Part shown: positions 1 through 64,000 of the stretch, piece by piece
Layout of the letters: each line of letters begins with the position of its first letter
Position numbering within the stretch: position 1 is the first letter of the stretch
Assembly (NCBI GenBank): GCA_963771395.1
Contig: CAVYTY010000023.1
Coordinates: 250,964-314,963, forward strand
Source of the DNA: an uncultured Acidobacteriota bacterium
Lineage (GTDB): Bacteria > Acidobacteriota > Vicinamibacteria > Vicinamibacterales > 2-12-FULL-66-21
Direction of reading: 5' to 3'
Length of the DNA: 64,000 nucleotides
Program-made: the position numbers and the translations under genes
The notes under the pieces: generated by a model
What the model was told of the DNA's origin: nothing
Database searches by the model: none
Seen by the model: the letters and a program-made list of their open reading frames with translations, nothing else

Positions 1-1
1 G

Positions 2-1198
2 GCGGAGCCGTACTTTGCCGTCTCGCAGCCGAGCGACGTGGTCGTCATGGAGAACGCGATCCGCGCCGACACGCGAGGAGTTGTTGAGCAGATCGACGCG
101 AAATACGAGCTCCTGACGCGCGGCACGTACCTGATGAACGCCGATCCGGATCGCCTAACCGTTCGTCGCCTGGATGGCAAGATACCGCTCGAACTGTACC
201 AGGCGCGCAATGCCGTCCAACTGTCGGAGTTCGCCGGCGCGGATCGCTACGCCGCCGAGTCGTTTCAGAAGGCCTCTCGCCTCCTGAGGCAGGCCGAAGA
301 CGCTCGCGAGCGGGACCGCGGGCGACGCTCAATCGTGATGCCTGCCCGAGAAGCCGCACAGACCGCCGAGGATGCCCGGTTGATCGCCCTCCACCGTCAG
401 GAGGAAGAGCGGGTTGCCAGGGCCCAGGAAGCAGCCGCCGCGCGCGAAGCCGACGCGATGGCGACAGCCCGGTCTGAATCGCGGCGGAGAGAGCAGGCCG
501 AAGCCGAGCGTGCCAGCGCCGAGCGGCGGAGACTCGACGCAGAGGCGGCGACGGAGCGGGCAATTCGTGAGCGACAGGCCGCGGAGGCAGCCCTGAGTGC
601 GGCCGAACGAGCGCGAGCCGAGGCCGAGCGCGCACAAGAGCGACTGGCGGCCGAGCGAGCCGCCGCGGAGGCCGCTCGTGCGGCTTCACAAGCCAGCGCT
701 GAAGACGCACGGCAGGCCGTAGCGAGGGCCGAGGCAGAAAAGGCTGACCTGCGCGAACGGCTGCAGCGTCAGTTGAACATCATCCTCGAGACGAGGGAGA
801 CGGCGCGCGGCCTCATCGTCAACGTCTCGGACGTGCTGTTCGACACCGGTCAGCACACGCTCAAGCCGGGCGCGCGCGAGAAGCTCGCAACCGTCGCGGG
901 CATCCTTCTGGCGTATCCCGACCTGAGCCTCGAAGTCGACGGCCACACCGACAGCGTCGGCAACGATGACTACAACCAGTCGCTGTCGGAGCGCCGTGCC
1001 GACGCGGTCCGCGGTTATCTCGTTCAGCAGGGCATTCCGACGACGGCGATCGCGGCTCATGGCTACGGAGAGTCACAGCCCGTTGCCTCGAACGATGTTC
1101 CCGCCGGACGACAGCAGAATCGACGTGTGGAGCTTGTCGTGTCGGGTGAGTCGATCGGTCGCCCGACGCCTGAGCCGGCTGCACTGCGTCGGCGGTGA
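2..1198 (+). CDS. OmpA-family protein (Ala/Glu/Arg coiled-coil middle, C-terminal OmpA-like peptidoglycan-binding domain); 5' end probably outside the window
   Basis: ORF 38..1198. The C-terminal LFDTGQHTLKP...LEVDGHTDSVGNDDYNQSLSERRADAVRGYL...NRRVELVV matches the OmpA_C signature. The frame stays open upstream to base 2. Confidence 0.85.
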   Translation, partial: AEPYFAVSQPSDVVVMENAIRADTRGVVEQIDAKYELLTRGTYLMNADPDRLTVRRLDGKIPLELYQARNAVQLSEFAGADRYAAESFQKASRLLRQAEDARERDRGRRSIVMPAREAAQTAEDARLIALHRQEEERVARAQEAAAAREADAMATARSESRRREQAEAERASAERRRLDAEAATERAIRERQAAEAALSAAERARAEAERAQERLAAERAAAEAARAASQASAEDARQAVARAEAEKADLRERLQRQLNIILETRETARGLIVNVSDVLFDTGQHTLKPGAREKLATVAGILLAYPDLSLEVDGHTDSVGNDDYNQSLSERRADAVRGYLVQQGIPTTAIAAHGYGESQPVASNDVPAGRQQNRRVELVVSGESIGRPTPEPAALRRR

Positions 1199-1341
1199 TC
1201 TCGGCGCCCGGTTGGTGGCACCCTGCAGGAGGCCCTGGGGCAGTCGAAGCCTCAGGGCCTTGCGTACCGCGACGGCACCGACACCGACGAACTCGTCTCG
1301 CGCCTCCGCAACAGCCTCACCATCGTCACGCCGACCGGCGC

Positions 1342-2555
1342 TCAGCCATCCTTGATCTGCTGCCAGGCGTCGAGAAGGGCGAGCGTCAGATCATGCGCGA
1401 ACTGCCGGATGCGCGTTTCGAGCCGCGCGAGTCCTTCGCGTTCCAAGAACCGCGTGCGTTCTGCCACGCTCGCCTCGTAGTCGTCGAAATTGGCGCTGCC
1501 GAGCTGTACCCCGGCGTCGAGGGCCACTTCGCGGAGCTCGTCCGCGGACGCGAGGTATGCGATGGAAAGTTCGCGCAACGTTGGATCCCAGGTTCTTGCC
1601 CACAACCCGAGAGCCCCCGCGTTGCCGGTTTCCCGCCCCGGCATGGCCACGAGCAGCCACTGGCGTATCCGGCCGAGTTGTTCCAGGCCTTCCACCACGC
1701 GAGACGACGCGGCGGTCAGGGGCACGTTGGCGCAGGTCTCGGCCCGTTGCGCGCTGACCTCCTTCACCTCGATGACGACGTCGTCATCGGCGGCCGCGGA
1801 GGGCCCCTCCGTTCGCGCGAGGAGCTTCCGGTTGAGGGCGCTGCCGATCCCCAACCGGAGCCAGCCAATCTTCTTGATCCGAAGGAAGGCCGGAGTGAAC
1901 TCAGGGTTGGTCTTCGACGCGTAGGTCTCGAGTTTCGGCCAGTCGACCTGCGTGTGTTCGGCTGGGGTCAGTGGCAACATCAAAGAATCGGCCCAGGCCA
2001 GGAACGCGTCCGGTGGCTTGACCGGCTCGGCCCGCAGCCGCGTCACGACGGTGGGGTCCTGAGGCAGGTAGGCCGGATCCTCGAGCCCAAGACGGTAGCC
2101 CTCGAAGAACGCATCGATGACCCTGGGAATGTCGCGATCCCACCCACGGGCCTTGGCCGTCAGTTCGAGTGAGCCCAGGAACCGGACGACGTCAATCGCA
2201 GCCGGCCCGCGGGCTGAGTCGTCGAAGTCGTCCAGCCCACGCGCCGTTGCTGTTATCGCGTGACCTGCTCGATGTGGGCGTCGCCGTGAAGGCGCGCCGT
2301 GGGCAGCATCGGGACCTCATCCGACAGCGCCTCGCAGGTTGCCTGGGTCCAGGCCTCGTTCACGAATCGGAAGAGTGCGAATGGACTGCTGGCCACTTTC
2401 CCGGCGAGTCCGGGAGCGGCGGAGAGGCGAGCACGATCCGGGATCAGCCGCGCCACAAATGCAGCGTGCCCACGGCCGGGTGGAGGAGTCATTCCGGGAC
2501 GGCATCCGGAGCATGTGACGAGAACAACCAGCAGGCAGGCCGCGAGATGTCGCAT
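1342..2555 (-). pseudogene. DUF2252-like (phosphotransferase-fold) lipoprotein gene interrupted by a frameshift near 2250-2265
   Basis: ORF 2253..2615 carries a lipobox-like MRHLAACLLVVLVTCSGC and LHGDAHIEQ. The continuation ...ARGLDDFDDSARGPAAIDVVRFLGSLEL...TRLRAEPVK runs in another frame into ORF 1342..2046. Confidence 0.55.
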
Positions 2556-2580
2556 AGCGAGCACGCAGACCAATCGTCGG

Positions 2581-2904
2581 CTAGAACGCGTCCTGGACCG
2601 CGAAGTAGACGGCACGCGAGCCGTCCATGCCCCAGCCGATCTCGAAACAGAGATTCGTCTTCGAGCGTTTGTTCAGCATCAGCCTGAAACCAAATCCCGC
2701 GCCGGTCGCGGAAGAGTCGAAGAGGTCCTCGCCTGTTTCCTTGCTGCCGAGCGTCTCGGTGTTGACGAAGCCTACCATCCCGACAGACTCGGTGGCCAAT
2801 GTGTCGCAGGTTATTACGGTCGATCGGTGGTTTTCTGATGGAACCGGCCGGGCTCGCACATAAGAGCAACGCGCACGAACCACGCAACCGACCTGGGGAA
2901 ACAA
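2581..2904 (-). CDS. orphan ORF, possible outer-membrane beta-barrel C-terminal fragment
   Basis: Ends ...GFGFRLMLNKRSKTNLCFEIGWGMDGSRAVYFAVQDAF, with alternating hydrophobics and a terminal Phe like an OMP beta-signal. The N-terminal half looks non-coding. Confidence 0.25.
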   Translation of the reverse strand: MFPQVGCVVRARCSYVRARPVPSENHRSTVITCDTLATESVGMVGFVNTETLGSKETGEDLFDSSATGAGFGFRLMLNKRSKTNLCFEIGWGMDGSRAVYFAVQDAF

Positions 2905-2922
2905 CTGGGCGGTCGGATGATG

Positions 2923-3909
2923 TTATCGACCGGGCTTCGGCAGGTCACCGAAATCCGGCATGTACGTCTTGAGACCTTTGGCCGACGTGTTCTTCGAATA
3001 CCCGGCGACGAGTTGTGCGTTGTAGCGGGCTGGAAAAAAATCAAAGGGATCGCTCGGGTCGGCGTCGATGAGTTGCAGGTCGGCGTCACGCATCGTCAGT
3101 TTTCCGAACGTGATGGTGCCGCCGCCGAAGTAGACGTAGTTGCGCGCGGAAGGCGACGGGGGCGTCAGGCGCGCCGGAGGACCCTTGGCCGGGTCGTCGA
3201 ACGTCTGCACCAGCTGGTTCCCCTTGACCACGACGCGCGTCAACCGGCCCAGGATCTCCGGCGGCGGCAGGATCTGGCCGACGGCAAGGACGATGTCGTT
3301 GTCCTGCACGTCCACGCCGCGGCGCTTCTTGAGGTCCACGACATCGTCGAGCTTCAGGCCGAAGAGGGCGAGCAGTCCTTTCGCGGGTACGCCGACTGCC
3401 TTCATCGACTCGACGTGCAGCCGGATCTGACCGTCAGCCGTCGTCGACACGCTGGCGGTCGTGGAAAATGGAATGGTTATCCCCTTGTGCAGCTTGCCGG
3501 TCATTTTCAGACGCTGGCCGTCAGGCTCGACGGTAATGTCTTTCAGCGGTGACCCTTCATAGGCAAAGACGTGGCGGTTCATCAGGTTCTGCAGACTGGT
3601 CATGTCGATCGACATTTCACCGGTCTGCAGGTGCAACACGTAGGACCGTTGATCGTCGAATACAGGCGGTGTGCCTTCTTTCCGGCTGACCATGATGCCC
3701 CGAAGCCGGCTGACGTCGAGCACGATTCCATCGTCCACGTGCAGCCGCACGTTCTTCATCTCGAGCTGAACACCCGCCGGTGCGGAGACGAGTGCGGCCG
3801 CCCCCGAGAGGTGCAGCAGGAGCCCGCAGCAAAGGATGGCGGCCCGCGGCGTCATCCCGGCTACCGGCGCAACCCATGTGCCGCGGCGCATTGACGATTT
3901 GCGAGGCAT
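2923..3909 (-). CDS. secreted hypothetical protein
   Basis: 328-aa ORF with a signal-like segment AAILCCGLLLHLSGAAALVSA. No family recognised. Confidence 0.6.
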   Translation of the reverse strand: MPRKSSMRRGTWVAPVAGMTPRAAILCCGLLLHLSGAAALVSAPAGVQLEMKNVRLHVDDGIVLDVSRLRGIMVSRKEGTPPVFDDQRSYVLHLQTGEMSIDMTSLQNLMNRHVFAYEGSPLKDITVEPDGQRLKMTGKLHKGITIPFSTTASVSTTADGQIRLHVESMKAVGVPAKGLLALFGLKLDDVVDLKKRRGVDVQDNDIVLAVGQILPPPEILGRLTRVVVKGNQLVQTFDDPAKGPPARLTPPSPSARNYVYFGGGTITFGKLTMRDADLQLIDADPSDPFDFFPARYNAQLVAGYSKNTSAKGLKTYMPDFGDLPKPGR

Positions 3910-4027
3910 TCGAGCACTCTGCGTCTGGACGCTTTTCCGTCATCGTAAGCGGTTTCGGCCGACGAACCCCATGGTTCAGCTGGTCTGCCAAAGTTGACCG
4001 CCTCCACCCAAGGTTAGACCAGCGTCC

Positions 4028-4159
4028 GCTATCGCAGCCAGCAACTGTCGGCGCGTCCGCCAGATCGGTACGCGGTGCAGCGTGTCGAACAGGCGCTCGG
4101 CCGCTGCTCCATCAACATTGCGGAAGGTTACCACTCCCAATTTGAATAACCGAGAACGT
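4028..4159 (+). pseudogene. remnant of a four-helix-bundle (23S rRNA IVS protein, PF05635-like) gene
   Basis: Start-less open frame ...DRYAVQRVEQALGRCSINIAEGYHSQFE*. S-I-x-NIAEG is the hallmark motif of the family. The frame is only about 43 codons long. Confidence 0.35.
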
Positions 4160-4177
4160 TGACGAAGACGACGTCGG

Positions 4178-7100
4178 TCAGATTCTCGCGAGGATCCCTT
4201 TGGCGTTCGTGTTGCGAAGCGTGCCGAGGGCCTGGCAGTAGACCGTCAGCTGCCGCCGGTAGCGTTCCAGGTCGGTTGAGAGCTCACGATCGGTCTTGAA
4301 ATCGACGACGGTCAGGCCGCTGAGGTCCTCGAACGCCAGGTCGATCGTTCCCTCGATGAGCGTGCCGTCAGGAGCTTTCCAGACGATCGGCAGCTCGCGG
4401 TCGCACCGCCCGTCGCGGTCGGCCTGCCGCACGCGGTCGAAAAGCGAATCCCGAAGCAACGACGTCACGACCTCGACGGCCGCGTAGACCTCCTCGTCGG
4501 CGTAGGCGTCCCGGCCAGCGGTCGGCAGAATCCGCGCCTGCGCGTGAGCAACGGCCGTGATCACCCGTTCGCTGGCGTCGAGTGGCACGGTTGCCAGCGT
4601 CGCATGCACGAGCGTCCCGAAGCGCGGGCCGAATGGCCGCCCGGCCGAGCGCGAGAAGTCGATCACTTCGATCTCCGGCGCCCCAGAAACGTCGTCGAAC
4701 GCGCGGTCGACCGCAACCGACGTCGCGGTGCGGACCCGTAGCGAAGGCACGCGTGCGCGCGCGACTGCCTCGTCGCGCTCGGCCCGCCACTGCTGGTACG
4801 CGGCCAGCCGTGCCGCCACGCCTGCCGGATCGCCGTCTTTCGAGATGAGGTCGTCTCTTCGCAGTCCGTAGCCCGAATCTGCGTCGAGGTTCAGCGCACG
4901 CGGATCCCACCAGACAACGGAATACGACTCGGAGTTCGGGGCTCGGGGCTCGGGGCTCGTGGTCGGGCCAAAGTGATAGCTTCCAGGTGCAACGGTTGTT
5001 GGTCGTGCCGGATCGTTGTCGGGTCGCGTGAGCACGGAGTCCCTGGACGGAAACACTGGACAGCCAACGCCTTGCGTGCGCGTCTCCCTGGCGAACAACG
5101 ACGGATTCACAGCCGGCATGAGCGGCTCGAGCCAGCCGCCCTCGTACACCTCGTCTCCGATGACCGGCACGACGAGCACGTCACGCGCGCGAGTGGCCGC
5201 GACGTAGGCCAGGCGCTGGCCTTCCGCCCGGTCCCGCTCTGCTTCCTCGGAGCCGTGCAGCAGGAGATCGGTCGGCGCCCAGCCCCCGAGCTTCAGTGCG
5301 CACAGACTGCCGCTCGGATTAATCCATCGGCCCGCGTCGGGGCGCGAGAGCTTGCACGTCAGGTCCGCGAGGATGACCACAGGGAACTCGAGGCCCTTGG
5401 CCTTGTGCACGGTCATCATGCGCACGCCGTCGCTGTCCTCCTCGAGAATCGGCGCCTCGGACGCCTGCGCCGTCTCCGCGGCCACCCGCAGCTCCTCGAC
5501 GAAGCCGCGGAACGAGATCCCGCCGCCCATTTCGTAGTGCCGCGCGAGCTCGGCGATGTGCAGGACGTTGGCGAGCGCCTGCTCCCCGCCGGTCCTGAGC
5601 GCGAACCCCACATGCGCGCGCGTGGCGGCGAGGAGCTCCGTCAGCGTTCCGGAGACACCACCCGACGTGCGTGCCGGCGCTCCACCGGTCTGCGCGCTGT
5701 CGTCCCCCTCGAGCTTGTGCACGTAGTTGCGATGCCTGTGCAGACGCTGCAGCAGCCACAAGCCTTCGGCGATCGGCCGCAGGTGCGCGATCTCGTCAGG
5801 CGTGTTCTCGTCGAACACCGGCGGCACGCGAAACGGATGGAAGATCCCGCGGTTGAACCTGTCGCCGGTGCGGCGTCCGAAATGGTGCGCCCACTCGAGC
5901 AGCTCTTCATCGCCGATGGCGAAGAATGGACCGCGCAGCGTGGCAAAGACCGACAACTCGTCGTCCGGCCACTCGATGGCGGTCAGCGCGGCGCGAATCG
6001 CCTCGACTTCCTCGCGCTCGTGGAACGCGCGCCCGCCGACGAGCACGTGAGGGATCCCGCGCGCTTCGAGCGCCTCGACGTAGGGACGCGTGACGTCGGC
6101 CTCCCAGCTCACGAAGCGCCGAAACAGCAGACAGATGTGCTTGGCCGAAACCTCGACCGGCGCGCTGCCGCTCCGTTCGGTGACCTTCCACTTGCTGTCC
6201 TTGACGATCCAGTCGACGAAAGCCCCCACCGCGCCCGGCAGCGACTGTTCGATGGCTCGGGCGGTGATGTAGCGCCGCGCGTACGGCTCAGGCACCGGCA
6301 GCGCCACGATCGACGGCTGTCCGGCGATCGCGGAACGATCGCGGGCGAGCGGGACATATCCGGCTTGGAGCGTGAGATCGTCGCCGGTCATGACGGGCGC
6401 AAACGCGGCGTTCACGAACGACTGAATCTCCGGCACGCTGCGAAAGCTCGTCTGCAAGTGGACGAGCGTTGCGCCCCAGTCCCGGACGCGTTGGCACACT
6501 TCGCGATAGATGGCGACGTCAGCGCGGCGGAACCGGTAGATCGATTGCTTCGGATCGCCGACCAGGAAGAGGCGCCCCGGTAACGGTTTTGCCTTGCGCC
6601 AGTCGGTCTCGCCAGGATCGTCGGCGGCAAGGAGCAGGAGGATCTCCGCCTGCAGGGGATCGGTATCCTGGAACTCGTCGACGAAGATGCGCTTGAAGCG
6701 CCTTTGAAACCCCTCGCGCACATGCTGGTTGTCGCGCACCAGGTTGCGCGCGACGAGGAGCAGGTCCAGAAAGTCGAGCGCGCCGCCCGCCGCCTTCATC
6801 TCCCCGTAACGATCGAGCCCGCCACGCAGTTCCTGCTGGAGGAGCGCGGCGAGGTCGGCGTCTGCCGCCATGCGGACCTGATCGAGACGCGCGCGAAGCT
6901 CGGCGAGCGCCGTTGAGACACGGTCCCGCAGCACGCCGTCGCGGTACGAGGCGCCGCGACCCGGCTTGACGTAGGCCAGCGTGCGGTCGCGTGAGAGATC
7001 GACGAGCCCGGCTTCCCAGCCGTCGTAGTCGACGGCGCCCACATCGCCAAAGGTCTGCTGCAGCCCGATCTCGTCGCTGAGCCGGCGGATCGGGTCGGTG

Positions 7101-7825
7101 CCCGTGAAGAGAGGATCGTTCTTCGATGTCGGATTGCGGGTGAGCTCGGCGACTTCGTGGAGCAGCGACACGAGCGACTCAATCTCGGCGTCGCGAGCGA
7201 AGGCGTTTCGCGTCCACGGTGCGGTGAAGTCGCGCCACTGCGCGAGCTCCCACGCCGCCTTCCGCAGGCGGTCCACTGGACCGTCCGCTCCGCCGAAGGC
7301 GGACCGGCGCAGCGCCCGTCGCACTCCTTCGGGCGGGTCCGCGAGCACCTCCTGGAGCCACCGCCCGAACGCCTCGTCGAACAGTCGTGCCGACGCGGGC
7401 TCGGTCAGGACTTCGAAGAGCGGATCCACGCCAGCCTCGACAGGACGCTCGCGCAGGAGGTCCGCACAGAACGCGTGAATCGTGCCGACGTGTGCCTCTT
7501 CGAGCTGCGTCAGCGCCAGGTCCAGACGCCGGCGCTCTTCGACGTCCTGTGCCGCGCTCATGCGCGCGTTGTCCAGCCGTTCCCGCAGCCGGAGCTTGAG
7601 CTCGCCGGCGGCTTTTTCCGTGAACGTGACCGCGACGATGTCGCGGACATCCGCCTTGCCGTCGGCGATGATGCGGACAATCCGGCCGACGAGCGCCGTC
7701 GTCTTACCCGTGCCGGCCGCGGCCTCGACGATGAGCGTCTCGTCGAGCGCTGTGGCGATGAGCTCGCGCGCCTGGCGATCGGTCAGCACTGGCTTGGCAC
7801 CGTGGCCCGAAATCTCTTCGCTCAT
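4178..7825 (-). CDS. addA: AddA-type UvrD helicase-nuclease subunit
   Basis: Walker A AAAGTGKT; UvrD motifs DEFQDTDP, VGDPKQSIYRFRRA, MTVHKAKGLEFPVV, LAYVAATRARD; C-terminal PD-(D/E)XK motif DLAFED...VVDFKTD. The ATG at 7825 overlaps the addB stop (ATGA). Confidence 0.9.
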   Translation of the reverse strand: MSEEISGHGAKPVLTDRQARELIATALDETLIVEAAAGTGKTTALVGRIVRIIADGKADVRDIVAVTFTEKAAGELKLRLRERLDNARMSAAQDVEERRRLDLALTQLEEAHVGTIHAFCADLLRERPVEAGVDPLFEVLTEPASARLFDEAFGRWLQEVLADPPEGVRRALRRSAFGGADGPVDRLRKAAWELAQWRDFTAPWTRNAFARDAEIESLVSLLHEVAELTRNPTSKNDPLFTGTDPIRRLSDEIGLQQTFGDVGAVDYDGWEAGLVDLSRDRTLAYVKPGRGASYRDGVLRDRVSTALAELRARLDQVRMAADADLAALLQQELRGGLDRYGEMKAAGGALDFLDLLLVARNLVRDNQHVREGFQRRFKRIFVDEFQDTDPLQAEILLLLAADDPGETDWRKAKPLPGRLFLVGDPKQSIYRFRRADVAIYREVCQRVRDWGATLVHLQTSFRSVPEIQSFVNAAFAPVMTGDDLTLQAGYVPLARDRSAIAGQPSIVALPVPEPYARRYITARAIEQSLPGAVGAFVDWIVKDSKWKVTERSGSAPVEVSAKHICLLFRRFVSWEADVTRPYVEALEARGIPHVLVGGRAFHEREEVEAIRAALTAIEWPDDELSVFATLRGPFFAIGDEELLEWAHHFGRRTGDRFNRGIFHPFRVPPVFDENTPDEIAHLRPIAEGLWLLQRLHRHRNYVHKLEGDDSAQTGGAPARTSGGVSGTLTELLAATRAHVGFALRTGGEQALANVLHIAELARHYEMGGGISFRGFVEELRVAAETAQASEAPILEEDSDGVRMMTVHKAKGLEFPVVILADLTCKLSRPDAGRWINPSGSLCALKLGGWAPTDLLLHGSEEAERDRAEGQRLAYVAATRARDVLVVPVIGDEVYEGGWLEPLMPAVNPSLFARETRTQGVGCPVFPSRDSVLTRPDNDPARPTTVAPGSYHFGPTTSPEPRAPNSESYSVVWWDPRALNLDADSGYGLRRDDLISKDGDPAGVAARLAAYQQWRAERDEAVARARVPSLRVRTATSVAVDRAFDDVSGAPEIEVIDFSRSAGRPFGPRFGTLVHATLATVPLDASERVITAVAHAQARILPTAGRDAYADEEVYAAVEVVTSLLRDSLFDRVRQADRDGRCDRELPIVWKAPDGTLIEGTIDLAFEDLSGLTVVDFKTDRELSTDLERYRRQLTVYCQALGTLRNTNAKGILARI

Positions 7826-10800
7826 GGCATTTCTCGCAGCGCCATCAGGTCGCCGAGTGGCTCCGCAGCCTTGCGCGCGACGTGTCTCGGCTCGTCGGGT
7901 CCGCAGATCAATCGAAAGTCGCACCACGTGCAGGCCCGGTCGGCAGGGGCCGCGGGCAGAAAGCCGAGCTCAATCGCGCGGTCGATAATCTCGAGTGCTT
8001 CGAGCCCGGCGCGACGGTTGGCCTCGGAGAGCGGAACCGGATGCTCGGCGAACCCTCCTGCAGTCGTCGCGTAGAAGAGCCGGCCCTCGCGGACGGGGCG
8101 CGCGAGGACCTTCTCGATGGCGAGCCCGTAGATGACCGGCTGCAGCGTACCGCCGCCGCCGATGACCGTCCTCGGCGTCGTCCGGTTGCGGCCGGTCTTG
8201 TGGTCGGTGATGCGCAGCTCCGGCAATCCGGCCTTCGTTTCGATGACGTCCACCGACCCGCGCAGGATGAAGCGGTCGTCGATCCGCACCGGCTCGGGCT
8301 GGCTGCGCTCGTCGCGGCCCTCGTCGGCGAGCCCGAAGCTGTACTCGAAGTACTCCGGCGTCCATGGCGCAGACTCCGGCAGCTTGCGGATCCACACGCG
8401 CAAGTCGCGTCCAATCGCCGCGATTTCGTCGCGCCACACGCGTTCGATGGCCGGCGCGAGCCGTTCCTTGTACGTCGAGGCCGTGGCTTCGAGCGCCGCG
8501 GCGAGCGCCTGCAACGCCTGCGGAACGCCCGCGGCCGTCAGCGGCAGGCGCTTGTCTCCGTGCAGCGCGCGCAGCACGCGCGCCTGCACTTCGTGGAAGA
8601 GCGAGCCACGCATCAGCGGGTCGAGGCGTTGCAGCGGTTCCGGCGGGTCGTTCGGCGCGAAGCGATAAATCGCCGACAGTACGAACTGGAACGGACACGT
8701 CGTGAACTTCTGGAGCGCCGAGACCGAGTACGGACGCGCCCCGAGACGCTGCGTGTCGAGCATCGGTTTGATTGCCGGCGTGACGCGCACGAGGCCGTCC
8801 TGCGCCAGCCACCGCGACCGCGCGCGCACCCATCGCCTGGTGACCGAACGGCGGAGCGCGGGGTTGAGCCCGAGGAGGTAGTGCGCGTGGCCGCGGACGG
8901 TCGTCCTGTCGGGCGTATCGATGAGCAGGCGCAGCGTCGCGAGATCGTGTTCGACCTCGTCGATCGCCTTCTCGGGCCGGGCCGGCGCGGGCCAGTCCAG
9001 CTTCGCGCCGCCGGCCATCGCCGCATCCCGCTGGAGCTCTTCGTGGTGCGGGATTCTGCCGACGATGGCGCGCATGATGTCGAGGACGTAGAAAGAAGGC
9101 ACGCGTGGCCGGGCGCCGCCGACGTCGAGGCGAGGATAGGACAGCCAGAGACGATCGGTTGCGGCGCCGATGGCGAGGTGGAGCAGCAACCGCTCCGTGT
9201 TCGTGCGATCCTCCTGGACCACGAGGTGCGTCCCGAGGTTGGTATCGAGCGGCTCGCGCATCTCCTTGTCGAGGAGCAGCGGATCTTCGCGCAGCTTCTG
9301 TGGAAAGAGGCGTTCGGCGAGGCCCGGCACGAACACCACCTTGAAGGCGCGGCCGCGCGCCTGGTGGGGGCTGCCGACAAAGACGCGGCCGTAACGGTCG
9401 GCGGGCGGCTGCTCGTCGAACGTGCGCAGGCGTTCGGCCAGCACGGCGCGCGCTTCTTCGAGCGCGATCGGTCCGATCGCGCTCATCGCGCGAAGCTCGC
9501 CGAGCACGCGCAGGACGCGCGCGGAGCGGCGCAGCACCCGTGGCGCCAGATCGCCGAAGCGCTCGAGCCACTCCCCCCACGTCGCCTCCGTGGGCCAGGA
9601 CGCGAGCGTCTCGACGATCGGGAGCGCGAAGTGGGCGAGGTGGGCGAGGTTCTGCCGATCGCGCTCGAGGCCGGCCAGCTTCGGCGATTCCGGGTCTTCC
9701 CGCAGCCGTTCCTCTTTGATCTGCGCCTCGTACCCCTCGCGCAGCCCGCGCAGCCTCCGCCGCCAGCGCTCGGGATCGCCCCCGATCACGGAGGCTTCGA
9801 CGATCAATCGTTCCCACTTCCACGGTGCGCGGAGGCCGCCTTCGACGACAGGTGCATTGGCGTCGGTGCCCTGTTGCCGCGGGCCCGCGTCGTCTGGAGC
9901 ATCGGGCGCGGTGTCGGCGCCGGCGAATCCAGCGACCACATCGTCGGCGGGCGGAAGGACATCCGAGGGCTGAGCCGCGCCGGCCTCGGGCACCTGTGCC
10001 AGCGACAGGTACTCGGCGAAGCGGATCGCCGAGAGGCGCTCGACTGCGCAGCTGAGGATCGCCAGGAATGCACGGCCCGACGGATGCGGCCGACGCGCGC
10101 CGCGATCGAACCACGCGCTGATGCCCGCCCGCTCGAACGCGTTCTCGACCAGGCCGAGGTATTCGCGCGGCGAGCGCAGGAACACCGCGATCTCGTCGAA
10201 TTGCACGCCCTCCCTGACCTCGTCGAGAATCCGCCGGGCGATTTCCACGCACTCGCGGCCTTCGCCGGGGGCCGAGAACAGTCGCACGTCGCCGCGCGCT
10301 TGCCGTTCAGGCGGCTGGCTCGGGGCAAAGAGTGAGCGTTGCAGCGCCGAGAGGTCCGAATCGCCGGGAGGCTCCCGGCGTTCGATCGGGGCACCGAGCG
10401 TCTCGAGATAGCCGAGCGTCGCAAGATCCCCGGAAGGCACCGTGATGAATGTCTCGGGCGCGGAGGCAATCAGTCGCCGCGCGAGCTCGAACTCGACCGC
10501 CGACTCCATCGGCACATCGAGAAGGAGGAGCGGCAGGCGGGAGACTGCGCCCACACCGTCGCAGGCGGCTGTGAAGAGGGCTGCGCGGCCGGTTGCCGAC
10601 GCCGCGGCGAACTGATCGTCGAAGCCCTGCAGGAGCCGCGCAAGGTCGGGTCCGCCGAGCGGAAGCTCCCGCAGTGCGGGCGGCTCGACACCCGCCATCG
10701 CCAGATCGTGGAGCGTGCGCGCGAGCGCGCGCGGGAATCCGGGCGTGCCGGCGACAGCGCCGAAGTAGGTGAGGCCCTCGTCCTGCCGGGCGTCGAATGT

Positions 10801-11103
10801 GGCGCGTGCGGCGACGGCTTCCGAGCCGATGAGGGTTGCGGGCGCGATTCCCCGGGCGGCCAGGATCGGCGCCGCGAGCCGCGCCGCGAGCTGCGCGAAA
10901 CTGAAGCGATGCAGCCCGGCGGTTGCTCCGCGCGCCGCCGCCACAGCCCGCGCCAGGTCGTCGGCCGCGCCGCGGGAGGCCGACACGATGAGCGCCCCGC
11001 CATCGATCCGCTCAGCCAGCCAACGCTCGGCCTCGCGCAGACGAGCGGACGCCTCGGAACTTTCAATGATGTGGAGAGAGCCGACGGAAGGCATGACGAG
11101 CAC
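7822..11103 (-). CDS. addB: AddB-type PD-(D/E)XK nuclease subunit with four-Cys Fe-S motif
   Basis: 1093-aa ORF with nuclease motif GSVDVIE...RITDHKTG and Cys pattern TCPFQF ... CTWCDFRLIC. Translationally coupled to addA. Confidence 0.85.
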   Translation of the reverse strand: MLVMPSVGSLHIIESSEASARLREAERWLAERIDGGALIVSASRGAADDLARAVAAARGATAGLHRFSFAQLAARLAAPILAARGIAPATLIGSEAVAARATFDARQDEGLTYFGAVAGTPGFPRALARTLHDLAMAGVEPPALRELPLGGPDLARLLQGFDDQFAAASATGRAALFTAACDGVGAVSRLPLLLLDVPMESAVEFELARRLIASAPETFITVPSGDLATLGYLETLGAPIERREPPGDSDLSALQRSLFAPSQPPERQARGDVRLFSAPGEGRECVEIARRILDEVREGVQFDEIAVFLRSPREYLGLVENAFERAGISAWFDRGARRPHPSGRAFLAILSCAVERLSAIRFAEYLSLAQVPEAGAAQPSDVLPPADDVVAGFAGADTAPDAPDDAGPRQQGTDANAPVVEGGLRAPWKWERLIVEASVIGGDPERWRRRLRGLREGYEAQIKEERLREDPESPKLAGLERDRQNLAHLAHFALPIVETLASWPTEATWGEWLERFGDLAPRVLRRSARVLRVLGELRAMSAIGPIALEEARAVLAERLRTFDEQPPADRYGRVFVGSPHQARGRAFKVVFVPGLAERLFPQKLREDPLLLDKEMREPLDTNLGTHLVVQEDRTNTERLLLHLAIGAATDRLWLSYPRLDVGGARPRVPSFYVLDIMRAIVGRIPHHEELQRDAAMAGGAKLDWPAPARPEKAIDEVEHDLATLRLLIDTPDRTTVRGHAHYLLGLNPALRRSVTRRWVRARSRWLAQDGLVRVTPAIKPMLDTQRLGARPYSVSALQKFTTCPFQFVLSAIYRFAPNDPPEPLQRLDPLMRGSLFHEVQARVLRALHGDKRLPLTAAGVPQALQALAAALEATASTYKERLAPAIERVWRDEIAAIGRDLRVWIRKLPESAPWTPEYFEYSFGLADEGRDERSQPEPVRIDDRFILRGSVDVIETKAGLPELRITDHKTGRNRTTPRTVIGGGGTLQPVIYGLAIEKVLARPVREGRLFYATTAGGFAEHPVPLSEANRRAGLEALEIIDRAIELGFLPAAPADRACTWCDFRLICGPDEPRHVARKAAEPLGDLMALREMP

Positions 11104-11190
11104 CTCCCCGGACGCCGTGCCGGGTCACCGATACGGCCGCGCCTCGCGGCCGTGACTCAAGACGGTAGCAGATGCGGCTCGAGCGTTCAA

Positions 11191-11510
11191 GATCACGGAT
11201 CTCACGGCCCACGTCATCACCGGACGCGGATTTCGCGGATGACGTTCTCATGGGACGCGGATCTCGCGGATCACACGGATCGCTTCAGGAGCTGGCTGGC
11301 AAACATTGAAGAGGCGTCAGCACAACGACCGGCCGCGCCGCAGGCGCGGTCCAGACGGGCCAGTCTGGCTCCGCCAGGCTGCCGGTCTCTGATCAACACC
11401 GTCCTCCGGAACACCTGACTAATCCGCGAGATCCGCGTCCCGTGAAACGTGATCCGCGAGATCCGCGTCCCGTGAGATCCGTGATCCGCGGCCCGTCAAA
11501 TCGATAGGAT
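11191..11510. repeat. family-B composite B1: left arm (11191-11283) of GGGACGCGGATCTCGCGGATCAC-type units, 137-bp core, and inverted right arm (11421-11510)
   Basis: The left arm contains gggacgcggatctcgcggatcacacggatc. The right arm contains its reverse complement gtgatccgcgagatccgcgtccc twice. About 11 GATC sites. Confidence 0.85.
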
Positions 11511-11532
11511 CCATCCGAGTACGCAGTGACCC

Positions 11533-12020
11533 CTATCGCCGGCCGCGCCCGGTCCGGTATTCGCTGATGATCTTGAGATAGTCGGGATCGGTGCTGGCGA
11601 CGGTCGCGCTCAGAGTGCCGAGCACGCGCCTCGCGAGACGGCGCTCGGAAGAATCCTCGGGCTTCTTCGATTTCTCGGAGAGCTCCTTCCATCGCTGACG
11701 AAGCTCCAGCAGCGTCCGGCCGTCCGAGTCGTCGGACCAGGTGATCCGTTGCGCGAGTTGTTCGACCCGGCGACGATGAATCCGTACTGCTCGGCGGCGG
11801 CCTGGTAACGGTCCACCGGGTTTCGTCCCCGCCCGCCGGGATCGAACGCGAAGATCACTGGCCATGGCCGGTCGGGTGTGTAGCCGTGCGGAAGGTAGAG
11901 GGCGTAGCTCTGCGAGGGATCCGCCCCGCATTTCACTTCGGCGATGACCACGCCGGTCGTCGGATTGGCGACCGGCGTCTGTGCTCCAGACACCAGCACG
12001 AGGAGCGTCTGCAGGATCAT
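11533..12020 (-). pseudogene. truncated/frameshifted secreted alpha/beta hydrolase (esterase-like)
   Basis: ORF 11610..12020 gives a signal peptide plus YALYLPHGYTPDRPWPVIFAFDPGGRG...YGFIVAGSNNSRNG, then loses sense. Plausible text (LLELRQRWKELSEKSKKPED) continues in the frame of ORF 11533..11931. The catalytic core is missing. Confidence 0.45.
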
Positions 12021-12036
12021 CGCGCCGCGTCGTTCG

Positions 12037-13641
12037 TCAGTCGGCCATCGCCTGGATGCGGGCGCGCTCGGCCCTCGACGCGGTGATCGCGAGCTCGATC
12101 GCGTCGTCTGAAAGGATGGTCATGTCGGCGGCGTCGCTCTTCGCGTCGGCGTGCTCCACGGCGCGCGAGATGACCTCGGCGTTTGTGGCGCCAGCCTTCT
12201 TCCCGAGAAACGGCTTCACGATGAGATAGAGGACGTCCCGCAGCGGCATGAATCTCACGAACCGCCGCAGCAGCCGGAAAGTCTGCAGCGGATACCGGGT
12301 GAACTTGTAGATGATGAGCTTCCGCATCTCCTCCGAACGGATGCGGTGCACCTCTTCGCCCGGCAGGCAGCTCGGATCGATCGACGTGCACTTGAAGTAC
12401 TTGTACCAATCGGTCGCGTCGTTCACGAGCCCGCGCTTCACGTATTCCTGCCAGAGCGGCGTGCCTCTGTAGACGCACAGGCGGTTGAAGCCGAAGCTGT
12501 CCACCCGGATCTTCGACGCGAAGCGGAACGTCGCGCGCAGGTCTTCTTCGGTCTCGTCGGGGATACCGACGACGAAGAAACCATGCACAATCTCGATGCC
12601 GGCGGCTTTGGCGTTCGAAACAGCCGATTCGATTTCCGCGAGCGTCTGTTCCTTCTTCAGGCGGTCGAGAATCTTCTGGCTCCCGCTCTCGATGCCGAAC
12701 ATCACCGTTCGGCACCCCGACTTCGCGAGCTTCGGGAACAGATGCTGGGCGGTCGAGTCCACACGCCCTTCGAGCCCGTACTTGATGGAATTGCCGGCGG
12801 CGATGAGGCCGTCGCAGATCGCCTCGATGCGCTTGGGTTGGAGGAGGAAGTGGTCGTCGACGAAGTAGACCGATCCGTAGCCGTCCTTGCGGAGCTGTTC
12901 GAACTCCGCCACCACGTGCGCCGGCGTCCGCGCCCGCCACTTGCCTTCGTTGAAGATCGGGATGTCGCAGAAAACGCACGGCCACGGGCAGCCGCGCGAC
13001 GTCTGCATCGTGGTGAACCGGTCGAGAGACAGCACTGCCGGCACGTCGAGCGGCATGGACTCGACGAAGTCGAGCGGCAGGCTCTCGCGGTCAGGGAACG
13101 GCCACTGGTCGAGATCGCGAGGGAGGGCGCGGTTCGGGTTGTTCCGAAGCGTGCCGTCCTTTTCCTGCCAGGTCACGCCGGTCACCGTGTCGGGGTCGTT
13201 CAGGCGCTCGAGCAGATCGACGATCAGCTGCTCCCCGTCGCCCCGACACACGAAGTCGACCTCTTTGCATTGCGCCTTCACGAGCTGGGCGTTGAGCGTC
13301 GCGAAGACACCACCGAAAGCCAGCTTCACGCCGGAATCGGCGGCGCGGAGCTGCCGCGCGAGCATCTTGGCGTAGGGGTAGCTCGTCGTGGACAGAAAGC
13401 TCATGCCCACGAGGTCCGGCTTCTGACGACGCATCTCGTCGATGATGACGTCGTCGGGCGTGTCGGGATTGGCCTGGTCGAACATCGTGACCTCGTGGCC
13501 GGCGCGTTTGAGCACCGACGAGAGGGACATGATGCCGATCGGTGGAAACCCCATGACCTGAAGACGGCCGTTCGGGCCCCTTTTCTGGCGCGGGATCGCG
13601 TAGAACTGCGGATCGCGAACGTGGACCAGGAACACTCGCAT
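12037..13641 (-). CDS. B12-binding-domain radical SAM protein
   Basis: MRVFLVHV... N-terminal cobalamin-binding-like domain. TSRGCPWPCVFCDIP is the CxxxCxxC radical SAM motif. The internal ATG at 13641 was chosen as the start. Confidence 0.88.
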   Translation of the reverse strand: MRVFLVHVRDPQFYAIPRQKRGPNGRLQVMGFPPIGIMSLSSVLKRAGHEVTMFDQANPDTPDDVIIDEMRRQKPDLVGMSFLSTTSYPYAKMLARQLRAADSGVKLAFGGVFATLNAQLVKAQCKEVDFVCRGDGEQLIVDLLERLNDPDTVTGVTWQEKDGTLRNNPNRALPRDLDQWPFPDRESLPLDFVESMPLDVPAVLSLDRFTTMQTSRGCPWPCVFCDIPIFNEGKWRARTPAHVVAEFEQLRKDGYGSVYFVDDHFLLQPKRIEAICDGLIAAGNSIKYGLEGRVDSTAQHLFPKLAKSGCRTVMFGIESGSQKILDRLKKEQTLAEIESAVSNAKAAGIEIVHGFFVVGIPDETEEDLRATFRFASKIRVDSFGFNRLCVYRGTPLWQEYVKRGLVNDATDWYKYFKCTSIDPSCLPGEEVHRIRSEEMRKLIIYKFTRYPLQTFRLLRRFVRFMPLRDVLYLIVKPFLGKKAGATNAEVISRAVEHADAKSDAADMTILSDDAIELAITASRAERARIQAMAD

Positions 13642-13855
13642 AGGGCTGCATTTTACTCCTATAGCCGGCGGCCCACCTTTCGCCCCAGCGCTCGCAACCG
13701 CTGACCGAATCCTAACCAGTCCCTCATGACCGGCCGCGTGTAACCCGCTACGCTCGTTTTTCCTGGGAATCGGTGTGGCGGGCGGCAGAGCCGGCCGGTC
13801 CACCGAACGCTTTCCATGTCATCCGTATGTCCGCGGTTCAAGAGGTACGAACAAG

Positions 13856-15784
13856 ATGTTTGCCCAGCGGTCGCGTCTTCCAGCCAGCTTCCTCGTCGCC
13901 CTTTTCATGATCGCTACGCTCACGGCGAGTGCTTCCGCCGAACTCCCCCCTGTTCTGACGAACGACAACCGCCGCGCTGCGGGTGCGGCCGACGGCAACA
14001 CGCTCTCGTTGAACCTCCGCGCCGAGGAAGGTCTGTGGCGACCAGAGGGAGATGCCGGGCCCGCGCTCCGTATCGAAGCCTTCGGCGAGGAGGGTGGCGC
14101 ACTTCAAGTGCCGGCGCCCCTCATTCGCGTCCGCGAGGGCACGACGATCGTCGCGACGATCCGCAACGCTCTGGACCGGACGCTCACGGTGCGGGGCTTG
14201 TGCGCTCGCGACGGTCAACCGTGTGCACCGGTCGACGTTCCCGCGGCGGGGAGCCGCGAGGTGCGCTTCACGCTCGATCGCGCCGGGACCTATCACTACT
14301 GGGGGACGACGACAGGGATGCCGCTCCCGTTCCGCGGCGCCTCTGATACCCAGCTGTCAGGCGCCCTCGTCGTCGATCGCGCCGAGGCTGACGCCGATGC
14401 CGACCGCGTGCTGGTCATCACCGACTGGACGGACCTGACGATCGAACAGCTGAAAACCATCGCGAGCGCGGACGATCCCGGCGTTCTCTTCGAGCGGCTC
14501 AGACCCCGCGTGGCGTTTCTCGTCAACGGATTGTCGTGGCCGGCCACGGAACGGCTCACGTACCGGCTGGGAGAGAAAGTGCGGTGGCGCGTCGTCAATC
14601 TGAGCAGCCAGCGGCACCCGATGCACATGCACGGGTTCTACTACGAGGTCGACAGCCTCGGCGACGGCCTGCGTGACACGACGTATGCCGAAGGCCACAG
14701 ACAGCGCGTCGTCACCCAATTGCTGCAACCAGGGTCAACGATGGCGATGACGTGGACGCCGGAGCGGGCGGGGAACTGGCTGTTCCACTGCCACATCATG
14801 CACCACGTGTCGCCCGAGCGACGGCTCACCGAGTCGGCGTCTCCACACGCCGGCCATCACGCGGGGCATGACCCGGCGGTCGGGATGGCCGGCCTCGTCC
14901 TGGGCGTGACCGTGCTCGGTCCGAGCGAGGTGGCCGCGAGCGATGCGCCTGGCGTCCCGCCGCGGAAGCTCACGCTCACGATGCAGGCGGAACCGAGGCG
15001 TTCCGGCGCCGAGCCAGCGTATGGGTTTGCCTTGGCCGAAGAAGGCCAGCCACCGGCTGAAGGCGTGTCGATCCCGGGTCCGACGCTCGTGCTCGGTCGC
15101 GGCGAGCCTGTGGAAATCACGATGGTGAACCGCCTTTCCGAAGGGACCGCGATCCACTGGCACGGCATGGAGCTCGACAGCTTCTACGACGGCGTGCACG
15201 GCTGGAGCGGCGTCGGTTCGAGAGTGACGCCGCTCATCAATCCCGGTGGAACGTTCGTCGTTCGATTCACGCCGCCGCGGACAGGCACGTTCATCTATCA
15301 CACGCACCTTCACGACAACCGTCAACTCCCGTCAGGCCTGTACGGCGCATTGCTCGTCGTGGATCCCGGCACTTCGGGAGAGACGTTCAATCCTGCAACC
15401 GATCACGTGTTCGTGATTGGCGGCGGTGGGGGCGGCGGGTTCGTGCCCGGGGCTCCGGCCGTGCTCAACGGAGAGCGAGAGCCGAAGTCCGTCTGGAAGG
15501 CGGGCACACGCCATCGCATTCGATTGATCAACATCACCACCGACGACATTTTCACGGTTTCGCTGCTGACGACCGAGGGGCCCGTGACGTGGCACCCCCT
15601 GACCAAAGACGGAGCGCCGCTACCACCCGATCGATGCGCCCCCGGCCCCGCGCGCCAGACAATCGCCGTCGGCGAAACCTACGACTTCGAAGTGCAGACG
15701 CCGCCCGGGCGACAGACGCTGTGGCTGGACGTCAAAACCACTGGAGGCAAGTGGCAGGTTCAGGGGCAGGTGATTGTCAGGTGA
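13856..15784 (+). CDS. secreted multicopper oxidase
   Basis: Signal peptide MFAQRSRLPASFLVALFMIATLTASASA. Copper-ligand motifs HPMHMHG, HCHIMHH, IHWHGMEL, YHTHLHD. Confidence 0.9.
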   Translation: MFAQRSRLPASFLVALFMIATLTASASAELPPVLTNDNRRAAGAADGNTLSLNLRAEEGLWRPEGDAGPALRIEAFGEEGGALQVPAPLIRVREGTTIVATIRNALDRTLTVRGLCARDGQPCAPVDVPAAGSREVRFTLDRAGTYHYWGTTTGMPLPFRGASDTQLSGALVVDRAEADADADRVLVITDWTDLTIEQLKTIASADDPGVLFERLRPRVAFLVNGLSWPATERLTYRLGEKVRWRVVNLSSQRHPMHMHGFYYEVDSLGDGLRDTTYAEGHRQRVVTQLLQPGSTMAMTWTPERAGNWLFHCHIMHHVSPERRLTESASPHAGHHAGHDPAVGMAGLVLGVTVLGPSEVAASDAPGVPPRKLTLTMQAEPRRSGAEPAYGFALAEEGQPPAEGVSIPGPTLVLGRGEPVEITMVNRLSEGTAIHWHGMELDSFYDGVHGWSGVGSRVTPLINPGGTFVVRFTPPRTGTFIYHTHLHDNRQLPSGLYGALLVVDPGTSGETFNPATDHVFVIGGGGGGGFVPGAPAVLNGEREPKSVWKAGTRHRIRLINITTDDIFTVSLLTTEGPVTWHPLTKDGAPLPPDRCAPGPARQTIAVGETYDFEVQTPPGRQTLWLDVKTTGGKWQVQGQVIVR

Positions 15785-15785
15785 T

Positions 15786-15928
15786 GGTTCAAAGGGTTCA
15801 AGAGGTTCAAAAAAAGGTTCAGGGGGTTCAAAAGGTTCAAGAGGTTCAGGGGGTTCAAAAGGTTCAGGGGTTCAAGGGGTTCAAAGGGTTCAGGAGGTTC
15901 ATGAAGGTTCAGAGGGTTTCGGGGTTCG
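15786..15928. repeat. family-A array A1: 14 GGTTCA + 2 degenerate units, dominant 9-bp period, purine spacers
   Basis: Unit starts read at 15786, 15795, 15804, 15816, 15825, 15834, 15843, 15852, 15861, 15869, 15878, 15887, 15896, 15906, 15915, 15923. Confidence 0.95.
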
Positions 15929-16042
15929 CTGTTTTTGCTATTCGGCCGAAGGCGCGCGTTCGCAGATTCTGAAACGATCCTGGCGGGTCGCCCGATATTC
16001 TGAGCAAATCCGCGCGGCATGCTGCGTGCTCCGCGCTTCTGC

Positions 16043-16438
16043 ATGGTGGCCGCTCGGACATTCGAGGAGCTGGATGCCTGGCAGCTGTCCAGTGAGCTCC
16101 GCGACACGATCTTCACGTTGACTGAAACGGGACCTGTTCTCAAGAACCTCAAGTTCCGCGATCAGATACGGGAGTCGTCGAGCTCGCCGCCCGCAAACCT
16201 GTCGGAAGGGTTCGGCCGTTTCAGGCCGCGCGAGTTCGCGCACTATGCGCGAATCGCGCGCGCGTCACTCCTCGAAACGCGCAACCATCTCTTGGATGGG
16301 CGAACGAAGAAGTACTTGAGCGAGGAAGACACCGCCCGCCTCCTCAAACTTCAGGTGCGAGCGACGATAGCAACAACCAGACTGCTCAGATACCTCGAGT
16401 CCTGCAAAGGCAAGCCGCCCACAGGCTGGACGTACTGA
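16043..16438 (+). CDS. four-helix-bundle protein (23S rRNA intervening-sequence protein family, Avd-like)
   Basis: FEELDAWQLSSELRDTIF...PPANLSEGFGRFRPREFAHYARIARASLLETRNHL fits the PF05635/TIGR02436 pattern. Its TGA stop is the first unit of array A2. Confidence 0.85.
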   Translation: MVAARTFEELDAWQLSSELRDTIFTLTETGPVLKNLKFRDQIRESSSSPPANLSEGFGRFRPREFAHYARIARASLLETRNHLLDGRTKKYLSEEDTARLLKLQVRATIATTRLLRYLESCKGKPPTGWTY

Positions 16439-16582
16439 ACCGCTTGAACCTCTCTGAACCTGCCCTGAACCCCTGAACCCCTGAACCTCCTGAACCTCCT
16501 GAACCCCCTTGAACCTCCTGAACCCCCTGAACCCTCTTGAACCCTCTTGAACCCTCTTGAACCCTCTTGAACCTCCTGAACT
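16436..16582. repeat. family-A array A2: 15 TGAACC + 1 degenerate units, inverted relative to A1, pyrimidine spacers
   Basis: Unit starts read at 16436, 16445, 16455, 16466, 16474, 16482, 16491, 16500, 16510, 16519, 16528, 16538, 16548, 16558, 16568, 16577. The array ends at the TAA of the M28 gene. Confidence 0.95.
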
Positions 16583-18072
16583 TACTTGCGCGGCAGCCGT
16601 TCGTCGCGCATCGAAGCGTTGTAAGCAAAGACGGCGATGACCGTGGCCTGCTGGATCATGTCGTCGGCCTGCACGCGATCGAACGTGTCCATGTTCGAGT
16701 GATGCGTGCGCGAGTTGTATTCGAGCCGGTCGACCATGAACTGAAAGGCGGGCAGGCCGACGGCGTCGAACGAGACGTGATCGGTCGAGGTCACCGAGCG
16801 GGGTCCGATCGCGAACACGCCGAGATCCTCGAGCGGCTCCATCCACTGCCGGAAGATCGGCTCGACGGCGGCGTTGCCCTGCAGCCAGATCCCTCGCACG
16901 CGACCGGTACCGTTGTCGGAGTTGAAGTACGCCGACAGCTTCTCGTGCGCCGGTGTGCGTGTCGTCGTCGCCGGATCGCCGTAGTGTTCGCGGACGTACG
17001 CGCGGGAGCCCAGCAGGCCTTCTTCTTCGCCGCCCCAGAGTCCGATCCTGATCGTCCGCCTCGGCTTCGCGCCCACGGTCGTGAGGATGCGCAGGGCTTC
17101 CATCATCGCAGCCGAGCCCGTGGCGTTGTCGGTTGCGCCCGTGCCTGCCGCCACTGAGTCGAAATGCGCGCCGAGCATCACGATTTCGTCCTTCAGCACC
17201 GGATCGCTCCCGGGCATCTCCGCGATGATGTTGAATCCGTTGTCCGTCGTTTCGTCATGGAACTTCGTCTGCACGTTGAGCTCGACTTTCACGGGCACAC
17301 CCTTGCCGAGGATCCGAACGAGGCGGTTGTAGTGTTCGACTGCGAGCGTCACGGTGGGCAGCCCGGTGCCGGCATCGGGGCCGCGCGATCCGCTGCCGGT
17401 CGGGAAGATCGTGCCGCCGTCGGGCCGCTGCTGACGCCACGACATGTCGCTTCCACCAGCGGACATGTCCGAGTCGCTGCCGCGGTTGAAGAGCGCGACG
17501 ACACCTTCGGCCTTGTAGAAGGCCTGCAGTCTCTGTTGAAAGCTGGCGGCCTCTCCTCGGCTGCTGCCGCGTCCTCCGCGCCCCGCGCCGGCTCCCCGAC
17601 CCGCGGGGACGGTGGCCGCTTCTTCAAAGTCCTTCTCCGTCATGCGTAGGACGAACGGCCCTTCGAGCATTCGCACCTCGCGCGCCGGCTGTGTGAGGAC
17701 GATCTTGCCTTTGAGCGTGCCGCGGTACTTTTGAAAGTCCGCGTCGTTTTCGATCTGCACGCGGGCGACGTCGGCAACGACGACGCCGTTCGTGCCCGAG
17801 GTCCATGAACCTGGAAAGCCGATGAGCGGCTCGATTTGCGGTTCGACGAGATGCGCGCTGAACCGCACGAGCGACCAGCCTTTGCCAAACGGAAATGTCT
17901 CGAGGTGGGGATTTGCGAGGCCCCACTCGGCAAACTTCTCGAGCGTCCAGTTGGCGGCCTGTCTGATGCCCGGGCCGCCAGTCAGCCGCGGCCCGTAGAC
18001 GTCGCTCAGCCAGCTGATGTGATCCATGACCCGGGATCGCTTCAGTCCCTCGTCGCGGATCTTCGCGATCAT
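16582..18072 (-). CDS. M28-family aminopeptidase
   Basis: 496-aa ORF with GAHFDSVAAGTGATDNATGSAAMMEALR and GLWGGEEEGLLGSRAY metal-ligand regions. The candidate signal peptide lies upstream in other frames (see findings). Confidence 0.85.
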   Translation of the reverse strand: MIAKIRDEGLKRSRVMDHISWLSDVYGPRLTGGPGIRQAANWTLEKFAEWGLANPHLETFPFGKGWSLVRFSAHLVEPQIEPLIGFPGSWTSGTNGVVVADVARVQIENDADFQKYRGTLKGKIVLTQPAREVRMLEGPFVLRMTEKDFEEAATVPAGRGAGAGRGGRGSSRGEAASFQQRLQAFYKAEGVVALFNRGSDSDMSAGGSDMSWRQQRPDGGTIFPTGSGSRGPDAGTGLPTVTLAVEHYNRLVRILGKGVPVKVELNVQTKFHDETTDNGFNIIAEMPGSDPVLKDEIVMLGAHFDSVAAGTGATDNATGSAAMMEALRILTTVGAKPRRTIRIGLWGGEEEGLLGSRAYVREHYGDPATTTRTPAHEKLSAYFNSDNGTGRVRGIWLQGNAAVEPIFRQWMEPLEDLGVFAIGPRSVTSTDHVSFDAVGLPAFQFMVDRLEYNSRTHHSNMDTFDRVQADDMIQQATVIAVFAYNASMRDERLPRK

Positions 18073-18243
18073 CGAGAGGTCGAGCTTTTCGGCAATGGGG
18101 CTGGGCGCGTGGGATGGCGATCACCCCGAGCATCAGACAGACACACGACAGACAGACGCTTCATGAGCAGGCTCCAGAGAGAGCTTCCATGCTTAGCAGC
18201 CCGTCGCGTTGACACTCGACTGTGGCTGCGGGTCGGCGTTGCT

Positions 18244-18334
18244 GGGTCATCCATTTTCTAATGCGTGCGCGGAAGCCGCTCACTCGACGAGAAAATCGAG
18301 ATTTGACCCCGGTCAACCGCAGTTGACGGCCTCG
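18244..18334. repeat. hairpin element F, copy 1 (degenerate stem)
   Basis: gggtcatccattttctaatgcgtgcgcggaagccgctcactcgacgagaaaatcgagatttgaccccggtcaaccgcagttgacggcctcgc aligns along its length with 22558-22654. Confidence 0.8.
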
Positions 18335-18422
18335 CGGCTTCATCAAGCTGCCCTCTATACCAGGTGTCAGCAAATGCTCGGGGATGCGCTATCGTAAGGG
18401 AGGTTCGCGAACCGCCCTACCC

Positions 18423-19535
18423 ATGTCCATGATGCACCCCATTTTGAGCGCGGCGCTCCTGCTGTTGCTCTCCCAGACGCCAAAGCCTGCGGTCCCGTTT
18501 ACGACGCCGTTGACGAAGGCCGAGATGGCCGGGAAACAGGCCGTCGTGGCAACCAGCGCCGGCACGTTCGTCATCGACCTGCGGCCGGAACTCGCCCCCA
18601 ATCACGTCGGTTACTTCATCAAGCTGGCGAAGGAGGGCATCTACGACGGCACGACCTTCCATCGTGTCGTGCGTCTCGGCATCATTCAAGGCGGAGATCC
18701 TCTGTCGAAGGACCCGGCGAAGATCAAGCTGTACGGCACGGGCGGGCTGGGCATCCTCAAGGCCGAAATCAGCAGCGAGAAGCACACGAGGGGTGTGGTA
18801 TCGGCCGTCCTCCAGCCCGGCCGGCCCGATAGCGCGGGGTCGCAGTTCTTTGTCGCGGTGACCGATCAGCCGGCGCTCGACGGCAAGTACACGATCTTCG
18901 GACGCGTGTCCGAGGGGCTCGACGTCGTGCAGAAGATTTCCGAAGTTGCCGCTGACGAGAGAGGCGCACCGGCCGAGCGCGTCGAGATGCGCAGCGTGAC
19001 CATCCGCGATACGCCGCCGCCGGAACCAGAGCCGTTCGCGACCGAGTCGTCCGCGGACCTCGCGAAGTATCGGGCGGCCCTCGAGACGTCCGCCGGCTCG
19101 ATCACAGTCGAGCTCCTTCCCGACAAGGCACCCGAGCACGTGCGCAACTTCCTGCGGCTGGCCTCGGCCGGAGTCTTCGACGGCACGGCCTTTCACCGTG
19201 TCGCCCGGGGATTCGTGATCCAGACCGGCGCGCTGACGTCGCGTGGCCCGTTGACCGAGAAGCAGCAGAAGTTGGTTCGGTCGCTGCAACCGGAGTTCAA
19301 CGACACCAGGCACGTGAAGGGCATCCTCTCCATGGCCCGCGGCGACGACCCGGCGAGCGCATCCACGTCGTTCTTCATCGTCACTGGTGATGCGCCGTCG
19401 CTTGATGGTAAGTACACTGTGTTTGGCCGCGTGGTCGAGGGGATGGCCGTCGTCGAGGCCATCGAGCAGTCGGCGGTCAGCGGCGAGGCACCCGTCCAGC
19501 GCGTCGACCTGAAGTCCGTTCGCGTCCTCAAATAG
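18423..19535 (+). CDS. secreted tandem cyclophilin-type peptidyl-prolyl isomerase
   Basis: Two cyclophilin domains (FHRVVRLGIIQGGDP...GSQFFV and FHRVARGFVIQTG...STSFFIV) after a hydrophobic signal segment. Confidence 0.9.
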   Translation: MSMMHPILSAALLLLLSQTPKPAVPFTTPLTKAEMAGKQAVVATSAGTFVIDLRPELAPNHVGYFIKLAKEGIYDGTTFHRVVRLGIIQGGDPLSKDPAKIKLYGTGGLGILKAEISSEKHTRGVVSAVLQPGRPDSAGSQFFVAVTDQPALDGKYTIFGRVSEGLDVVQKISEVAADERGAPAERVEMRSVTIRDTPPPEPEPFATESSADLAKYRAALETSAGSITVELLPDKAPEHVRNFLRLASAGVFDGTAFHRVARGFVIQTGALTSRGPLTEKQQKLVRSLQPEFNDTRHVKGILSMARGDDPASASTSFFIVTGDAPSLDGKYTVFGRVVEGMAVVEAIEQSAVSGEAPVQRVDLKSVRVLK

Positions 19536-19587
19536 CAACTGCGTCGCCGAGAGCCGGAACGCCGCGCACGGCGTCAAAAGGCCGGGA

Positions 19588-20838
19588 GTGCATATGAAGA
19601 GTCTTCGAGATCTCAACAGGCTGTCTGCAGCCTTTGCCACCGCCATCCTCTTTGTGGCCCTGCCGGCGGTCGTTTCGAACCGCACAGCGGACGATTGGCC
19701 ACAATGGCGCGGGCCGAACCGCGATGGTCGGTCGGCGGAAACGGGACTGCTGAAAGACTGGCCGGCCGGTGGGCCGCCGCTCGCCTGGCGGACGACGGGC
19801 GCCGGGGAGGGCTATTCGTCGTTTGCGACCTCCCAGGGCCGGCTGTTCACGCTCGGGGCTCGGGGCGGTACCGAGTATGTGGTGGCCTTCGACGCGGCCA
19901 GCGGCAAGCGTCTGTGGGAAACAGCCCACGGGTCCCGGTTCAGCAACGACCGCGGTGATGGGCCTCGCGCCACTCCCACGATCGAAGGCGATCGCGTCTA
20001 CGCGTTTGGCGCGAGCGGCGATTTGAGCGTGCTCGATGCGGCAAGTGGCAAGGTGCACTGGACTGTCAACGTGCTCAAACAGTACCGAGGTTCGAACATC
20101 CAATGGGGGCTGAGCGAATCGCCTCTCCTGCTGGAAGATCGGATTCTCCTCAATGCCGGCGGGACGATCGTCGCGCTCAAGAAAACCGACGGCAGCAGGA
20201 TCTGGACGACCCAGGGCGACGAAGCGGGCTACTCGTCGGCAGTCCATCATCAGTCCGGCTCTATCAACGAGGCGATCTTCTTCACGAGCCGGCAGGTCTT
20301 GGGCGTCGACGTCAACAGCGGCCGGCGGCTGTGGAGCTATGGTCCGGTCGCCAATAACACCGCCAACATCGCGACGCCGATTGTGCGCGGCAACCGTGTG
20401 TTCGTGTCGTCGGCCTACGGTACCGGGGGGGCCCTGCTCGAGCTGACGGCGTCAGGCAGCAACGTCACTGCCAAAGAGGTCTACTTCACCCGTCAGATGA
20501 TGAACCACCATGCAACGTCCGTCCTTGTGGGCGAGCACCTGTATGGGTTCAACAACGCCATCCTCACGGCGCTGAAGTTCGACACGGGGGAGGTCGCCTG
20601 GCAGAACCGCAGCGTCGGCAAGGGTTCACTGACCTTTGCCGACAATCGACTGTATTTGTACAGCGAAGGCGGGGTTGTCGGGCTGGCCGAGGCGTCCCCG
20701 AAGAGCTACGTCGAGCACGGCCGTTTCGAGCTCAGGACCGGCCGCCTCCCCACGTGGAGCCATCCCATCGTGTCGGGAGGCAAGCTCTTCCTGAGAGATC
20801 AGGACGTTATCTATGCCTACGACGTCCGCGCCAAGTAA
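19588..20838 (+). CDS. PQQ-like beta-propeller repeat protein, secreted
   Basis: DWPQWRGPNRDGRS entry motif followed by repeated propeller-blade-like segments. Confidence 0.8.
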   Translation: MHMKSLRDLNRLSAAFATAILFVALPAVVSNRTADDWPQWRGPNRDGRSAETGLLKDWPAGGPPLAWRTTGAGEGYSSFATSQGRLFTLGARGGTEYVVAFDAASGKRLWETAHGSRFSNDRGDGPRATPTIEGDRVYAFGASGDLSVLDAASGKVHWTVNVLKQYRGSNIQWGLSESPLLLEDRILLNAGGTIVALKKTDGSRIWTTQGDEAGYSSAVHHQSGSINEAIFFTSRQVLGVDVNSGRRLWSYGPVANNTANIATPIVRGNRVFVSSAYGTGGALLELTASGSNVTAKEVYFTRQMMNHHATSVLVGEHLYGFNNAILTALKFDTGEVAWQNRSVGKGSLTFADNRLYLYSEGGVVGLAEASPKSYVEHGRFELRTGRLPTWSHPIVSGGKLFLRDQDVIYAYDVRAK

Positions 20839-20846
20839 CCATCAGC

Positions 20847-20928
20847 GGGGACACTCAACCGGGACAGTCCCCGGGGACACTCAACCGGGACAGTCCCCAG
20901 GGACACTCAAGGTTGAGTGTCCCCGGGG
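20847..20928. repeat. family-C array C1: 2 x GGGGACACTCAACCGGGACAGTCCCC plus a palindromic variant GGGACACTCAAGGTTGAGTGTCCC
   Basis: Units at 20847-20872, 20873-20898 and 20899-20928. Inner palindromes GGGACAGTCCC and CCCCGGGG. Confidence 0.9.
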
Positions 20929-20997
20929 TGATTCGAGCCATAATGGAGGCGTGGCTTGGTGCCATTCGGAATTAAAGAAGGGTAAACGGGAAGGGTT

Positions 20998-22539
20998 TTG
21001 GCAGACACACGACTGAAGATTGCGGTTTTCATCGACTTCGACAACATTGAAATCGGGGTCAAGAGCACGCTCGGCGTGCAGTTCGATATCGGGGTCGTCC
21101 TCGAAGCACTGAAGGAACGGGGCGACGTCGTTTCCAAGATCGCCTATGGCGACTGGACACGCGCCGGGGACTACAGCCGATCGCTGACGCAGCACGCGAC
21201 CAAGCTGGTGCAGCGCAACCTCACCCCGGGCGGCGACAAGAACGGCGCCGACATCAATCTGGCGCTCGACGCCCTCGAGATGGCGTTCACCCACGGCCAC
21301 ATCAACGCCTACGTCATCGTCGGCGGCGACAGCGATTTCATCAGCCTCGTCGAGAAGCTCAAACAGTACGACAAGCAGATCTTCGTGGTTGGCGGGCGGG
21401 CGTTCACCAGCCTGGTGATGCAGCGCAACTGCCACGAATTCATCGCCTACGAGAACCTCGTCAGCTCACGCCGTACCCAGGACCGCGGGCAGAAGAGCGC
21501 GCCGGCGACGACACAGCAGGCGCCGCTCGATCAGGTGGTGCCGCTCGTGCGCCGCGCGCTCAAGGTGCTGGTCGATCGCGAGGTTACGCCGCAGCTCGGC
21601 CTGCTCAAGAGTACGCTCCTGCAGCTCGATTCCACGTTCTCCGAGCGTACGTATGGCGCGGGCAGCTTCCGTGATTTCGCGCAGAAGCTTGCCGCGGCGG
21701 GGCACGTCGTATTGCGCGAGGCCGGCCGCAACGTCCTCGTGGAGCTCAGCGACAATGCGCTCGTGACCTCCGCCGTCCCTTCGACCGGGTCTGCGCAGGC
21801 GTCTTCGACGAGCCCCTCGACAAGCTCGGGTCAGAGCAGCGAGGAGCCATGGTCGCGGCAGCAGCAAACAGCGCCGCCGTCACCCGAGCCGTTGACGCGC
21901 GAGACGGCGCCCGTCAACGGGAGCGGTCGCGCCGCTGATGGCATCCGCGAGATCCGCCGCCTGTTTCAGACGGCGCAGCGGCCGCCGCGCTGGCCGATGT
22001 ACATCCGACAGTTGAAGCAGTACCTCCGCGCGGTCGACGCGGCGTTCGATGAGCGCAAGTACGGGTTCGAGACGCTCGGTGATCTCATGCGGGCGTGTCA
22101 GCGCGACGGGCTGCTGCGAATCGAGCGCGATCGTCAGGGCGGGATGCGGATCTTCCCAGGCACGTTGACGGCGCCTGCCGGCGATCCGGCGCCCATGCTC
22201 GACGAAGGTGACGCGCAGGAAGCTGGCGGCTGGGTCCCACCTGTCGATACGTCGAGCGAGCCCGAGGTCATCGAAGGAGACGTCCTGCATGAGATCGACG
22301 TGCCGCAGGTCATCGACGCCGAGGTGACGACGCCGCCGCCCCCAGAGAAACCGTCGCGCCGCCGTCCACGCGCGGCGAAGACCGTTCGACCGACCGGCGA
22401 GGGGCGCGCGCCACGGAAGTCGCCCGACGCACCCGCGGCGCGGAAGGCCGCCGACGGAGCCCCGAAAACGCGAAAGCCGGCCGCCCCGAGGCCGCGTTCC
22501 GCCCGCAGCCGCCCGCGCACCGACGTCCCCCAGGGTTAG
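20998..22539 (+). CDS. NYN (LabA-like) domain protein with two OST-HTH/LOTUS-like domains and a Pro/Ala/Arg-rich tail
   Basis: KIAVFIDFDN...GADINLALDALEMAF...YVIVGGDSDFISLVEKLKQYDKQIFVVG is the NYN core. Two later segments (GLLKSTLLQLDSTFSERTYGAGSFRDF and IRQLKQYLRAVDAAFDERKYGFETLGDL) look like OST-HTH. TTG start. Confidence 0.8.
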   Translation: MADTRLKIAVFIDFDNIEIGVKSTLGVQFDIGVVLEALKERGDVVSKIAYGDWTRAGDYSRSLTQHATKLVQRNLTPGGDKNGADINLALDALEMAFTHGHINAYVIVGGDSDFISLVEKLKQYDKQIFVVGGRAFTSLVMQRNCHEFIAYENLVSSRRTQDRGQKSAPATTQQAPLDQVVPLVRRALKVLVDREVTPQLGLLKSTLLQLDSTFSERTYGAGSFRDFAQKLAAAGHVVLREAGRNVLVELSDNALVTSAVPSTGSAQASSTSPSTSSGQSSEEPWSRQQQTAPPSPEPLTRETAPVNGSGRAADGIREIRRLFQTAQRPPRWPMYIRQLKQYLRAVDAAFDERKYGFETLGDLMRACQRDGLLRIERDRQGGMRIFPGTLTAPAGDPAPMLDEGDAQEAGGWVPPVDTSSEPEVIEGDVLHEIDVPQVIDAEVTTPPPPEKPSRRRPRAAKTVRPTGEGRAPRKSPDAPAARKAADGAPKTRKPAAPRPRSARSRPRTDVPQG

Positions 22540-22557
22540 TCAGTTCGGCGTTTGCCT

Positions 22558-22654
22558 GGGGTCAGATCTCGATTTTCTAATGCGTGAGCGGAAGCCGCTC
22601 ACGCGATTAGAAAATCGAGATCTGACCCCGGACAACTGCAGTTGACGGCCTCGC
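22558..22654. repeat. hairpin element F, copy 2: about 34-bp stem with one bulge, 3-nt loop, conserved tail
   Basis: ggggtcagatctcgattttctaatgcgtgagcgg aag ccgctcacgcgattagaaaatcgagatctgacccc, then ggacaactgcagttgacggcctcgc. It lies between the convergent NYN and dinB genes. Confidence 0.9.
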
Positions 22655-22712
22655 AAGGGTCGACACACCCGCCAATCGGATTTTGCGCTCGGCGAGGCTC
22701 GAGCGCTCAGCC

Positions 22713-23765
22713 TCAGACGTCATTGGCAAAGGGGAGCGCCGTGCCGGCCAGCGGGTCGCTCGGATCGATCAGGTTGTGCACGCTGACGCCGAGCAGACGA
22801 ACGGGTCGTTGGCCGGCCTCGGTGCGATCGAGCAGCGCGCAGGCCCGAGCGGCGAGCGCGTCAGGGTTGCGCGTGGCCGGCAGTTGACTGTGGCTGCGCG
22901 TGATCGTCGTGAAGTCGGAATACCGCACTTTGATCGTCACCGTCCGGCAGACGAGCGTTCGTCGTTCCAGCCAGGCGGCGCTGTCACGCGCCATCTCGTC
23001 GATTGCTGATCGGATCGCAGTGAGGCTGGTGAGGTCCTGCGAGAACGTGTTCTCGCTCCCGCAGGATTTCGCGGCGCGGTCGGGCACCACCGGGCGATCG
23101 TCGACGCCCTGGGCGAGCTGCCGCAGCCATTCCGCCTGGCTGCCGACCGCTTCGCGCAGCGCGGCCTCGCCGGCGGCGCGCACGTCGACCAGTCGCTCGA
23201 TGCCGCGTTCGCGCAGTCGTCTGGCCGTCACCGGTCCGACACCCCACAACGCGTCGACTGGCAGTTGCTGAAGAAAATGCTCGACACGTTCCGGAGCGAT
23301 GACGGTCAGGCCGTCGGGTTTCTTCCACGCCGAGGCGATCTTGGCGAGGAACTTGTTTGGTGCGACACCCGCCGACGCGGTGAGTCCGGTTGCCTCGCGG
23401 ATTTGCGCTTTGAGCCGCTGCGCGACCACGCGGCCAAACGCTTCGCCCCACGCGTTCTCGGTCACGTCCAGGTACGCTTCGTCGAGCGAGAGCGGTTCGA
23501 CAAGGGGCGTTACCGCGCGAAACAACTGGAACACGGCGCGAGACGCGTCTTTGTATCGCGCGAAGTCGGGCCGGATGATGGCGAGCGACGGGCACAGCCT
23601 GACGGCGCGAGCCATCGGTATAGCCGAGCGCACGCCAAAGGCGCGCGCCTCGTAGCTCGCGGCGGCGACGACGCCCCGCTCGGCTGGATCACCACCGACC
23701 GCAACCGGCTTGCCGCGCAGCGAGGGGTTGTCGCGCTGCTCCACGGACGCGTAGAACGCGTCCAT
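22713..23765 (-). CDS. dinB: DNA polymerase IV (Y-family)
   Basis: DMDAFYASVEQRDNP, SLDEAYLDVT and the full Y-family layout. The conserved residues RRILHID are encoded upstream of the first ATG with no canonical start (see findings). Confidence 0.88.
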   Translation of the reverse strand: MDAFYASVEQRDNPSLRGKPVAVGGDPAERGVVAAASYEARAFGVRSAIPMARAVRLCPSLAIIRPDFARYKDASRAVFQLFRAVTPLVEPLSLDEAYLDVTENAWGEAFGRVVAQRLKAQIREATGLTASAGVAPNKFLAKIASAWKKPDGLTVIAPERVEHFLQQLPVDALWGVGPVTARRLRERGIERLVDVRAAGEAALREAVGSQAEWLRQLAQGVDDRPVVPDRAAKSCGSENTFSQDLTSLTAIRSAIDEMARDSAAWLERRTLVCRTVTIKVRYSDFTTITRSHSQLPATRNPDALAARACALLDRTEAGQRPVRLLGVSVHNLIDPSDPLAGTALPFANDV

Positions 23766-24102
23766 GTCGATGTGGAGGATCCTTCTGATTGCGTCAACTC
23801 CCGGGCGGCGCGTCTCCGGCGTTCGCCACGTGCTCGAGCTCGTTGCAGGGGCCTTTTCGGCCCTTGATTGTACTCGTGCTGCTCGGTTCGTAGGGCCCGG
23901 TGACCGCTCTTCTTCGATCTCAACTTCCTATGCCGCTTGACCTCGGCAGTAGACGGTGGCATGGTCGTCTGGAGGCGCCCGCGGTCGGCAACCGGCCCAC
24001 TGCAACCATGGAATCAGCACCCCATGGCGGGCGTTGATCAGGCACGCGTTCTGACGTCTGGTGGCGTCGGGACGAGCGGTGCGCCAGGAGCAGGTCCAAA
24101 CT

Positions 24103-24552
24103 ATGCCTAGTCCTACCGTTGAACGCCACGCCGGTCTGGCTTGGATCCGCGGCAGCGGCGTCTGCCGTAAGTGGAACGGCATCGACTACAAGCTCGGGAT
24201 GTCAGGGAAGAACGTCGGCGCCAGGGCGCTGTCGATGAACGTGGCGGTGATTCCACCGGGCGGGATTGCCGGTGCGCACATTCACGTGGACTTCGAGGTG
24301 ATGCTCTATATCCTCGAGGGCCGGGTACAGCACGCGTATGGCGAGCGGCTGGCCCACGGTGTCGAGCACGAGGCCGGCGACTTCATTTTCATCGAGCCTG
24401 GTGTACCGCACGAGGTCTATAACCTGAGCGCTTCTGAACCCGTCGTTGCCGTCGTCGCGCGGTCGAGCGCCGACGAGTGGGACAACATCATTCCTTATGA
24501 CAAGACGGCGGTTGAAGGCGGGCCGCGCGCTGCGGGCGACGAGATCGCCTGA
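24103..24552 (+). CDS. cupin-domain protein
   Basis: GGIAGAHIHVDFEVMLYILEGRV...GDFIFIEPGVPHEVYN matches the two-motif cupin pattern. Confidence 0.7.
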   Translation: MPSPTVERHAGLAWIRGSGVCRKWNGIDYKLGMSGKNVGARALSMNVAVIPPGGIAGAHIHVDFEVMLYILEGRVQHAYGERLAHGVEHEAGDFIFIEPGVPHEVYNLSASEPVVAVVARSSADEWDNIIPYDKTAVEGGPRAAGDEIA

Positions 24553-24578
24553 TGGCCAAAACGGTCGGCCGCAGTCGC

Positions 24579-27167
24579 CTACTGGGCTCTGAGTGCCACG
24601 ACCGGATCCACTTGTGACGCACGACGCGCCGGCAGGTAGGCCGCCGCGAGCGCGACCGACAGCATCAGCAGGGCGGCCAGGGCGAAGGTCAGAGGATCGG
24701 TCGGAGACAGACCGAACAGGAGCGATTGCACGACGCTCGTGCCCCCCAGCGCTGCGACCACACCGACGGTGACGCCCACCAGTGCTAGCAGCAGTGCATT
24801 CTTCATCACCATCCACCGCACTGCCCACTGCTCGGCGCCAAGCGCCATGCGGATGCCGATCTCCGGAATTCGTCGGCTTACCGAGTACGCGAGGATTCCG
24901 TAGAGGCCGATGGCGGCGAGGAGCACGGCGATGCCTCCGAGCACTGTCGCCAGGGTCGCCATCAGCCTGACCCTTTGCAGCGATGCGTTGATCTGGTCCT
25001 CCTGCGTCCGAACCCCCGTGATCGGAAGATGGGGATCGACCCCGCGCACGACTTCGCGTACCTGCGGAACGACAGTCGCCGGATCGCCCTGCGTTTTCAC
25101 CTCGAAGGTCGTCCCGGCTACGCGCGTCTGCCTGTAACCTGTGTAGAGCGTCGGCGGGGCGTTGGTGCGAATCGATGTGTACTTGGCGTCGCCGCAGACG
25201 CCGATCACGTCCATCACCATAGAGTCCTTCGTGGTGCCCCACCTGAACTGGCGGCCGATCGGATCGGCTTCCCCGAACAGTCGCTGCGCGAGCGCGCGAT
25301 TGATCACAGCGACCGGCTGTGCTTGGCCCGTGTCTCCAGGCGCGAACTCCCGCCCCCGCAACACCGGGATTCCCAGGGTGCCGAAGAAGCCGTCGCCGAC
25401 AGTCAGTCGCATGGTCGAGTATTGGCGTTGCAGCTCGCGATCCTCGGCGCTGTTGGGCGTCACGACAGGCGTGTCGATCGGCACCGCTGGCCCGCTCGAT
25501 CCGCCGCCCGAGATGAGCGTCGCGCTCGAGAACGAGGCCGACCGCACGTTTGGGATTGCACTCAACCCGGCCTGGATCTGTTCGAGGAGCGCGCGCGTTC
25601 TCGGAAGGTCGTACCCGGCACGTACCGGGTCGATCCGGAAGATCAGAGTGTTCGAGGCGTCGAATCCCGGGTCCACACGCTGAAGGTTGCGGATGGAGTA
25701 CACCAGGAGGCCCGCGACCGTGACGAGCAGCACCGAGAGCGCGACCTGCACGATCACGAGCCCGCCCGTGAGCCGCACGCCTGCGCGGCCGCCCGTCGTG
25801 CCGCGCATGTGCTCCTGCAGGCCAGAGGCGGCGTTGACGTCGGTGGTGCGCAGAGACGGCACCAGGGCGAATAGCACGCAGCATGTGGCGGTGACGGCGG
25901 CCGTGAAGAGGAAGACGCGCCAGTCGGTCCGGATGTCGAACGAGTCGAAGGCGGCATTGCTCAACGCGGGCAGCAGCCCGGCGGCGATGGAATCGGCGAC
26001 CAGTAATCCGAGCGCGCTGCCGAAGAGGGCGAGCAGGAGTCCTTCGGTCACGAGCTGCCGTACGATTCTCTGGCGCGACGCGCCGATGGCGACGCGCAGC
26101 GCGACCTCGCGGACCCGCGAGACTCCCCTCACGAGAAGGAGATTCGCCACGGTCGCGCATGCGACGAGGAGCACGACGCCGACGACCGAGGCCATGATGA
26201 GCAGCGACTCCATCGACCCTCCCCTGTCGTCCTGTCCCCATGCACCCGGCAACAAGTCGAGTCGCGGCAGCTCGTGCGCGACCAACGACGGATTCGCTTC
26301 CGCGGCGGTACGCTTCAGCGTTTGGTCGAGGAGAGCCTGCACGGCGTCCGGAGATACTCCGGGCCGCAGCCGTGCCATGACGAGCACCCACCAGTAGCCG
26401 GGATCCCGCCACTGCGCGCGACTCTCGATGGCAGGACGGACTGCCATCGGCAGCGTCACATCGGGGGAATCGCCGACCTGGAGCGCACCGTGAAAGCCCT
26501 TCGGCGTCACGCCGACGATGGTTACCGGCACCCGATTGACGATGAGGGTCTTTCCGACGACGTTCGGTGCCCGTCCGAACCGGCCCGTCCAGAATCCGTA
26601 GCTGATCACGGCGGCAGGTGGAGCGTCCGCCCTGTCGTCGCTGTCGAGCAGGAGTCGCCCGGCCGCCGCGCGAATGCCGAGGGTGGAAAAGTAGTCGCCC
26701 GAGACGACCTGCCCGCTCCCGACTTCCGCGTGGCCGTCGACCATCACGTCGAGGCTGCCGTAGAGATTGGCAAAGCCAAAGACCCGGGCGACAGCGGCCG
26801 CGTCCTGCCGAAACGCGTCGAACGCCGGGAAGGAGAACGACGTGCTGCCGGTCGCCGTGCGGTCACCGGAGAAGTTGCCGGTAATCGACCCCGCGGGGTT
26901 GCGGGGGCCGGCCTGCCATCTGAAGACGGCGAGCTCGTCCGGCGCCACCACAGGCAGCTTCCGCAGCACCAGGGCGTCGGCCAGGCTGAACACCGCTGCC
27001 GTCGAGCCGATGCCGATTGCCAGCGACAGCACGGCGACGACGGTGAAGGCCGGCGATCCTCTCAGCAGCCGCACGCCGTAGCGCAGATCCTGACCAACCG
27101 TCTCGAGCGAAGGGAAGCCCCACATCTCACGCGACTCCTCTCGTTTGACTGTCTGGTTGCCGAACAT
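24579..27167 (-). CDS. ADOP-type duplicated MacB/FtsX ABC-transporter permease
   Basis: 862 aa. N-terminal QDLRYGVRLLRGSPAFT. Two MacB_PCD/FtsX halves. It lies downstream of a PadR gene, as is typical for the acidobacterial ADOP family. Confidence 0.9.
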   Translation of the reverse strand: MFGNQTVKREESREMWGFPSLETVGQDLRYGVRLLRGSPAFTVVAVLSLAIGIGSTAAVFSLADALVLRKLPVVAPDELAVFRWQAGPRNPAGSITGNFSGDRTATGSTSFSFPAFDAFRQDAAAVARVFGFANLYGSLDVMVDGHAEVGSGQVVSGDYFSTLGIRAAAGRLLLDSDDRADAPPAAVISYGFWTGRFGRAPNVVGKTLIVNRVPVTIVGVTPKGFHGALQVGDSPDVTLPMAVRPAIESRAQWRDPGYWWVLVMARLRPGVSPDAVQALLDQTLKRTAAEANPSLVAHELPRLDLLPGAWGQDDRGGSMESLLIMASVVGVVLLVACATVANLLLVRGVSRVREVALRVAIGASRQRIVRQLVTEGLLLALFGSALGLLVADSIAAGLLPALSNAAFDSFDIRTDWRVFLFTAAVTATCCVLFALVPSLRTTDVNAASGLQEHMRGTTGGRAGVRLTGGLVIVQVALSVLLVTVAGLLVYSIRNLQRVDPGFDASNTLIFRIDPVRAGYDLPRTRALLEQIQAGLSAIPNVRSASFSSATLISGGGSSGPAVPIDTPVVTPNSAEDRELQRQYSTMRLTVGDGFFGTLGIPVLRGREFAPGDTGQAQPVAVINRALAQRLFGEADPIGRQFRWGTTKDSMVMDVIGVCGDAKYTSIRTNAPPTLYTGYRQTRVAGTTFEVKTQGDPATVVPQVREVVRGVDPHLPITGVRTQEDQINASLQRVRLMATLATVLGGIAVLLAAIGLYGILAYSVSRRIPEIGIRMALGAEQWAVRWMVMKNALLLALVGVTVGVVAALGGTSVVQSLLFGLSPTDPLTFALAALLMLSVALAAAYLPARRASQVDPVVALRAQ

Positions 27168-27274
27168 CCGGCAACAAATCCTGACCGTCCGTTCGCTTCT
27201 TTCCCATAGACGAACTATGCGTATGAACGGTTGGCAAACGGCTTGTCAAAGTTCAGGAGATTTCAATTCCAGGA

Positions 27275-27424
27275 GGTTCAGAAGGTTCAGGAGGTTCAAG
27301 AGGGTTCAGAAGGTTCAATCGTTGCTCGCACCTGAATTTGCGAGCTCGCGCCTTCGGCCGAATGGCAAAAACAATGAACCCCTGAACCTCCTGAACCTCT
27401 TGAACCTCGTGAACCCCCTGAACC
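27275..27424. repeat. family-A composite A3: 5 GGTTCA units (27275-27317), 57-bp core, and 6 TGAACC units (27375-27424)
   Basis: Unit starts 27275, 27284, 27293, 27303, 27312 and 27375, 27383, 27392, 27401, 27410, 27419. The core is homologous to the leader of the 16-kb four-helix-bundle gene. Confidence 0.9.
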
Positions 27425-27425
27425 C

Positions 27426-27824
27426 TCACCATCCCGTATGACGGGGCGTTTTCGATGGAGCCGCGCCAGGCCACATGCGGAGCGTCAAATCCTCGAGTTC
27501 GTCCTGCAGGCCGGCGGTCATCACGCTGAACGTGCGGTAGGCGCGGACCAGTGCTCGTTGTCCCGCCGTGTCGAGCAGGTAGTGTTTTCGGCGGCGGCCG
27601 CCGCGTTGCGCGGTCGGCGTGCCGACGTACGAGCACACCATGCGTTTGCCTTCGAGGCGATCGAGCGTGACGTAGACGGCGCTCGCGGGCACATCGCGGC
27701 CCGTGCGCGTGACGATCTCGCGGTGAATGGCCGCGCCGAAGGCGCCGTTCCCGAGCCGCAGCAGCGCGAGCAGCACGAGCTGTTCGAACTCGCCCAGAAT
27801 CGAACCAAACGGAAACGGCTTCAT
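27426..27824 (-). CDS. PadR-family transcriptional regulator
   Basis: GEFEQLVLLALLRLGNGAFGAAIHREI...SAVYVTLDRLEGKRMV winged-helix pattern. The internal ATG at 27824 was chosen as the start. Confidence 0.85.
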   Translation of the reverse strand: MKPFPFGSILGEFEQLVLLALLRLGNGAFGAAIHREIVTRTGRDVPASAVYVTLDRLEGKRMVCSYVGTPTAQRGGRRRKHYLLDTAGQRALVRAYRTFSVMTAGLQDELEDLTLRMWPGAAPSKTPRHTGW

Positions 27825-27830
27825 ATACCT

Positions 27831-27866
27831 AACATAGTATGTTATACAATGACGTTCGTAAACGTC
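27831..27866. promoter_or_regulatory. candidate PadR operator/promoter: palindromes AACATAgTATGTT (27831-27843) and GACGTTcgtaAACGTC (27851-27866)
   Basis: Both lie in the only AT-rich stretch of the region, immediately upstream of the padR start. Confidence 0.3.
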
Positions 27867-28028
27867 TGATTTCACTCCAGAAACCGTGCCTGCCGGCGAA
27901 CGCCGCTGAAAGCATTTGCGGCACCTGAACGGTGTGGCAATAATAAGTGGCTTCAAGGACGGCCACGTATTTCCGTGCCTCCCCCGCTTCATCTTTTGTC
28001 ATAAGCAATCGTGAAAGGACGGACTTCT

Positions 28029-30215
28029 ATGGGCTCTGCATCGGCGAGCGACACCATTCGCAACATCAGCAACTGGAATCTCGGGGTCAAGGCGACGCCG
28101 AGTACTTCGCGCTCCAAGGCCAGCGACGAGTTCGGCTCGTTGACGTTCAGCGACGAGGCTCAGCGCGCGCGTCTGCCGAAGGATGTCTACCGCGCGCTTC
28201 GACGCGCGGTCGCACAGGGAGAGCCCATCGATGCGTCCGTTGCCGATATCATCGCGACCGCGTTGAAGGACTGGGCGGTCGAGCACGGCGCCACCCACTA
28301 CACGCACTGGTTCCAGCCGATGACGGGCATCACCGCCGAGAAGCACGACTCGTTTCTCTCGCCGACGGCCGACGGCCGGGCCGTAGCCGAGTTCAGCGGC
28401 AAGGAGCTCATCAAGGGCGAGCCCGACGCCTCCAGCTTTCCGTCGGGCGGGATGCGCTCCACGTTCGAAGCGCGGGGCTACACGGCCTGGGATCCCACCA
28501 GCCCTCCCTGGCTGCTGGTGATGCAGAACGGCACCACGCTCGTCATCCCGACGGCGTTCGTGAGCTGGACGGGCGAGGCGCTCGACAAGAAGACGCCGCT
28601 CCTCCGGTCGATGGAGGCCCTCTCGAAGCAGGCCGTCCGCATTCTGAAGTTGTTCGGGTCGAAGGCCCAGCGGGTCGTCGCGACGTGTGGCCCCGAGCAG
28701 GAATACTTCCTCATCGATCGGCAGTTCTTCTTCAATCGTCCGGACCTCATCAACGCCGGCCGGACGCTCTTCGGCGCCAAGCCCCCGAAGGGACAGGAGC
28801 TCGAGGATCAGTATTTCGGCGCGATACCCGACCGCGTGCTCGCGTTCATGATGGAGGTCGAGCGGGAGCTGTACAAGGTCGGCGTGCCGGTCAAGACGCG
28901 GCACAACGAGGTCGCGCCGAGCCAGTATGAAGTCGCGCCGATCTTCGAGAACGCCAACGTCGCCACCGATCATCAGATGATGACGATGGAAATGATGCGG
29001 CGGATCTCGCCGAAATACGGTCTTGCGTGCCTGCTGCACGAGAAGCCGTTCGCGGGGGTCAACGGCTCCGGCAAGCACCTCAATTGGAGCATCAGCGACG
29101 ACCTCGGCAACAACCTGCTGAACCCGGGTGACGCGCCGCACGACAACGTCCAGTTCCTGGTGTTCTGCGCGGCGGTCATCCGTGCCGTGAACAAGTTCCA
29201 GGGCCTGCTGCGCTACAGCATCGCCAGCGCCGGAAACGATCACCGGCTCGGCGCGAACGAAGCACCGCCGGCCATCATCTCGATCTTCCTCGGCGACATG
29301 CTGACCGACATCTTCCAGCAGATCGAGAAAGCGGGCAGCGCCAAGAGCACCAAGCACGGCGGCATCCTCGACATCGGCGTGAGCGTGCTGCCGAAGCTCC
29401 CGCGCGACGCGGGCGATCGCAACCGCACCAGCCCGTTCGCGTTCACCGGCAACAAGTTCGAGTTCCGCGCGGTCTCGGCCAATCAGAGCATCGCGTTCCC
29501 GAACGTGTCGCTCAACGTTGCCGCGGCCGAATCCCTGGACTACTGCGCGACCGAGCTCGAGAAGAGCCTCAAGAGCGGCAAGAAGCTCCAGGCGGCGGTC
29601 AAGGACCTGCTGACGACGATCATCAAGGAGAACAAGCAGATCATCTTCAACGGCAACAACTATGCGGACGAGTGGCAGAAAGACGCGGCGAAGCGCGGTT
29701 TGCTCAACCACAAGACGTCCGTCGACGCGTACGGCGAGGTCCTCAAACCCGACGTCGTGCAGGCCTTCGAGAAGTACGGCGTGCTCAACGAGCGCGAGCT
29801 GAGGGCGCGCTACGAGGTCGCCCTCGAGCAGTACGTCAAGACCATCAACATCGAGGGGCAGCTGATGGTCCTGATGGCGAACCGCTTCATTCTGTCGGCT
29901 GCCTACAGGTATCAGGGACAGGTCGCCGAGAGCGTCTCGGCGGTCAAGGCGGCGGGCGCAAAATCGAAGGAGGGCGCCAAGACGCTCGACCAGCTCGTCA
30001 GATTGACCGACGAATTCAAACAGAAGGCCGACAAGCTCCAGGCGCTGCTCGAGCACGAGGGCGGCGGGGACACCTTCAAGCACGCGAAGTACTTCCGCGA
30101 CAAGGTGGTACCCGCCATGGTCTCGCTGCGGGAAACGGGCGACAGCCTGGAGTGCATCATTCCGCACGAGCTCTGGCCGCTGCCGACATACAGGGAGATG
30201 CTGTTCATCAAGTAA
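28029..30215 (+). CDS. type III glutamine synthetase
   Basis: About 729 aa, with [36 protein letters not shown] and [10 protein letters not shown] motifs. The length is characteristic of GSIII. Confidence 0.9.
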
Positions 30216-30237
30216 GGTCTCGGGGTCGATTTCTGAG

Positions 30238-30269
30238 GCGCCCGGATCCATCCGGGCGCCTTTTTTTTG
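30238..30269 (+). terminator. rho-independent terminator
   Basis: GGCGCCCGGAtccaTCCGGGCGCC followed by eight T, 22 nt after the GSIII stop. Confidence 0.8.
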
Positions 30270-30328
30270 CGCTTCTGCTATCGTGTCGGCACCTCTTCCC
30301 GCTTTCAGCAACCTGCAAAGGAGCCAGC

Positions 30329-30625
30329 ATGGTCATCCGTGAGGTCGGTGTCGGGTCGGCGGCCAAGATCTTCGGCGCGCTGTACGCGGTGTTTGGCTTG
30401 ATTGCCGGCCTGATCGTGGCTGCCGTTGCTCTCGGCGGTGCGGGGCTGGCGGGGACCGGCGACGAGGCCATGCCCGGCTGGTTCGGTGGTCTCTTCGGTG
30501 TCGGCGCCGTGATCTTTCTCCCGATCATGTACGGCGTCCTCGGAGCGATCGGCGCGGCCCTGGCCGCTCTGTTCTACAACATCATCGCGGGGATGGTCGG
30601 CGGCCTGCAAATCGAGGCCGAGTAG
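30329..30625 (+). CDS. small Gly/Ala-rich integral membrane protein
   Basis: 98 codons, AAAGGAG Shine-Dalgarno 6 nt upstream, and two to three hydrophobic helices. Confidence 0.55.
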   Translation: MVIREVGVGSAAKIFGALYAVFGLIAGLIVAAVALGGAGLAGTGDEAMPGWFGGLFGVGAVIFLPIMYGVLGAIGAALAALFYNIIAGMVGGLQIEAE

Positions 30626-30662
30626 GACGCTGGCTGGCCGGGAACATCCGCCAGGGTCGGGC

Positions 30663-31385
30663 ATGCGCCGTTCGTTCCTGACCGCGCGCTGGGAGAACCT
30701 CGTGATTCTGAACTTCGAGGTCTCTCCGACAACGTTGGCGGCACTCGTGCCTCGAGGCACCGAGCTGGACCTCTGGCAGGGCCGCGCGCTCGTCAGCCTC
30801 GTGGGATTCTCCTTCGCGGACACGCGGGTGCGAGGAATCTCGATACCGGGCCACCGGGACTTCGAGGAAGTGAACCTCAGGTTCTACGTGCGCCGCCGCC
30901 TCCCGCCCGGACCGGACCGTCGCGCAGTCGTCTTCATCCGGGAGCTGGTGCCCAGGTATGCAATCGCCGCTCTTGCGCGCCTGCTCTACAACGAGCCCTA
31001 TCTGCCCGTGCCGATGCACCACCGGTCACGCCTCGACCGGCATCGGGGCGGCGAGATCGCGTATGGCTGGCGCTACGGCGGCAAAGAGTTCTTGATGGTT
31101 GCTTCGGTCGAAGGTTCCGCGCAGACGCTCGAGGCCGGATCCGAAGCGGAGTTCATCACTGAGCACTACTGGGGCTGCACGCGGCAACGCGACGGTGGCA
31201 CGCTGGAGTACGAAGTCGAGCATCCGCGTTGGCGTGTCTGGACCACGCCGCGCGTGACGTTCAGCGGGCCGGCCGGCCTACTCTACGGATCGGTGTTCGG
31301 AGAGATCCTCAGTGGGCCACCGCGTTCGGCATTTGTCGCCGAAGGATCGCCGGTGACGGTCTACGCCGGTTGCCGGATCGCTTGA
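30663..31385 (+). CDS. DUF2071 (YqjF-like) family protein
   Basis: FLTARWENLVILNFEV...LVSLVGFSFADTRV...FEEVNLRFYV matches the DUF2071 N-terminal pattern. Confidence 0.75.
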   Translation: MRRSFLTARWENLVILNFEVSPTTLAALVPRGTELDLWQGRALVSLVGFSFADTRVRGISIPGHRDFEEVNLRFYVRRRLPPGPDRRAVVFIRELVPRYAIAALARLLYNEPYLPVPMHHRSRLDRHRGGEIAYGWRYGGKEFLMVASVEGSAQTLEAGSEAEFITEHYWGCTRQRDGGTLEYEVEHPRWRVWTTPRVTFSGPAGLLYGSVFGEILSGPPRSAFVAEGSPVTVYAGCRIA

Positions 31386-31391
31386 GGACGA

Positions 31392-31613
31392 ACACGGATC
31401 GCAGCGATTCACGGATCAATGGACGCGGATCACTCGGGTCACAGATCGACGGGACGCGGATCACACGGATCAACAGATCAACGGGACGCGGATCACGCGG
31501 ATCAACAGATCAACGGGGACGCGGATCACACGGATCGACAGATCAACGGGACCGCGGCTCACGCGGATCACAGATCGACGGGTCGCGGCTCACGCGGATC
31601 GCAATCGCGAGCA
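31392..31613. repeat. family-B array B2: six direct about 32-bp units (GGGACGCGGATCACNCGGATCAACAGATCAAC) plus degenerate lead-in
   Basis: Unit starts at about 31421, 31453, 31485, 31518, 31550, 31582. About 16 GATC sites in about 220 bp. Confidence 0.9.
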
Positions 31614-32440
31614 AAACGTCCCGACGCGAGTTCCGCGCGGGTGAAGTGTTCGGCGAGGATCTCGTTGACCTCGGCGGCGCGGTGGATGGGCAGGCCGTGT
31701 CCGGCCGCGACGATCTCCAGATACTTCGAGCCTGGGATTGCGGCGGCCAGTGCCCGGCCAGTCGCCGGCAGCGCGATGCGGTCTTCGGCAGCGGAGATGA
31801 CGAGCGTGGGTATCGAGGCGAGCCGCGCCAGGTCTGCACCGGCGTCGTACTTCGACATGGCGCCCAACTGCTTCATGACGATCGGGGGCTGTTCCGCCAG
31901 GTCGTGACCGAAGAGCGGGTGCAGCCGTGCGGCAAGCGCGACGCGATCGACCTGCTGCAGGTATCGCTCCGGCATGATCAGTTCGAGGAATGCGTTCCTC
32001 CGCATGGCGCGCGTGCCGATGCGCATGCGCAGTGCGGTCACGAGCATGGCCGACGTGACGTTCGAGCCGTCCTTGCCTTTGGCGAACGTGCACAGGAATG
32101 CGAGGCTCTTGACCCGGGAAGGTGCGCCGAGCGCCAGCGCCTGCGCGATGACTCCACCCATCGAGTGGCCGGCGACGTGAAACCGGTCGATGCCCTCGGC
32201 GTCGATGATCGCGAGCGCGTCGGCGGCCATCGCCTCGATCGTCAACCGCCCGTCGCGCGCAGTGCTCGCGCCGATCCCTCGATTGTCGAATGAGACCAGC
32301 GTGAAACGCTCACGCAGGCCATCGACCTGAGGCGTCCACCCGTTCCCGACAATACCGACCCCCTGAATCAGCAGAACCGGCGGTCCGGTTCCGGTTCGTG
32401 AGTAGAAGAGCGACGCGTCAGGAGTGTTCAGGGTTGGCAC
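31568..32440 (-). CDS. alpha/beta hydrolase
   Basis: PPVLLIQGVG...FDNRGIGAS...GHSMGG nucleophile elbow. The last about 14 codons (DCDPREPRPVDL) and the TGA are encoded by array B2. Confidence 0.85.
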   Translation of the reverse strand: MPTLNTPDASLFYSRTGTGPPVLLIQGVGIVGNGWTPQVDGLRERFTLVSFDNRGIGASTARDGRLTIEAMAADALAIIDAEGIDRFHVAGHSMGGVIAQALALGAPSRVKSLAFLCTFAKGKDGSNVTSAMLVTALRMRIGTRAMRRNAFLELIMPERYLQQVDRVALAARLHPLFGHDLAEQPPIVMKQLGAMSKYDAGADLARLASIPTLVISAAEDRIALPATGRALAAAIPGSKYLEIVAAGHGLPIHRAAEVNEILAEHFTRAELASGRFARDCDPREPRPVDL

Positions 32441-32720
32441 GGTCAGCCGGCCGTCGGAGGCCGACCAATTATCTGATCAATTGGCGAACCTCGAGGCTGG
32501 TGGCCGCCGGCGGCGCGCTCGCCCGGCCTCGATTCATCCCTGTTGCCCACCGCGTCCTGCCGATCGTCACCGGAGTTCAGCCTTTTTCACGCTCCGTTCA
32601 GATCGCTTCAGGCGCCGAATCCGTATCACAGTGTAGTCAGAGATTCGAACCAGCCTTTTCGACAAACTGCCGGTCTGGCCCGAGCCTGGATCGATTCTGT
32701 TCATTGCTGCGGGGTGACGG

Positions 32721-33563
32721 GTGAGAGTGTCGCGACGTCGCTTCATGTTGACGGCAGGCGCCGCGACCGCGGCGGCGGCTGGCGCCGGATTCTACACGTG
32801 GAGAATCGAGCCGCACTGGCTCGAAATCGTCCGCCGCCCGTTGCCCGTGCGTGGGCTGCCAGGCGCGCTCGCGGGTCGCACGCTGGCACAGATCAGCGAT
32901 ATTCACGTCGGTCTGCGCGTCGACGATGACTACGTGTTGAGCGTGTTCAGGCAAGTCGCGGATCTTCAACCCGAGATCGTCGTGGTGACCGGGGACTTCG
33001 TCAGCCATCACGATCGAGTGGTCGAGCAAATGGAAAGCGTGTTTCGATACGTGCCGAAGGGACGAATGGCCACCATCGGCACGCTCGGGAACCACGACTA
33101 TGGGCCGGCCTGGTCTCACCCCGAGATTGCCGATCGGGTCGTCGCGATCGCTCAACAGAGCGGCCTCGTCATCCTTCGGAATCAGGTGCACGAGGTGGAG
33201 GGCCTGCAGATTGTCGGCCTCGACGATCTGTGGGCGAAGCGTTTCGACCCGGCGCTCGCGCTCGCCGGCTATGACAATCGACGGCCGGCCATCGCCCTCA
33301 GCCACAATCCGGACACAGCCGACCTCCCGGTCTGGGATCGCTACGAGGGATGGATCCTCTCGGGTCACACGCACGGCGGGCAGTGCAAGGCCCCGTTTCT
33401 GACACCGCCGCTGCTGCCGGTTCGCAACCGGCGCTACACGCAGGGGGAGTTCCGCTTGAGCGGCAACCGCTCGATGTACATCAATCGCGGCGTCGGTCAC
33501 CTGTTGCACGTCCGCTTCAACGTTCGGCCCGAAGTCACGCTATTCGAGTTGCGCCAGGCCTGA
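32721..33563 (+). CDS. Tat-signal metallophosphoesterase
   Basis: RRRFMLTAGAATAAAA twin-arginine leader. Motifs GDFVSHHD, GNHDYG, GHTHGG. Confidence 0.85.
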   Translation: MRVSRRRFMLTAGAATAAAAGAGFYTWRIEPHWLEIVRRPLPVRGLPGALAGRTLAQISDIHVGLRVDDDYVLSVFRQVADLQPEIVVVTGDFVSHHDRVVEQMESVFRYVPKGRMATIGTLGNHDYGPAWSHPEIADRVVAIAQQSGLVILRNQVHEVEGLQIVGLDDLWAKRFDPALALAGYDNRRPAIALSHNPDTADLPVWDRYEGWILSGHTHGGQCKAPFLTPPLLPVRNRRYTQGEFRLSGNRSMYINRGVGHLLHVRFNVRPEVTLFELRQA

Positions 33564-33649
33564 GCGTGGAGCGCCGGACGTCCGCCGCGGCTGCTAGAAT
33601 CGCGCGATGGATCCCGCCAATCCGTTTGCGGCGTTCTACAATAGTCGGG

Positions 33650-34681
33650 ATGATTTTCGGTCCAGCGTCTTCCGATCTGCTGCCAGGGGCACGCAACGCC
33701 GTCGAGACGTGCCTTGCGATCCAACCCGGCGAGCGCGTCACGCTCATCGCCGACAGGGCGAGCGGCGAGGTAGCGGCGAGCCTGGACCGCGCGCTGGCCG
33801 AGCGGCGCGCCGTGGCCACGTGCCTGTCCATCGAGGCGCTGGCCGCGCGCCCGATGCTTGCCGCGCCGCCCGAAGTCCTTGCCTCCCTCGAGGAGGCTGA
33901 CGCGGGCATCCTCTGCGTGCAGCCGCAGGAAGGGGAGCTGACGGCCCGACGGGCCATTGTCGGCGTCATCGAGCGCAGGAGGATCCGCTACGCGCACATG
34001 GTCGGCGTGACGCCCCGCATCATGTGCGAGGGCATGCGGGCGGACTACTACCGCGTCGATCGCCTCAGCCAGCGGCTGTGCGACCGCATGCCGTGGGCGC
34101 GGCGCTTGACGGTGCGGACGGCTGCGGGGACGAACTTCACGGCGACGTTCGACCCCGCGCTGGTGTGGGTCAAGACGAGCGGCCTGATCAATCCGCGCTA
34201 CTGGTCGAACCTCCCCGCCGGTGAGGCGTTCACGACACCGGCCTCGGTCGACGGCACGTTCGTCTGCGACGGCACCGCGGGCGACTACTTCAATGCGAAG
34301 TACGGCACGCTCGAACGCGCGCCTCTGGTGCTCGAGGTTCGCGGCGGCCGCCTCCTGTCGGCCACGTGCGACCGGAGCGATCTCCAGGAAGATTTCTGGA
34401 ACTACTGTCATACCGACGCGAACAGCGATCGCGTGGGGGAGCTGGCCTTCGGCACGAACCTCGGGCTGCGCGAGATGATCGGGATCCTCCTCCAGGACGA
34501 GAAGGTACCAGGGGTGCACATCGCGTTCGGCGATCCCTATGGCAGCCAGACAGGTGCCGACTGGTCGTCACAGACGCACGTCGATGTCCTGACGCGCGAG
34601 TGCGACGTCTGGATAGACGATGATCAGGTGATCGACAAGGGGCAGTATCTGCTCGAAAAGTTCGATCTGGCGACGGCCTGA
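33650..34681 (+). CDS. M29-like aminopeptidase
   Basis: 343 aa from the internal ATG. NLPAGEAFTTP...GELAFGTN...VHIAFG resembles the aminopeptidase T/S family. Confidence 0.7.
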   Translation: MIFGPASSDLLPGARNAVETCLAIQPGERVTLIADRASGEVAASLDRALAERRAVATCLSIEALAARPMLAAPPEVLASLEEADAGILCVQPQEGELTARRAIVGVIERRRIRYAHMVGVTPRIMCEGMRADYYRVDRLSQRLCDRMPWARRLTVRTAAGTNFTATFDPALVWVKTSGLINPRYWSNLPAGEAFTTPASVDGTFVCDGTAGDYFNAKYGTLERAPLVLEVRGGRLLSATCDRSDLQEDFWNYCHTDANSDRVGELAFGTNLGLREMIGILLQDEKVPGVHIAFGDPYGSQTGADWSSQTHVDVLTRECDVWIDDDQVIDKGQYLLEKFDLATA

Positions 34682-34796
34682 GTCCGCGCTCGCCGCGCCC
34701 GAGCGGGGCCGCATCAGTCGTGCTAGGATGCGGCCGCGATACGTTTGGGCCTGCCGCCCGGCCTCGTCTCCGGTCGGCTCACGAGGAGGTCGTGCC

Positions 34797-35528
34797 GTGA
34801 AGCATCTCTTCATGTCCGCGTTGCTCGGCGTTCTCTGGCTGACCCTACCGGTGCCGCCCGCCCTCCATGCTCGGGAAGGCACGCAGTCGCGAGACGAGCC
34901 GCCACAGGCGGCCGCACCGGCGACCCTTGTCTACGCGGATTTCGAGAAGATGGAAGCCAACCGCCCGGTCAGCGCGCGCGGCGGCCTCATCCAGATGTAC
35001 GCCTACCAGGAGAGCGCCGTACACAAGAGCACTTTCAAGGGTCTCGACGGCGCCGACCCTCCGGCACCGGAGCTGGTCTACATCAAGAAAGGCGACCCGA
35101 ACCGCGCGATGAAGTTCGACTTCTCGTTGCTCGCCCCGAACCAATGGGCCGGAGTCACGGTCGAAATCCATGGCCAGCCCGACGTCGACGGCAGGGCCGT
35201 GCCCGACGACGTCAGCGCGTTCAAGGTCCTGTCGATGCAGGTGTATGCGACAGGCATCGAGATTCTACGCCTCGAAGCGATCAGCCAGGAGCGGGGTAAG
35301 GACATGGCGATGACCTACCCGCAGATGACCTTCAAGGTGCGGACGGGATTGAACACCTATAGGGTGCCGCTCACTGGTTTCGTGCAGCCGTCCTGGGCGG
35401 ACGTCCGCGTCAATGCGAAGGACGTCTTCAGGTTCCTCACCTCGATCAAGCTGACGGCGTTCTGCGATCAGTGCGAAGCGAACAAGCAGGGCATGGTGAT
35501 CGTCGACAACATGATCTTCGAGAAATAG
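34797..35528 (+). CDS. secreted hypothetical protein
   Basis: GTG start with GAGGAGG 9 nt upstream and a signal-like MSALLGVLWLTLPVPPALHA. No family recognised. Confidence 0.5.
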   Translation: MKHLFMSALLGVLWLTLPVPPALHAREGTQSRDEPPQAAAPATLVYADFEKMEANRPVSARGGLIQMYAYQESAVHKSTFKGLDGADPPAPELVYIKKGDPNRAMKFDFSLLAPNQWAGVTVEIHGQPDVDGRAVPDDVSAFKVLSMQVYATGIEILRLEAISQERGKDMAMTYPQMTFKVRTGLNTYRVPLTGFVQPSWADVRVNAKDVFRFLTSIKLTAFCDQCEANKQGMVIVDNMIFEK

Positions 35529-35535
35529 GCGCTCC

Positions 35536-36265
35536 TCACCAGCGCGACAGGTACTCGCGCATCTGATCCTTCCAGTACGGCCAGTCATGGCCGCCGCGCG
35601 GCCCCCAGTCGTCCAGGTAGTGGCCGATGCCCTTTTGCGCGAGGATGCCGGACAGCGTGTACGCAGAAGCGGCTCTCTTCCCACGGTCCCGATCCTGTGG
35701 CGAGGTGGATCTCACAGGTGGCGAGCTGCTCTCTCAGCCAGGGATCGTCGAGGTTCGACAGGTAGTCCACCGGGTTGTGGAAGTAGAAGTTGTCGTCGTA
35801 CATCCCATCCATGAAGTTTTTCAAATCGTAGACGCCGGAGAGCGCGTAGCACTGCTTGACGCGGTGTGGATAACGGAAGAGTGTGTTCGCGGCGTGATAG
35901 GCCCCGAGAGACGCGCCCATCGTCGCGATGCCGATGCTCTCGGTCTGGCACGACGTGTAGATGAACGGAAAGACCTCCTCGCGGATGTACTCGTCGAACA
36001 TGCGCTGGCGCCAGCTCCGGTGGAACGGGTGGGCGCTGCTGTTCAGGAACGACTCGTGGTTGTTCGATCCGACACAGAAGAGCTTCACGCGGCCCCCTTC
36101 GATGAATTCTCCGAGGGCGTCGACCATCCCGTGGCGCTGCAATTCCCATTCGTCGCCATGGCTCGTGGGAAACGCGAGCAGGGGTGGACCCCAGTGCCCG
36201 AAGACGGCCACGCCCATGTCGTGGTCGAGCCGCGGCGATTACCAGTCCTGATGTTCGGTGCGCAT
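35536..36265 (-). pseudogene. esterase-family gene with an in-frame TAA (36239-36241) and a C-terminal frameshift (about 35660)
   Basis: MRTEHQDW*SPRLDHDMGVAVFGHWGPPLLAFPT... reads through in one frame. After ...GSGPWEES the sense continues in another frame as ASAYTLSGILAQKGIGHYLDDWGPRGGHDWPYWKDQMREYLSRW*. Confidence 0.65.
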
Positions 36266-37950
36266 CACTTGCGGCCTGCTCCCGAGAGCGCTCTGCCGGG
36301 CTTGGCGCCGGTATGTTCGCCGTCCTTGAGGACCTGCACTCCGTTGACGAATACGTGGCTCATCCCCACAGCATACTGGTGCGGCTTCTCGAATGTCGCG
36401 CGATCTGCGATCGTGCGCGGGATCGAAGACGACGACATCGGCGAACATGCCTTCGCGGATGAAGCCGCGTCGATCGAGCGCGAGGTTGGTCGCGGGAAGG
36501 CCCGACAGCCGTCGCACGGCCTCCTCGAGCGGGATGACCTTCTCCTCGCGCACGTACTTGCCCGAGCAGCCGGGCGAAGTTGCCGTAGGCGCGCGGGTGC
36601 GCGGATGACTTCGTGAACGGCAGCTCCGGCGCCATCGACGCCGCGTCCGATCCGAACGACACCCATGGCAGCCGGATCTGCTTGCGGATGTTGTCCTCCG
36701 ACATCATGAAGTAGACCGTGCCGACGCGCGAGCGGTCTTCGAGCACGAGGTCCATGATCGTGTCGGGCACCGATCTCGCCGCGCAGTTCGCGACTTCGGC
36801 CAGCGTCTTGCCGGTGAGCGGCTTGAGCGCCTCGGACTTGAACTCCACGAGCAGGATGCGGTCCGGGGAGCCCGCGGCGAGGTAGAGGTTCTCCCAGTCG
36901 TTCGACGGCGTGCGTGATCGCGTGCGCGATCTTCTTCCGGGTCGCCGGGTCCTCGAGTCGCTTGAACGCCTCTCCGTAGCCGCCGTCGCGGACCCACGGC
37001 GGCATCGCGGCGTCGAGGCCGGTCGCGCCGGCGGGGTAGTTGTACATGTCGGCGGTGATCTTCAGCCCCTCGGCCCGGGCTTTCTCGACCATCGCGATCA
37101 CGGCGTCGATCTTGTCCCAGTTGGCCTTGCCGGCGGCCTTGAGGTGATAAATCTCCGCCGGAATGTTCGCCTCGCGGCTGATGCGAATCAGTTCCTCGAT
37201 GGCCTCGAGGAGACGGTTGCCCTCGCTCCGCATGTGCGAGATGTATCTGCCCTGATACTGCGCCGCGACCTTGCACAGCTCGATCAGCTCCTCGGTCTAG
37301 GCATAGAAGGCCGGCGCGTAGATGAGCGAGCTGCCGATGCCGAGCGCCCCTGCCTCCATCTCCTGCTTGACGAGCGCCCGCATCTCGTCGAGCTGCTGCG
37401 GCGTCGGTTTCCTGTCCTCGAGTCCGATCACGTGCTCGCGAATCGTCGTCGCGCCAATGAACGAGGCGACGTTGGTCGAGACGCCGCGGCGCTCGAGCTC
37501 GCGGAGATACTCCGCGAGGGTCGTCCACGTGATGTCGTACTTGATGTCGCCCATCTCCTCGACCATGCGCTTCTTCATGGCGTCGTTGAGCGGACCCATC
37601 GAGCTCCCTTCGCCGAAGATTTCGAGCGTGACACCCTGCCGGATGTCTCCCTGAGAGCGTCCGTCGGCGAGCAGCGACTCGGTCGACCAGGACAGCATGT
37701 TGATGAAGCCGGGTGCGACGGCCCGGCCAGTGGCATCGGTCGTCGTCTTTGCCGACGCGGTGGACAGGTCGCCTACGCGCTCGATACGGTCGCCCGTGAT
37801 GCCGATGTCCACGCGGCGGCCTGGCGATCCGGAGCCGTCGTAGACCATCCCTCCTCGGATGATGACGTCGAACGCTGCGGGCGGTGGGGGAGGAGTACAG
37901 CCGGCGCAAGCCAGGAGCATCGCGATGATCAGGGTGGAGACGCGCGGCAT
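36265..37950 (-). pseudogene. N-acyl-D-amino-acid deacylase (D-aminoacylase) lipoprotein gene with an in-frame TAG (37297-37299) and three frameshifts (about 36897, 36558, 36413)
   Basis: The sensible text hops frames: ...YAPAFYA*TEELIEL...KIAHAIT / DWENLYLAAGSPDRILLVEFKSE...NFARLLG / KYVREEKVIPLEE...VVFDPA / TIADRATFEKPHQYAVGMSHVFVNG... Confidence 0.7.
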
Positions 37951-38020
37951 GCGGTAGATGATACCTTGCGATGGCAGGCGACCCTGGGCCCCTTGCGTTC
38001 GCGTGGTACCATTCGGCGCC

Positions 38021-38500
38021 ATGGCTGTTCGCGAGCTGCTGATCGAGACCTTGGCGCACATTCCACCCGCGAGCGCTCTGGATGGCCTGACGGCCGCCGA
38101 GGCCGGGCGGCGCGTACCTGGCGCCAACCATTCCATCGCGGAAATCGTGGCGCACCTGAACTTCTGGGCGACGTGGTTCTGCGACCGGTGCGAGGGCCGC
38201 AGTGCGCCGATGGTCACGAGCGCCGCGCTTGGCTGGCCGGCAGTGGCGTCGGAGTCGTGGCCCGAGCTGCACCGCCAGTTCCTGAGCACGCTCGAACGAG
38301 CCGCGGCGCGCGGCGAGGACCCCGGCCACCTCGAGTCACCGATCGCCCCGCCCATTGAGTTCCCCCCACTCGCGAACTACACCATCCGCGACGCGCTCGT
38401 GCACGTGGCCCATCACAACGCGCACCACCTGGGACAGGTCATCGTCTTGCGGCAGATGATGGGCTTGTGGCCGCCGCCGTCCGGCAGCTGGACGTGGTGA
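38021..38500 (+). CDS. DinB-family (DinB_2-like) protein
   Basis: HSIAEIVAHLNFW...ALVHVAHHNAHHLGQV shows the His-triad pattern. Confidence 0.8.
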   Translation: MAVRELLIETLAHIPPASALDGLTAAEAGRRVPGANHSIAEIVAHLNFWATWFCDRCEGRSAPMVTSAALGWPAVASESWPELHRQFLSTLERAAARGEDPGHLESPIAPPIEFPPLANYTIRDALVHVAHHNAHHLGQVIVLRQMMGLWPPPSGSWTW

Positions 38501-39918
38501 TGATGCGACGACTATCTGTGACGCTCGGCCTCGCGACGGCCGCCGCGGCGTTGCTCTCGGCACAGCCACAGTTCAGCGACAGTGTTCGCGCCTTCATCAA
38601 GGTCGACGCGCCCGTCGTGGCGCTGACCAACGTGCGAGTGATCGACGGCACCGGCGCGCAGGCGCGCGCCAACCAGACGATCATCATCAGGAACGGCAAC
38701 ATCGAGGCCGTTGGCGACACCACCAGCCTGGCGCCACCGGCAGGTGCGACGACGCTCGACCTGGCAGGACGAAGTGTCATTCCCGGGCTCGTGATGGTTC
38801 ACGAGCACCTCTACTATCCGGCCGGGCCCGGCGTCTACGGACAGCTCGGCGAAAGCTTCATCCGCCTCTATCTCGCCGGCGGCGTGACGACCATGCGCAC
38901 CGGAGGCAACGTGAACGGCTTCATGGACCTGAAGCTGAAACAGTTGATCGATGCGGGGCAGAAGGCCGGCCCGGCCATCGACGCCACGGCGCCCTACCTG
39001 AATGGCTCGAACACGTTCTCGCAGATGCGCGATCTGAAGGGGCCCGACGATGCCCGGCGGCAGGTGGCGTACTGGGCTGGCGAGGGGGCGACGTCGTTCA
39101 AGGCCTACATGCAGATCCGCCGTGACGAGCTCGGTGCGGCGATCGAGGAAGTTCACAAGCGCGGCCTGAAGATCACCGGCCACCTGTGTTCAGTGACGTA
39201 CGCGGAAGCCGCCGAGCTCGGCATCGACAACCTGGAGCACGGGTTCCTGGCGGCCACGGACTTCGTGTCCGACAAGCAGCCCGACGTCTGCCCCGGGCAA
39301 GGGCGGGGACAGCAGAGCATCGCCGCGCTCGACGAGAACGGCGCGCCGTTCAAGGCGCTCGTCAAGAAACTGATCGACCGCCGTGTCACGCTGACGTCGA
39401 CTCTGACCGTCTTCGAGACATTCACGCCAGGCCGGCCGGTGCCGCCGGGCGTGGACGTGCTGTTGCCGCAGCTCAAGGATCAGTTTCTACAGAACCACGC
39501 CCGGACGGCCGCCAATCAGCAGTCCACTTACATCAAGCTCTTTCCGAAGGCGCTCGCGCTCGAGCGCGCGTTCGTGAAGGCAGGAGGCACGCTCATCGCC
39601 GGCACTGATCCGACTGGCGGGGGCGGCGTCGTGCCAGGTTACGCCAACCAACGGCAGCTCGAGCTGCTCGTCGAAGCGGGGTTCAGCCCGCTCGAAGCGA
39701 TCAGCATCGGCACGGCGAACGGCGCGAAGTTCCTGGGCCGCGACCCGCGCGTCGGGACAATCGCCGTCGGGAAGCAGGCCGATCTCGTGGTCGTCAACGG
39801 CGACCCGTCGGCGAACATCGCCGACGTGCGAAGAGTCGAACTCGTCTTCAAGCAAGGCGTCGGTTTCGATCCCGTCAACCTCATCGACTCGGTCAAGGGG
39901 AAGGCGGGCTTGTGGTAG
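38500..39918 (+). CDS. secreted amidohydrolase-family protein
   Basis: Signal peptide MMRRLSVTLGLATAAAALLSA. PGLVMVHEHLYY metal-binding start and a C-terminal ADLVVVNGDP motif. Confidence 0.85.
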   Translation: MMRRLSVTLGLATAAAALLSAQPQFSDSVRAFIKVDAPVVALTNVRVIDGTGAQARANQTIIIRNGNIEAVGDTTSLAPPAGATTLDLAGRSVIPGLVMVHEHLYYPAGPGVYGQLGESFIRLYLAGGVTTMRTGGNVNGFMDLKLKQLIDAGQKAGPAIDATAPYLNGSNTFSQMRDLKGPDDARRQVAYWAGEGATSFKAYMQIRRDELGAAIEEVHKRGLKITGHLCSVTYAEAAELGIDNLEHGFLAATDFVSDKQPDVCPGQGRGQQSIAALDENGAPFKALVKKLIDRRVTLTSTLTVFETFTPGRPVPPGVDVLLPQLKDQFLQNHARTAANQQSTYIKLFPKALALERAFVKAGGTLIAGTDPTGGGGVVPGYANQRQLELLVEAGFSPLEAISIGTANGAKFLGRDPRVGTIAVGKQADLVVVNGDPSANIADVRRVELVFKQGVGFDPVNLIDSVKGKAGLW

Positions 39919-40100
39919 ACACATTCCCTTGCATTCCATTCTCAGTTCCCGTTTTCGAACGCATGCGCGGGTGCGAACCGTTGGCCTGAGTGCCGGCACA
40001 CGCGTGAGTGCATCAGGCGCAAAGGTCATTCCGATCGCCCGGGCGCGGCGATGAGCCGATTCGACGACGCTCGACACAGTCTCCTGCAGAGGAGAATCCA

Positions 40101-40562
40101 ATGTTCATCCGAACAATTGCGGTCGCCTGCGCTCTAGCCTTCCTGCCGGCGCCTGCAAGTGCGCAGGCCCTTCCCGTCGACAGTAACGTGACGCTCGCGC
40201 CCGCCGGGCCTGCTGTCCCGGTTGACGCTCCTGACCTGAACTCCGACAATCAGCCGCCGACAATGCAGCGGCGCAAGGATTCTCTGTGGAACGGAGTCCT
40301 CATTGGGACGGGCCTCGGCGCGCTCGTCGGCGCCCTGGTCGGCTCCGCTGTTTTCGAGTGCTCCGAATGCTCGGGCTTCAACGTTCCGCTGACGTTCGGT
40401 GTGCTCGGCGCGGGTGCGGGAGCCGGAATCGGTGCCGGCCTTGACGCGTGGCGCCAGACGCGCTCGACGGTCACGATTGCCCCCGACAAGAACCGCCGTT
40501 TCATGGTCTCACCGGTCCTGGGAAAGGACGTCAAGGGGATGGTCGCGTCGATCCGTTTCTGA
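40101..40562 (+). CDS. small secreted glycine-zipper protein
   Basis: GAGGAG Shine-Dalgarno, signal peptide MFIRTIAVACALAFLPAPASA, and a GTGLGALVGALVGSAV zipper. Confidence 0.5.
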   Translation: MFIRTIAVACALAFLPAPASAQALPVDSNVTLAPAGPAVPVDAPDLNSDNQPPTMQRRKDSLWNGVLIGTGLGALVGALVGSAVFECSECSGFNVPLTFGVLGAGAGAGIGAGLDAWRQTRSTVTIAPDKNRRFMVSPVLGKDVKGMVASIRF

Positions 40563-40717
40563 CGACGCCATGAACCGCGCCGGCCACTACGTGGCGCATG
40601 GGCGTGTGCGGCGCCAGCTCGACATACCTCAGGCTCGCCAGTAACAGGAAGCTGACGCCAGTCAATCGTGCCCCGGCCGCCCTTCTGTCATAATCCGCAC
40701 CTCAGAGGAGGCGGGCC

Positions 40718-41830
40718 ATGGCATTGCGACGAGTCTGTGTCACCTGTCTAGTTCTGCTGAGTGTCTTGTCAGCGCCGCTGCGCGCACAGGCGCCTGCACA
40801 GCCCGCACCCGCGAACACCGTCGACCGCGGCGTCATCAACGGCGCTTCTTACTACGTCGAGATCCCGGCCCAGTGGAACAAGGGACTGGTGCTCTACACC
40901 CACGGCTACGCGGTGGCCTCCGGAAAGCCCCGGAGTCAGGAGTTCACGCCGCCCAAAGCGTTGCGCGATGTGTTCCTGTCGCGCGGCTTCGCCTTTGCCG
41001 CCTCCGACTACAGCGTGCAGGGCTGGGCGGTCAAGGAAGCGATCGAGGATACCGAGGCGCTGCGGCGCTACTTCGTGTCGAAGCACGGCGCGCCGGCGGA
41101 GACCTACATCACCGGGCACTCGATGGGCGGCCACATCACGATGGCCATCATCGAGCGCTATCCCGAGGCCTATCAGGGTGCGATGCCGATGTGCGGTCCG
41201 CTCGGGCCGGCGATCGAGTTCCTCAACACCGGCCTCTTCGACATGCTGGTCACGTTCGAGGCGCTGTTTCCGGGCACCATCGGGTCCCCCTACGAGCCCA
41301 GCCTGGAGACGAGCAACAAGGTGAAGGCGGCAATCGCGGCGAACCTGGAACGAGCCACGACGTACGCACAGAATTACGGCCGCACTGTCGCCCAATTGCC
41401 AGGCGCGCTCTCCCTGTTCCACGCGATCGCCGGAGAGTTGAAGCAGCGTGCAGGCGGCGAGCCCTTCGACAATCGCAATCGCATCTACGTCGGTTTCGGC
41501 GACGATGTGGCCCTCAACCGGTCCGTGAAGCGCTATACCGCGCTTCCATCGGCGCGCGACTATGTGCGGCAGTACGCGACGCCGACGGGCCGGATTGCCG
41601 ATCCGATGCTTGCGATTCACACCACGTCCGACTCGCTGGTGCTCGGCAGGGACGTGACCGCCTACGAGACTCCCGCCGCCCTGGCCGGCTCGTCCGACCG
41701 GTTCGTCGCGCGGTTCGTCGAAGCCAACGGCCACTGCAACTTCACGCCGGCGCAGACGGGCGGTGCGTTCGATGCATTGCTGGCGTGGGCCCGCGACGGG
41801 AAGCGGCCTGCCCCTGGTGAGCAGAAGTGA
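40718..41830 (+). CDS. secreted alpha/beta hydrolase
   Basis: Signal peptide plus a GHSMGG nucleophile elbow. Confidence 0.7.
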   Translation: MALRRVCVTCLVLLSVLSAPLRAQAPAQPAPANTVDRGVINGASYYVEIPAQWNKGLVLYTHGYAVASGKPRSQEFTPPKALRDVFLSRGFAFAASDYSVQGWAVKEAIEDTEALRRYFVSKHGAPAETYITGHSMGGHITMAIIERYPEAYQGAMPMCGPLGPAIEFLNTGLFDMLVTFEALFPGTIGSPYEPSLETSNKVKAAIAANLERATTYAQNYGRTVAQLPGALSLFHAIAGELKQRAGGEPFDNRNRIYVGFGDDVALNRSVKRYTALPSARDYVRQYATPTGRIADPMLAIHTTSDSLVLGRDVTAYETPAALAGSSDRFVARFVEANGHCNFTPAQTGGAFDALLAWARDGKRPAPGEQK

Positions 41831-41854
41831 GTGGCACTGTAGGACGGGGTCAGG

Positions 41855-42379
41855 TCACCGGCGCTTGACCTTTCGCGAGATGTCCTTTTTCCGCGCGGCC
41901 TTCACCTTCTTCTTCTGTCGCCTACCGGTCGCCTTAGACGTGGCGCGCGTGCGGCCAGCTTTTGGTGCCGCCGCGTCCGACAGCTTGTACGCTTCCTGAA
42001 GCCAGTCCGTGAGAGGCGCCTCTACCTCGTCGCGGTGCTTGATCTGAATGAAGTGTACGACCTTGGACTTCGAGACGCGATCGACGCGTCGCACCTGAGG
42101 AGCCTTCAGCGGACGGTCAAGGAACACGCAGATCTCGAGGAAGCTCTTCTTCGGACGCACGAAGAAATAACAGGATCTCCGCGAGAACATGATCGACTTG
42201 TGGGAGGCGTAGATCCGCTGGTCTCCAAAGGCGGCGGCGCTCTCGCGCAGCCGCTCCCAGGCGTCCCGAAGATCCTCGGAGAGATCCTGCGTGAGCGCTG
42301 CTTCCGTCGTCGTCCAGCAGTCGTGCGCCTCGCCTTCCTCGACCCACTGCTTGCAGTGGTAGCACTCTCGACCGGCCAT
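41855..42379 (-). CDS. DUF5655-like protein with Lys/Arg-rich tail
   Basis: DLRDAWERLRESAAAFGDQRIYASHKSIMFSRRSCYFFVRPKKSFLEICVFL resembles DUF5655. Confidence 0.6.
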   Translation of the reverse strand: MAGRECYHCKQWVEEGEAHDCWTTTEAALTQDLSEDLRDAWERLRESAAAFGDQRIYASHKSIMFSRRSCYFFVRPKKSFLEICVFLDRPLKAPQVRRVDRVSKSKVVHFIQIKHRDEVEAPLTDWLQEAYKLSDAAAPKAGRTRATSKATGRRQKKKVKAARKKDISRKVKRR

Positions 42380-42517
42380 GCGTCGAATTGTACGTGGGCC
42401 GCGAGCGATTGTCCCGCGCCGGCGTATGTGGACGTGGTCACGGTGCGACCGTGACCACGTGTCGTTTGAGAACCAGGATGATCTGACGTCGACGAAGTGT
42501 GGTGTCGGCCCGGCTCG

Positions 42518-43276
42518 TTACTCAGCCAGGAACGCAGCTACGGACCTGAGAGCCCCTCGCCATTGCCCGCGGCGCTCTTCCACCATGGCGGCGCCAGGCA
42601 GCTTGGTGTTCGTCACGACGACTGACACCTTGCCTCCCGGTTTTGGCAGCAGATAGAGCTGGACCGTCGTGTCGTCCCACTTGTAGCGAAAGCGTCCCTG
42701 GCCATCCGCCGTGACGACGAATCCCCTGGACGTCGGGCTGTCGAGCCCTGCGGAAAGCGCGCTCGCCAGGCGCGCATCGACGCCCTCCACCCACCGCCGC
42801 CGCCGGCGCGTCTCCGTGAAGGCCTTGATCACGTCGGTCGTCTCGGCGGCCACGACCTTCGATACCGACACTCGGTATTCGCCGTCGCAGCGCTGATTCA
42901 GTGCCCGTACGCCGCGCGCGCGCTCGTAAGCGACAGTGATCCCCTGCGCATACCAGCCGTCGACGTGATGCGCGTCGTGGAGGTGTCGTGCTGCCGCGGT
43001 GTGTCCCTTGTCGACGGCGCCGAACCGGTCGAGCACGTCGAACCAGTGGTCGAGGCCATGTCCCGTTTTCTCGAGAGACTTCGCGTCAGAGACACTGCCT
43101 TTGGAACTGCCGGCGGCTGCCGCACGTGGCGCGGTCGTTGACCGGAGACGAGCCGCGGCGGGAACGGTGCGCTCCTGGAGATCCTTCAGAACGTGGCGCC
43201 GCGCGGTCGTATAGCGTTCGCCGGTTTTGGCGGCACGGGCACGAATGACTTGCTTGAGGGCGCGAGCGCGGGTCAT
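42518..43276 (-). CDS. hypothetical protein
   Basis: 252 codons from the internal ATG. N-terminal ALKQVIRARAAKTGERYTTARRHV. No family assigned. Confidence 0.5.
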   Translation of the reverse strand: MTRARALKQVIRARAAKTGERYTTARRHVLKDLQERTVPAAARLRSTTAPRAAAAGSSKGSVSDAKSLEKTGHGLDHWFDVLDRFGAVDKGHTAAARHLHDAHHVDGWYAQGITVAYERARGVRALNQRCDGEYRVSVSKVVAAETTDVIKAFTETRRRRRWVEGVDARLASALSAGLDSPTSRGFVVTADGQGRFRYKWDDTTVQLYLLPKPGGKVSVVVTNTKLPGAAMVEERRGQWRGALRSVAAFLAE

Positions 43277-43795
43277 GGTCGGGTCCTTCTCTGGCCACAC
43301 GAACCCCCAGCCCCCGCCTGATGGTCGCGTGACCGTGAAGAACCCACATTGTTCGGCCCGAGGCGTGGACCCCTTTGCCTCGATCGCAGGCCCCGCGGGG
43401 GGAGGCCCAGGTCGAGGTGCGGCGCCAGGCCAGCGCCGACGAGAACTCTGCCATCAGGGGCGTGGCGTCGTCAACCCCCGTGAATCGGCTTGTCAAAGCT
43501 CGTTGGAAAGTCTCAGTCCCTTATGGCCATCAACCGAGCGACATCGAACGGTGGTGGCTCTTTCCCTCAACGGTCGTAGATCCCGGAGGTTCCGGCTGAT
43601 ACGCCTCGCACGCCCTGGCGCTGGTCCTTCCTCTGGCTGAACCCCGTTGATCCATTCGTCCCGCCGTTGGTCCCATCAGGAACGCCGACGTTACCCAATT
43701 CTGTTGACGGATTCCGAACGAACGAGAAAGGATCGCTCGGCCGCGTACAACAACTACGGCCAACACCAAACAGCACCTCCGAGGAGCAAAGCCAG

Positions 43796-44155
43796 ATGGC
43801 CAATGCATTCGTTCACGTCGAGCTCAACACGACCGATCCCGACAAAGCCAAGTCGTTCTACAGCAGTCTGTTCTCATGGAAGATGGAAGACATGCCGATG
43901 GGTCCCGGCATGACCTACACGATGATCCAGCCGGGTGAAGGTCCGGGAGGAGGCCTGATGAAGCACCCCGTTCCGGGCGCGCCATCCGCGTGGCTCGCCT
44001 ATGTCACCGTGGACGACCTCCAGGCCGCGACGGACAAGGCCAAATCGCTAGGCGCTCAGGTGATGAAGGACGTCACCGAAGTGCCCGGCATGGGATGGTT
44101 CAGCATCATCCTCGACCCGACCGGGGCGGCGCTGGGGCTCTGGAAGAACGCATAG
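43796..44155 (+). CDS. VOC/glyoxalase-family protein
   Basis: FVHVELNTTDPDKAKSFYSSLFSW...GMGWFSIILDPTGAALGLW. GAGGAG Shine-Dalgarno upstream. Confidence 0.85.
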   Translation: MANAFVHVELNTTDPDKAKSFYSSLFSWKMEDMPMGPGMTYTMIQPGEGPGGGLMKHPVPGAPSAWLAYVTVDDLQAATDKAKSLGAQVMKDVTEVPGMGWFSIILDPTGAALGLWKNA

Positions 44156-44180
44156 GCCAGGTACGGTCGCCCAGGGTCGG

Positions 44181-45440
44181 TCAGGACGGATCGAGCTCGC
44201 GCAGCCGTCGCTCGAGGAAGCGACGCTCCGGCTCTTGTCTCGTCAGATCGAGCGCGGTCCCGTACGCGGTCCGTGCCTCGGCTGCCCTGCCGAGGCGGCG
44301 TAGAAGATCGGCGCGCGCGGAGTGTGCGAGGCGGTACTCCGCCAGCTCTCCGCGCGCGAGCAGGGCATCGATCTGGGCCAGGCCCGCCTCGGGTCCATCC
44401 CGCATCGCCATCGCGACGGCCTGGTTGAGCTCGACGACCGGCGACGGGTCGGCCCTGAACAGCACGCCGTAGAGTGCGACAATCTGAGCCCAATCCGTGT
44501 CGGCGGCGTTCCGAGCTTCCGCGTGCACGGCGGCGATGGCGGCCTGCAGCGTGTAGGGGCCGAAACGACGCGAAGCGAGCACACGCTCGACGAGCGCGAC
44601 GCCCTCGGCGATCATGCCGCGGTCCCACGCGGACCGATCCTGCTCGTCGAGCAGCACGATCTCGCCCGTTGGTGAGGTTCGCGCCACGCGCCTCGACTCG
44701 TGCAGCAGCATCAAGGCGAGCAGGCCGATCGCCTCGGGCTCCGGCAGCAGATCCACGAGCAGCCTGCCGAGCCGGATGGCTTCGCCCGACAGATCGTGTC
44801 GTGTGATCGATGCCCCAGACGACGCCGAGTACCCCTCGTTGAAGACCAGGTAGATGACGTGCAGCACGGCGTCGAGGCGGGCCGGTAAGTCGGCTCGCGC
44901 GGGGATCTCGTACGGAATTCGCGCCTCCCGAATCTTCGCCTTGGCCCGCACGATGCGCTGGGCCATGGCAGTGGGCTGAGCAAGGAACGCGTGGGCGATC
45001 TCCTCGGTGGTCAGTCCGCACACGGTGCGTAGGGTCAGCGCGATCTGGGCATCCGGGGAGAGCGCCGGGTGGCAGCAGGTGAAGATGAGACGCAGCCGGT
45101 CGTCCTCGAGGTGCTCATGGTCTTCGAGCTCCGCGGAGTGACGTGTGGTGGTCTCGAGTCGATCGGCGAGCTCGACGAGCGACGCGTCGAACCGGGCCCG
45201 CCGGCGCATAGAGTCGATGGCTTTGAACCGGCCGGTCGACACGAGCCACGCCCGCGGATTGGCGGGCACTCCCTCGCGCGCCCAGCTCTCGAGTGCCGTG
45301 GCAACGGCCGTGTGCAGCGCCTCCTCGGCGAGATCGAAGTCGCCGAGCAGGCGAATGAGCGTCGCCACGACGCGCCGCGAGTCGGATCGGTACACCGCCT
45401 CCACCGTCTCGCGAACGCGGTCGATCGGTTCATCACTCAT
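44181..45440 (-). CDS. sigma-70-family (ECF-like) sigma factor with long C-terminal extension
   Basis: AVYRSDSRRVVATLIRLLGDFDLAEEALHTA...NPRAWLVSTGRFKAIDSMRR covers regions 2/4, followed by a TPR-like C-terminus. Confidence 0.85.
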   Translation of the reverse strand: MSDEPIDRVRETVEAVYRSDSRRVVATLIRLLGDFDLAEEALHTAVATALESWAREGVPANPRAWLVSTGRFKAIDSMRRRARFDASLVELADRLETTTRHSAELEDHEHLEDDRLRLIFTCCHPALSPDAQIALTLRTVCGLTTEEIAHAFLAQPTAMAQRIVRAKAKIREARIPYEIPARADLPARLDAVLHVIYLVFNEGYSASSGASITRHDLSGEAIRLGRLLVDLLPEPEAIGLLALMLLHESRRVARTSPTGEIVLLDEQDRSAWDRGMIAEGVALVERVLASRRFGPYTLQAAIAAVHAEARNAADTDWAQIVALYGVLFRADPSPVVELNQAVAMAMRDGPEAGLAQIDALLARGELAEYRLAHSARADLLRRLGRAAEARTAYGTALDLTRQEPERRFLERRLRELDPS

Positions 45441-45770
45441 GAGGACGGCGCGGAAGCAACGTGGGTCATCTCCCGGATTGGGCGCCGGAATTGGCGACAC
45501 GAGATAGTCGACGGGTCACGCCCGGATCGACAGCCAGTCTACGGTTGCCGCGACCGGCGCTTGATTCTTCTCCGTTCTCCGTGCCTTGCTGACGCGAGCT
45601 GACGCATGCGTTCGACTAGCACGTCAGATTTACGCGTCGCTTCGCGTCGCCAGTCCGCTATTCTGGCGTCGCGCGCGTAGTATCTTCATATTCGCATGTA
45701 GACTGCCTCGCCAATGAGAGCCAGGCGCGGGTCGTGTTCAATGTTCGAAACAGATCAGGGATGGCTTCTC

Positions 45771-48233
45771 ATGACACGTCTGACACCGTGGCTAGGTGAC
45801 GTCGCGAAAGACACGCGGCATGCGCTACGGATGCTCTGGCGCAATCCTGGGTTCGCCGCCGTGGCCATTGCGACGCTTGCCGTCGGCATCGGTGCGAACA
45901 CGGCCGTTTTCAGCCTGACGCACCGGATGCTGCTCGCCCCTCTTCCCGTTCACGACGCGTCGCAGCTCTTCGTCGTGTCGCGCAGCACTCTTGAACGGAG
46001 CCACCTGACAGAGTTCCCGCATCTCTTCTTTCGTGCGCTCGAGGAGGACCGTGCGCTGCTCGACGGCGTCTTGAGCCGCGGCGGGTATGAGCGCGTCACC
46101 GTGAGCGCGGACGCCGGCGGCGAGCCCGCTATCGGCGAGCTGGTGTCTGGGTCCTACTTCGAGGTGCTCGGGGTGAAGGCCCATCTCGGTCGCGTCCTCA
46201 CACGTGCCGACGACAGCGGTGCGGGCGCGCACCCGGTGGTCGTGCTCAGTCACGGGTACTGGCGGCGCCGCTTTGCGGCCGATCCCTCGGTTATCGGAAG
46301 CACGATTTTGCTGAGCGGCTATCCGATGACGATCGTGGGCGTCTCACCGGCGGGATTCGACGGTCTGGATCCAGGGCAGAAAGTGGATGTGCGGATTCCT
46401 CTGACCATGCAGGCCGAAGTCCGGCGTGCCACTTCGACGCTGCAACGGCCTGACGTGTGGGAGTTCAACATCGTCGCACGCCTCAAGCAGGGGGTGAGCG
46501 TCGAGCAGGCTCAGGAAGCGCTGTCCGCACGCTTTGGGCGATACCTGACAGACGTTCCTGGCGCCGCCAGCACGAAACTTGACTCGTCCGCGATGTCGCG
46601 CATCGAGCTCCTACCGGCGGCGACGGGATTCGGGAACACCCGCGCGCGGTTCGCTGTCGCTCTCTGGGTGCTGATGTCGATCACGGTCGTGGTCCTCGTC
46701 GTGGCCTGTGTCAATGTGGCGAATCTGCTGCTGGCGCGCTCCGCAGCACGGCGGCAAGAGATAGCGATCCGCACAGCCGTTGGCGCTGGCACGGGTCGGC
46801 TGCTCAGGCAGATGCTGACGGAGAGCATGGTGTTGTCCCTCCTCGGAGCAGCTGCTGGCGTTCTCGTCGCCGTTGTTGGCGCGCCGGCACTGGTGTATTT
46901 ACTCTCCGGCACTGGCGCGCGCCTCGACCTCGAGGCTCGGCTCGACGCGCCGGTGCTGTTCTTTCACGTCGGAATCTCACTGCTGTCCGGAGTTCTCTTC
47001 GGACTGGCGCCTGCCTTCGGCGCGCGTCGCGACCTGATGTCCGAGTTCCGATTTCCGTCGTCACGCGGGTCCTCGGCAACGGTTCGCGCGTCTCTCGTCG
47101 CGGCACAAGTGATGCTGGCGGTCGTTGTCCTGGTAGCCGCCGTGATGTTCGTGCGGAGCGTCCATGCTTTGGGCGTCACCGATCTAGGGTTCCAGTCCGA
47201 TCACCTGTTGCTCGTGGCGCTCGACCCCAAAACCGCGGGCAGAGCCGATGCGGAGGTCGCGCCTTTTTTCCGCGCGGTGCACGAGAGGGTACGCGCTCTG
47301 TCCGGCGTTCGCGATGTTTCATTCTCAACCGTCCGAGTTCTTTCCAACAGCCGCTGGTCGGGTTCGGTGGCTGTGGAGGGTGCAAGCGCGCTCGAGTCTG
47401 GGCCGCGTGCATTGCGTGACGCGGTGGGTCCTGGCTATTTCCGCACGCTCGGAATCCCGCTGCTCGCAGGGCGGGATCTCGCCGAGGGCGATGACGAGCG
47501 GGCGGCGAAGGTGGCCGTCATCAACGATTCTTTCGCGCGCCGGTATTTCGGCGGCCGGGATCCTCTTGGCAAGAAGGTCGGAGCGGGGGTTCCCAATCAT
47601 GTGATTGTCGGCGTGGCAGCGGACGCGAGGTCAGTGCATGTGCGCGAGGCTCCCGAACCAGCGTGGTACGTCCCCTACGAGCAGCGCCCAGGCCTGAAGC
47701 ATCTGAATCTGATCGTCCGGACGACCGTCGACCCGCGTGCCCTCGTTTCCGGTGTGAGGGCAGCCGTCGCGGCCGTCGACCCCCGCGTCGCCATGTTCGA
47801 GGTGCGAACGCAAGAGGCCCAGATCGACCAACTTCTCCTCGTTGAGCGGACACTGGCCGTGCTGGCGACGTTCTTCGCCGTGCTCGGGGGCGGTCTGGCT
47901 GCGTTGGGACTCTACGGCGTCCTCGCCTTTCTCGTTGAGCAGCGTCGGAAGGAAATCGGCCTGCGTATCGCGCTCGGCGCTCGACCCGCAAAAGTGGCGT
48001 GGATGGTAGTTGGCAGTGCCTGGCCGTCGGTAGGCATCGGCCTGTTCGCTGGGACGGCGGCAGCGGCGTCGCTCGGCCGATACGCCAAATCTGTTCTGTA
48101 CGGCGTCGACTCCATCGACGCGTCCAGCCTTATCGGCGGAGCCGTAATAATGGCCGCTGTCGCTGGACTTGCCCTGGTCGTGCCTGCGCGCAGAGCTGCC
48201 CGGGTCGATCCGATGGCGATTCTGCGCGAATAG
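45771..48233 (+). CDS. ADOP-type duplicated MacB/FtsX permease (second copy, no adjacent PadR)
   Basis: DTRHALRMLWRNPGFA N-terminus and two FtsX halves. The start could also be at 45714 or 45741. Confidence 0.9.
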   Translation: MTRLTPWLGDVAKDTRHALRMLWRNPGFAAVAIATLAVGIGANTAVFSLTHRMLLAPLPVHDASQLFVVSRSTLERSHLTEFPHLFFRALEEDRALLDGVLSRGGYERVTVSADAGGEPAIGELVSGSYFEVLGVKAHLGRVLTRADDSGAGAHPVVVLSHGYWRRRFAADPSVIGSTILLSGYPMTIVGVSPAGFDGLDPGQKVDVRIPLTMQAEVRRATSTLQRPDVWEFNIVARLKQGVSVEQAQEALSARFGRYLTDVPGAASTKLDSSAMSRIELLPAATGFGNTRARFAVALWVLMSITVVVLVVACVNVANLLLARSAARRQEIAIRTAVGAGTGRLLRQMLTESMVLSLLGAAAGVLVAVVGAPALVYLLSGTGARLDLEARLDAPVLFFHVGISLLSGVLFGLAPAFGARRDLMSEFRFPSSRGSSATVRASLVAAQVMLAVVVLVAAVMFVRSVHALGVTDLGFQSDHLLLVALDPKTAGRADAEVAPFFRAVHERVRALSGVRDVSFSTVRVLSNSRWSGSVAVEGASALESGPRALRDAVGPGYFRTLGIPLLAGRDLAEGDDERAAKVAVINDSFARRYFGGRDPLGKKVGAGVPNHVIVGVAADARSVHVREAPEPAWYVPYEQRPGLKHLNLIVRTTVDPRALVSGVRAAVAAVDPRVAMFEVRTQEAQIDQLLLVERTLAVLATFFAVLGGGLAALGLYGVLAFLVEQRRKEIGLRIALGARPAKVAWMVVGSAWPSVGIGLFAGTAAAASLGRYAKSVLYGVDSIDASSLIGGAVIMAAVAGLALVVPARRAARVDPMAILRE

Positions 48234-48358
48234 CGCTTGAATCCGTGAGTGCGTCCTGCCATCGGGCGTCGTATCACGGAGGGGCGGCCCTTCGGCCATC
48301 GCATGCAGACGCGCTTCAGTATCCGTGAAGGGCGCCGCAGCGGCTCGCTAGGTCGTTG

Positions 48359-48544
48359 TCACTTCTCACTTGAGGGCGGCACAATGTTCTTGAGCCGCAT
48401 GTAAGTCACCAGATTGCCATAGTGTTCCCAAGTGTGACTGGTAGTGACGTGAATCCACGACAGCTTCGGCGTCTTGCGGCTGGGGTCGAAAGCATCCACC
48501 GGTTCGGCCGCGACTGCGTCGGACATTTTCCTACCGTCGCCCAA
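48359..48544 (-). pseudogene. DinB-family C-terminal fragment
   Basis: ...SWIHVTTSHTWEHYGNLVTYMRLKNIVPPS resembles a DinB-family C-terminus. Plausible upstream text (YYEQAFRHALIELF) lies in another frame. Confidence 0.35.
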
Positions 48545-48816
48545 CCGACGGTGGGTGCGGCGGCCATGAACCGCTGGAATCGTCCAAACAACTCGATGAG
48601 GGCGTGCCGGAATGCTTGTTCGTAGTACGTGGAAGATGGAAGTGGGCGGGTCCCGACAACCGAATCGGGAAATGACACCCGCTCACAGGGTGCCTCCGGC
48701 CAGAACCACCGGTCTCCGCGGACCACTTGTCGTCCTGAGCCGTTGGTTGGTCCCGCACTCGCGTCAGTCAGCACTTCCTGGTGGACCGAATGCGATATTC
48801 CCTGGACAATCCGCTC

Positions 48817-49947
48817 ATGACTCGACGCCTTCTCATCGCGTGTGTCGCCGCCGTTCTCGGTTCGGTTGCAGCCGCTCAGGAGATGCGGTTCTTCTATCCT
48901 GCGCCTCCGGCGTCCGCGGTGGACGTGTCGAAGGATCAGGCCTACGGCGCGCTGCAGATGGATGTTTACCGTCCGCGGAACGCGGCCGGCAAGACCCTGC
49001 CGGCGCTCGTGTTCTTCAACATCGCGTCCGGCGCGCAGCGCAGCAATGCCTTCTACAAGGCCTGGGCGGAGATCGCGGCGTCCCGGGATCTCGTTGCCAT
49101 CCTCCCGGATCTGCGCGACGAGAGCTTCGAAAAGGATTTCGATGCGCTCGTCGCACATCTCGCGTCGAATGCGGCGAGCCTGGGCGTGGACCGCGAGCGA
49201 ATCGCCGTCTACGCAGGCTCCGGCAACGTCTTCCGGGCGCTGCCGCTCTTGCAGAACCCGAGGCAGACGACAATCAAGGCCGCCGTCATGTACTACGGCT
49301 CGGCGCAGGTGACCGAGTTCAGGCGCGACCTGCCACTGCTCTTCGTGCGCGCCGGGCTCGATCGTCCGCCGGTCAATCGCGCGATCACCGAGCTCGTGAC
49401 CCAGGCTTCGAATCAGAACGCGCCGGTGATGCTTTTGAGCTACCCCGGTGGTCACCATGCGTTCGAGATCGTTGACGATGAAGACGCGACCCGTGACGCG
49501 ATAGACAGCACGATCGACTTCGTCAAGCGCACGACCACGCCGACCTACCAGGCCTCGCTGCGCCGGGGGCTTCCCGAGGCCACGGCCGCAGCGCACGTCT
49601 CGACCGGCAACTTCGCGGCCGCGGCATCGTCATATGCCGCACTGGTCAAGACCAGGCCCGATGACGCACGGCTGAGGCTGTCATATGGCGAGGCGTTGCT
49701 GGGGGCATCGCAGTTCGATGCGGCCTGCACTGAGCTCGAGAAGCTGAAGGGGAAGGGTCTCGGTCCGCGTGACCTCGGCGTGCCCGCCGCGCGCGCGTGC
49801 ATGCAGAAGGGCGACGCCGACGCAGCCATCGCGTGGTTGAAGAGCATCCCGCAGCGCTTCCTGCCGCGCGCCCTGGAGAAGGATCCGATCTTCGCGCCGA
49901 TTCAGAACCGTGCCGAGTTCAAAGCGCTGTTTCAGACGGGCGGCTGA
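48817..49947 (+). CDS. secreted dienelactone-hydrolase-like alpha/beta hydrolase with TPR-like C-terminus
   Basis: Signal peptide MTRRLLIACVAAVLGSVAAA. LPALVFFNIASG...IAVYAGSGN...GGHHAF. Confidence 0.7.
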   Translation: MTRRLLIACVAAVLGSVAAAQEMRFFYPAPPASAVDVSKDQAYGALQMDVYRPRNAAGKTLPALVFFNIASGAQRSNAFYKAWAEIAASRDLVAILPDLRDESFEKDFDALVAHLASNAASLGVDRERIAVYAGSGNVFRALPLLQNPRQTTIKAAVMYYGSAQVTEFRRDLPLLFVRAGLDRPPVNRAITELVTQASNQNAPVMLLSYPGGHHAFEIVDDEDATRDAIDSTIDFVKRTTTPTYQASLRRGLPEATAAAHVSTGNFAAAASSYAALVKTRPDDARLRLSYGEALLGASQFDAACTELEKLKGKGLGPRDLGVPAARACMQKGDADAAIAWLKSIPQRFLPRALEKDPIFAPIQNRAEFKALFQTGG

Positions 49948-49966
49948 GATCACCGCGCGACGTGAT

Positions 49967-50072
49967 TGGACGCGGATCGTCTCAACGGGACGCGGATCTC
50001 GGAGACATATTTCAACGGGACGCGGATCTCGCGGATCGACATTCTCACGTGACGCGGATCTCGCGGATCACA
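49967..50072. repeat. family-B array B3: four direct GACGCGGATC(TCGCGGATC) units
   Basis: Unit starts at about 49969, 49989, 50019, 50051. About 7 GATC sites. It fills the gap between two convergent stops. Confidence 0.85.
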
Positions 50073-51436
50073 TCATGCCGCCTCCCGGGCTTTTCGGTAG
50101 CGTCGGCGTCGTCTGGGGGGCCGCCGGCGGCTTGAGCGTGTAGCGATACGCCTCGATGAGCCATGCGCCGGTGCGCTTCAGCACGAGCGTGACCTGCCCC
50201 TCCATCCTGGGCGTTGGTTTTCCGGACGAATCCAGAACACCGCTCAGTTCCCACTTCCCGTCGGCAACAGCGATGTCCTCTGAGAGACAGCGGATCCTGT
50301 TCAGGGCGAGCGGATGCTGCGACGAGCGGTACTCACGCCGTCTGAAGAGCTGCATGCGGTTGATGGTGATCATCTGCGCGCCCCGTTCGATTGCGCCGTC
50401 CGGGTGGATGATGTCCCCGCCCTTCGACCACAGCGCGCCGAGTTTCTCATAGTCGTGATTGGCCCAGTGGACATAGAACCGCTGCCGAGCGCCGCGATCG
50501 CCCGTTCGTCGCCGGCCGAGCATCGTTCCAGAGGGTCTGGCGCAGCGGCTGCTGAAGTTGTCGCCTCGACGCGTGGCGGTTCCGCCACGGGCGGTGGCGT
50601 GCTCGATCGCGTCGGCAGCGGCGCAGTTCTCAGGGCGGCGATATCCTGCAGGATGCCGCTCGACGAGCGCTTCGACGAACACCCGTCCCTTCTCTCGCGT
50701 CGCGCGCGTCGGATCGCCCCAGGTGCCAGTCGGCGAGTAGGTGCCCGTGCCGCCGCGCTGCCGGGTGAGTCGGCCCCCGCCAGGCGAGGGGGTGTAGTCC
50801 TTGACGGCCTTTCGTCATGTCGACGCTCGACGGATCGATGTAGAGCATCATCGAGGTCTCGACCTCGTCGGCATGCGTCCCGCCTTCCTGCTCGATGAAA
50901 CCCTTGGTCGCAGGATCGAGCCGGCTGCCGAGGTTGGTGTAGCGCATCAGCACGCCATCGGACGCGAGGAGAGCCACCGCGGGGTCGAGGGCGCGTACTG
51001 TCGAGACTCCAGTGTTGAGGACATAGAAACGGCGAGGGCCGTACGCCGACAGCGTCCGGACGACATCGGCGGTCATGTCCCTGGCGGTGGCAAGCGACAG
51101 CGACGTGGAGCCGGGATACTCGAGGAACGCCGGATAGAAGTGATAGGTCAGCGTGGGTGCGACGACAACGGCGGTCGCGTCGACCACGCGCTGTGTCAGA
51201 TAATCGGCGAGCGTCAGATCGTTGCGCAGCTTCAGATGCGGTCCGTGCTCCTTGCTGCCCGCGCCGAGCGGGATGAGGACAACCGTCTCTGGCGTGAGCG
51301 CCGGCTCGGCCTCCTGCCACGTCAGCGATTCGAGCCGCACACTCTTTTCGAGCGGGGCCGGACTGCGGCTCTGACGAGCGGAGGGCGTCGTGGAGAGCCC
51401 CAGGACACAAACAAGCGCGAAGATCTGCAGGCGCAT
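50068..51436 (-). pseudogene. creatininase-family domain fused via a Pro/Ala linker to a SnoaL/DUF4440-like domain; three frame changes (about 50807, 50655, 50480)
   Basis: ...EVETSMMLYIDPSSVDMTK / AVKDYTPSPGGGRLTRQRGGTGTYSPTGTWGDPTRATREKGRVFVEALVER / ILQDIAALRTAPLP...AGDERAIAALGS / RFYVHWANHDYEKLGALW... Confidence 0.6.
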
Positions 51437-51486
51437 GACGGTTCCTCGCTCGCGGAAGTGGTGCGGCGGACTGTACACTAACAGAA

Positions 51487-51713
51487 GTGCAGAGGGTGCT
51501 AAGGTGCCCGGTGCTTAGGGTGCCGGGGTGCCAAGGTGCCCGGTGCCTGGTGCTTAGGGTGCCACGGTGCAAGGGGCCAGAGTGCCAACGGCGTTGGCGC
51601 GTTGTCCGTGACCTGGCACGCTCCGCACCCCAGCTAGGCACGAGGCACGGGGCACGCTTGCACCCCGGCACCCTAAGCACCAGGCACCGAGGCACCTTGG
51701 CACTTTAGCACCC
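51487..51713. repeat. family-D composite: about 11 GGTGCY units (51487-51573), about 40-bp core, and inverted GGCAC/GCACC units (51613-51713)
   Basis: ggtgctaaggtgcccggtgcttagggtgccggggtgccaaggtgcc... is mirrored by ...ggcaccctaagcaccaggcaccgaggcaccttggcac. Confidence 0.9.
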
Positions 51714-51719
51714 TGATAT

Positions 51720-52559
51720 ATGTCGGATTGGGACGCCGAACGGTATCACCGGGTGTCGAACCCGCAATTGGAGTGGGGCCTGCGGGTGCTGCGCCGGCTG
51801 GGTCCGCAGCCGGGAGAGCGCATCCTCGACATCGGGTGCGGGACCGGCCGCCTCACGGCGGAGCTTGCGGCGGCGATGGGCGAGGGCATGGTCGTTGCCG
51901 TCGATCGTTCCGAGACGATGCTCCGCGAAGCCGCGGGTCAGGCGGTTACACCGCCAGGGCCGCATCGGATCCCCAATCCACTGAACCACGAACGCGCGAG
52001 CGTTCGAGTCTATTTCGTCCGCGCCGACGGCGCCGCGTTGCCGTTTGTGGATATGTTCGACGCAGTACTGAGCACGGCGACGTTCCACTGGATTCTCGAC
52101 CACGACCAGCTCTTCGCGAGCATCTACCGGGCGCTTGCCCCGGGGGGCCGGCTCGTCGCGCAGTGTGGCGGCGGCGCCAACCTCGGCCGTCTGCTCGATC
52201 GCGCCGGAGCGCTTGCCGCGTCGCCCACCCTTGCGCCCTACTTCCACGGTTGGCGGGGACCGTGGGAGTTTGCCGACGTGCCGGTCACGATCGAACGGCT
52301 GGACAAGGCGGGATTCACGGCGATTGACGTCTCGCTCGAGCCGGCTCCGGTCACGTTTCCCGATCGAGGTAGCTTTCGCGAGTTCGTGTCGTGCGTGTGC
52401 CTTCGCGATCACCTCACACGGCTTCCGGACACCCATCGGCCGCAGTTTCTCGACACGCTGGCCGACGAGGCCACCCTGGATTCCCCGCCCTTCACGCTCG
52501 ACTACTGGCGTCTGAACATCGCCGCGATGAAACCCGCGGGCATCGAGCAAGCGGCGTGA
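51720..52559 (+). CDS. class I SAM-dependent methyltransferase
   Basis: ILDIGCGTGRLT motif I. The N-terminal WDAERY resembles Tam-like enzymes. Confidence 0.85.
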   Translation: MSDWDAERYHRVSNPQLEWGLRVLRRLGPQPGERILDIGCGTGRLTAELAAAMGEGMVVAVDRSETMLREAAGQAVTPPGPHRIPNPLNHERASVRVYFVRADGAALPFVDMFDAVLSTATFHWILDHDQLFASIYRALAPGGRLVAQCGGGANLGRLLDRAGALAASPTLAPYFHGWRGPWEFADVPVTIERLDKAGFTAIDVSLEPAPVTFPDRGSFREFVSCVCLRDHLTRLPDTHRPQFLDTLADEATLDSPPFTLDYWRLNIAAMKPAGIEQAA

Positions 52560-54376
52560 CCCCACCGGTTCCGTACGTCGAGAACGCCGCGCGCCACGCC
52601 AGGGACGGCGAAAAGGAGGCGCAGCTTTCGAAAGTGATCGCGCGGCTGCGGCTGACGACCTTCCTTGTCGCGCGCGGCGATTCTCGTGTGGTCGCTCTCG
52701 CACGGCGGGACGCGGTTGCAGCTCTGGACGGCCTTCCTGCTGTTCGTTGTGTTCGGCGTCCTCGTTGTCTGGCACGCCCGCGTCGACGAGCGCGTGGCCT
52801 GGCACGGCGCGCTGAGGCTGGTGAACGTGCGGGCGCTGGCTCGTCGCGCGCGCGACTGGCCTGCGCTGCCCGACGCGGAGGCCCCTACGGGCCTCGATCT
52901 GGAGGATCACCCCTACGCGCTCGACCTCGATCTCTTCGGGCGCGCATCGCTCTTTCAATGGCTCGGTCCCGCGGCGACTCCTCGTGGACGCACGACGCTC
53001 GCGACGTGGCTGCTCCGTCCCTCACCTCGCGCGGAGGTGATCGAGCGTCAGGACGCCGTCGCGCAGTTGGCGGCGCTCGATGACTGGCGCCTGACGTTCG
53101 ATGCCCACGGCGTGCTCGCCTCGAGTGCCCGGCAGAACGAGATCGACTGGTTCCTCGCCTGGGCCGAAGGGCCCGATCTCTTCGGCCGGAAGACAGGTCT
53201 CCTTCGAGCCGTTGTCCTCCCGCTCACCGGGGCGTTGTGGATCCTTATCGCCGGCGAAGTAACCGGCTGGATGCCGATCGGTCTCTGGCCCATTCCGATG
53301 GTGGCCGGCATCGTCCTGTCGTTTGCCACGGCCGAGCGCCTTCAGCAGACGTTCAATCGCGCCGGAGCCGGCCAGTCTGCGCTCGGCCGTTACGCGGGGC
53401 TCTTCGAGCACGCCATCACCGCGCCGGCTGCTTCGTCGCGCCTCCAGGCCCTCCTCGACAGGCTGTCGGCAGAGGGACAGCCAGCACCAGCATGCATGCG
53501 CCGGCTGAATCGGATCGTCGGGTTCGGCGAGCTGCGGCAGAGCTCCGATCCTGCATTTTCCCGTGCAGGCGCTGACTCTGTGGGATTTCCACGTGCTCTT
53601 CGCGCTCGAGCGGTGGCGGCGGACGAGCGGACGCCGGGTCAGAGTCTGGCTCGACGCCCTGGGCGAGCTCGATGCGCTCGGGCGGCTCGCGCACTGCGCG
53701 TCGCGACAATCCCGAGTGGGCCGTCCCATCGTTCGGGCCTGTTCGGCGAGGTGACGGCGGCCGGCATCGGCCACCCGCTCATCTCTGACGATCGGCGCGT
53801 CGCCAACGACGTCACGGTTGGTCCGGCCGGAACGGTCCTCCTCGTCACCGGGTCGAACATGTCGGGGAAGAGCACGCTGCTCCGCTCGATCGGTCTCAAC
53901 ATCGTGCTCGCCCAGGCGGGCGGCGTGCGTCTGCGCGCGACAGATGTCCCTGCCCGAGTGCGATCTCCAGACGAGCATCAGCGTGCACGACTCGCTCGAG
54001 CGCGGCCTGTCGTACTTCATGGCCGCCCTCGCGCGCCTCAAAGGCGTCGTCGACGCGGCGCAGCACGAGCGCCAGGGACGCGATGCTCGTGTATCTGCTC
54101 GACGAGATCCTGCAGGGCACCAACAGCGTGGAGCGGAGCATCGCCGTCCGCGCGGTGACGCGCCATCTGCTCGAGGCCGGCGCCATCGGCGCGATGACCA
54201 CGCACGACCTCGGTCTCGCGGAAGAAGAGCCGATGAAGAGCGCCGCGCAGTTCGTCCACTTCTCGGAGACGTTCGACGCGGACGGCACGATGCGATTCGA
54301 CTACGCGCTGAAGCCGGGCCTGGCCACGTCGCGCAACGCCTTGCGGCTGATGCAGATGATTGGGATCGAGCTGTGA
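52556..54376 (+). pseudogene. MutS-related (MutS domain V ATPase, membrane-anchored) gene with about six frameshifts
   Basis: The GTG overlaps the methyltransferase stop. The sense hops frames at about 52670, 53543, 53700, 53735, 53915 and 54080. It contains LVTGSNMSGKSTLLRSIGLNIVLAQAGG, SVHDSLERGLSYFMAAL and LLDEILQGTNS. Confidence 0.7.
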
Positions 54377-54478
54377 CAGTCGGCAGTCGGCAGTCGTCGG
54401 AATCGAGAGTCACAGTCGTCAGTCTCAGTCGACGGTCAGAGTCGACAGTCAGAGTCGACAGTCAGCAGTCGACAGTCA
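54377..54478. repeat. family-E array: CAGTCGG / GTCGACAGTCAGA units, direct
   Basis: cagtcggcagtcggcagtcgtcgg...gtcgacggtcagagtcgacagtcagagtcgacagtcagcagtcgacagtcacg. Contains four GTCGAC palindromes. Confidence 0.85.
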
Positions 54479-54564
54479 CGCGCTCAGCGGCGAAAAGCTC
54501 TGCGCGCATGACGGATTTGTTTCGACGAGAGTGCCTCGGATTGGTAGGAAGGTCCATACTGTTG

Positions 54565-56180
54565 TTGGCGCCAGTGCTTAGTCGACCCCGCTTCATCGTC
54601 TTCCTGTCGGTCCTCCTCTTGCTCGGACAGCGTTCCGGCCGGCCAGGGCCAGCCGCGATATGACCTGCTGATCGCCGGCGGTCAGGTCGTCGACGGCACC
54701 GGCGCTCCGGCCCGGCGGGCGGATGTCGCGATCAAGGCCGGGCGCATCGCGGCCATCGGCACCATCGCGAAGATCGACGCGCGGGAGGTGATCGACGCTG
54801 CCGGCCTCGTCGTCGCGCCGGGTTTCATCGACGTCCACACCCACGCCGACGACCTCATCGACCAGCCGCGTGGCGAGAACTTCGTCCGCATGGGCGTCAC
54901 GACCATCGTGGCCGGAAACTGCGGCTCGTCTTCTCTCGATGTCGGCAAGGCGTTCGACGGCGGTCGAACAGGTCGGCGCGTCGGTGAACTTCGCGACGCT
55001 CATCGGGCACAACACGGTGCGTCGTGACGTGATGGGGACTGCGAACCGCAACCCGACGATTCCCGAGCTCGACAAGATGAAGGCGCTCGTCTGGCGCGGA
55101 ATGGCGGACGGCGCCGTAGGCTTCTCAACCGGCCTCCAGTACGTGCCAGGCACCTATGCCCAGACGTGGGAGATCATCGAGCTCGCGCGCGTCGCCGGCA
55201 ACGAAGGCGGCGTGTACGCCTCCCACATGCGCAACGAGGGCACGGCGCTCGAAGAAGCCGTCACCGAAACGATCCGCGTCGGTGAGATGGCGGGCTGCCG
55301 CGTGCAGATTTCTCATCTGAAGGTCGACAGCCCCAGCCGCTGGGGTGCGAGCGCGAAGGCACTTGCGCTCATCGACGATGCCCGGAAGCGCGGCATCATC
55401 GTCGAGGCAGACCAGTATGCGTACACGGCGGCGAGCTCGTCGCTCGGCATCCGCTTCCCCTCGTGGGTGCTCGAAGGCGGTCAGGCGCAGATCAACACGC
55501 GCCTCAACGACGCGGCCATGTGGGCGAAGATCAGGAACGAGATCCGGGCGCTGCTCGCCGAGCGCGGCCTCGCGGATCTGTCCTTCGCTGTCGTGGCGTC
55601 ATATCGTGCGGATCCCTCGCTCAACGGCTTGTCGATGAAGCAGGTGGCGGCAAAGCTGAAAGGGACGGAGTCAGCCGAGGCGCAGCTCGAGGCGGCGCGG
55701 GAGATGATGCTCGCCGGTGGGGCATCGATGGTCTATCACTTCATGTCCGACGACGACATCGATCGAATCATGAAGCACCCGCAGGTCGCTGTCGCGTCGG
55801 ACAGCTCGGTGCTGACGATGGGGGAGGGCGTGCCGCACCCGCGCGGCTACGGCAACAACGCAAGAGTGCTGGGCGAATACGTGCGCGTGCGGAAGGTGAT
55901 CACTCTCGAGGAAGCGGTCCGCAAAATGACGTCGCTCCCCGCGGATCAGTTTCGATTCGCTGAACGCGGCCGGATCGCTGCGGGCGATTTCGCAGACATC
56001 GTGGTCTTCGATCGCGCGACGGTGGGGGACGCGGCGACATTCGACAAGCCGCACGCGTACGCGCGCGGCATCGCCTATGTCCTGGTCAATGGTGTGCCCG
56101 TCATCAAGAACGGTGAGCACACCGGCGCGAAGCCGGGAAAGGCGCTGACGTTGGGGAAAGCACAGACGCCCAAGCGCTGA
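54565..56180 (+). pseudogene. second D-aminoacylase-family gene, two frameshifts (about 54640 and 54955)
   Basis: Signal-like RFIVFLSVLLLLGQ / YDLLIAGGQVVDGTG...PGFIDVHTHADD...GNCGSSSLDVGKAFD / AVEQVGASVNFATLIGHNTV... to the end. Confidence 0.7.
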
Positions 56181-56261
56181 ACCCTGAACCCTTGAACCCT
56201 CTGAACCTTTTTGAACCCCTGAACCGTTTGAACCTTTTGAACCCTCTGAACCTTTTGAACC
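56178..56261. repeat. family-A array A4: 10 TGAACC units
   Basis: Unit starts 56178, 56185, 56193, 56202, 56212, 56220, 56229, 56238, 56247, 56256. The first unit contains the stop codon of the preceding gene. Confidence 0.95.
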
Positions 56262-56276
56262 CTGTTTAATCATCCG

Positions 56277-56795
56277 TCAGTCATCAGCCACAGCGAAATA
56301 GATCGCGACCGGCGCGAGCACGAGCCACACGCCAATCATCAGCGCGGGCAGCATCCAGCCGCCCGCGAGCAACGCCGAGGGCGCCTTGATGGCCGCCATG
56401 TCGGACGATGCGGCGTCCCTGACGCCGGAGACCCATCCGCCGAGCAGGCCCCCGAACCAGGGTGACAGCGCGACGAGCGCGGCGACGGTCAGCGTGATTG
56501 CGGCCACCGAGGCCACCACCTGCGCGACAGTGATCGGCCGCGCGGCTTCCCGCGCCGCTTCCTGACGCGCGCGCATCTGCGCCCGCCACCACATCACCGC
56601 GGACGAGGGGATCCGCGCGTCACCGGGTTCGTCGTTCCGGTCGTCGAGCAGCGCCCCCGCGACGTCGACGACGTCGGCGCACAGTGCGCACGCGGCCACG
56701 TGGGCGCGGAGGTCCTCGCCGGCCCGGCCGGGCCAGCGCCCGCTCGTCAGCGCATCGAGCACGTCCTGCTCACGACAGCAGTCAACGATCTTCAC
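56277..56795 (-). CDS. membrane anti-sigma factor (zf-HC2 type)
   Basis: HVAACALCADVV zinc-finger motif plus C-terminal transmembrane helices. The ATGA overlaps the sigma-factor stop. Confidence 0.8.
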   Translation of the reverse strand: MKIVDCCREQDVLDALTSGRWPGRAGEDLRAHVAACALCADVVDVAGALLDDRNDEPGDARIPSSAVMWWRAQMRARQEAAREAARPITVAQVVASVAAITLTVAALVALSPWFGGLLGGWVSGVRDAASSDMAAIKAPSALLAGGWMLPALMIGVWLVLAPVAIYFAVADD

Positions 56796-57379
56796 GAGTG
56801 GCCTCCGTCGGTATGCGCCGCCGCAGGACGCAGTATCCCCGCGAGCTTCCGCCGCGCGCGGAACAGCAGGAGCTTCACGCTCCCGGTCTTGACTCCGAGC
56901 GTCTGGGCGATTTCGGTGTGCGGATGACCCTGCGCATACGCCAGCCAGAGCAACGCCCGCTCGCGCGGCCGCAGGCGATCCATCGCCCGCCGCAGATCGG
57001 TGCGCCGGACGCTGGCCTCGGCAAGGTCACCACCAGTCGCGGGAATAGTGCTCTGATCGTGGTCCGGCAGCGGCACGGTGTGCCATCTCCTGGCGCGTCT
57101 GCGGCCGTCCCGCACGAGGTTGGTGGCGATCTGGAAGAGATAGGCACGGCGGTGCGACTCGCTTTCCCAGTGGCCGCGCGTGCGCAGGAAACGGTAGTAG
57201 CTCTCCTGCAGCAGGTCGTCGGCGACTTGCGCGTCGCACGTCATCCTGGACAGGTAGTTCCAGAGCGACCGGGCGGTTCGGTCGTAGAACGCGCGGAACG
57301 CTTCTTCGTCCATCTCGAAGGCCACGTCGACCTCTGCAGCCTCGAGCCGTTCAACGTCGGAGAACGTCAGATCGCGCAT
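56792..57379 (-). CDS. ECF sigma factor
   Basis: FRAFYDRTARSLWNYL...DLLQESYYRF (region 2) and LLWLAYAQGHPHTEIAQTLGVKTGSVKLLLFRARRKL (region 4). Confidence 0.9.
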   Translation of the reverse strand: MRDLTFSDVERLEAAEVDVAFEMDEEAFRAFYDRTARSLWNYLSRMTCDAQVADDLLQESYYRFLRTRGHWESESHRRAYLFQIATNLVRDGRRRARRWHTVPLPDHDQSTIPATGGDLAEASVRRTDLRRAMDRLRPRERALLWLAYAQGHPHTEIAQTLGVKTGSVKLLLFRARRKLAGILRPAAAHTDGGHS

Positions 57380-57383
57380 GTCG

Positions 57384-58325
57384 TCACTGTCCCGCGCCTT
57401 CGATGTGCTCGCGCGGCGGAACGGCCACGGCCGGTTCGAAGAGGCCGAGCCGCCGCGAGAGGAGGAATGACGCGCCGGCCGACACGACGAAGCCGGCGCC
57501 AACCGCCAGCGCGAGCACCCCGATGGAGAAGAGCGGCTGGGCCACTTCTTCGAGCACGCGGTTGCTCACGAAGAGCAGCCCGAGCCCGAGGGCGGCGAGC
57601 ACGACACCGATCTGCACGGACCACAAGATGCGGCTCAAGGGCGCACCGACCTGTCGCACGGGAGCCGCGGGAGCCTCGAGCGACAGCGGCGCCGATTCCA
57701 GGAATCGGCGGCCCACGGGGGTCTCCATGTAGGCCAGCAGATCCTCGTTGGTCGTAAAACGATCCAGCAATTTCTTGTGCACCTCGTTATGGACCTTTGA
57801 CGTGCGATTCCACCGCCTGTATTCGACGAGCGTTCGGATGATCCAGATCAATGCGCCGGTGCCGACGAGGAAAACGCCCGAGATGGCGAAGAAATCGAAG
57901 AGATCGCGCCAGACGCGCACCGCCTGCGATTCCCGCGTCTCGGGCGGCGAGGGGACCCAGAATTCCATCGGCCCGATGTGCTCGAAGAAGAAGCCGGGAG
58001 AGCTGCGGATGTCGGGGTGCTGCTTCAGAAACGCCGCGAGGCCCGGGTACGGGGCCAGGTAGGACTCGTTACTCAGGAGCGACGGGTCGGTCCGCAGGAC
58101 ACGGCCAACCGCGGGCGGAAGCTTCTTGAGGAGCTCCTCGAGGCTTTCCCGCGTCTCCCTGGCGTCCTGGTCCTGGTTGATGAACACCTGCGGGGCCGCT
58201 GGGGTAGCTCCGGGACGCTCGACCGGCGCGACGGCACCCTGCTGAGCCGAGGCCAGGTTCGGGACCGACAGGGCGAGAACGAGGGCCGCGAACGCCGAGC
58301 GGGTCGAAATCCGGTAGGAAAGCAT
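57384..58325 (-). CDS. membrane protein of unknown function, first gene of the ECF sigma operon
   Basis: Signal peptide plus three to four transmembrane helices. No family recognised. Confidence 0.6.
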   Translation of the reverse strand: MLSYRISTRSAFAALVLALSVPNLASAQQGAVAPVERPGATPAAPQVFINQDQDARETRESLEELLKKLPPAVGRVLRTDPSLLSNESYLAPYPGLAAFLKQHPDIRSSPGFFFEHIGPMEFWVPSPPETRESQAVRVWRDLFDFFAISGVFLVGTGALIWIIRTLVEYRRWNRTSKVHNEVHKKLLDRFTTNEDLLAYMETPVGRRFLESAPLSLEAPAAPVRQVGAPLSRILWSVQIGVVLAALGLGLLFVSNRVLEEVAQPLFSIGVLALAVGAGFVVSAGASFLLSRRLGLFEPAVAVPPREHIEGAGQ

Positions 58326-58396
58326 TAGTAAGTAGGCTCCTTACCTACACCTACCTACTACGCACCGGACCGATGGGGGTTAACACTGACAGAGTC

Positions 58397-58499
58397 GGTT
58401 CAAAGGGTTCAAGGGGTTCAAAGGGTTCAAAGGTTCAGGGTTCAGGAGGTTCAGGCCATGAACCTTGAACCTCTGAATCCTACCTGAACCCTTTGAACC
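58397..58499. repeat. family-A composite A5: 7 GGTTCA units abutting 5 TGAACC units around a 5-nt centre
   Basis: Unit starts 58397, 58406, 58415, 58424, 58432, 58439, 58448; centre ggcca; then 58459, 58466, 58474 (degenerate), 58485, 58494. Confidence 0.95.
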
Positions 58500-58507
58500 G
58501 ACTGGAT

Positions 58508-58933
58508 TCAGTAAACAGTCCAAATCCCCGGCGACGCCAGCTCGAGGATGTGTCCTTCCGGGTCACGAAAATAGAGGCTGCGGCCGCCGAGGTCCCACCG
58601 GCGATCGCGCTCGATGGTCACGCCGTGTGCGTGGAGTCTGGCCGCCCACGCGTCCATATCCGACTCGGCCGTTGAGAAAGCGATGTGCTGCGGGCCAGTC
58701 GCGTCGTGCGGAACATCGGCGAGGTTGGTCGAGGCGCCGCGCTTGCACACCAGCAGCACCTGCCTGCCGCCGACGCCCATCGCCGTCAGGCGCTCGTCGA
58801 GCGCGATGGTCTCGAAGCCGAGAACGGTCCCGTAGAACCGCACCGCCCGGGGCACGTCCTCCACGTACAGCGCTACTTCGACGATGCCGCCAACGCTGGG
58901 TGCGGTGGAGATGGCGGGTGTACCATGTCTCAA
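58508..58933 (-). CDS. VOC/glyoxalase-family protein
   Basis: IVEVALYVEDVPRAVRFYGTVLGF...HIAFS...LYFRDPEGHILEL. The proposed TTG start overlaps the aminotransferase stop (TTGA). Confidence 0.7.
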   Translation of the reverse strand: MRHGTPAISTAPSVGGIVEVALYVEDVPRAVRFYGTVLGFETIALDERLTAMGVGGRQVLLVCKRGASTNLADVPHDATGPQHIAFSTAESDMDAWAARLHAHGVTIERDRRWDLGGRSLYFRDPEGHILELASPGIWTVY

Positions 58934-60048
58934 TCGAACAGCGGCGTCAGCTCGCTCGCAATGCGCCGTAAGCCCTCGCGAAGGAACTCCTCGCGGCCGC
59001 CGAGCCAGATTCGCAGATAGCCTTGGAGCCCGACGTGCGATCCGGGCACGATGAGCGTGCTCTGATTGACCCGCACGCGTTCGGCGACGTCGAGGCTGTT
59101 GATGTCCGCATCGTACCTCACGAGCGCGATGGCTCCGGCCTGTGGCTCGCGCCAGGTGAGCCGTCCACCGAGGCGGCCGATCCACTCGCGGGCGATGGGA
59201 AGGTTGTGGGTGAGGATGGCTCGCGTGCGCGCATAGCAGCGCTCGCGATTCTCCGGCTCGACGGCGACGCGCGCGAGCCGGTCGGACAGCTTGTTGGGCC
59301 CGATCGTGAGGTAGTCGTGCTGCGACCAGCACTCCGATACGAGCGCGCGCGGGCCGACGATCCATCCCACGCGGACGCCGGGAATCCCATAGGCCTTCGA
59401 GAGGCCGCTCGTGACGATCACACGGTCGCTCAGTCCCCAGAAGCTCCTCGTGCGATCACCGTCGATCTCCGCGCCGAGATACACCTCGTCGGCGAGAATC
59501 CACGTGTTCGTGGACTCGCACCGGCTCACGATCCGTTCCATCGCGCTCGGCGAAAGGATCGAGCCGGTTGGGTTGTTGGGGTTCGAGAGATAGAGCAGGC
59601 GCGCCCGAGGTGTCACCGCGCGGTCGAACTCGTCCCAGTCGGGCTCCCAGCCCGTATCGTGTCGCAGGGTAAACGTTCGAACAGTCGCGCCGAGGCTGCG
59701 CGCAACGCCTGGCATCTGCATGTAGTTGGGCACTTCCATGGCCACCTCGTCGCCCGGCTGGAGCTGGCTCAGGGCGATCAGGTAGTTGGCTTCGGAGGTG
59801 CCGTTGGTGACTTCGATCTGCTCGACGTCCGCGCCCGGGTAGATAGCCGCGAGGCGCTCACGGAGCTCGATCGTGCCGTTCGACTGACTGTAGCCGAGCG
59901 GCTGATCCATGAAGGCGTCGAGGTCGAAGCCCATCTCGACAAGCTCCCGGAGCGTCAGCGGCCGCACGCCGCTCTCGCTCATGTCGTAGTCGACGAGGTT
60001 CTCCCAGGTCGACTGCATGCGCTCCATCGCAAATGGTTCAAGAGGCAT
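58930..60048 (-). CDS. PLP-dependent aminotransferase (class I/II)
   Basis: 372 aa with NPNNPTG and SGLSKAYGIPGVRVGW (the PLP-lysine region). Confidence 0.9.
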   Translation of the reverse strand: MPLEPFAMERMQSTWENLVDYDMSESGVRPLTLRELVEMGFDLDAFMDQPLGYSQSNGTIELRERLAAIYPGADVEQIEVTNGTSEANYLIALSQLQPGDEVAMEVPNYMQMPGVARSLGATVRTFTLRHDTGWEPDWDEFDRAVTPRARLLYLSNPNNPTGSILSPSAMERIVSRCESTNTWILADEVYLGAEIDGDRTRSFWGLSDRVIVTSGLSKAYGIPGVRVGWIVGPRALVSECWSQHDYLTIGPNKLSDRLARVAVEPENRERCYARTRAILTHNLPIAREWIGRLGGRLTWREPQAGAIALVRYDADINSLDVAERVRVNQSTLIVPGSHVGLQGYLRIWLGGREEFLREGLRRIASELTPLFD

Positions 60049-60104
60049 TGATTTGGTTCAAGAGGTTCAAGAGGTTCAGGTGGTTCAATAGGTTCAAGGG
60101 TTCT
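60035..60104. repeat. family-A array A6: 6 GGTTCA + 1 degenerate unit spanning an intra-operon spacer
   Basis: Unit starts 60035, 60055, 60064, 60073, 60082, 60091, 60099. The outer units lie inside the flanking coding sequences. Confidence 0.9.
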
Positions 60105-61048
60105 TGGACCATTCGGCGAGCTTCTCTACGCCAATGTTGCCGCCGCTTACGATTGCGACGATCGGCCCCTCGATGCGAATCGCGGCGTCGAGCGCGCCGC
60201 TGAGCACGGCTGCGGTCGTGGCGGCGCCGCTCGGCTCGGCGACGAGGTGGGCGTTGGCGAAGATCCACAGCACGGCCGCGATGATGTCCTTGTCCTCAAC
60301 CGTGATCACCTGGTCGACGAACTTCTGGACGTGCGCGAACGTGAGGTCTCCCGGTCTGACGGGCATCAGCCCGTCGGCGACGGTCTCGGTCTTCGGAAGC
60401 GTGACCGGTTGGCCGGCGTCCACCGACGTTTTCATCTTCGCAGCGCCCGCCGGTTCGACGCCGATGACGACCACATCGGGCCGGGATTGCTTGATGGCGG
60501 CCGCGACGCCGGCGACGAGGCCTCCCCCACCGACCGGCACGAGCACGGCGGCGACGTCCGGCCGCTGCTCGAGGATCTCGAGGCCGGCCGTGCCCTGTCC
60601 GGCGATGATCCACTGGTGATCGAACGGCGGGACCATGGTGAGTCCGCGCCTGGAGGCTTCGGCCTCGGCGCGCGCGCGTCGATCCGCCGACGTCGTGCCC
60701 GCAAAAACCACCTCTGCGCCGAATGCTCGCGCGCCGTCGACCTTGATCTTCGGCGCGGTCGTGGGCATGACGACGACCGCGGGCGCTCCGAGCGTGCGGG
60801 CTGCGAGCGCCATCGCCTGGCCGTGATTGCCCGACGAGTACGTGATGACGCCGGCGGCACGCTGGGCGGGATCGAGTTGCGCGACCATGTTGTACGCGCC
60901 GCGGATCTTGAACGCACCGGCAGGCTGAAGGCTCTCGCACTTGAGGAAGAACGGTCGTCTCGCCGGTCCGGAGACGTCGACGAGCGGTGTCACGCGCGCG
61001 ATTGGCGAGATGCGGCGCGGCCGCGGCTCGGATCTCTTCCAGGGTCAC
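60094..61048 (-). CDS. threonine/serine dehydratase (PLP, PALP family) with N-terminal frameshift(s)
   Basis: FFLKCESLQPAGAFKIRGA...SSGNHGQAMA...GGGGLVAG. The N-terminal text VTLEEIRAAAA / RISPIARVTPL changes frame near 61015. Confidence 0.8.
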
Positions 61049-61215
61049 GAATGTCGGTCGTCGCTGAGATCTCTGTCATTTAACGGTCCCGTCCCGATCG
61101 AAGACGATAACCTGATCGAACCGGGCTCCGCTGGCGCCGGTGCGAGAACGATCCTCGCCTACCTGACGTGCCGTCAATCATAATCCGCGTCTAGAATGCC
61201 CGAGACCCAAAGACC

Positions 61216-62975
61216 ATGAGGTCTGCCAACCTGCTCGCGACGGCGTGCCTGCTGCTGGCGGCGCTCCCGGCGGCGCAACCCGTGCCCCGGCCGGCGGAGC
61301 CGTTCGTGCGCGTCGGCGTGTCGTACCCGGCCGGGCTCTCGCGCGACCGCGAGCGGGCGGCGGCCGATCTCGAGGCGATTAACACGCTGGGGTTCAACAG
61401 CATTCGGGTGCCGATCGATTGGGCGGACGCCGAGCCGGCCCGCGGCCAGTACCGACTCGAGGCGCTGGACCAGACGCTGGAGCTCGCCGGCCAGCGCGGG
61501 CCTGAAGGTCGTGCTGCAGCTCGACACGGAGTCCATGCCGGCGTGGCTGCTTCGTCGCTACCCGGACGGCAGGTTTGTGTCGGCGTCCAGGGCGGAGGGC
61601 CCGCGGCTCGAGCGCGCGTGTCTCGATCATCCCGGTGTGCGCGCGGATGTCGAGGCCTACGTCGGTGCCGCAAGCCACCGCGCCGCGCGGCACGCTGCCT
61701 GGCAGGCGATCGACGTCGGCAGCGAGCTCGAGAATGGCTTCTGCGGCTGTCCCCACACCGCGCGTCGCTTTCGCGAGTGGCTGAAGGCGACGTTCGGCTC
61801 CGACGACGAGACCTGGCGCGCTCGCCGCAGCCGATCGAGCGGCGTTCGTCGCGCTCGAGCGGCGGGACCATCTCGCCCTCGTCGCCGCTGCCGCGTCGGC
61901 TCGCGGTGTTCGTTCCTTGACCAGCTCGGCCGGCGCGTCGTCTGTCATTCGACAGCTCTTCAGTGAGCCTCCAGGCCAGGACGACTGGCTGATGACGACC
62001 GTGGTCGATCACTACGGCATGGCGGTGCCGCCGGAGCTCGCTCCAGCCGCGTCGCTCGCGCCGGTGCAGCTGGCGCTGGCGCTCGACGGCATTCGTTCGG
62101 CGGCCCGGCGATAAGGGCTGGCTGATGACGGACCGTACCGTGACGGGTCGGTACGGCGGAGGTGCCGTCAGCTGCGGCCTTGCGGCTGCGGACCTGGGCG
62201 GCGTTGTCACGTGGCGCTCGCGGCGTGACCTACGACGATTGGCGTGCGACCGGTCCAGGCGCGAGCAGCGGCCTGGTCAGCTCGGACGGAACGATCAGCG
62301 ATCGGGCGCGGGCGGCGGGCGCGTTGGCGCGCGTCATCGGCCGCAACCCGGCCCTCTTCGCGCCGCTTCGGCCACGGGCCGCGAAGGTCGCGATCGCGTA
62401 CGACCCACGTCCGCCGATCGAGGGGTGCCGAGCTCGACGTCAGCGGCAAAGGCCTTTCAACTGAGCGTCTATCGAGCGTTGTTCGAGCGAAACATCCAGG
62501 TGGACTTCATCCATCTCGACGAGATTGCGGCCGGGATGGCGAGCCGGTACAGCGTGGTGTGTGTCGGCTCGGCAGTCGACGCTGCCGGAGCCTGCGGTTG
62601 CTGGCGTTGCGGGCGTATGTCGCGGCGGGCGGGACCCTGGTTGACGGCACGACCACGCCGACCGGCGAGCAGATCGTCCAGATCGCGGCCCGGGCCGGCG
62701 TCGCCCCGGAGGTTCGGATAGAGGGTGCGACGGGCCCGGTCGAAACCCGCTTTCTGGAGTCATCCGACGTCCTCATGCTCGTCGGCCTGAACCACGCGGA
62801 CACGATGCAGCGGGTCAAGATGACATTCACGCCCGACACGCAGGAGGCCATCTGGCAGAACATGGAGACCGGAGCGGCGGTCAACTTCATCGCCGGCCCA
62901 GAGGGCCCGACCTACACCTACGCGTTCGGGCCCAGCGACGCCCTGATCCTGATGATTAGAAAGAACTTGCGCTAA
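61216..62975 (+). pseudogene. GH42-like beta-galactosidase gene, at least five frame changes
   Basis: GFNSIRVPIDWADAEPARGQYRLEALDQTLELAGQRG / LKVVLQLDTESMPAWLL...GFCGCPHTARRFREWLKATFGS / ... / FQLSVYRALFERNIQVDFIHLDEI / ...AGGTLVDG... are spread over three frames. Confidence 0.6.
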
Positions 62976-63020
62976 ACACGCTCTCCAGAGAGCTTCCGCG
63001 ACCGCGCAATAGCTGAGCTC

Positions 63021-63074
63021 GGGGACACTCAACCGGGACAGTCCCCGGGGACACTCAAGCCGGGACTAGTCCCC
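63021..63074. repeat. family-C array C2: GGGGACACTCAACCGGGACAGTCCCC + GGGGACACTCAAGCCGGGACTAGTCCCC
   Basis: The first unit is identical to the C1 units. The second carries the palindrome GGGACTAGTCCC. Confidence 0.9.
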
Positions 63075-63119
63075 GGACGACTGGTCGACACGCCAAGGAG
63101 AATTGAAGCGGCTTCCGGC

Positions 63120-63615
63120 TCAGCGCAGGGCCCGGCTGTCGATGAGATCGTGGTCGCCAGGCGGCTCGAACCCCGCGAGCCTGACCGCCAGCGCGATCTG
63201 CGCCCAGTGGCGGATCTCGTGGACGAGGATGTGGAACAGCAGTTTCCTCTGCGACATCGCCAGCGTCTGGTCCTGAAAGGCGATCGGCCGCGGCTCGTTC
63301 GCCTCGTCTTCGTCGATCAACTCCGCAAATTGCTCGAGCTCCCGCCGCACCGACGCGCCGTAGTCGAAGAGTGGAGGCGCGTTGTTGCCCGTCAACCCGG
63401 TCGATGTCGAGACCGGATCGCCCGTCAGCCGCTGGAGATGGCGCCGCTCGATCAGAAACACATGATCGATGAGCTTGCCGACTGTCGGGATCTGCCCCTC
63501 CCGGCTGTAGCGTCACGTCCATCGCGTCGGGATGCGACTGGAGCCAGCGCCGCCACTTGTCACGTTCGTCGCTCGTGTAACGCAGGAGCTCGTCGTAGGA
63601 CAGGTCAAGTGTCAT
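63120..63615 (-). pseudogene. DinB-family protein gene with one frameshift (about 63495, in a G run)
   Basis: MTLDLSYDELLRYTSDERDKWRRWLQSHPDAMDVTLQPGG / QIPTVGKLIDHVFLIERRHLQRL...HEIRHWAQIA. Confidence 0.6.
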
Positions 63616-63697
63616 GCAGCTGTCTCATCGGTAGTCTGTCGTCATCCGTGTGTCGGTGGCCCGTGTTTTCCGCCGCTCATGTAGTCTATCAAGTGGG

Positions 63698-64000
63698 ATG
63701 TTCTCCGAGCGTGTGCCACCGAGCCTCGAGCCCAACCGGATCACGCAGGCCGTTCGCCGCGCGCGCGCGGCCGGGCGGTCCCTGCTCGATCTGACGATCA
63801 CGAATCCGACGACGGCCGGCTTCGAGTACTCCATCATCGATGCTGGACGTTCTGACATCTCCGGACGCGCTGAGGTACGACCCGCAGCCCTTCGGCCTGC
63901 TCGATGCCCGACGCGCAGTCGCGTGCGACTACGCTCGTCGCGGAATCGCGGCCACCCCCGATCGCATCGTCCTCACCGCCAGCACGAGCGAGGCGTACTC
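63698..64000 (+). pseudogene. 5' part of a PLP aminotransferase (AlaA-like) gene, frameshift near 63835; continues beyond the window
   Basis: MFSERVPPSLEPNRITQAVRRARAAGRSLLDLTITNPTTAGFEY / MLDVLTSPDALRYDPQPFGLLDARRAVACDYARRGIAATPDRIVLTASTSEAY. Confidence 0.6.

Follow-up and report, generated by a model that had tools for sequence, protein, structure and literature searches.

The gap between two divergent genes in the genome of a soil member of the Acidobacteriota is occupied by two facing arrays of a GGTGCC-type unit. Sequence comparisons established that this element shares its unit, its architecture, and its polarity with arrays that enclose genes encoding IVP in related bacteria, IVP being a four-helix-bundle protein of the 23S-rRNA-intervening-sequence family (PF05635/TIGR02436; S23p). 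We consider it probable that the element is an ORF-less, IVS-like foldback repeat of this IVP-array class, which has grown and is changing in place, and which may form a hairpin in the leader of the downstream transcript. Homologues of the methyltransferase encoded next to the element place the window, i.e. the whole 64-kb stretch of DNA that was analyzed, in the Vicinamibacterales, phylum Acidobacteriota.

Organization of the array

The element is located in a gap of 283 nt between the starts of a creatininase-family gene (position 51436) and of a methyltransferase gene (position 51720). The first-pass annotation of this DNA had described this divergent intergenic region as almost entirely repeat, which proved correct. 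It had also reported about 11 units followed by a 40-bp core; the arrays and the core are real, and their dimensions are revised here to 12 plus 12 units and 28 nt, respectively. The features of the region are the following.

50068 to 51436, minus strand: creatininase-family (PF02633) plus DUF4440 gene, the divergent neighbor, frameshifted in the window
51468 to 51480, plus strand: conserved block GGACTGTACACTA, situated past the creatininase start and ahead of the array, a candidate operator or -10 element (TACACT)
51487 to 51586, plus strand: left arm, 12 GTGC-centered units, consensus (G)GTGC(C/T) plus a variable spacer of 1–3 nt, period of 7–9 nt
51587 to 51614, between the two arms: core (loop) of 28 nt
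51615 to 51713, plus strand: right arm, 12 GCAC-centered units, consensus G(G)CAC(C) plus spacer
51720 to 52559, plus strand: class I SAM-dependent methyltransferase gene, the array stem ending 5 nt before its ATG

Nine of the 12 left-arm units match GGTGCY exactly, and the left arm also holds a 39-nt higher-order repeat. The last unit of the right arm is AGCACCC. A palindrome, CCAACGGCGTTGG (CCAAC-GGC-GTTGG), is present at positions 51585–51597, where it overlaps the last left unit. Separation of the two orientations is absolute, since GGTGC was found 10 times in the left half and never in the right half, and GCACC never in the left half and 7 times in the right half, for a background of these motifs of approximately 0.35 per 227 nt elsewhere in the window. 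The 64-kb window contains only one GGTGCC array. Profiles of units anchored on GTGC revealed that the flanking positions of the unit are largely kept, including the G preceding GTGC (17 of 23 units in the window and 46 of 49 units in contig L209, which carries the same locus), whereas the spacer positions differ in both length and sequence. The GGTGCC unit is devoid of runs of three G and has no G-quadruplex potential.

All eight orthologous loci (8/8) have the conserved block GGACTGTACACTA right behind the start of the creatininase gene, with minor substitutions only, and this block may act as a promoter. A scan for consensus promoters and terminators detected neither a sigma-70-type promoter nor an intrinsic terminator in positions 51350–51800. 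Transcription through the array is an assumption, no promoter having been found in that interval. The ATG of the methyltransferase gene is not preceded by a Shine-Dalgarno sequence. A tRNA and tmRNA search gave no hit, and an Rfam scan detected no rRNA in the window. An ORF of 73 aa at positions 51487–51708 was considered as a gene and rejected as a by-product of the repeat.

Pairing and folding of the two arms

The proposed complementarity of the arms was verified by alignment (82–84%) and by folding (z scores of about -11). The best ungapped pair of arms (positions 51495–51557 versus 51634–51696) extends over 63 nt with 84% complementarity; the gapped alignment gave 82%. The predicted DNA fold had a free energy of -94.9 kcal/mol, versus -54.6 kcal/mol for shuffled sequences (z = -11.2). 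The corresponding RNA folds were at -169.8 kcal/mol for the plus strand (z = -11.8) and at -159.3 kcal/mol for the minus strand (z = -10.6). Dinucleotide shuffles were used as controls, none of which folded as stably as the real sequence.

Permutation of the order of the right-arm units lowered stability only weakly (z = -1.76; 11 of 200 permutations were as stable). Since permuting the units costs little stability, strict mirror order is only marginally supported. Thus, pairing of the arms results mostly from the units being complementary and marginally from exact mirror imaging. The description of the second array as a mirror image of the first is therefore retained for the complementarity of the arms, their strict unit-by-unit order being marginal. 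The mismatches between the arms comprise 3 G-U, 2 A-C, and 11 transversions. Selection for a strand-specific RNA was considered and rejected since the mismatches show no excess of G-U and both strands fold about equally. No Rfam 15 model matched the window at the gathering threshold. In the E-value mode, only generic long-hairpin models were retrieved, far below threshold (MIR1437, 56 bits versus a threshold of 168; VA RNA).

The same locus in related genomes

The divergent creatininase and methyltransferase genes, followed by a gene encoding a MutS-like protein, are kept in relatives. Several of these have an array-less gene-to-gene spacer of 52–97 bp (L001, L003, L004, L005/L006, and L210). 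Percentages in the following list are identities of the methyltransferase to that of the window.

L003 and L004: 81–83%; ATG 13–14 nt past the conserved block; no array
L001, L210, and L005/L006: 84–89%; gap of 85–97 bp; no array
L008: 87%; cagaaGTGCCcttGGCACtttGGCACcttGGCACCctgatATG, i.e. 1 left and 3 right units
L007: 88%; the contig starts inside the right arm (assembly break)
L209: 93%, the closest relative; about 17 left and about 37 right units, the exact unit counts of L209 and of the window being possibly in error because both assemblies carry frameshifts

The spacers of L004 and L005/L006 already end in CAGCACCCT beside the ATG, and the terminal unit AGCACCC next to the ATG pre-exists in array-less relatives. 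The array-less spacer of L005/L006 aligned to the window core plus the first two right units with a score of 26, which was reached by 11 of 1000 shuffles. The core of L209 is identical to that of the window except for two substitutions. The right arm of L209 contains a five-unit block of 39–40 nt repeated about six times, and the mirror image of this block is found in the left arm. The small array of L008 could be the remnant of a collapse rather than an early stage.

Since the core resembles the ancestral spacer, the sizes of the arrays are graded, and there is no target-site duplication, the comparison of the orthologous loci indicates that the element was not inserted ready-made and that it formed around the ancestral spacer. 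The alignments also indicate that the array is hypervariable, units and blocks being gained and lost rapidly and independently in each arm. The differences in copy number and in 39–40-nt block duplications between close relatives identify slippage or unequal exchange as the route of array size change, and the earlier presentation of slippage as the alternative to a common generating mechanism was consequently not upheld. A second type of array also varies in this region. The stop codon of the gene for the MutS-like protein marks the start of a CAGTC array (positions 54375–54477), and the number of CAGTC units at one orthologous site is 0 in L005, 2 in L210, 3 in L003, about 10 in L004, and about 12 in L007.

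The first-pass annotation had placed the promoters of both genes in or next to a potential cruciform. The array might be regulatory DNA of the divergent promoter, either by offering a series of binding sites to a nucleoid protein or a transcription factor or by forming a cruciform that controls both genes. It fills the whole promoter region, and its regular spacing, conserved hexamer, and free spacers are those expected of protein-binding sites. However, the same promoter is found without an array in six relatives with intact genes, such arrays occur in every intergenic context, including right after stop codons and between convergent genes, and a period of 7–9 nt does not hold sites on one face of the helix. 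Imperfect arms separated by a center of 28–76 nt disfavor cruciform extrusion kinetically. We therefore regard a regulatory DNA element as very unlikely. The array is not a required regulatory part, as orthologous promoters work without it, and a cruciform is unsupported, the arms being imperfect and the best of them 76 nt apart.

It would also be conceivable that the array arose through errors in the sequencing or assembly of a long-read metagenome, since the neighboring genes are frameshifted relative to intact orthologues and such repeats are error-prone. This is hardly credible in view of the presence of the same array at the same site in the independent contig L209, of shorter versions in two JGI metagenome contigs (L007 and L008), and of analogous arrays in many assemblies from independent projects.

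GGTGCC arrays in other genomes and other families in the window

Genomes were scanned for three close GGTGCC units with one genome per species, a procedure that gives presence and not frequencies, and many of the matches were coding Gly-Ala repeats in Actinobacteria. Among the matches listed, GGTGCC arrays were found in Vicinamibacterales (L013, L055, L092, L094, L106, and L124) and in other Acidobacteriota (L009, L023, L035, L064, L089, and L128). The array of L013 consists of about 30 GGTGCC units in a single direction, and one Acidobacteriota MAG, represented by L089 and L128, has GGTGCC at no fewer than three sites, i.e. at least three. Because arrays break short-read assemblies, as observed for L007, they are likely to be under-represented in such assemblies.

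Inverted GGTGCC/core/GGCACC pairs were found in L009, L023, and L094, with short cores that are mutually unrelated. In L092, from the Vicinamibacterales, the core between the GGTGCC arms is 590 bp long and consists of an IVP gene (PF05635/TIGR02436), the product of which is 43% identical to the IVP of the window. The expectation that the family extends beyond one locus, for which a search for other GGTGCC arrays and their cores had been suggested, was thus confirmed in other Vicinamibacterales and Acidobacteriota, as well as at the same locus in L209.

The window contains other inverted families, GGTTCA/TGAACC being present three times and CGCGGATC/GATCCGCG once. GGTTCA is found at 5 sites in the window, including the following.

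15786 to 16573, plus strand: GGTTCA sister element, with 14 GGTTCA units, a 520-bp core, and 15 TGAACC units
16043 to 16438, plus strand: IVP gene (four-helix bundle, 23S_rRNA_IVP / TIGR02436) inside the core of this element
27275 to 27424, no strand assigned: IVP-less GGTTCA pair with a 57-bp core, matching at 36 of 40 nt the region beside the left arm of the IVP-bearing copy

With its TGA, the first TGAACC unit provides the stop codon of the window IVP gene. Sequence similarity supports the 27.3-kb GGTTCA copy as an IVP-less derivative of the IVP-bearing copy. With respect to its flanking genes, which are the same in both, the IVP core has opposite orientations in the window and in L130; therefore, the arms recombine.

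Inverted arrays around IVP genes

To quantify the association, 80 metagenomic loci encoding relatives of IVP were fetched. Those in which the gene had 250 nt or more of sequence on each side, 61 in all, were scored for the number of copies reached both by a hexamer upstream and by its reverse complement downstream. A score of at least 4 was obtained for 21 of the 61 IVP loci and a score of at least 3 for 38 of them. For displaced controls in the same contigs, the corresponding numbers were 0 and 7 of 187. Random positions in genome loci had a score of at least 4 in 4 of 575 cases. The direct-repeat version of the score reached 3 or more in only 4 of the 61 IVP loci. The first-pass annotation had favored a cause shared between hexamer families, which is supported by the common polarity of arrays of different units and by the occurrence, far beyond chance, of the same architecture around IVP genes.

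In soil contigs L135–L142, IVP genes are enclosed by GGTGC-type arrays. The units found around IVP genes are listed below according to the identity of the encoded protein to the IVP of the window.

74–82% identity: GGTTCA
56% identity: GGGTTC
50% identity: GGTTCC
47% identity: GGTGCC or GGTGCA
43–45% identity: GGGTGC
More distant IVPs (contigs of 36–74% G+C): heptamers such as GTGCTGA, GGACTGA, TTAGTAA, and GTTTAA-type

The IVP genes of the group with 43–56% identity lie in different gene contexts. The tracking of unit with IVP is partly vertical inheritance, L130 being orthologous to the IVP element of the window. The polarity of the arrays is uniform, as GC skew was positive for the 5′ arm in 20 of the 21 IVP loci and negative for the 3′ arm in 19 of the 21, and the G-richer unit came first in every ORF-less pair seen. 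Judging from these loci, the class appears widespread in bacteria, with full-size members harboring an IVP gene in the loop and ORF-less members scattered in intergenic regions.

The 64-kb window contains no IVP gene with GGTGCC arms, and the 28-nt core has no similarity to the interiors of IVP elements or to any of the fetched loci. The link of the GGTGCC copy to IVP is therefore one of shared unit and architecture only. An origin of the GGTGCC element as a deletion derivative of an IVP element was considered and is unsupported, its core being unlike the interiors of IVP elements. Comparison of IVP with the PADLOC library of defense systems gave no match, and comparison with PHROGs gave only a weak match of the L092 protein to DGR Avd. 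In the literature searched, the heptamers of the Coxiella IVS were the only published link between IVP/S23p and flanking arrays, which is not proof of novelty, and no paper was found linking IVP genes located outside rRNA to tandem arrays or to Xanthomonas heptamers. IVP genes have been reported inside cas operons, between cmr3 and cmr2, repeats not being mentioned (PMC3936711).

These data bear on the origin of the arrays. One proposal is a neutral mini- or microsatellite generated by replication slippage alone, its inversion being an accident of a small initial palindrome and no specific factor being involved. Variation in copy number between close relatives, tandem duplication of blocks, the unequal arms of L209, a seed (GTGCC...GGCAC) visible in L008, and the lack of any sign of selection for RNA pairing would all be in line with slippage. 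However, random seeds should give a new unit at each locus, whereas a small set of units keeps reappearing, both in one genome and in different ones. In addition, the unit is conserved and the spacers are variable, and slippage cannot homogenize the unit without homogenizing the spacers. Slippage as the sole cause, which we consider unlikely, is further opposed by the strong association with IVP genes and by the uniform polarity, since all ORF-less pairs seen and 20 of 21 IVP loci carry the G-richer unit on their 5′ arm.

Another proposal is a non-autonomous mobile element, MITE- or REPIN-like, inserted ready-made and moved in trans by a protein encoded elsewhere. Mobility would account for the recurrence of a unit in one genome (5 GGTTCA sites in the window; three or more GGTGCC sites in the MAG of L089/L128) and for the 36/40 nt shared between the cores of the 27.3-kb GGTTCA copy and of the IVP-bearing copy. 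It would also account for the presence of IVP genes within unrelated operons (accB-accC; cmr3/cmr2, PMC3936711), or between NADH-dehydrogenase-like genes in L162 according to our own reading of the flanking sequence, and for related IVPs that are found in different contexts with related units (GGTTCA, GGTTCC, GGTGCC, and GGTGCA). Insertion is nonetheless at odds with the resemblance of the core to the ancestral spacer, the presence of the outermost unit in array-less relatives, the graded series of sizes at one site, the lack of target-site duplication, and the unrelated cores of the ORF-less GGTGCC pairs found elsewhere. Moreover, the 26 window ORFs scanned included no transposase, RAYT/Y1, or reverse transcriptase. 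Thus, a mobile element of this kind is improbable, and formation in place of an ORF-less member of the IVP-array class is the preferred explanation.

The Xanthomonas heptamer

The IVP of the window matches one solved structure, that of XCC0516 from Xanthomonas campestris (2GSC). The genomes of Xanthomonas contain intergenic GGGAATC arrays, 186 in Xcc and 183 in Xac, of which about 70–75 are convergent inverted pairs (Rehm et al., 2015; PMC4692102). The positions of these arrays are conserved, their lengths are variable, and they are mostly transcribed (PMC4692102). They have been interpreted as G-quadruplex formers and have not been tied to IVP genes or mobile elements (PMC4692102).

The prediction that a Xanthomonas IVP gene is flanked by GGGAATC units was confirmed at locus P0147, encoding a protein 85% identical to XCC0516 and located between accB and accC. 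The gene is preceded by GGGAATC-GGGAGTG-GAGAATC-GGGAATC and followed by three ATTCCC-type units. Heptamers of the GGGAATC/ATTCCC type were found nowhere else in the 6.3-kb P0147 locus.

The Xanthomonas pairs and the GGTGCC element have in common that they are intergenic tandem arrays of short units, that they are convergent with the G-rich unit first, and that they occupy the same site in related genomes with variable lengths (12+12, about 17+37, 1+3, and 0 units for the GGTGCC element). Like GGGAATC arrays, GGTGCC and GGTTCA arrays also flank IVP genes. The Xanthomonas pairs differ by their strict 7-nt units with G-tracts, in contrast to a hexamer with an irregular spacer of 1–3 nt and no G4 potential, and by their occurrence in a different phylum from the Acidobacteriota element. 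The G-quadruplex feature belongs to the published interpretation of the Xanthomonas arrays and not to the architecture. The acidobacterial element is best filed as an element of the kind that has been described, and left unexplained, in Xanthomonas, the irregular hexamer-plus-spacer unit being new here.

Comparison with other known systems

The IVS of Coxiella burnetii has been described as a selfish element located in helix 45 of 23S rRNA with an S23p ORF in its loop (Warrier et al., 2016; PMC4990558). RNase III cleaves its stem, which is formed by terminal inverted repeats, and GACAGAT heptamers occur in tandem, three or four of them depending on the strain (PMC4990558). The GGTGCC element resembles the S23p/IVP IVSs of Coxiella and Leptospira by its long stem of terminal inverted repeats and by a variable number of short units in the stem region. 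Full-size IVSs have an ORF for a four-helix bundle in the loop, whereas the GGTGCC copy, with its 28-nt core, has none; this feature is found in the sister element at 15786–16573 and in the GGTGCC-armed L092 and L135–L142. IVSs are inserted in helix 25 or 45 of 23S rRNA and have a stem of 28 bp, in contrast to the GGTGCC element, which lies between protein-coding genes and has arms of 100 nt with about 12 units each.

In the leader of Haemophilus influenzae hmw1A, a heptamer repeat forms a long hairpin that is processed by RNase III (PMC12721329). The number of repeats sets the level of expression, and transcription, the hairpin, and RNase III are all needed for this number to change (PMC12721329). 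The GGTGCC array is likewise a tandem repeat in a putative leader able to form a long hairpin. The differences are that, in hmw1A, a single repeat arm pairs with a G-rich region, and that hmw1A is a single locus with a known phase-variable phenotype.

REPs are single imperfect palindromes of 20–30 nt, the partner of which is an HUH Y1 transposase. Inverted copies of the same repeats border the RAYT gene, and different REP families coexist in one genome. In the REPIN/RAYT system (REPtron), family-specific hairpin-forming inverted doublets are distributed across intergenic DNA (Nunvar, 2010; Bertels and Rainey, 2011; Ton-Hoang, 2012). In contrast, the GGTGCC arms consist of tandem units of 7–9 nt, and this copy seems to have expanded in place. 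Such arrays also enclose a different protein gene, which encodes IVP and not a Y1 transposase; IVP is not known to have catalytic activity.

Long inverted arms made of short tandem units are present in the foldback (FB) transposons of Drosophila, in the subterminal arrays of hAT/CACTA elements, and in the STRR heptamers of cyanobacteria. The loops of these elements are variable and sometimes coding, and their copy numbers are unstable. FB and hAT/CACTA elements are eukaryotic and have transposases, STRR arrays are mostly unpaired, and no homology is implied. Heptanucleotides of Calothrix are mentioned in the report on the Xanthomonas arrays (PMC4692102).

Proposed formation and role of the element

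In the explanation that we favor, the element consists of two facing arrays of GGTGCY plus 1–3 variable bases, which formed around the remnant of the original intergenic spacer. The arrays change by single units and by five-unit blocks of 39–40 nt, each arm evolving independently. The conserved TGTACACTA block precedes the array, and the ATG of the methyltransferase gene follows it. If this block is a promoter, the array would be transcribed as part of the leader of the methyltransferase mRNA, and an imperfect RNA hairpin of about 100 bp would be expected to form in this leader. By analogy with the stems of IVSs and the hmw1A leader, RNase III would be expected to cut this hairpin. Changes in copy number could tune expression or be neutral. 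The choice of the unit might be set by a trans-acting factor, for which the IVP protein would be the most plausible candidate, a suggestion that we make with less assurance than that of a leader hairpin.

A broader proposal, which we put forward as a tentative possibility, is that the very common IVP/S23p proteins serve a widespread repeat system as its cognate partners, in analogy with REPIN/RAYT, with one unit of 6–7 nt per IVP lineage. Arrays of this unit would form the arms of a hairpin with the IVP gene in its loop, and the unit would seed and expand elsewhere as ORF-less pairs and solo arrays. Such products might include the GGTGCC element, the approximately 180 GGGAATC arrays of Xanthomonas, and possibly the cyanobacterial STRRs and the ORF-less IVSs of rRNA. 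The uniform polarity, the G-rich strand running 5′ to 3′ towards the center on both sides, would then reflect the addition or the binding of units. For instance, both 3′ ends of a break, or those of an excised core, might receive the same unit, or a protein might be bound in one orientation.

The present data tie together three separate puzzles, namely the role of the abundant IVP/S23p proteins, the origin of rRNA IVSs, and the existence of hundreds of intergenic heptamer-type arrays in some bacteria: IVP genes are flanked, far beyond chance, by inverted arrays of a short unit specific to the lineage, ORF-less arrays of the same units exist elsewhere in the genome, and the Xanthomonas heptamer fits. 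The question is testable in Xanthomonas, which is tractable and whose XCC0516 protein has already been crystallized. For the acidobacterial genome, the element places a variable hairpin of about 230 nt directly upstream of the methyltransferase start, which may act, as in hmw1A, as a copy-number-dependent dial of expression.

Inverted GGTTCA/TGAACC arrays and the IVP gene

The GGTTCA/TGAACC family contributes one element with a gene in its core, two inverted pairs without an IVP gene (ORF-less pairs), and two solo arrays.

GGTTCA/TGAACC arrays in the window
15786-16573: GGTTCA x14, 520-bp core, TGAACC x15; the core holds a four-helix-bundle gene of the 23S rRNA intervening-sequence family (23S_rRNA_IVP/TIGR02436), 16043-16438
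27275-27424: ORF-less inverted pair; 36/40 nt of the core of the IVP element retained
58397-58499: ORF-less inverted pair; core of 5 nt
56178-56261: solo array
60035-60096: solo array

On either side of the IVP-bearing element are convergent multicopper-oxidase and M28-peptidase genes, with the element filling all the space between them; the TGA that ends the IVP gene belongs to the first TGAACC unit. In both solo arrays, the first TGAACC unit likewise provides the stop codon of the neighboring gene. In L130, the orthologous locus, the core with the IVP gene has the opposite orientation relative to the flanking genes, which are the same as in the window.

The G-richer unit formed the 5' arm of every inverted pair in the window, in L009, L023, and L094 (ORF-less GGTGCC pairs of other Acidobacteriota), in L092 (a GGTGCC pair enclosing an IVP gene), in L209 (the closest relative), and in the metagenomic IVP loci L130 to L205; no pair of this set displayed the reverse polarity, with the G-richer unit on the 3' arm. 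Thus, the G-rich strand heads toward the center from either side.

Other repeats and the CAGTC array

A third repeat family, based on CGGATC/GATCCGCG with a higher-order unit of 32 nt (containing acgggacgCGGATCnnnCGGATC), comprises one inverted pair with a 141-nt core and two one-directional arrays. A 26-nt repeat, GGGACActcaaccGGGACAGTCCCcg, includes the palindrome GGGACAGTCCC; a gene encoding NYN and OST-HTH/LOTUS domains (20998-22536) lies directly downstream of its first copy.

Additional repeats
11225-11490, 31374-31600, and 49973-50073: CGGATC/GATCCGCG arrays
20846-20925 and 63020-63076: GGGACActcaaccGGGACAGTCCCcg
54375-54477 (L004, 12660-12755): CAGTC/GTCGAC array

The stop codon of the MutS-like gene marks the start of the CAGTC/GTCGAC array (cTGTGACAGTC). 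Five relatives harbored 0, 2, 3, ~10, and ~12 units at this orthologous site (L005, L210, L003, L004, and L007, respectively). The array is a second case of in-place growth or shrinkage.

Neighbors of the GGTGCC element

Compared with intact orthologues, the creatininase-DUF4440 gene (50068-51436) switches frame near position 50800 and the MutS-like gene (52556-54376) is broken up across three frames. These frameshifts are either long-read indel errors or signs of pseudogenes. Fragmented genes were also present in L004 and L209, which share the ENA accession series ERZ250395xx. L007, a JGI metagenome contig, breaks off at position 1, inside the right arm of its orthologous GGTGCC array. Assemblies are broken by arrays of this kind, which are probably under-represented in short-read metagenomes.

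The block GGACTGTACACTA (51468-51480), containing the palindrome TGTACA, was kept with minor substitutions in all orthologous loci, among relatives with methyltransferase identities of 81-93%. Where the spacer is shortest, 13-14 nt separate the block from the methyltransferase ATG downstream, a distance suggesting either that the ancestral mRNA was nearly leaderless or that the block serves as a shared operator.

Genomic location of IVP genes

In Xanthomonas campestris, an IVP gene (L211, 2923-3373) is inserted between accB and accC, with GGGAATC units and their complement on its flanks. Reading of the flanking sequences placed the IVP genes of two metagenomic loci between NADH-dehydrogenase-like genes in L162 and, in L181, between members of a 2-oxoacid dehydrogenase operon. 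IVP elements therefore often reside within essential operons.

Follow-up and report, generated by a model that had tools for sequence, protein, structure and literature searches.

The two GGTTCA/TGAACC arrays that flank a three-gene ECF sigma operon in the 64,000-nucleotide stretch of DNA analysed here (the window) are probably independent copies of a hypervariable intergenic repeat family, with the operon held in place between them and not carried as cargo. The family, termed family A, appears to belong to a genome- and lineage-wide population of intergenic short-tandem-repeat arrays in Vicinamibacterales (Acidobacteriota), which would adjoin stop codons, typically as inverted pairs able to fold into long hairpins. 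The complete form of such an element would carry a four-helix-bundle gene (TIGR02436) in the loop, an architecture shared with 23S rRNA intervening sequences. The upstream array, A5, would be a pair lacking an ORF, and the arrays A4 and A6 would be solo arms as left by deletion of one arm together with adjacent DNA. The ECF operon would be a fixed chromosomal unit whose flanking intergenic sites happen to be occupied.

Organization of the sigma operon

ORF and profile searches bear out the three-gene operon on the minus strand that was described in the initial annotation. The first gene (57384-58325, minus strand) encodes a 313-aa secreted or membrane protein with no assigned function, which is conserved across Vicinamibacterales (a search at E <= 0.001 gives 1380 homologues, and those with names come from this order) and gives only a weak, sub-threshold match to DUF6249 in Pfam. 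The second gene (56792-57382, minus strand) encodes an ECF-type sigma-70 factor of 196 aa, identified by Pfam (Sigma70_r2, E = 1.3e-9; Sigma70_r4_2, E = 5.6e-15) and by TIGR02937 (sigma70-ECF; 84.8 bits, cutoff 42.9). The third (56277-56795, minus strand) encodes a 172-aa anti-sigma candidate with an N-terminal H-x3-C-x2-C motif (HVAACALC); its C-terminal half is hydrophobic, and it has no match in Pfam or NCBIfam. A gene of 164-172 aa occupies this position in five of eight related loci, and the gene calls are fragmented or shorter in the other three (L004, L006 and L008). The genes are tightly packed, with a 1-nt gap between the membrane protein and sigma genes and a 4-nt overlap between the sigma and anti-sigma genes.

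A predicted autoregulated ECF-type promoter lies upstream on the same strand (58359-58385, minus strand). It consists of the -35 element TGTTAACC (58378-58385) and the -10 element GCGTA (58359-58363) in the layout TGTTAACC-N14-GCGTA, which corresponds to AAC-N16-CGT spacing; the assignment relies on the known AAC...CGT consensus of ECF promoters, with a spacing of N16/17. Both blocks are invariant in all eight aligned genomes and the spacer between them varies, and the motif occurs once in the window, compared to 0.01 expected occurrences. A Shine-Dalgarno sequence, GGAG, follows at 58337-58340. The operon thus combines a sigma factor with regions 2 and 4 only, an overlapping anti-sigma candidate and a predicted AAC-N16-CGT promoter. 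Further upstream, a glyoxalase/VOC gene (58508-58930, minus strand; E = 1.7e-15), with its stop at 58508 and an approximate start, is the last of a co-directional PALP-aminotransferase-VOC cluster. It is not among the gene calls of four relatives (L004, L005, L006 and L008).

The predicted hairpin array A5

A5 (58393-58503, no strand assigned) is an inverted pair of arrays without an ORF. Sequence inspection and a hexamer search place seven exact units of GGTTCA followed by purine in the left arm (58397-58453), a 5-nt loop, GGCCA, in the centre (58454-58458), and exact TGAACC units at 58459, 58466, 58485 and 58494 in the right arm, with a degenerate TGAATC at about 58475. The left arm and the centre therefore agree with the initial annotation, and the right arm holds four exact units and one degenerate unit instead of five exact ones. 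The palindrome extends 4 nt past the arrays on each side (AGTC...GACT), and the hairpin has a stem of roughly 50 bp. As had been proposed, A5 is a strong hairpin or cruciform candidate: the RNA fold of 58385-58510 reaches -67 kcal/mol, compared to -33.1 +/- 3.6 for shuffled sequences (z = -9.5), and the DNA fold reaches -39.8 kcal/mol (z = -9.0). Its position between the VOC gene and the promoter also holds: only 4 nt separate it from the stop codon of the VOC gene, and 7 nt from the -35 element.

A role of A5 as transcript boundary, terminator or insulator is plausible. That A5 is a canonical Rho-independent terminator of the VOC transcript is very unlikely, even though a perfect, GC-containing stem begins so close to the VOC stop codon. 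The transcribed strand has no U-tract after the stem (...UGAACCGACUCUGUCAGUGUUAACC), hence A5 is not a canonical intrinsic terminator, and a scan for the intrinsic-terminator consensus gave no match at A4 or A5. Furthermore, the stems of intrinsic terminators are far shorter than the roughly 50 bp found here.

The solo arrays A4 and A6

On the other side of the operon, A4 (56178-56261, no strand assigned) is a solo array of ten TGAACC units on the plus strand, and the sequence and hexamer search confirm that all ten are exact, as first annotated. It fills the convergent gap between the amidohydrolase and anti-sigma stop codons, and the amidohydrolase stop is the first TGA of the array (56178-56180). 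Its spacers are pyrimidines, 1-4 nt long, and its plus strand contains 32% C and 13% G. The predicted folds of -4.3 kcal/mol (plus strand) and -2.8 kcal/mol (minus strand) are both weaker than those of shuffled sequences, which indicates an unstructured sequence. A4 looks like a single leftover arm of a cassette of the four-helix-bundle type.

A second solo array, A6 (60055-60103, no strand assigned), has five GGTTCA units between the PALP and aminotransferase genes, and the TGA of one TGAACC unit is the PALP stop codon. At the orthologous site, L001 and L004 have TGAACC arrays and L005 has a GACTGTC-type array; in L002 the PALP and aminotransferase genes overlap and there is no array.

Conservation of the locus in related genomes

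Gene order and orientation around the operon are the same in all eight related Vicinamibacterales loci (L001-L008). The closest relative, L001, is collinear with the window (86.5% nucleotide identity over 9.6 kb) and is the only one with family A arrays at the A4 and A5 sites, with different copy numbers and spacers. Because L001 is an independent JGI contig with arrays at both sites, the arrays are not assembly artefacts. The other relatives have different short repeats, plain hairpins or a near-zero spacer at these sites; at the A5 site, these are CAGAGGC, GCGGCTC, CGGCGTT/AGCGCCG, GGGGCTC/GAGCCCC or GATCCCC repeats, or a plain hairpin. Hairpin stability significantly exceeds that of shuffled sequences at only four of eight orthologous A5 sites (z <= -4.6). 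In L006 and L008 the hairpin is small or nearly absent, which means that these genomes do not require a long one at this site. Similarly, the gap at the A4 site is only 16 nt in L007 and 9 nt in L008, and therefore nothing is required at this site in these two genomes. Arrays are also found in divergent promoter regions in L004 and L005.

These comparisons bear on the suggestion in the initial annotation that whole gene modules are bracketed or mobilised, in which the sigma operon would be moved or flipped as a composite transposon or invertible segment, with A4 and the left arm of A5 as its inverted terminal repeats. The two arrays are 82% complementary over 50 nt, and inverted family A arrays do bracket a gene elsewhere, in a segment that is inverted in L204. 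However, the neighbours and orientation of the operon are constant in all eight loci, most of which lack family A arrays, and neither a transposase nor a recombinase is present among the ORFs or Pfam matches of 54.8-61 kb. No direct repeat beyond the array units surrounds the A4...A5 segment as a target-site duplication. In addition, A5 needs no partner to form a full palindrome, and its two neighbouring arms will pair with each other in preference to A4, which lies 2.1 kb away. We estimate that the window has roughly 45 intergenic regions and that about 13 of these contain arrays, with family A in six; it is therefore not unexpected that two family A arrays flank some operon. We rejected the mobilised module, which is highly improbable. 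Synteny in array-free relatives had been named as the outcome that would speak against it; the synteny is found, but the corresponding sites of most relatives hold other repeats. As for features of miniature elements (MITEs), the arms are inverted and the family is multi-copy; the copies are unequal in length and in their spacers, target-site duplications are not seen, and between empty and filled sites the whole sequence is replaced.

The GGTTCA/TGAACC family

GGTTCA occurs 96 times in the window, compared to 20.4 +/- 4.9 times in shuffled sequences, none of which (0 of 100) reaches 96. The family A unit is GGTTCA followed by 1-6 purines, with a period of 7-12 nt and a modal period of 9 nt; spacers are 3 nt long in 36 of 58 cases, and 174 of 185 spacer bases are purines. 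Tandem Repeats Finder (TRF) reports periods of 7-10 in the window. The head-to-tail arrangement and the unit class of 6-9 nt fit intergenic long simple-sequence repeats, and the spacers of 1-6 nt with a modal unit of 9 nt depart from a strict heptamer period. The window has six family A sites, each in an intergenic region and separated from a stop codon by 0-15 nt, and at least four other repeat families at further sites. Among 43 array clusters from the window and 23 Acidobacteriota loci, about 16 are no more than 3 nt away from a stop codon, and in the amidohydrolase, PALP and four-helix-bundle genes the stop codon is itself part of an array. Copy number reaches 16 units. In all 11 inverted pairs GGTTCA precedes TGAACC, so that the G-rich arm comes first whichever strand is read.

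One alternative is that the arrays are neutral by-products, slippage expansions in 3' intergenic DNA where selection is weak, with no role in transcription, and that the hairpins are tolerated inverted copies. Motif, copy number and presence turn over wholesale between relatives, even at 95% flank identity, some relatives have near-zero spacers at the same sites, and array expansion reaches precisely to the ends of coding sequences and a few codons inside them. The over-representation of heptamer repeats in other bacteria has also been attributed to polymerase slippage (PMC4692102). On the other hand, the hexamer is perfect in every unit of an array while the spacers differ in sequence and length, even in a solo array, and duplication alone would copy the spacers too; slippage alone is therefore insufficient. 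The recurrence of the same motif at many sites and in several genomes, the strict arm polarity and the association with one gene family (TIGR02436) also argue against neutrality, which we consider possible but rather unlikely.

Alternatively, a trans-acting protein that binds DNA or RNA could recognise GGTTCA/TGAACC, the four-helix-bundle protein being one possibility, and the arrays would be multivalent binding platforms. This is doubtful. The invariance of the hexamer against variable spacers extends to the unstructured A4, where pairing cannot constrain it, and the array motif varies with the identity of the four-helix-bundle protein (mostly GGTTC-N at 41-51%, mostly others at 32-40%), but host phylogeny alone could account for this co-variation. 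Variable spacing around a period of 9 nt fits helical phasing poorly, and several unrelated motifs occur in one genome.

Arrays around four-helix-bundle genes

Occupation of fixed sites by independent copies, the reading we favour, draws on the complete element elsewhere in the window (15786-16581, plus strand). Here A1 (15786-15911, 14 GGTTCA units) and A2 (16435-16581, 15 TGAACC units) enclose a 139-aa four-helix-bundle gene (16019-16438, plus strand; TIGR02436, E = 6.3e-18), whose product matches PDB 2GSC (E = 6.8e-10). The analogy drawn in the initial annotation between this pair and the sigma operon survives in part: the four-helix-bundle gene is truly and recurrently bracketed, but at the operon A5 is self-contained and A4 stands apart from it as a solo array. 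L203 has an orthologous cassette and L204 an inverted one; in L202 (95-97% identity) it is deleted, with loss of the gene, one arm and one neighbouring gene, and a solo array remains. The same arrays bracket a four-helix-bundle gene in the window and in L052, L129, L203 and L204.

More widely, flanking inverted repeats accompany 33 of 47 metagenomic TIGR02436-like genes, compared to none of 90 shifted controls, and their arms are tandem arrays. Genes 41-51% identical to that of the window mostly have GGTTC-N arrays and some GGTGC/GCACC-type arrays, and more distant ones (32-40%) mostly have other motifs, such as GTGCTGA and AGGACTG. An inverted-array stem around TIGR02436 genes may not have been described before.

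A3 (27270-27424, no strand assigned) is an inverted pair of five GGTTCA and six TGAACC units around a 56-nt loop, which is homologous to the leader before the four-helix-bundle gene beside A1 (56 nt kept); positions 27334-27398 and 15905-15969 are 85% complementary over 65 nt. A5 likewise looks like a version of the cassette without its ORF, and no trace of a former four-helix-bundle gene is present within A5 itself. The opposite order, with genes entering hairpins that already existed, fits these observations equally well.

Possible roles of the arrays

Slippage, recombination and deletion may create the arrays and drive their turnover, although slippage alone leaves the constant hexamer between variable spacers unexplained in this reading too. 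For A5, we infer hairpin formation in vivo, with termination or RNase III cleavage as possible consequences: read-through RNA from the PALP-aminotransferase-VOC genes would fold into a duplex of about 50 bp, 7 nt before the ECF promoter, which could block read-through or 3' exonucleases or serve as an RNase III substrate. Any such action would keep the autoregulated sigma operon apart from upstream transcription. On the amidohydrolase transcript, A4 would be a C-rich, G-poor and unstructured RNA that could load Rho, which could in turn limit antisense transcription into the operon.

Comparison with known repeat systems

The closest parallels are the intergenic heptameric simple-sequence repeats of Xanthomonas (GGGAATC) and Nostoc (GGGGAYT), which lie near upstream stop codons, show convergent pairing, have no assigned function and vary in length and sequence among close relatives, with 83% of sites conserved between two Xanthomonas species (PMC4692102). 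Family A is similarly a tandem, short G-rich unit, overwhelmingly intergenic, that is nearest to, and sometimes overlaps, the stop codon of the upstream ORF, forms many convergent inverted pairs able to adopt stem-loops, and varies in length and sequence between close relatives. Unlike the heptamers, it is a fixed hexamer with a variable spacer (period 7-12, mode 9) without G-quadruplex potential, belongs to the phylum Acidobacteriota and coexists with several unrelated motif families in one Vicinamibacterales genome. Its turnover between relatives is also much higher than the 83% site conservation would suggest.

Cyanobacterial STRR (short tandemly repeated repetitive) sequences, originally described by Mazel et al. 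(1990), resemble family A as intergenic tandem repeats of the 7-bp class, and differ from it in motif and lineage. STRR can form hairpins between co-transcribed genes, hupS-hupL for example, and roles in transcript stabilisation or translational coupling have been proposed (STRR are mentioned in PMC2670836). Neither an association with four-helix-bundle genes nor strict arm polarity was found described for STRR in the literature searched.

REP/BIME elements of enterobacteria are imperfect palindromes of about 35 nt that are spread by the RAYT (Y1) transposase. The arrays resemble them as plentiful extragenic palindromes located at the 3' ends of genes and within operons, with known or proposed effects on mRNA stability and read-through, but the array unit is a tandem 6-nt core (6-9-nt unit) instead of a palindrome of about 35 nt. 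No RAYT gene was noticed near the arrays in scans that were not dedicated to it.

TAACTGA direct repeats of marine Beggiatoaceae, cyanobacteria and Bacteroidetes are found mostly 1 nt upstream of start codons in 2-6 copies and are almost never inverted (PMC4679880). Like the arrays, they are short, intergenic and TGA-containing, provide stops in every reading frame and can extend into the 3' end of the ORF upstream. In contrast, the arrays lie directly beside stop codons, have up to 16 copies and typically form inverted pairs.

In the intervening sequences of 23S rRNA in Coxiella and Leptospira, a stem with tandem heptamers is cut by RNase III (PMC4990558). These sequences sit in a 23S rRNA helix, whereas the elements described here lie between protein-coding genes, in a window with no rRNA or any Rfam family, and have much longer stems made wholly of tandem arrays; A5 and A4, unlike the ORF-bearing intervening sequences, carry no ORF. 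Nevertheless, the A1-gene-A2 element shares with them terminal inverted repeats as the stem, an S23p/TIGR02436 ORF in the loop, tandem units of variable copy number in the stem region and the occurrence of versions without an ORF, here A5 and A3.

Architecture of the Arrays Flanking the ECF Sigma Operon

The operon consists of three tightly packed minus-strand genes. The first (57384-58325) encodes a secreted or membrane protein of 313 aa that is assigned to no family, and the second (56792-57382) encodes an ECF sigma factor (Sigma70_r2, r4_2 and TIGR02937). The product of the third (56277-56795) has 172 aa, a hydrophobic tail and the zinc-anti-sigma motif H-x3-C-x2-C. No record matched the 313-aa protein exactly, and its homologues bear Vicinamibacterales names. 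Upstream of the operon, on the same strand, lie genes for a PLP-dependent enzyme, an aminotransferase and a glyoxalase/VOC protein (stop at 58508), and downstream an amidohydrolase gene is convergent with it.

Family-A arrays, built of GGTTCA/TGAACC units, flank the operon on both sides, as the initial annotation had described. A4 (56178-56261) comprises ten exact TGAACC units, the first of which supplies with its TGA the stop codon of the amidohydrolase gene. In A5, the seven GGTTCA units previously reported are all exact (58397-58453) and are followed by a 5-nt centre (GGCCA), while the five TGAACC units of the other arm turn out to be four exact copies (at 58459, 58466, 58485 and 58494) with one degenerate TGAATC among them. 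AGTC...GACT adds 4 nt outside the arrays, and the whole palindrome spans 58393-58503. The window contains 96 copies of GGTTCA, compared to 20.4 +/- 4.9 in dinucleotide shuffles. Folding of the A5 region bears out the proposed hairpin both as RNA (-67 kcal/mol, z = -9.5) and as DNA (-39.8 kcal/mol, z = -9.0). A4 is unstructured on the amidohydrolase transcript, where it is 32% C and 13% G. A consensus scan detected no intrinsic terminator or sigma-70 promoter at A4 or A5, and A5 lacks a U-tract. No Rfam family reached its gathering threshold across the whole window; a sub-threshold snoRNA match within 56.1-58.6 kb (E = 0.14) was judged to be due to chance. G-quadruplexes, which have been proposed for the Xanthomonas repeats, are ruled out here, as the family-A unit contains GG only.

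A5 is placed, as previously noted, between the VOC gene end and the promoter region of the operon, which proves to be conserved. ECF-dependent promoters typically show an AAC-N16-CGT geometry. When the 78 nt that precede the first operon gene are aligned across eight genomes, they show an invariant TGTTAACC, a variable 14-nt spacer, an invariant GCGTA, a GGAG and the ATG. By this geometry the TGTTAACC-N14-GCGTA block is a predicted ECF-type promoter, and the motif is found once in the window with 0.01 occurrences expected. The -35 block lies at 58378-58385 on the minus strand, and the A5 palindrome stops 7 nt upstream of it. A Shine-Dalgarno hairpin in front of the first gene (58326-58357, minus strand) was also considered and rejected; its sequence is conserved, but RNAalifold gives just -5.7 kcal/mol and there are no compensatory pairs.

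Conservation of the Operon and Turnover of Its Flanks

The initial annotation raised the possibility that the operon is a bracketed or mobilised module, and suggested comparative genomics as the means to decide. Eight contigs (L001-L008) encoding homologues 67-88% identical to the 313-aa protein were compared, and in all eight the gene order is PALP, aminotransferase, (VOC), membrane protein, ECF sigma, anti-sigma and convergent amidohydrolase. Over window 54479-64000 the closely related L001 is collinear, with 86.5% nucleotide identity. As gene order is the same throughout, the operon is a fixed chromosomal unit, and the preserved synteny refutes mobilisation on the initial annotation's own terms.

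The occupants of the flanking sites differ among these relatives. L001 carries GGTTCA/TGAACC arrays at both sites with the same loop (TGGCC) and outer flanks and with different copy numbers and spacers. At the A5 site, L002 and L003 have CAGAGGC and CAGGGAT repeats, L004 inverted arrays of the GCGGCTC type, L005 inverted CGGCGTT/AGCGCCG arrays, L006 three GATCCCC units, L007 about 13 GGGGCTC units opposite GAGCCCC units, and L008 a plain 9-bp hairpin. Stability lies far above that of shuffles at four of the eight sites (z = -8.7, -8.8, -4.6 and -7.3) and not at the others. The A4 site holds an unstructured solo array in the window and L001 (z = +5.1 and +4.2) and strong hairpins of other sequence in L004 and L005, and in L007 and L008 merely 16 and 9 nt separate the two stop codons. 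Both positions are thus repeat or hairpin hotspots, at which no given sequence or hairpin is obligatory. A4 and A5 are shown to belong, independently of each other, to a class of hypervariable intergenic repeats and not to form the ends of a module. Since arrays occupy about a third of intergenic regions in the window (roughly 13 of ~45, an estimate covering all families), an operon of these genomes that has arrays on both sides should not for that reason be taken for a mobile unit.

A gene with a MutS_V domain (52665-54376) seems split over several frames and is intact in relatives (553-609 aa). The split points to frameshifts, which mark either a pseudogene or long-read assembly errors.

Repeat Families, Stop Codons and Arm Polarity

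The six family-A sites of the window are all intergenic and comprise, besides A4 and A5, A1 (15786-15911), A2 (16435-16581), A3 (27270-27424) and A6 (60055-60103). The unit of the family is an invariant hexamer followed by a spacer of 1-6 nt (mode 3), which is 94% purine on the GGTTCA strand. In the orthologous solo arrays of the window (56178-56261) and L001 (8047-8125), the hexamer is perfect in 19 of 19 units and the flanks have diverged by 13.5%; the spacers are wholly different, L001 having an 18-nt alternation of aag and ggg. The hexamer core of these solo arrays is constrained by something besides hairpin pairing.

Several other families are present in the window. A ~32-nt repeat (GGGACGCGGATC-type, containing GGGACGCGGATCNCGCGGATCA) is found at 11185-11490, 31409-31600 and 49980-50073, forming inverted pairs (11185-11281 and 11422-11490) and also arrays between convergent genes. 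GGGACACTCAACC/GGGACAGTCCCC repeats are intergenic at 20846-20941 and 63020-63076, a GGTGCC/GGCACC inverted pair occupies a divergent region (51493-51712), and GACAGTC-type heptamers lie in the intergenic stretch 54375-54479. Heptamers of this last type also flank the A5 equivalent of L001 as CACTGACGCAGTC...GACTCTGTCAGTG, and have further sites in L005. In addition, an 86-nt direct repeat (18250-18335 and 22569-22654; 91% identity, 4.3 kb apart) contains a palindrome (TTTTCTAATGCGTG...GAAAATCGA) and is also present in L202, a relative at the A1-A2 locus. When a genome collection was scanned for GGTTCA triplets spaced by 9 nt, at least 113 loci matched, some of them unrelated repeats that code for Gly-Ser-X in Streptomyces and further taxa; at least 26 Acidobacteriota/Vicinamibacterales contigs with arrays are among the matches listed, which indicates presence and is not a census.

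Arrays abut the stop codons of genes. The TGA of a TGAACC unit serves as the stop codon of the amidohydrolase (56178-56180), four-helix-bundle (4HB; 16436-16438) and PALP (60094-60096) genes, and in relatives the final 1-5 codons vary with the resident array, as in PALP, which ends in ...KADCRL from the GACTGTC array of L005. About 16 of 43 array clusters from the window and 23 Acidobacteriota loci are no more than 3 nt away from a stop codon, although such context counts are approximate, as the GC3-based gene caller is crude and mislabelled some arrays as intragenic. The divergent GH42/PALP region is likewise filled with arrays in L004 (3139-3560, inverted GGCTTTA/GGCTCAA) and L005 (3437-3625, GGGGATC heptamers), and therefore the class is not confined to gene 3' ends.

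The arms of inverted pairs follow a strict order. Across the window and L001, L004, L005, L007, L010, L052, L093, L097, L117, L203 and L204, the GGTTCA arm is 5' and the TGAACC arm 3' in 11 of 11 family-A pairs, and by inspection the pairs of other families also have the G-rich arm 5' and the C-rich arm 3', on either strand. Slippage alone does not account for an invariant hexamer with variable spacers and this strict polarity. As part of the tentative broader reading given below, this strict order and the fixed hexamer between changing purine spacers might point to an activity that adds or recognises repeats directionally, rather than to plain slippage.

Array-Armed Cassettes with a Four-Helix-Bundle Gene

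The ORF between A1 and A2 encodes a 139-aa four-helix-bundle protein (TIGR02436, E = 6.3e-18) that is homologous to Xanthomonas XCC0516 (PDB 2GSC, E = 6.8e-10), which places it in the S23p family of 23S rRNA intervening sequences (IVS). Array-armed hairpins with a TIGR02436 gene in the loop are found in the window (15786-16581), in L052, in L203 (6620-7345) and L204 (8799-9457), and among the metagenomic loci L122-L201. In L052 (2946-3628), another Acidobacteria MAG, GGTTCA/TGAACC arrays bracket a 46%-identical homologue. A metagenome scan yielded 80 related 4HB genes, 70 of them with usable flanks. In 49 of these 70, the 300 nt before the gene and the 300 nt after it share an inverted repeat. 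When only loci with full flanks are counted, inverted repeats occur at 33/47, compared to 0/90 for windows displaced by 800 nt. Tandem arrays make up the arms, with a motif that changes from locus to locus (for example GGTTCA, GGTTCC, GGTTCT, GGTGCC, GATCGTTCG, GTGCTGA or GGTCTAA), and GC content ranges from 0.40 to 0.68.

Relatives at the A1-A2 locus reveal how such cassettes change. L203 (85% nucleotide identity) has the same cassette as the window. In L204 the 4HB gene is inverted relative to its flanks (Cu-oxidase gene) with the arm order GGTTCA then TGAACC kept, which is the outcome expected from recombination between inverted arrays. L202 (95-97% identity) has lost the 4HB gene, the TGAACC arm and the neighbouring Cu-oxidase gene in comparison with window 13713-16581, and retains a solo array of 16 GGTTCA units (11581-11722) abutting the stop codon of an M28 peptidase gene; two of its other array sites are wholly different in sequence despite 95% identity. 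Inversions, deletions and complete replacements therefore take place at arrays, and a solo array of the A4 kind can be what is left of a pair. The 56-nt loop of A3 (27319-27374) and the leader that separates A1 from the 4HB gene (15912-15969) are 85% complementary, so A3 looks like a former cassette that is now gene-less.

Possible Roles and Relation to Known Systems

The initial annotation considered A5 a possible terminator or insulator. Read-through RNA would fold A5 into a duplex of ~50 bp, which might form a boundary through a roadblock, an exonuclease block or RNase III cleavage, and such a boundary could shield the autoregulation of the sigma operon. A4, being C-rich and unstructured on the amidohydrolase transcript, may favour Rho loading and thereby limit antisense transcription into the operon. 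These functions are plausible yet dispensable, because some relatives are without any such element.

A broader reading, which we put forward tentatively and consider rather unlikely as a whole, is that inverted arrays enclosing TIGR02436 (S23p/Avd-like) genes are widespread IVS-like cassettes between protein-coding genes in many phyla. A5-like hairpins without an ORF and A4-like solo arrays would then be decay products that make up much of the intergenic repeat load of Vicinamibacterales, and possibly the Xanthomonas and cyanobacterial heptamers too. To our knowledge, neither the heptamer-type repeats (STRR; GGGAATC in Xanthomonas) nor the S23p proteins encoded in IVSs have been given a function in more than 30 years. 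The reproducible link between stem array and loop gene (33/47 versus 0/90) offers a concrete handle on both, and makes it possible to address whether the protein binds its own array, whether RNase III cuts the stem and whether the hairpins act as transcript boundaries, for example before an autoregulated ECF promoter.

Among the papers searched, which included few subscription journals and so give weak evidence of absence, none ties genes of the TIGR02436/PF05635 family to tandem arrays on their flanks outside rRNA, and the link to the 4HB gene is apparently undescribed. The repeat class itself is a variation on already known intergenic repeats. Among described repeats, the intergenic heptamers of Xanthomonas and Nostoc come closest to it; they are found near the stop codons of upstream genes, differ among relatives and make up 70-75 inverted pairs in convergent orientation (PMC4692102). 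The cyanobacterial STRR hairpins are likewise close to the family-A arrays (PMC2670836). In the 23S IVS of Coxiella and Leptospira, an S23p ORF resides in the loop of a stem that is cut by RNase III and contains variable-number tandem heptamers (PMC4990558). The A1-4HB-A2 cassette shares this architecture, however, unlike the IVS, it is located outside rRNA.
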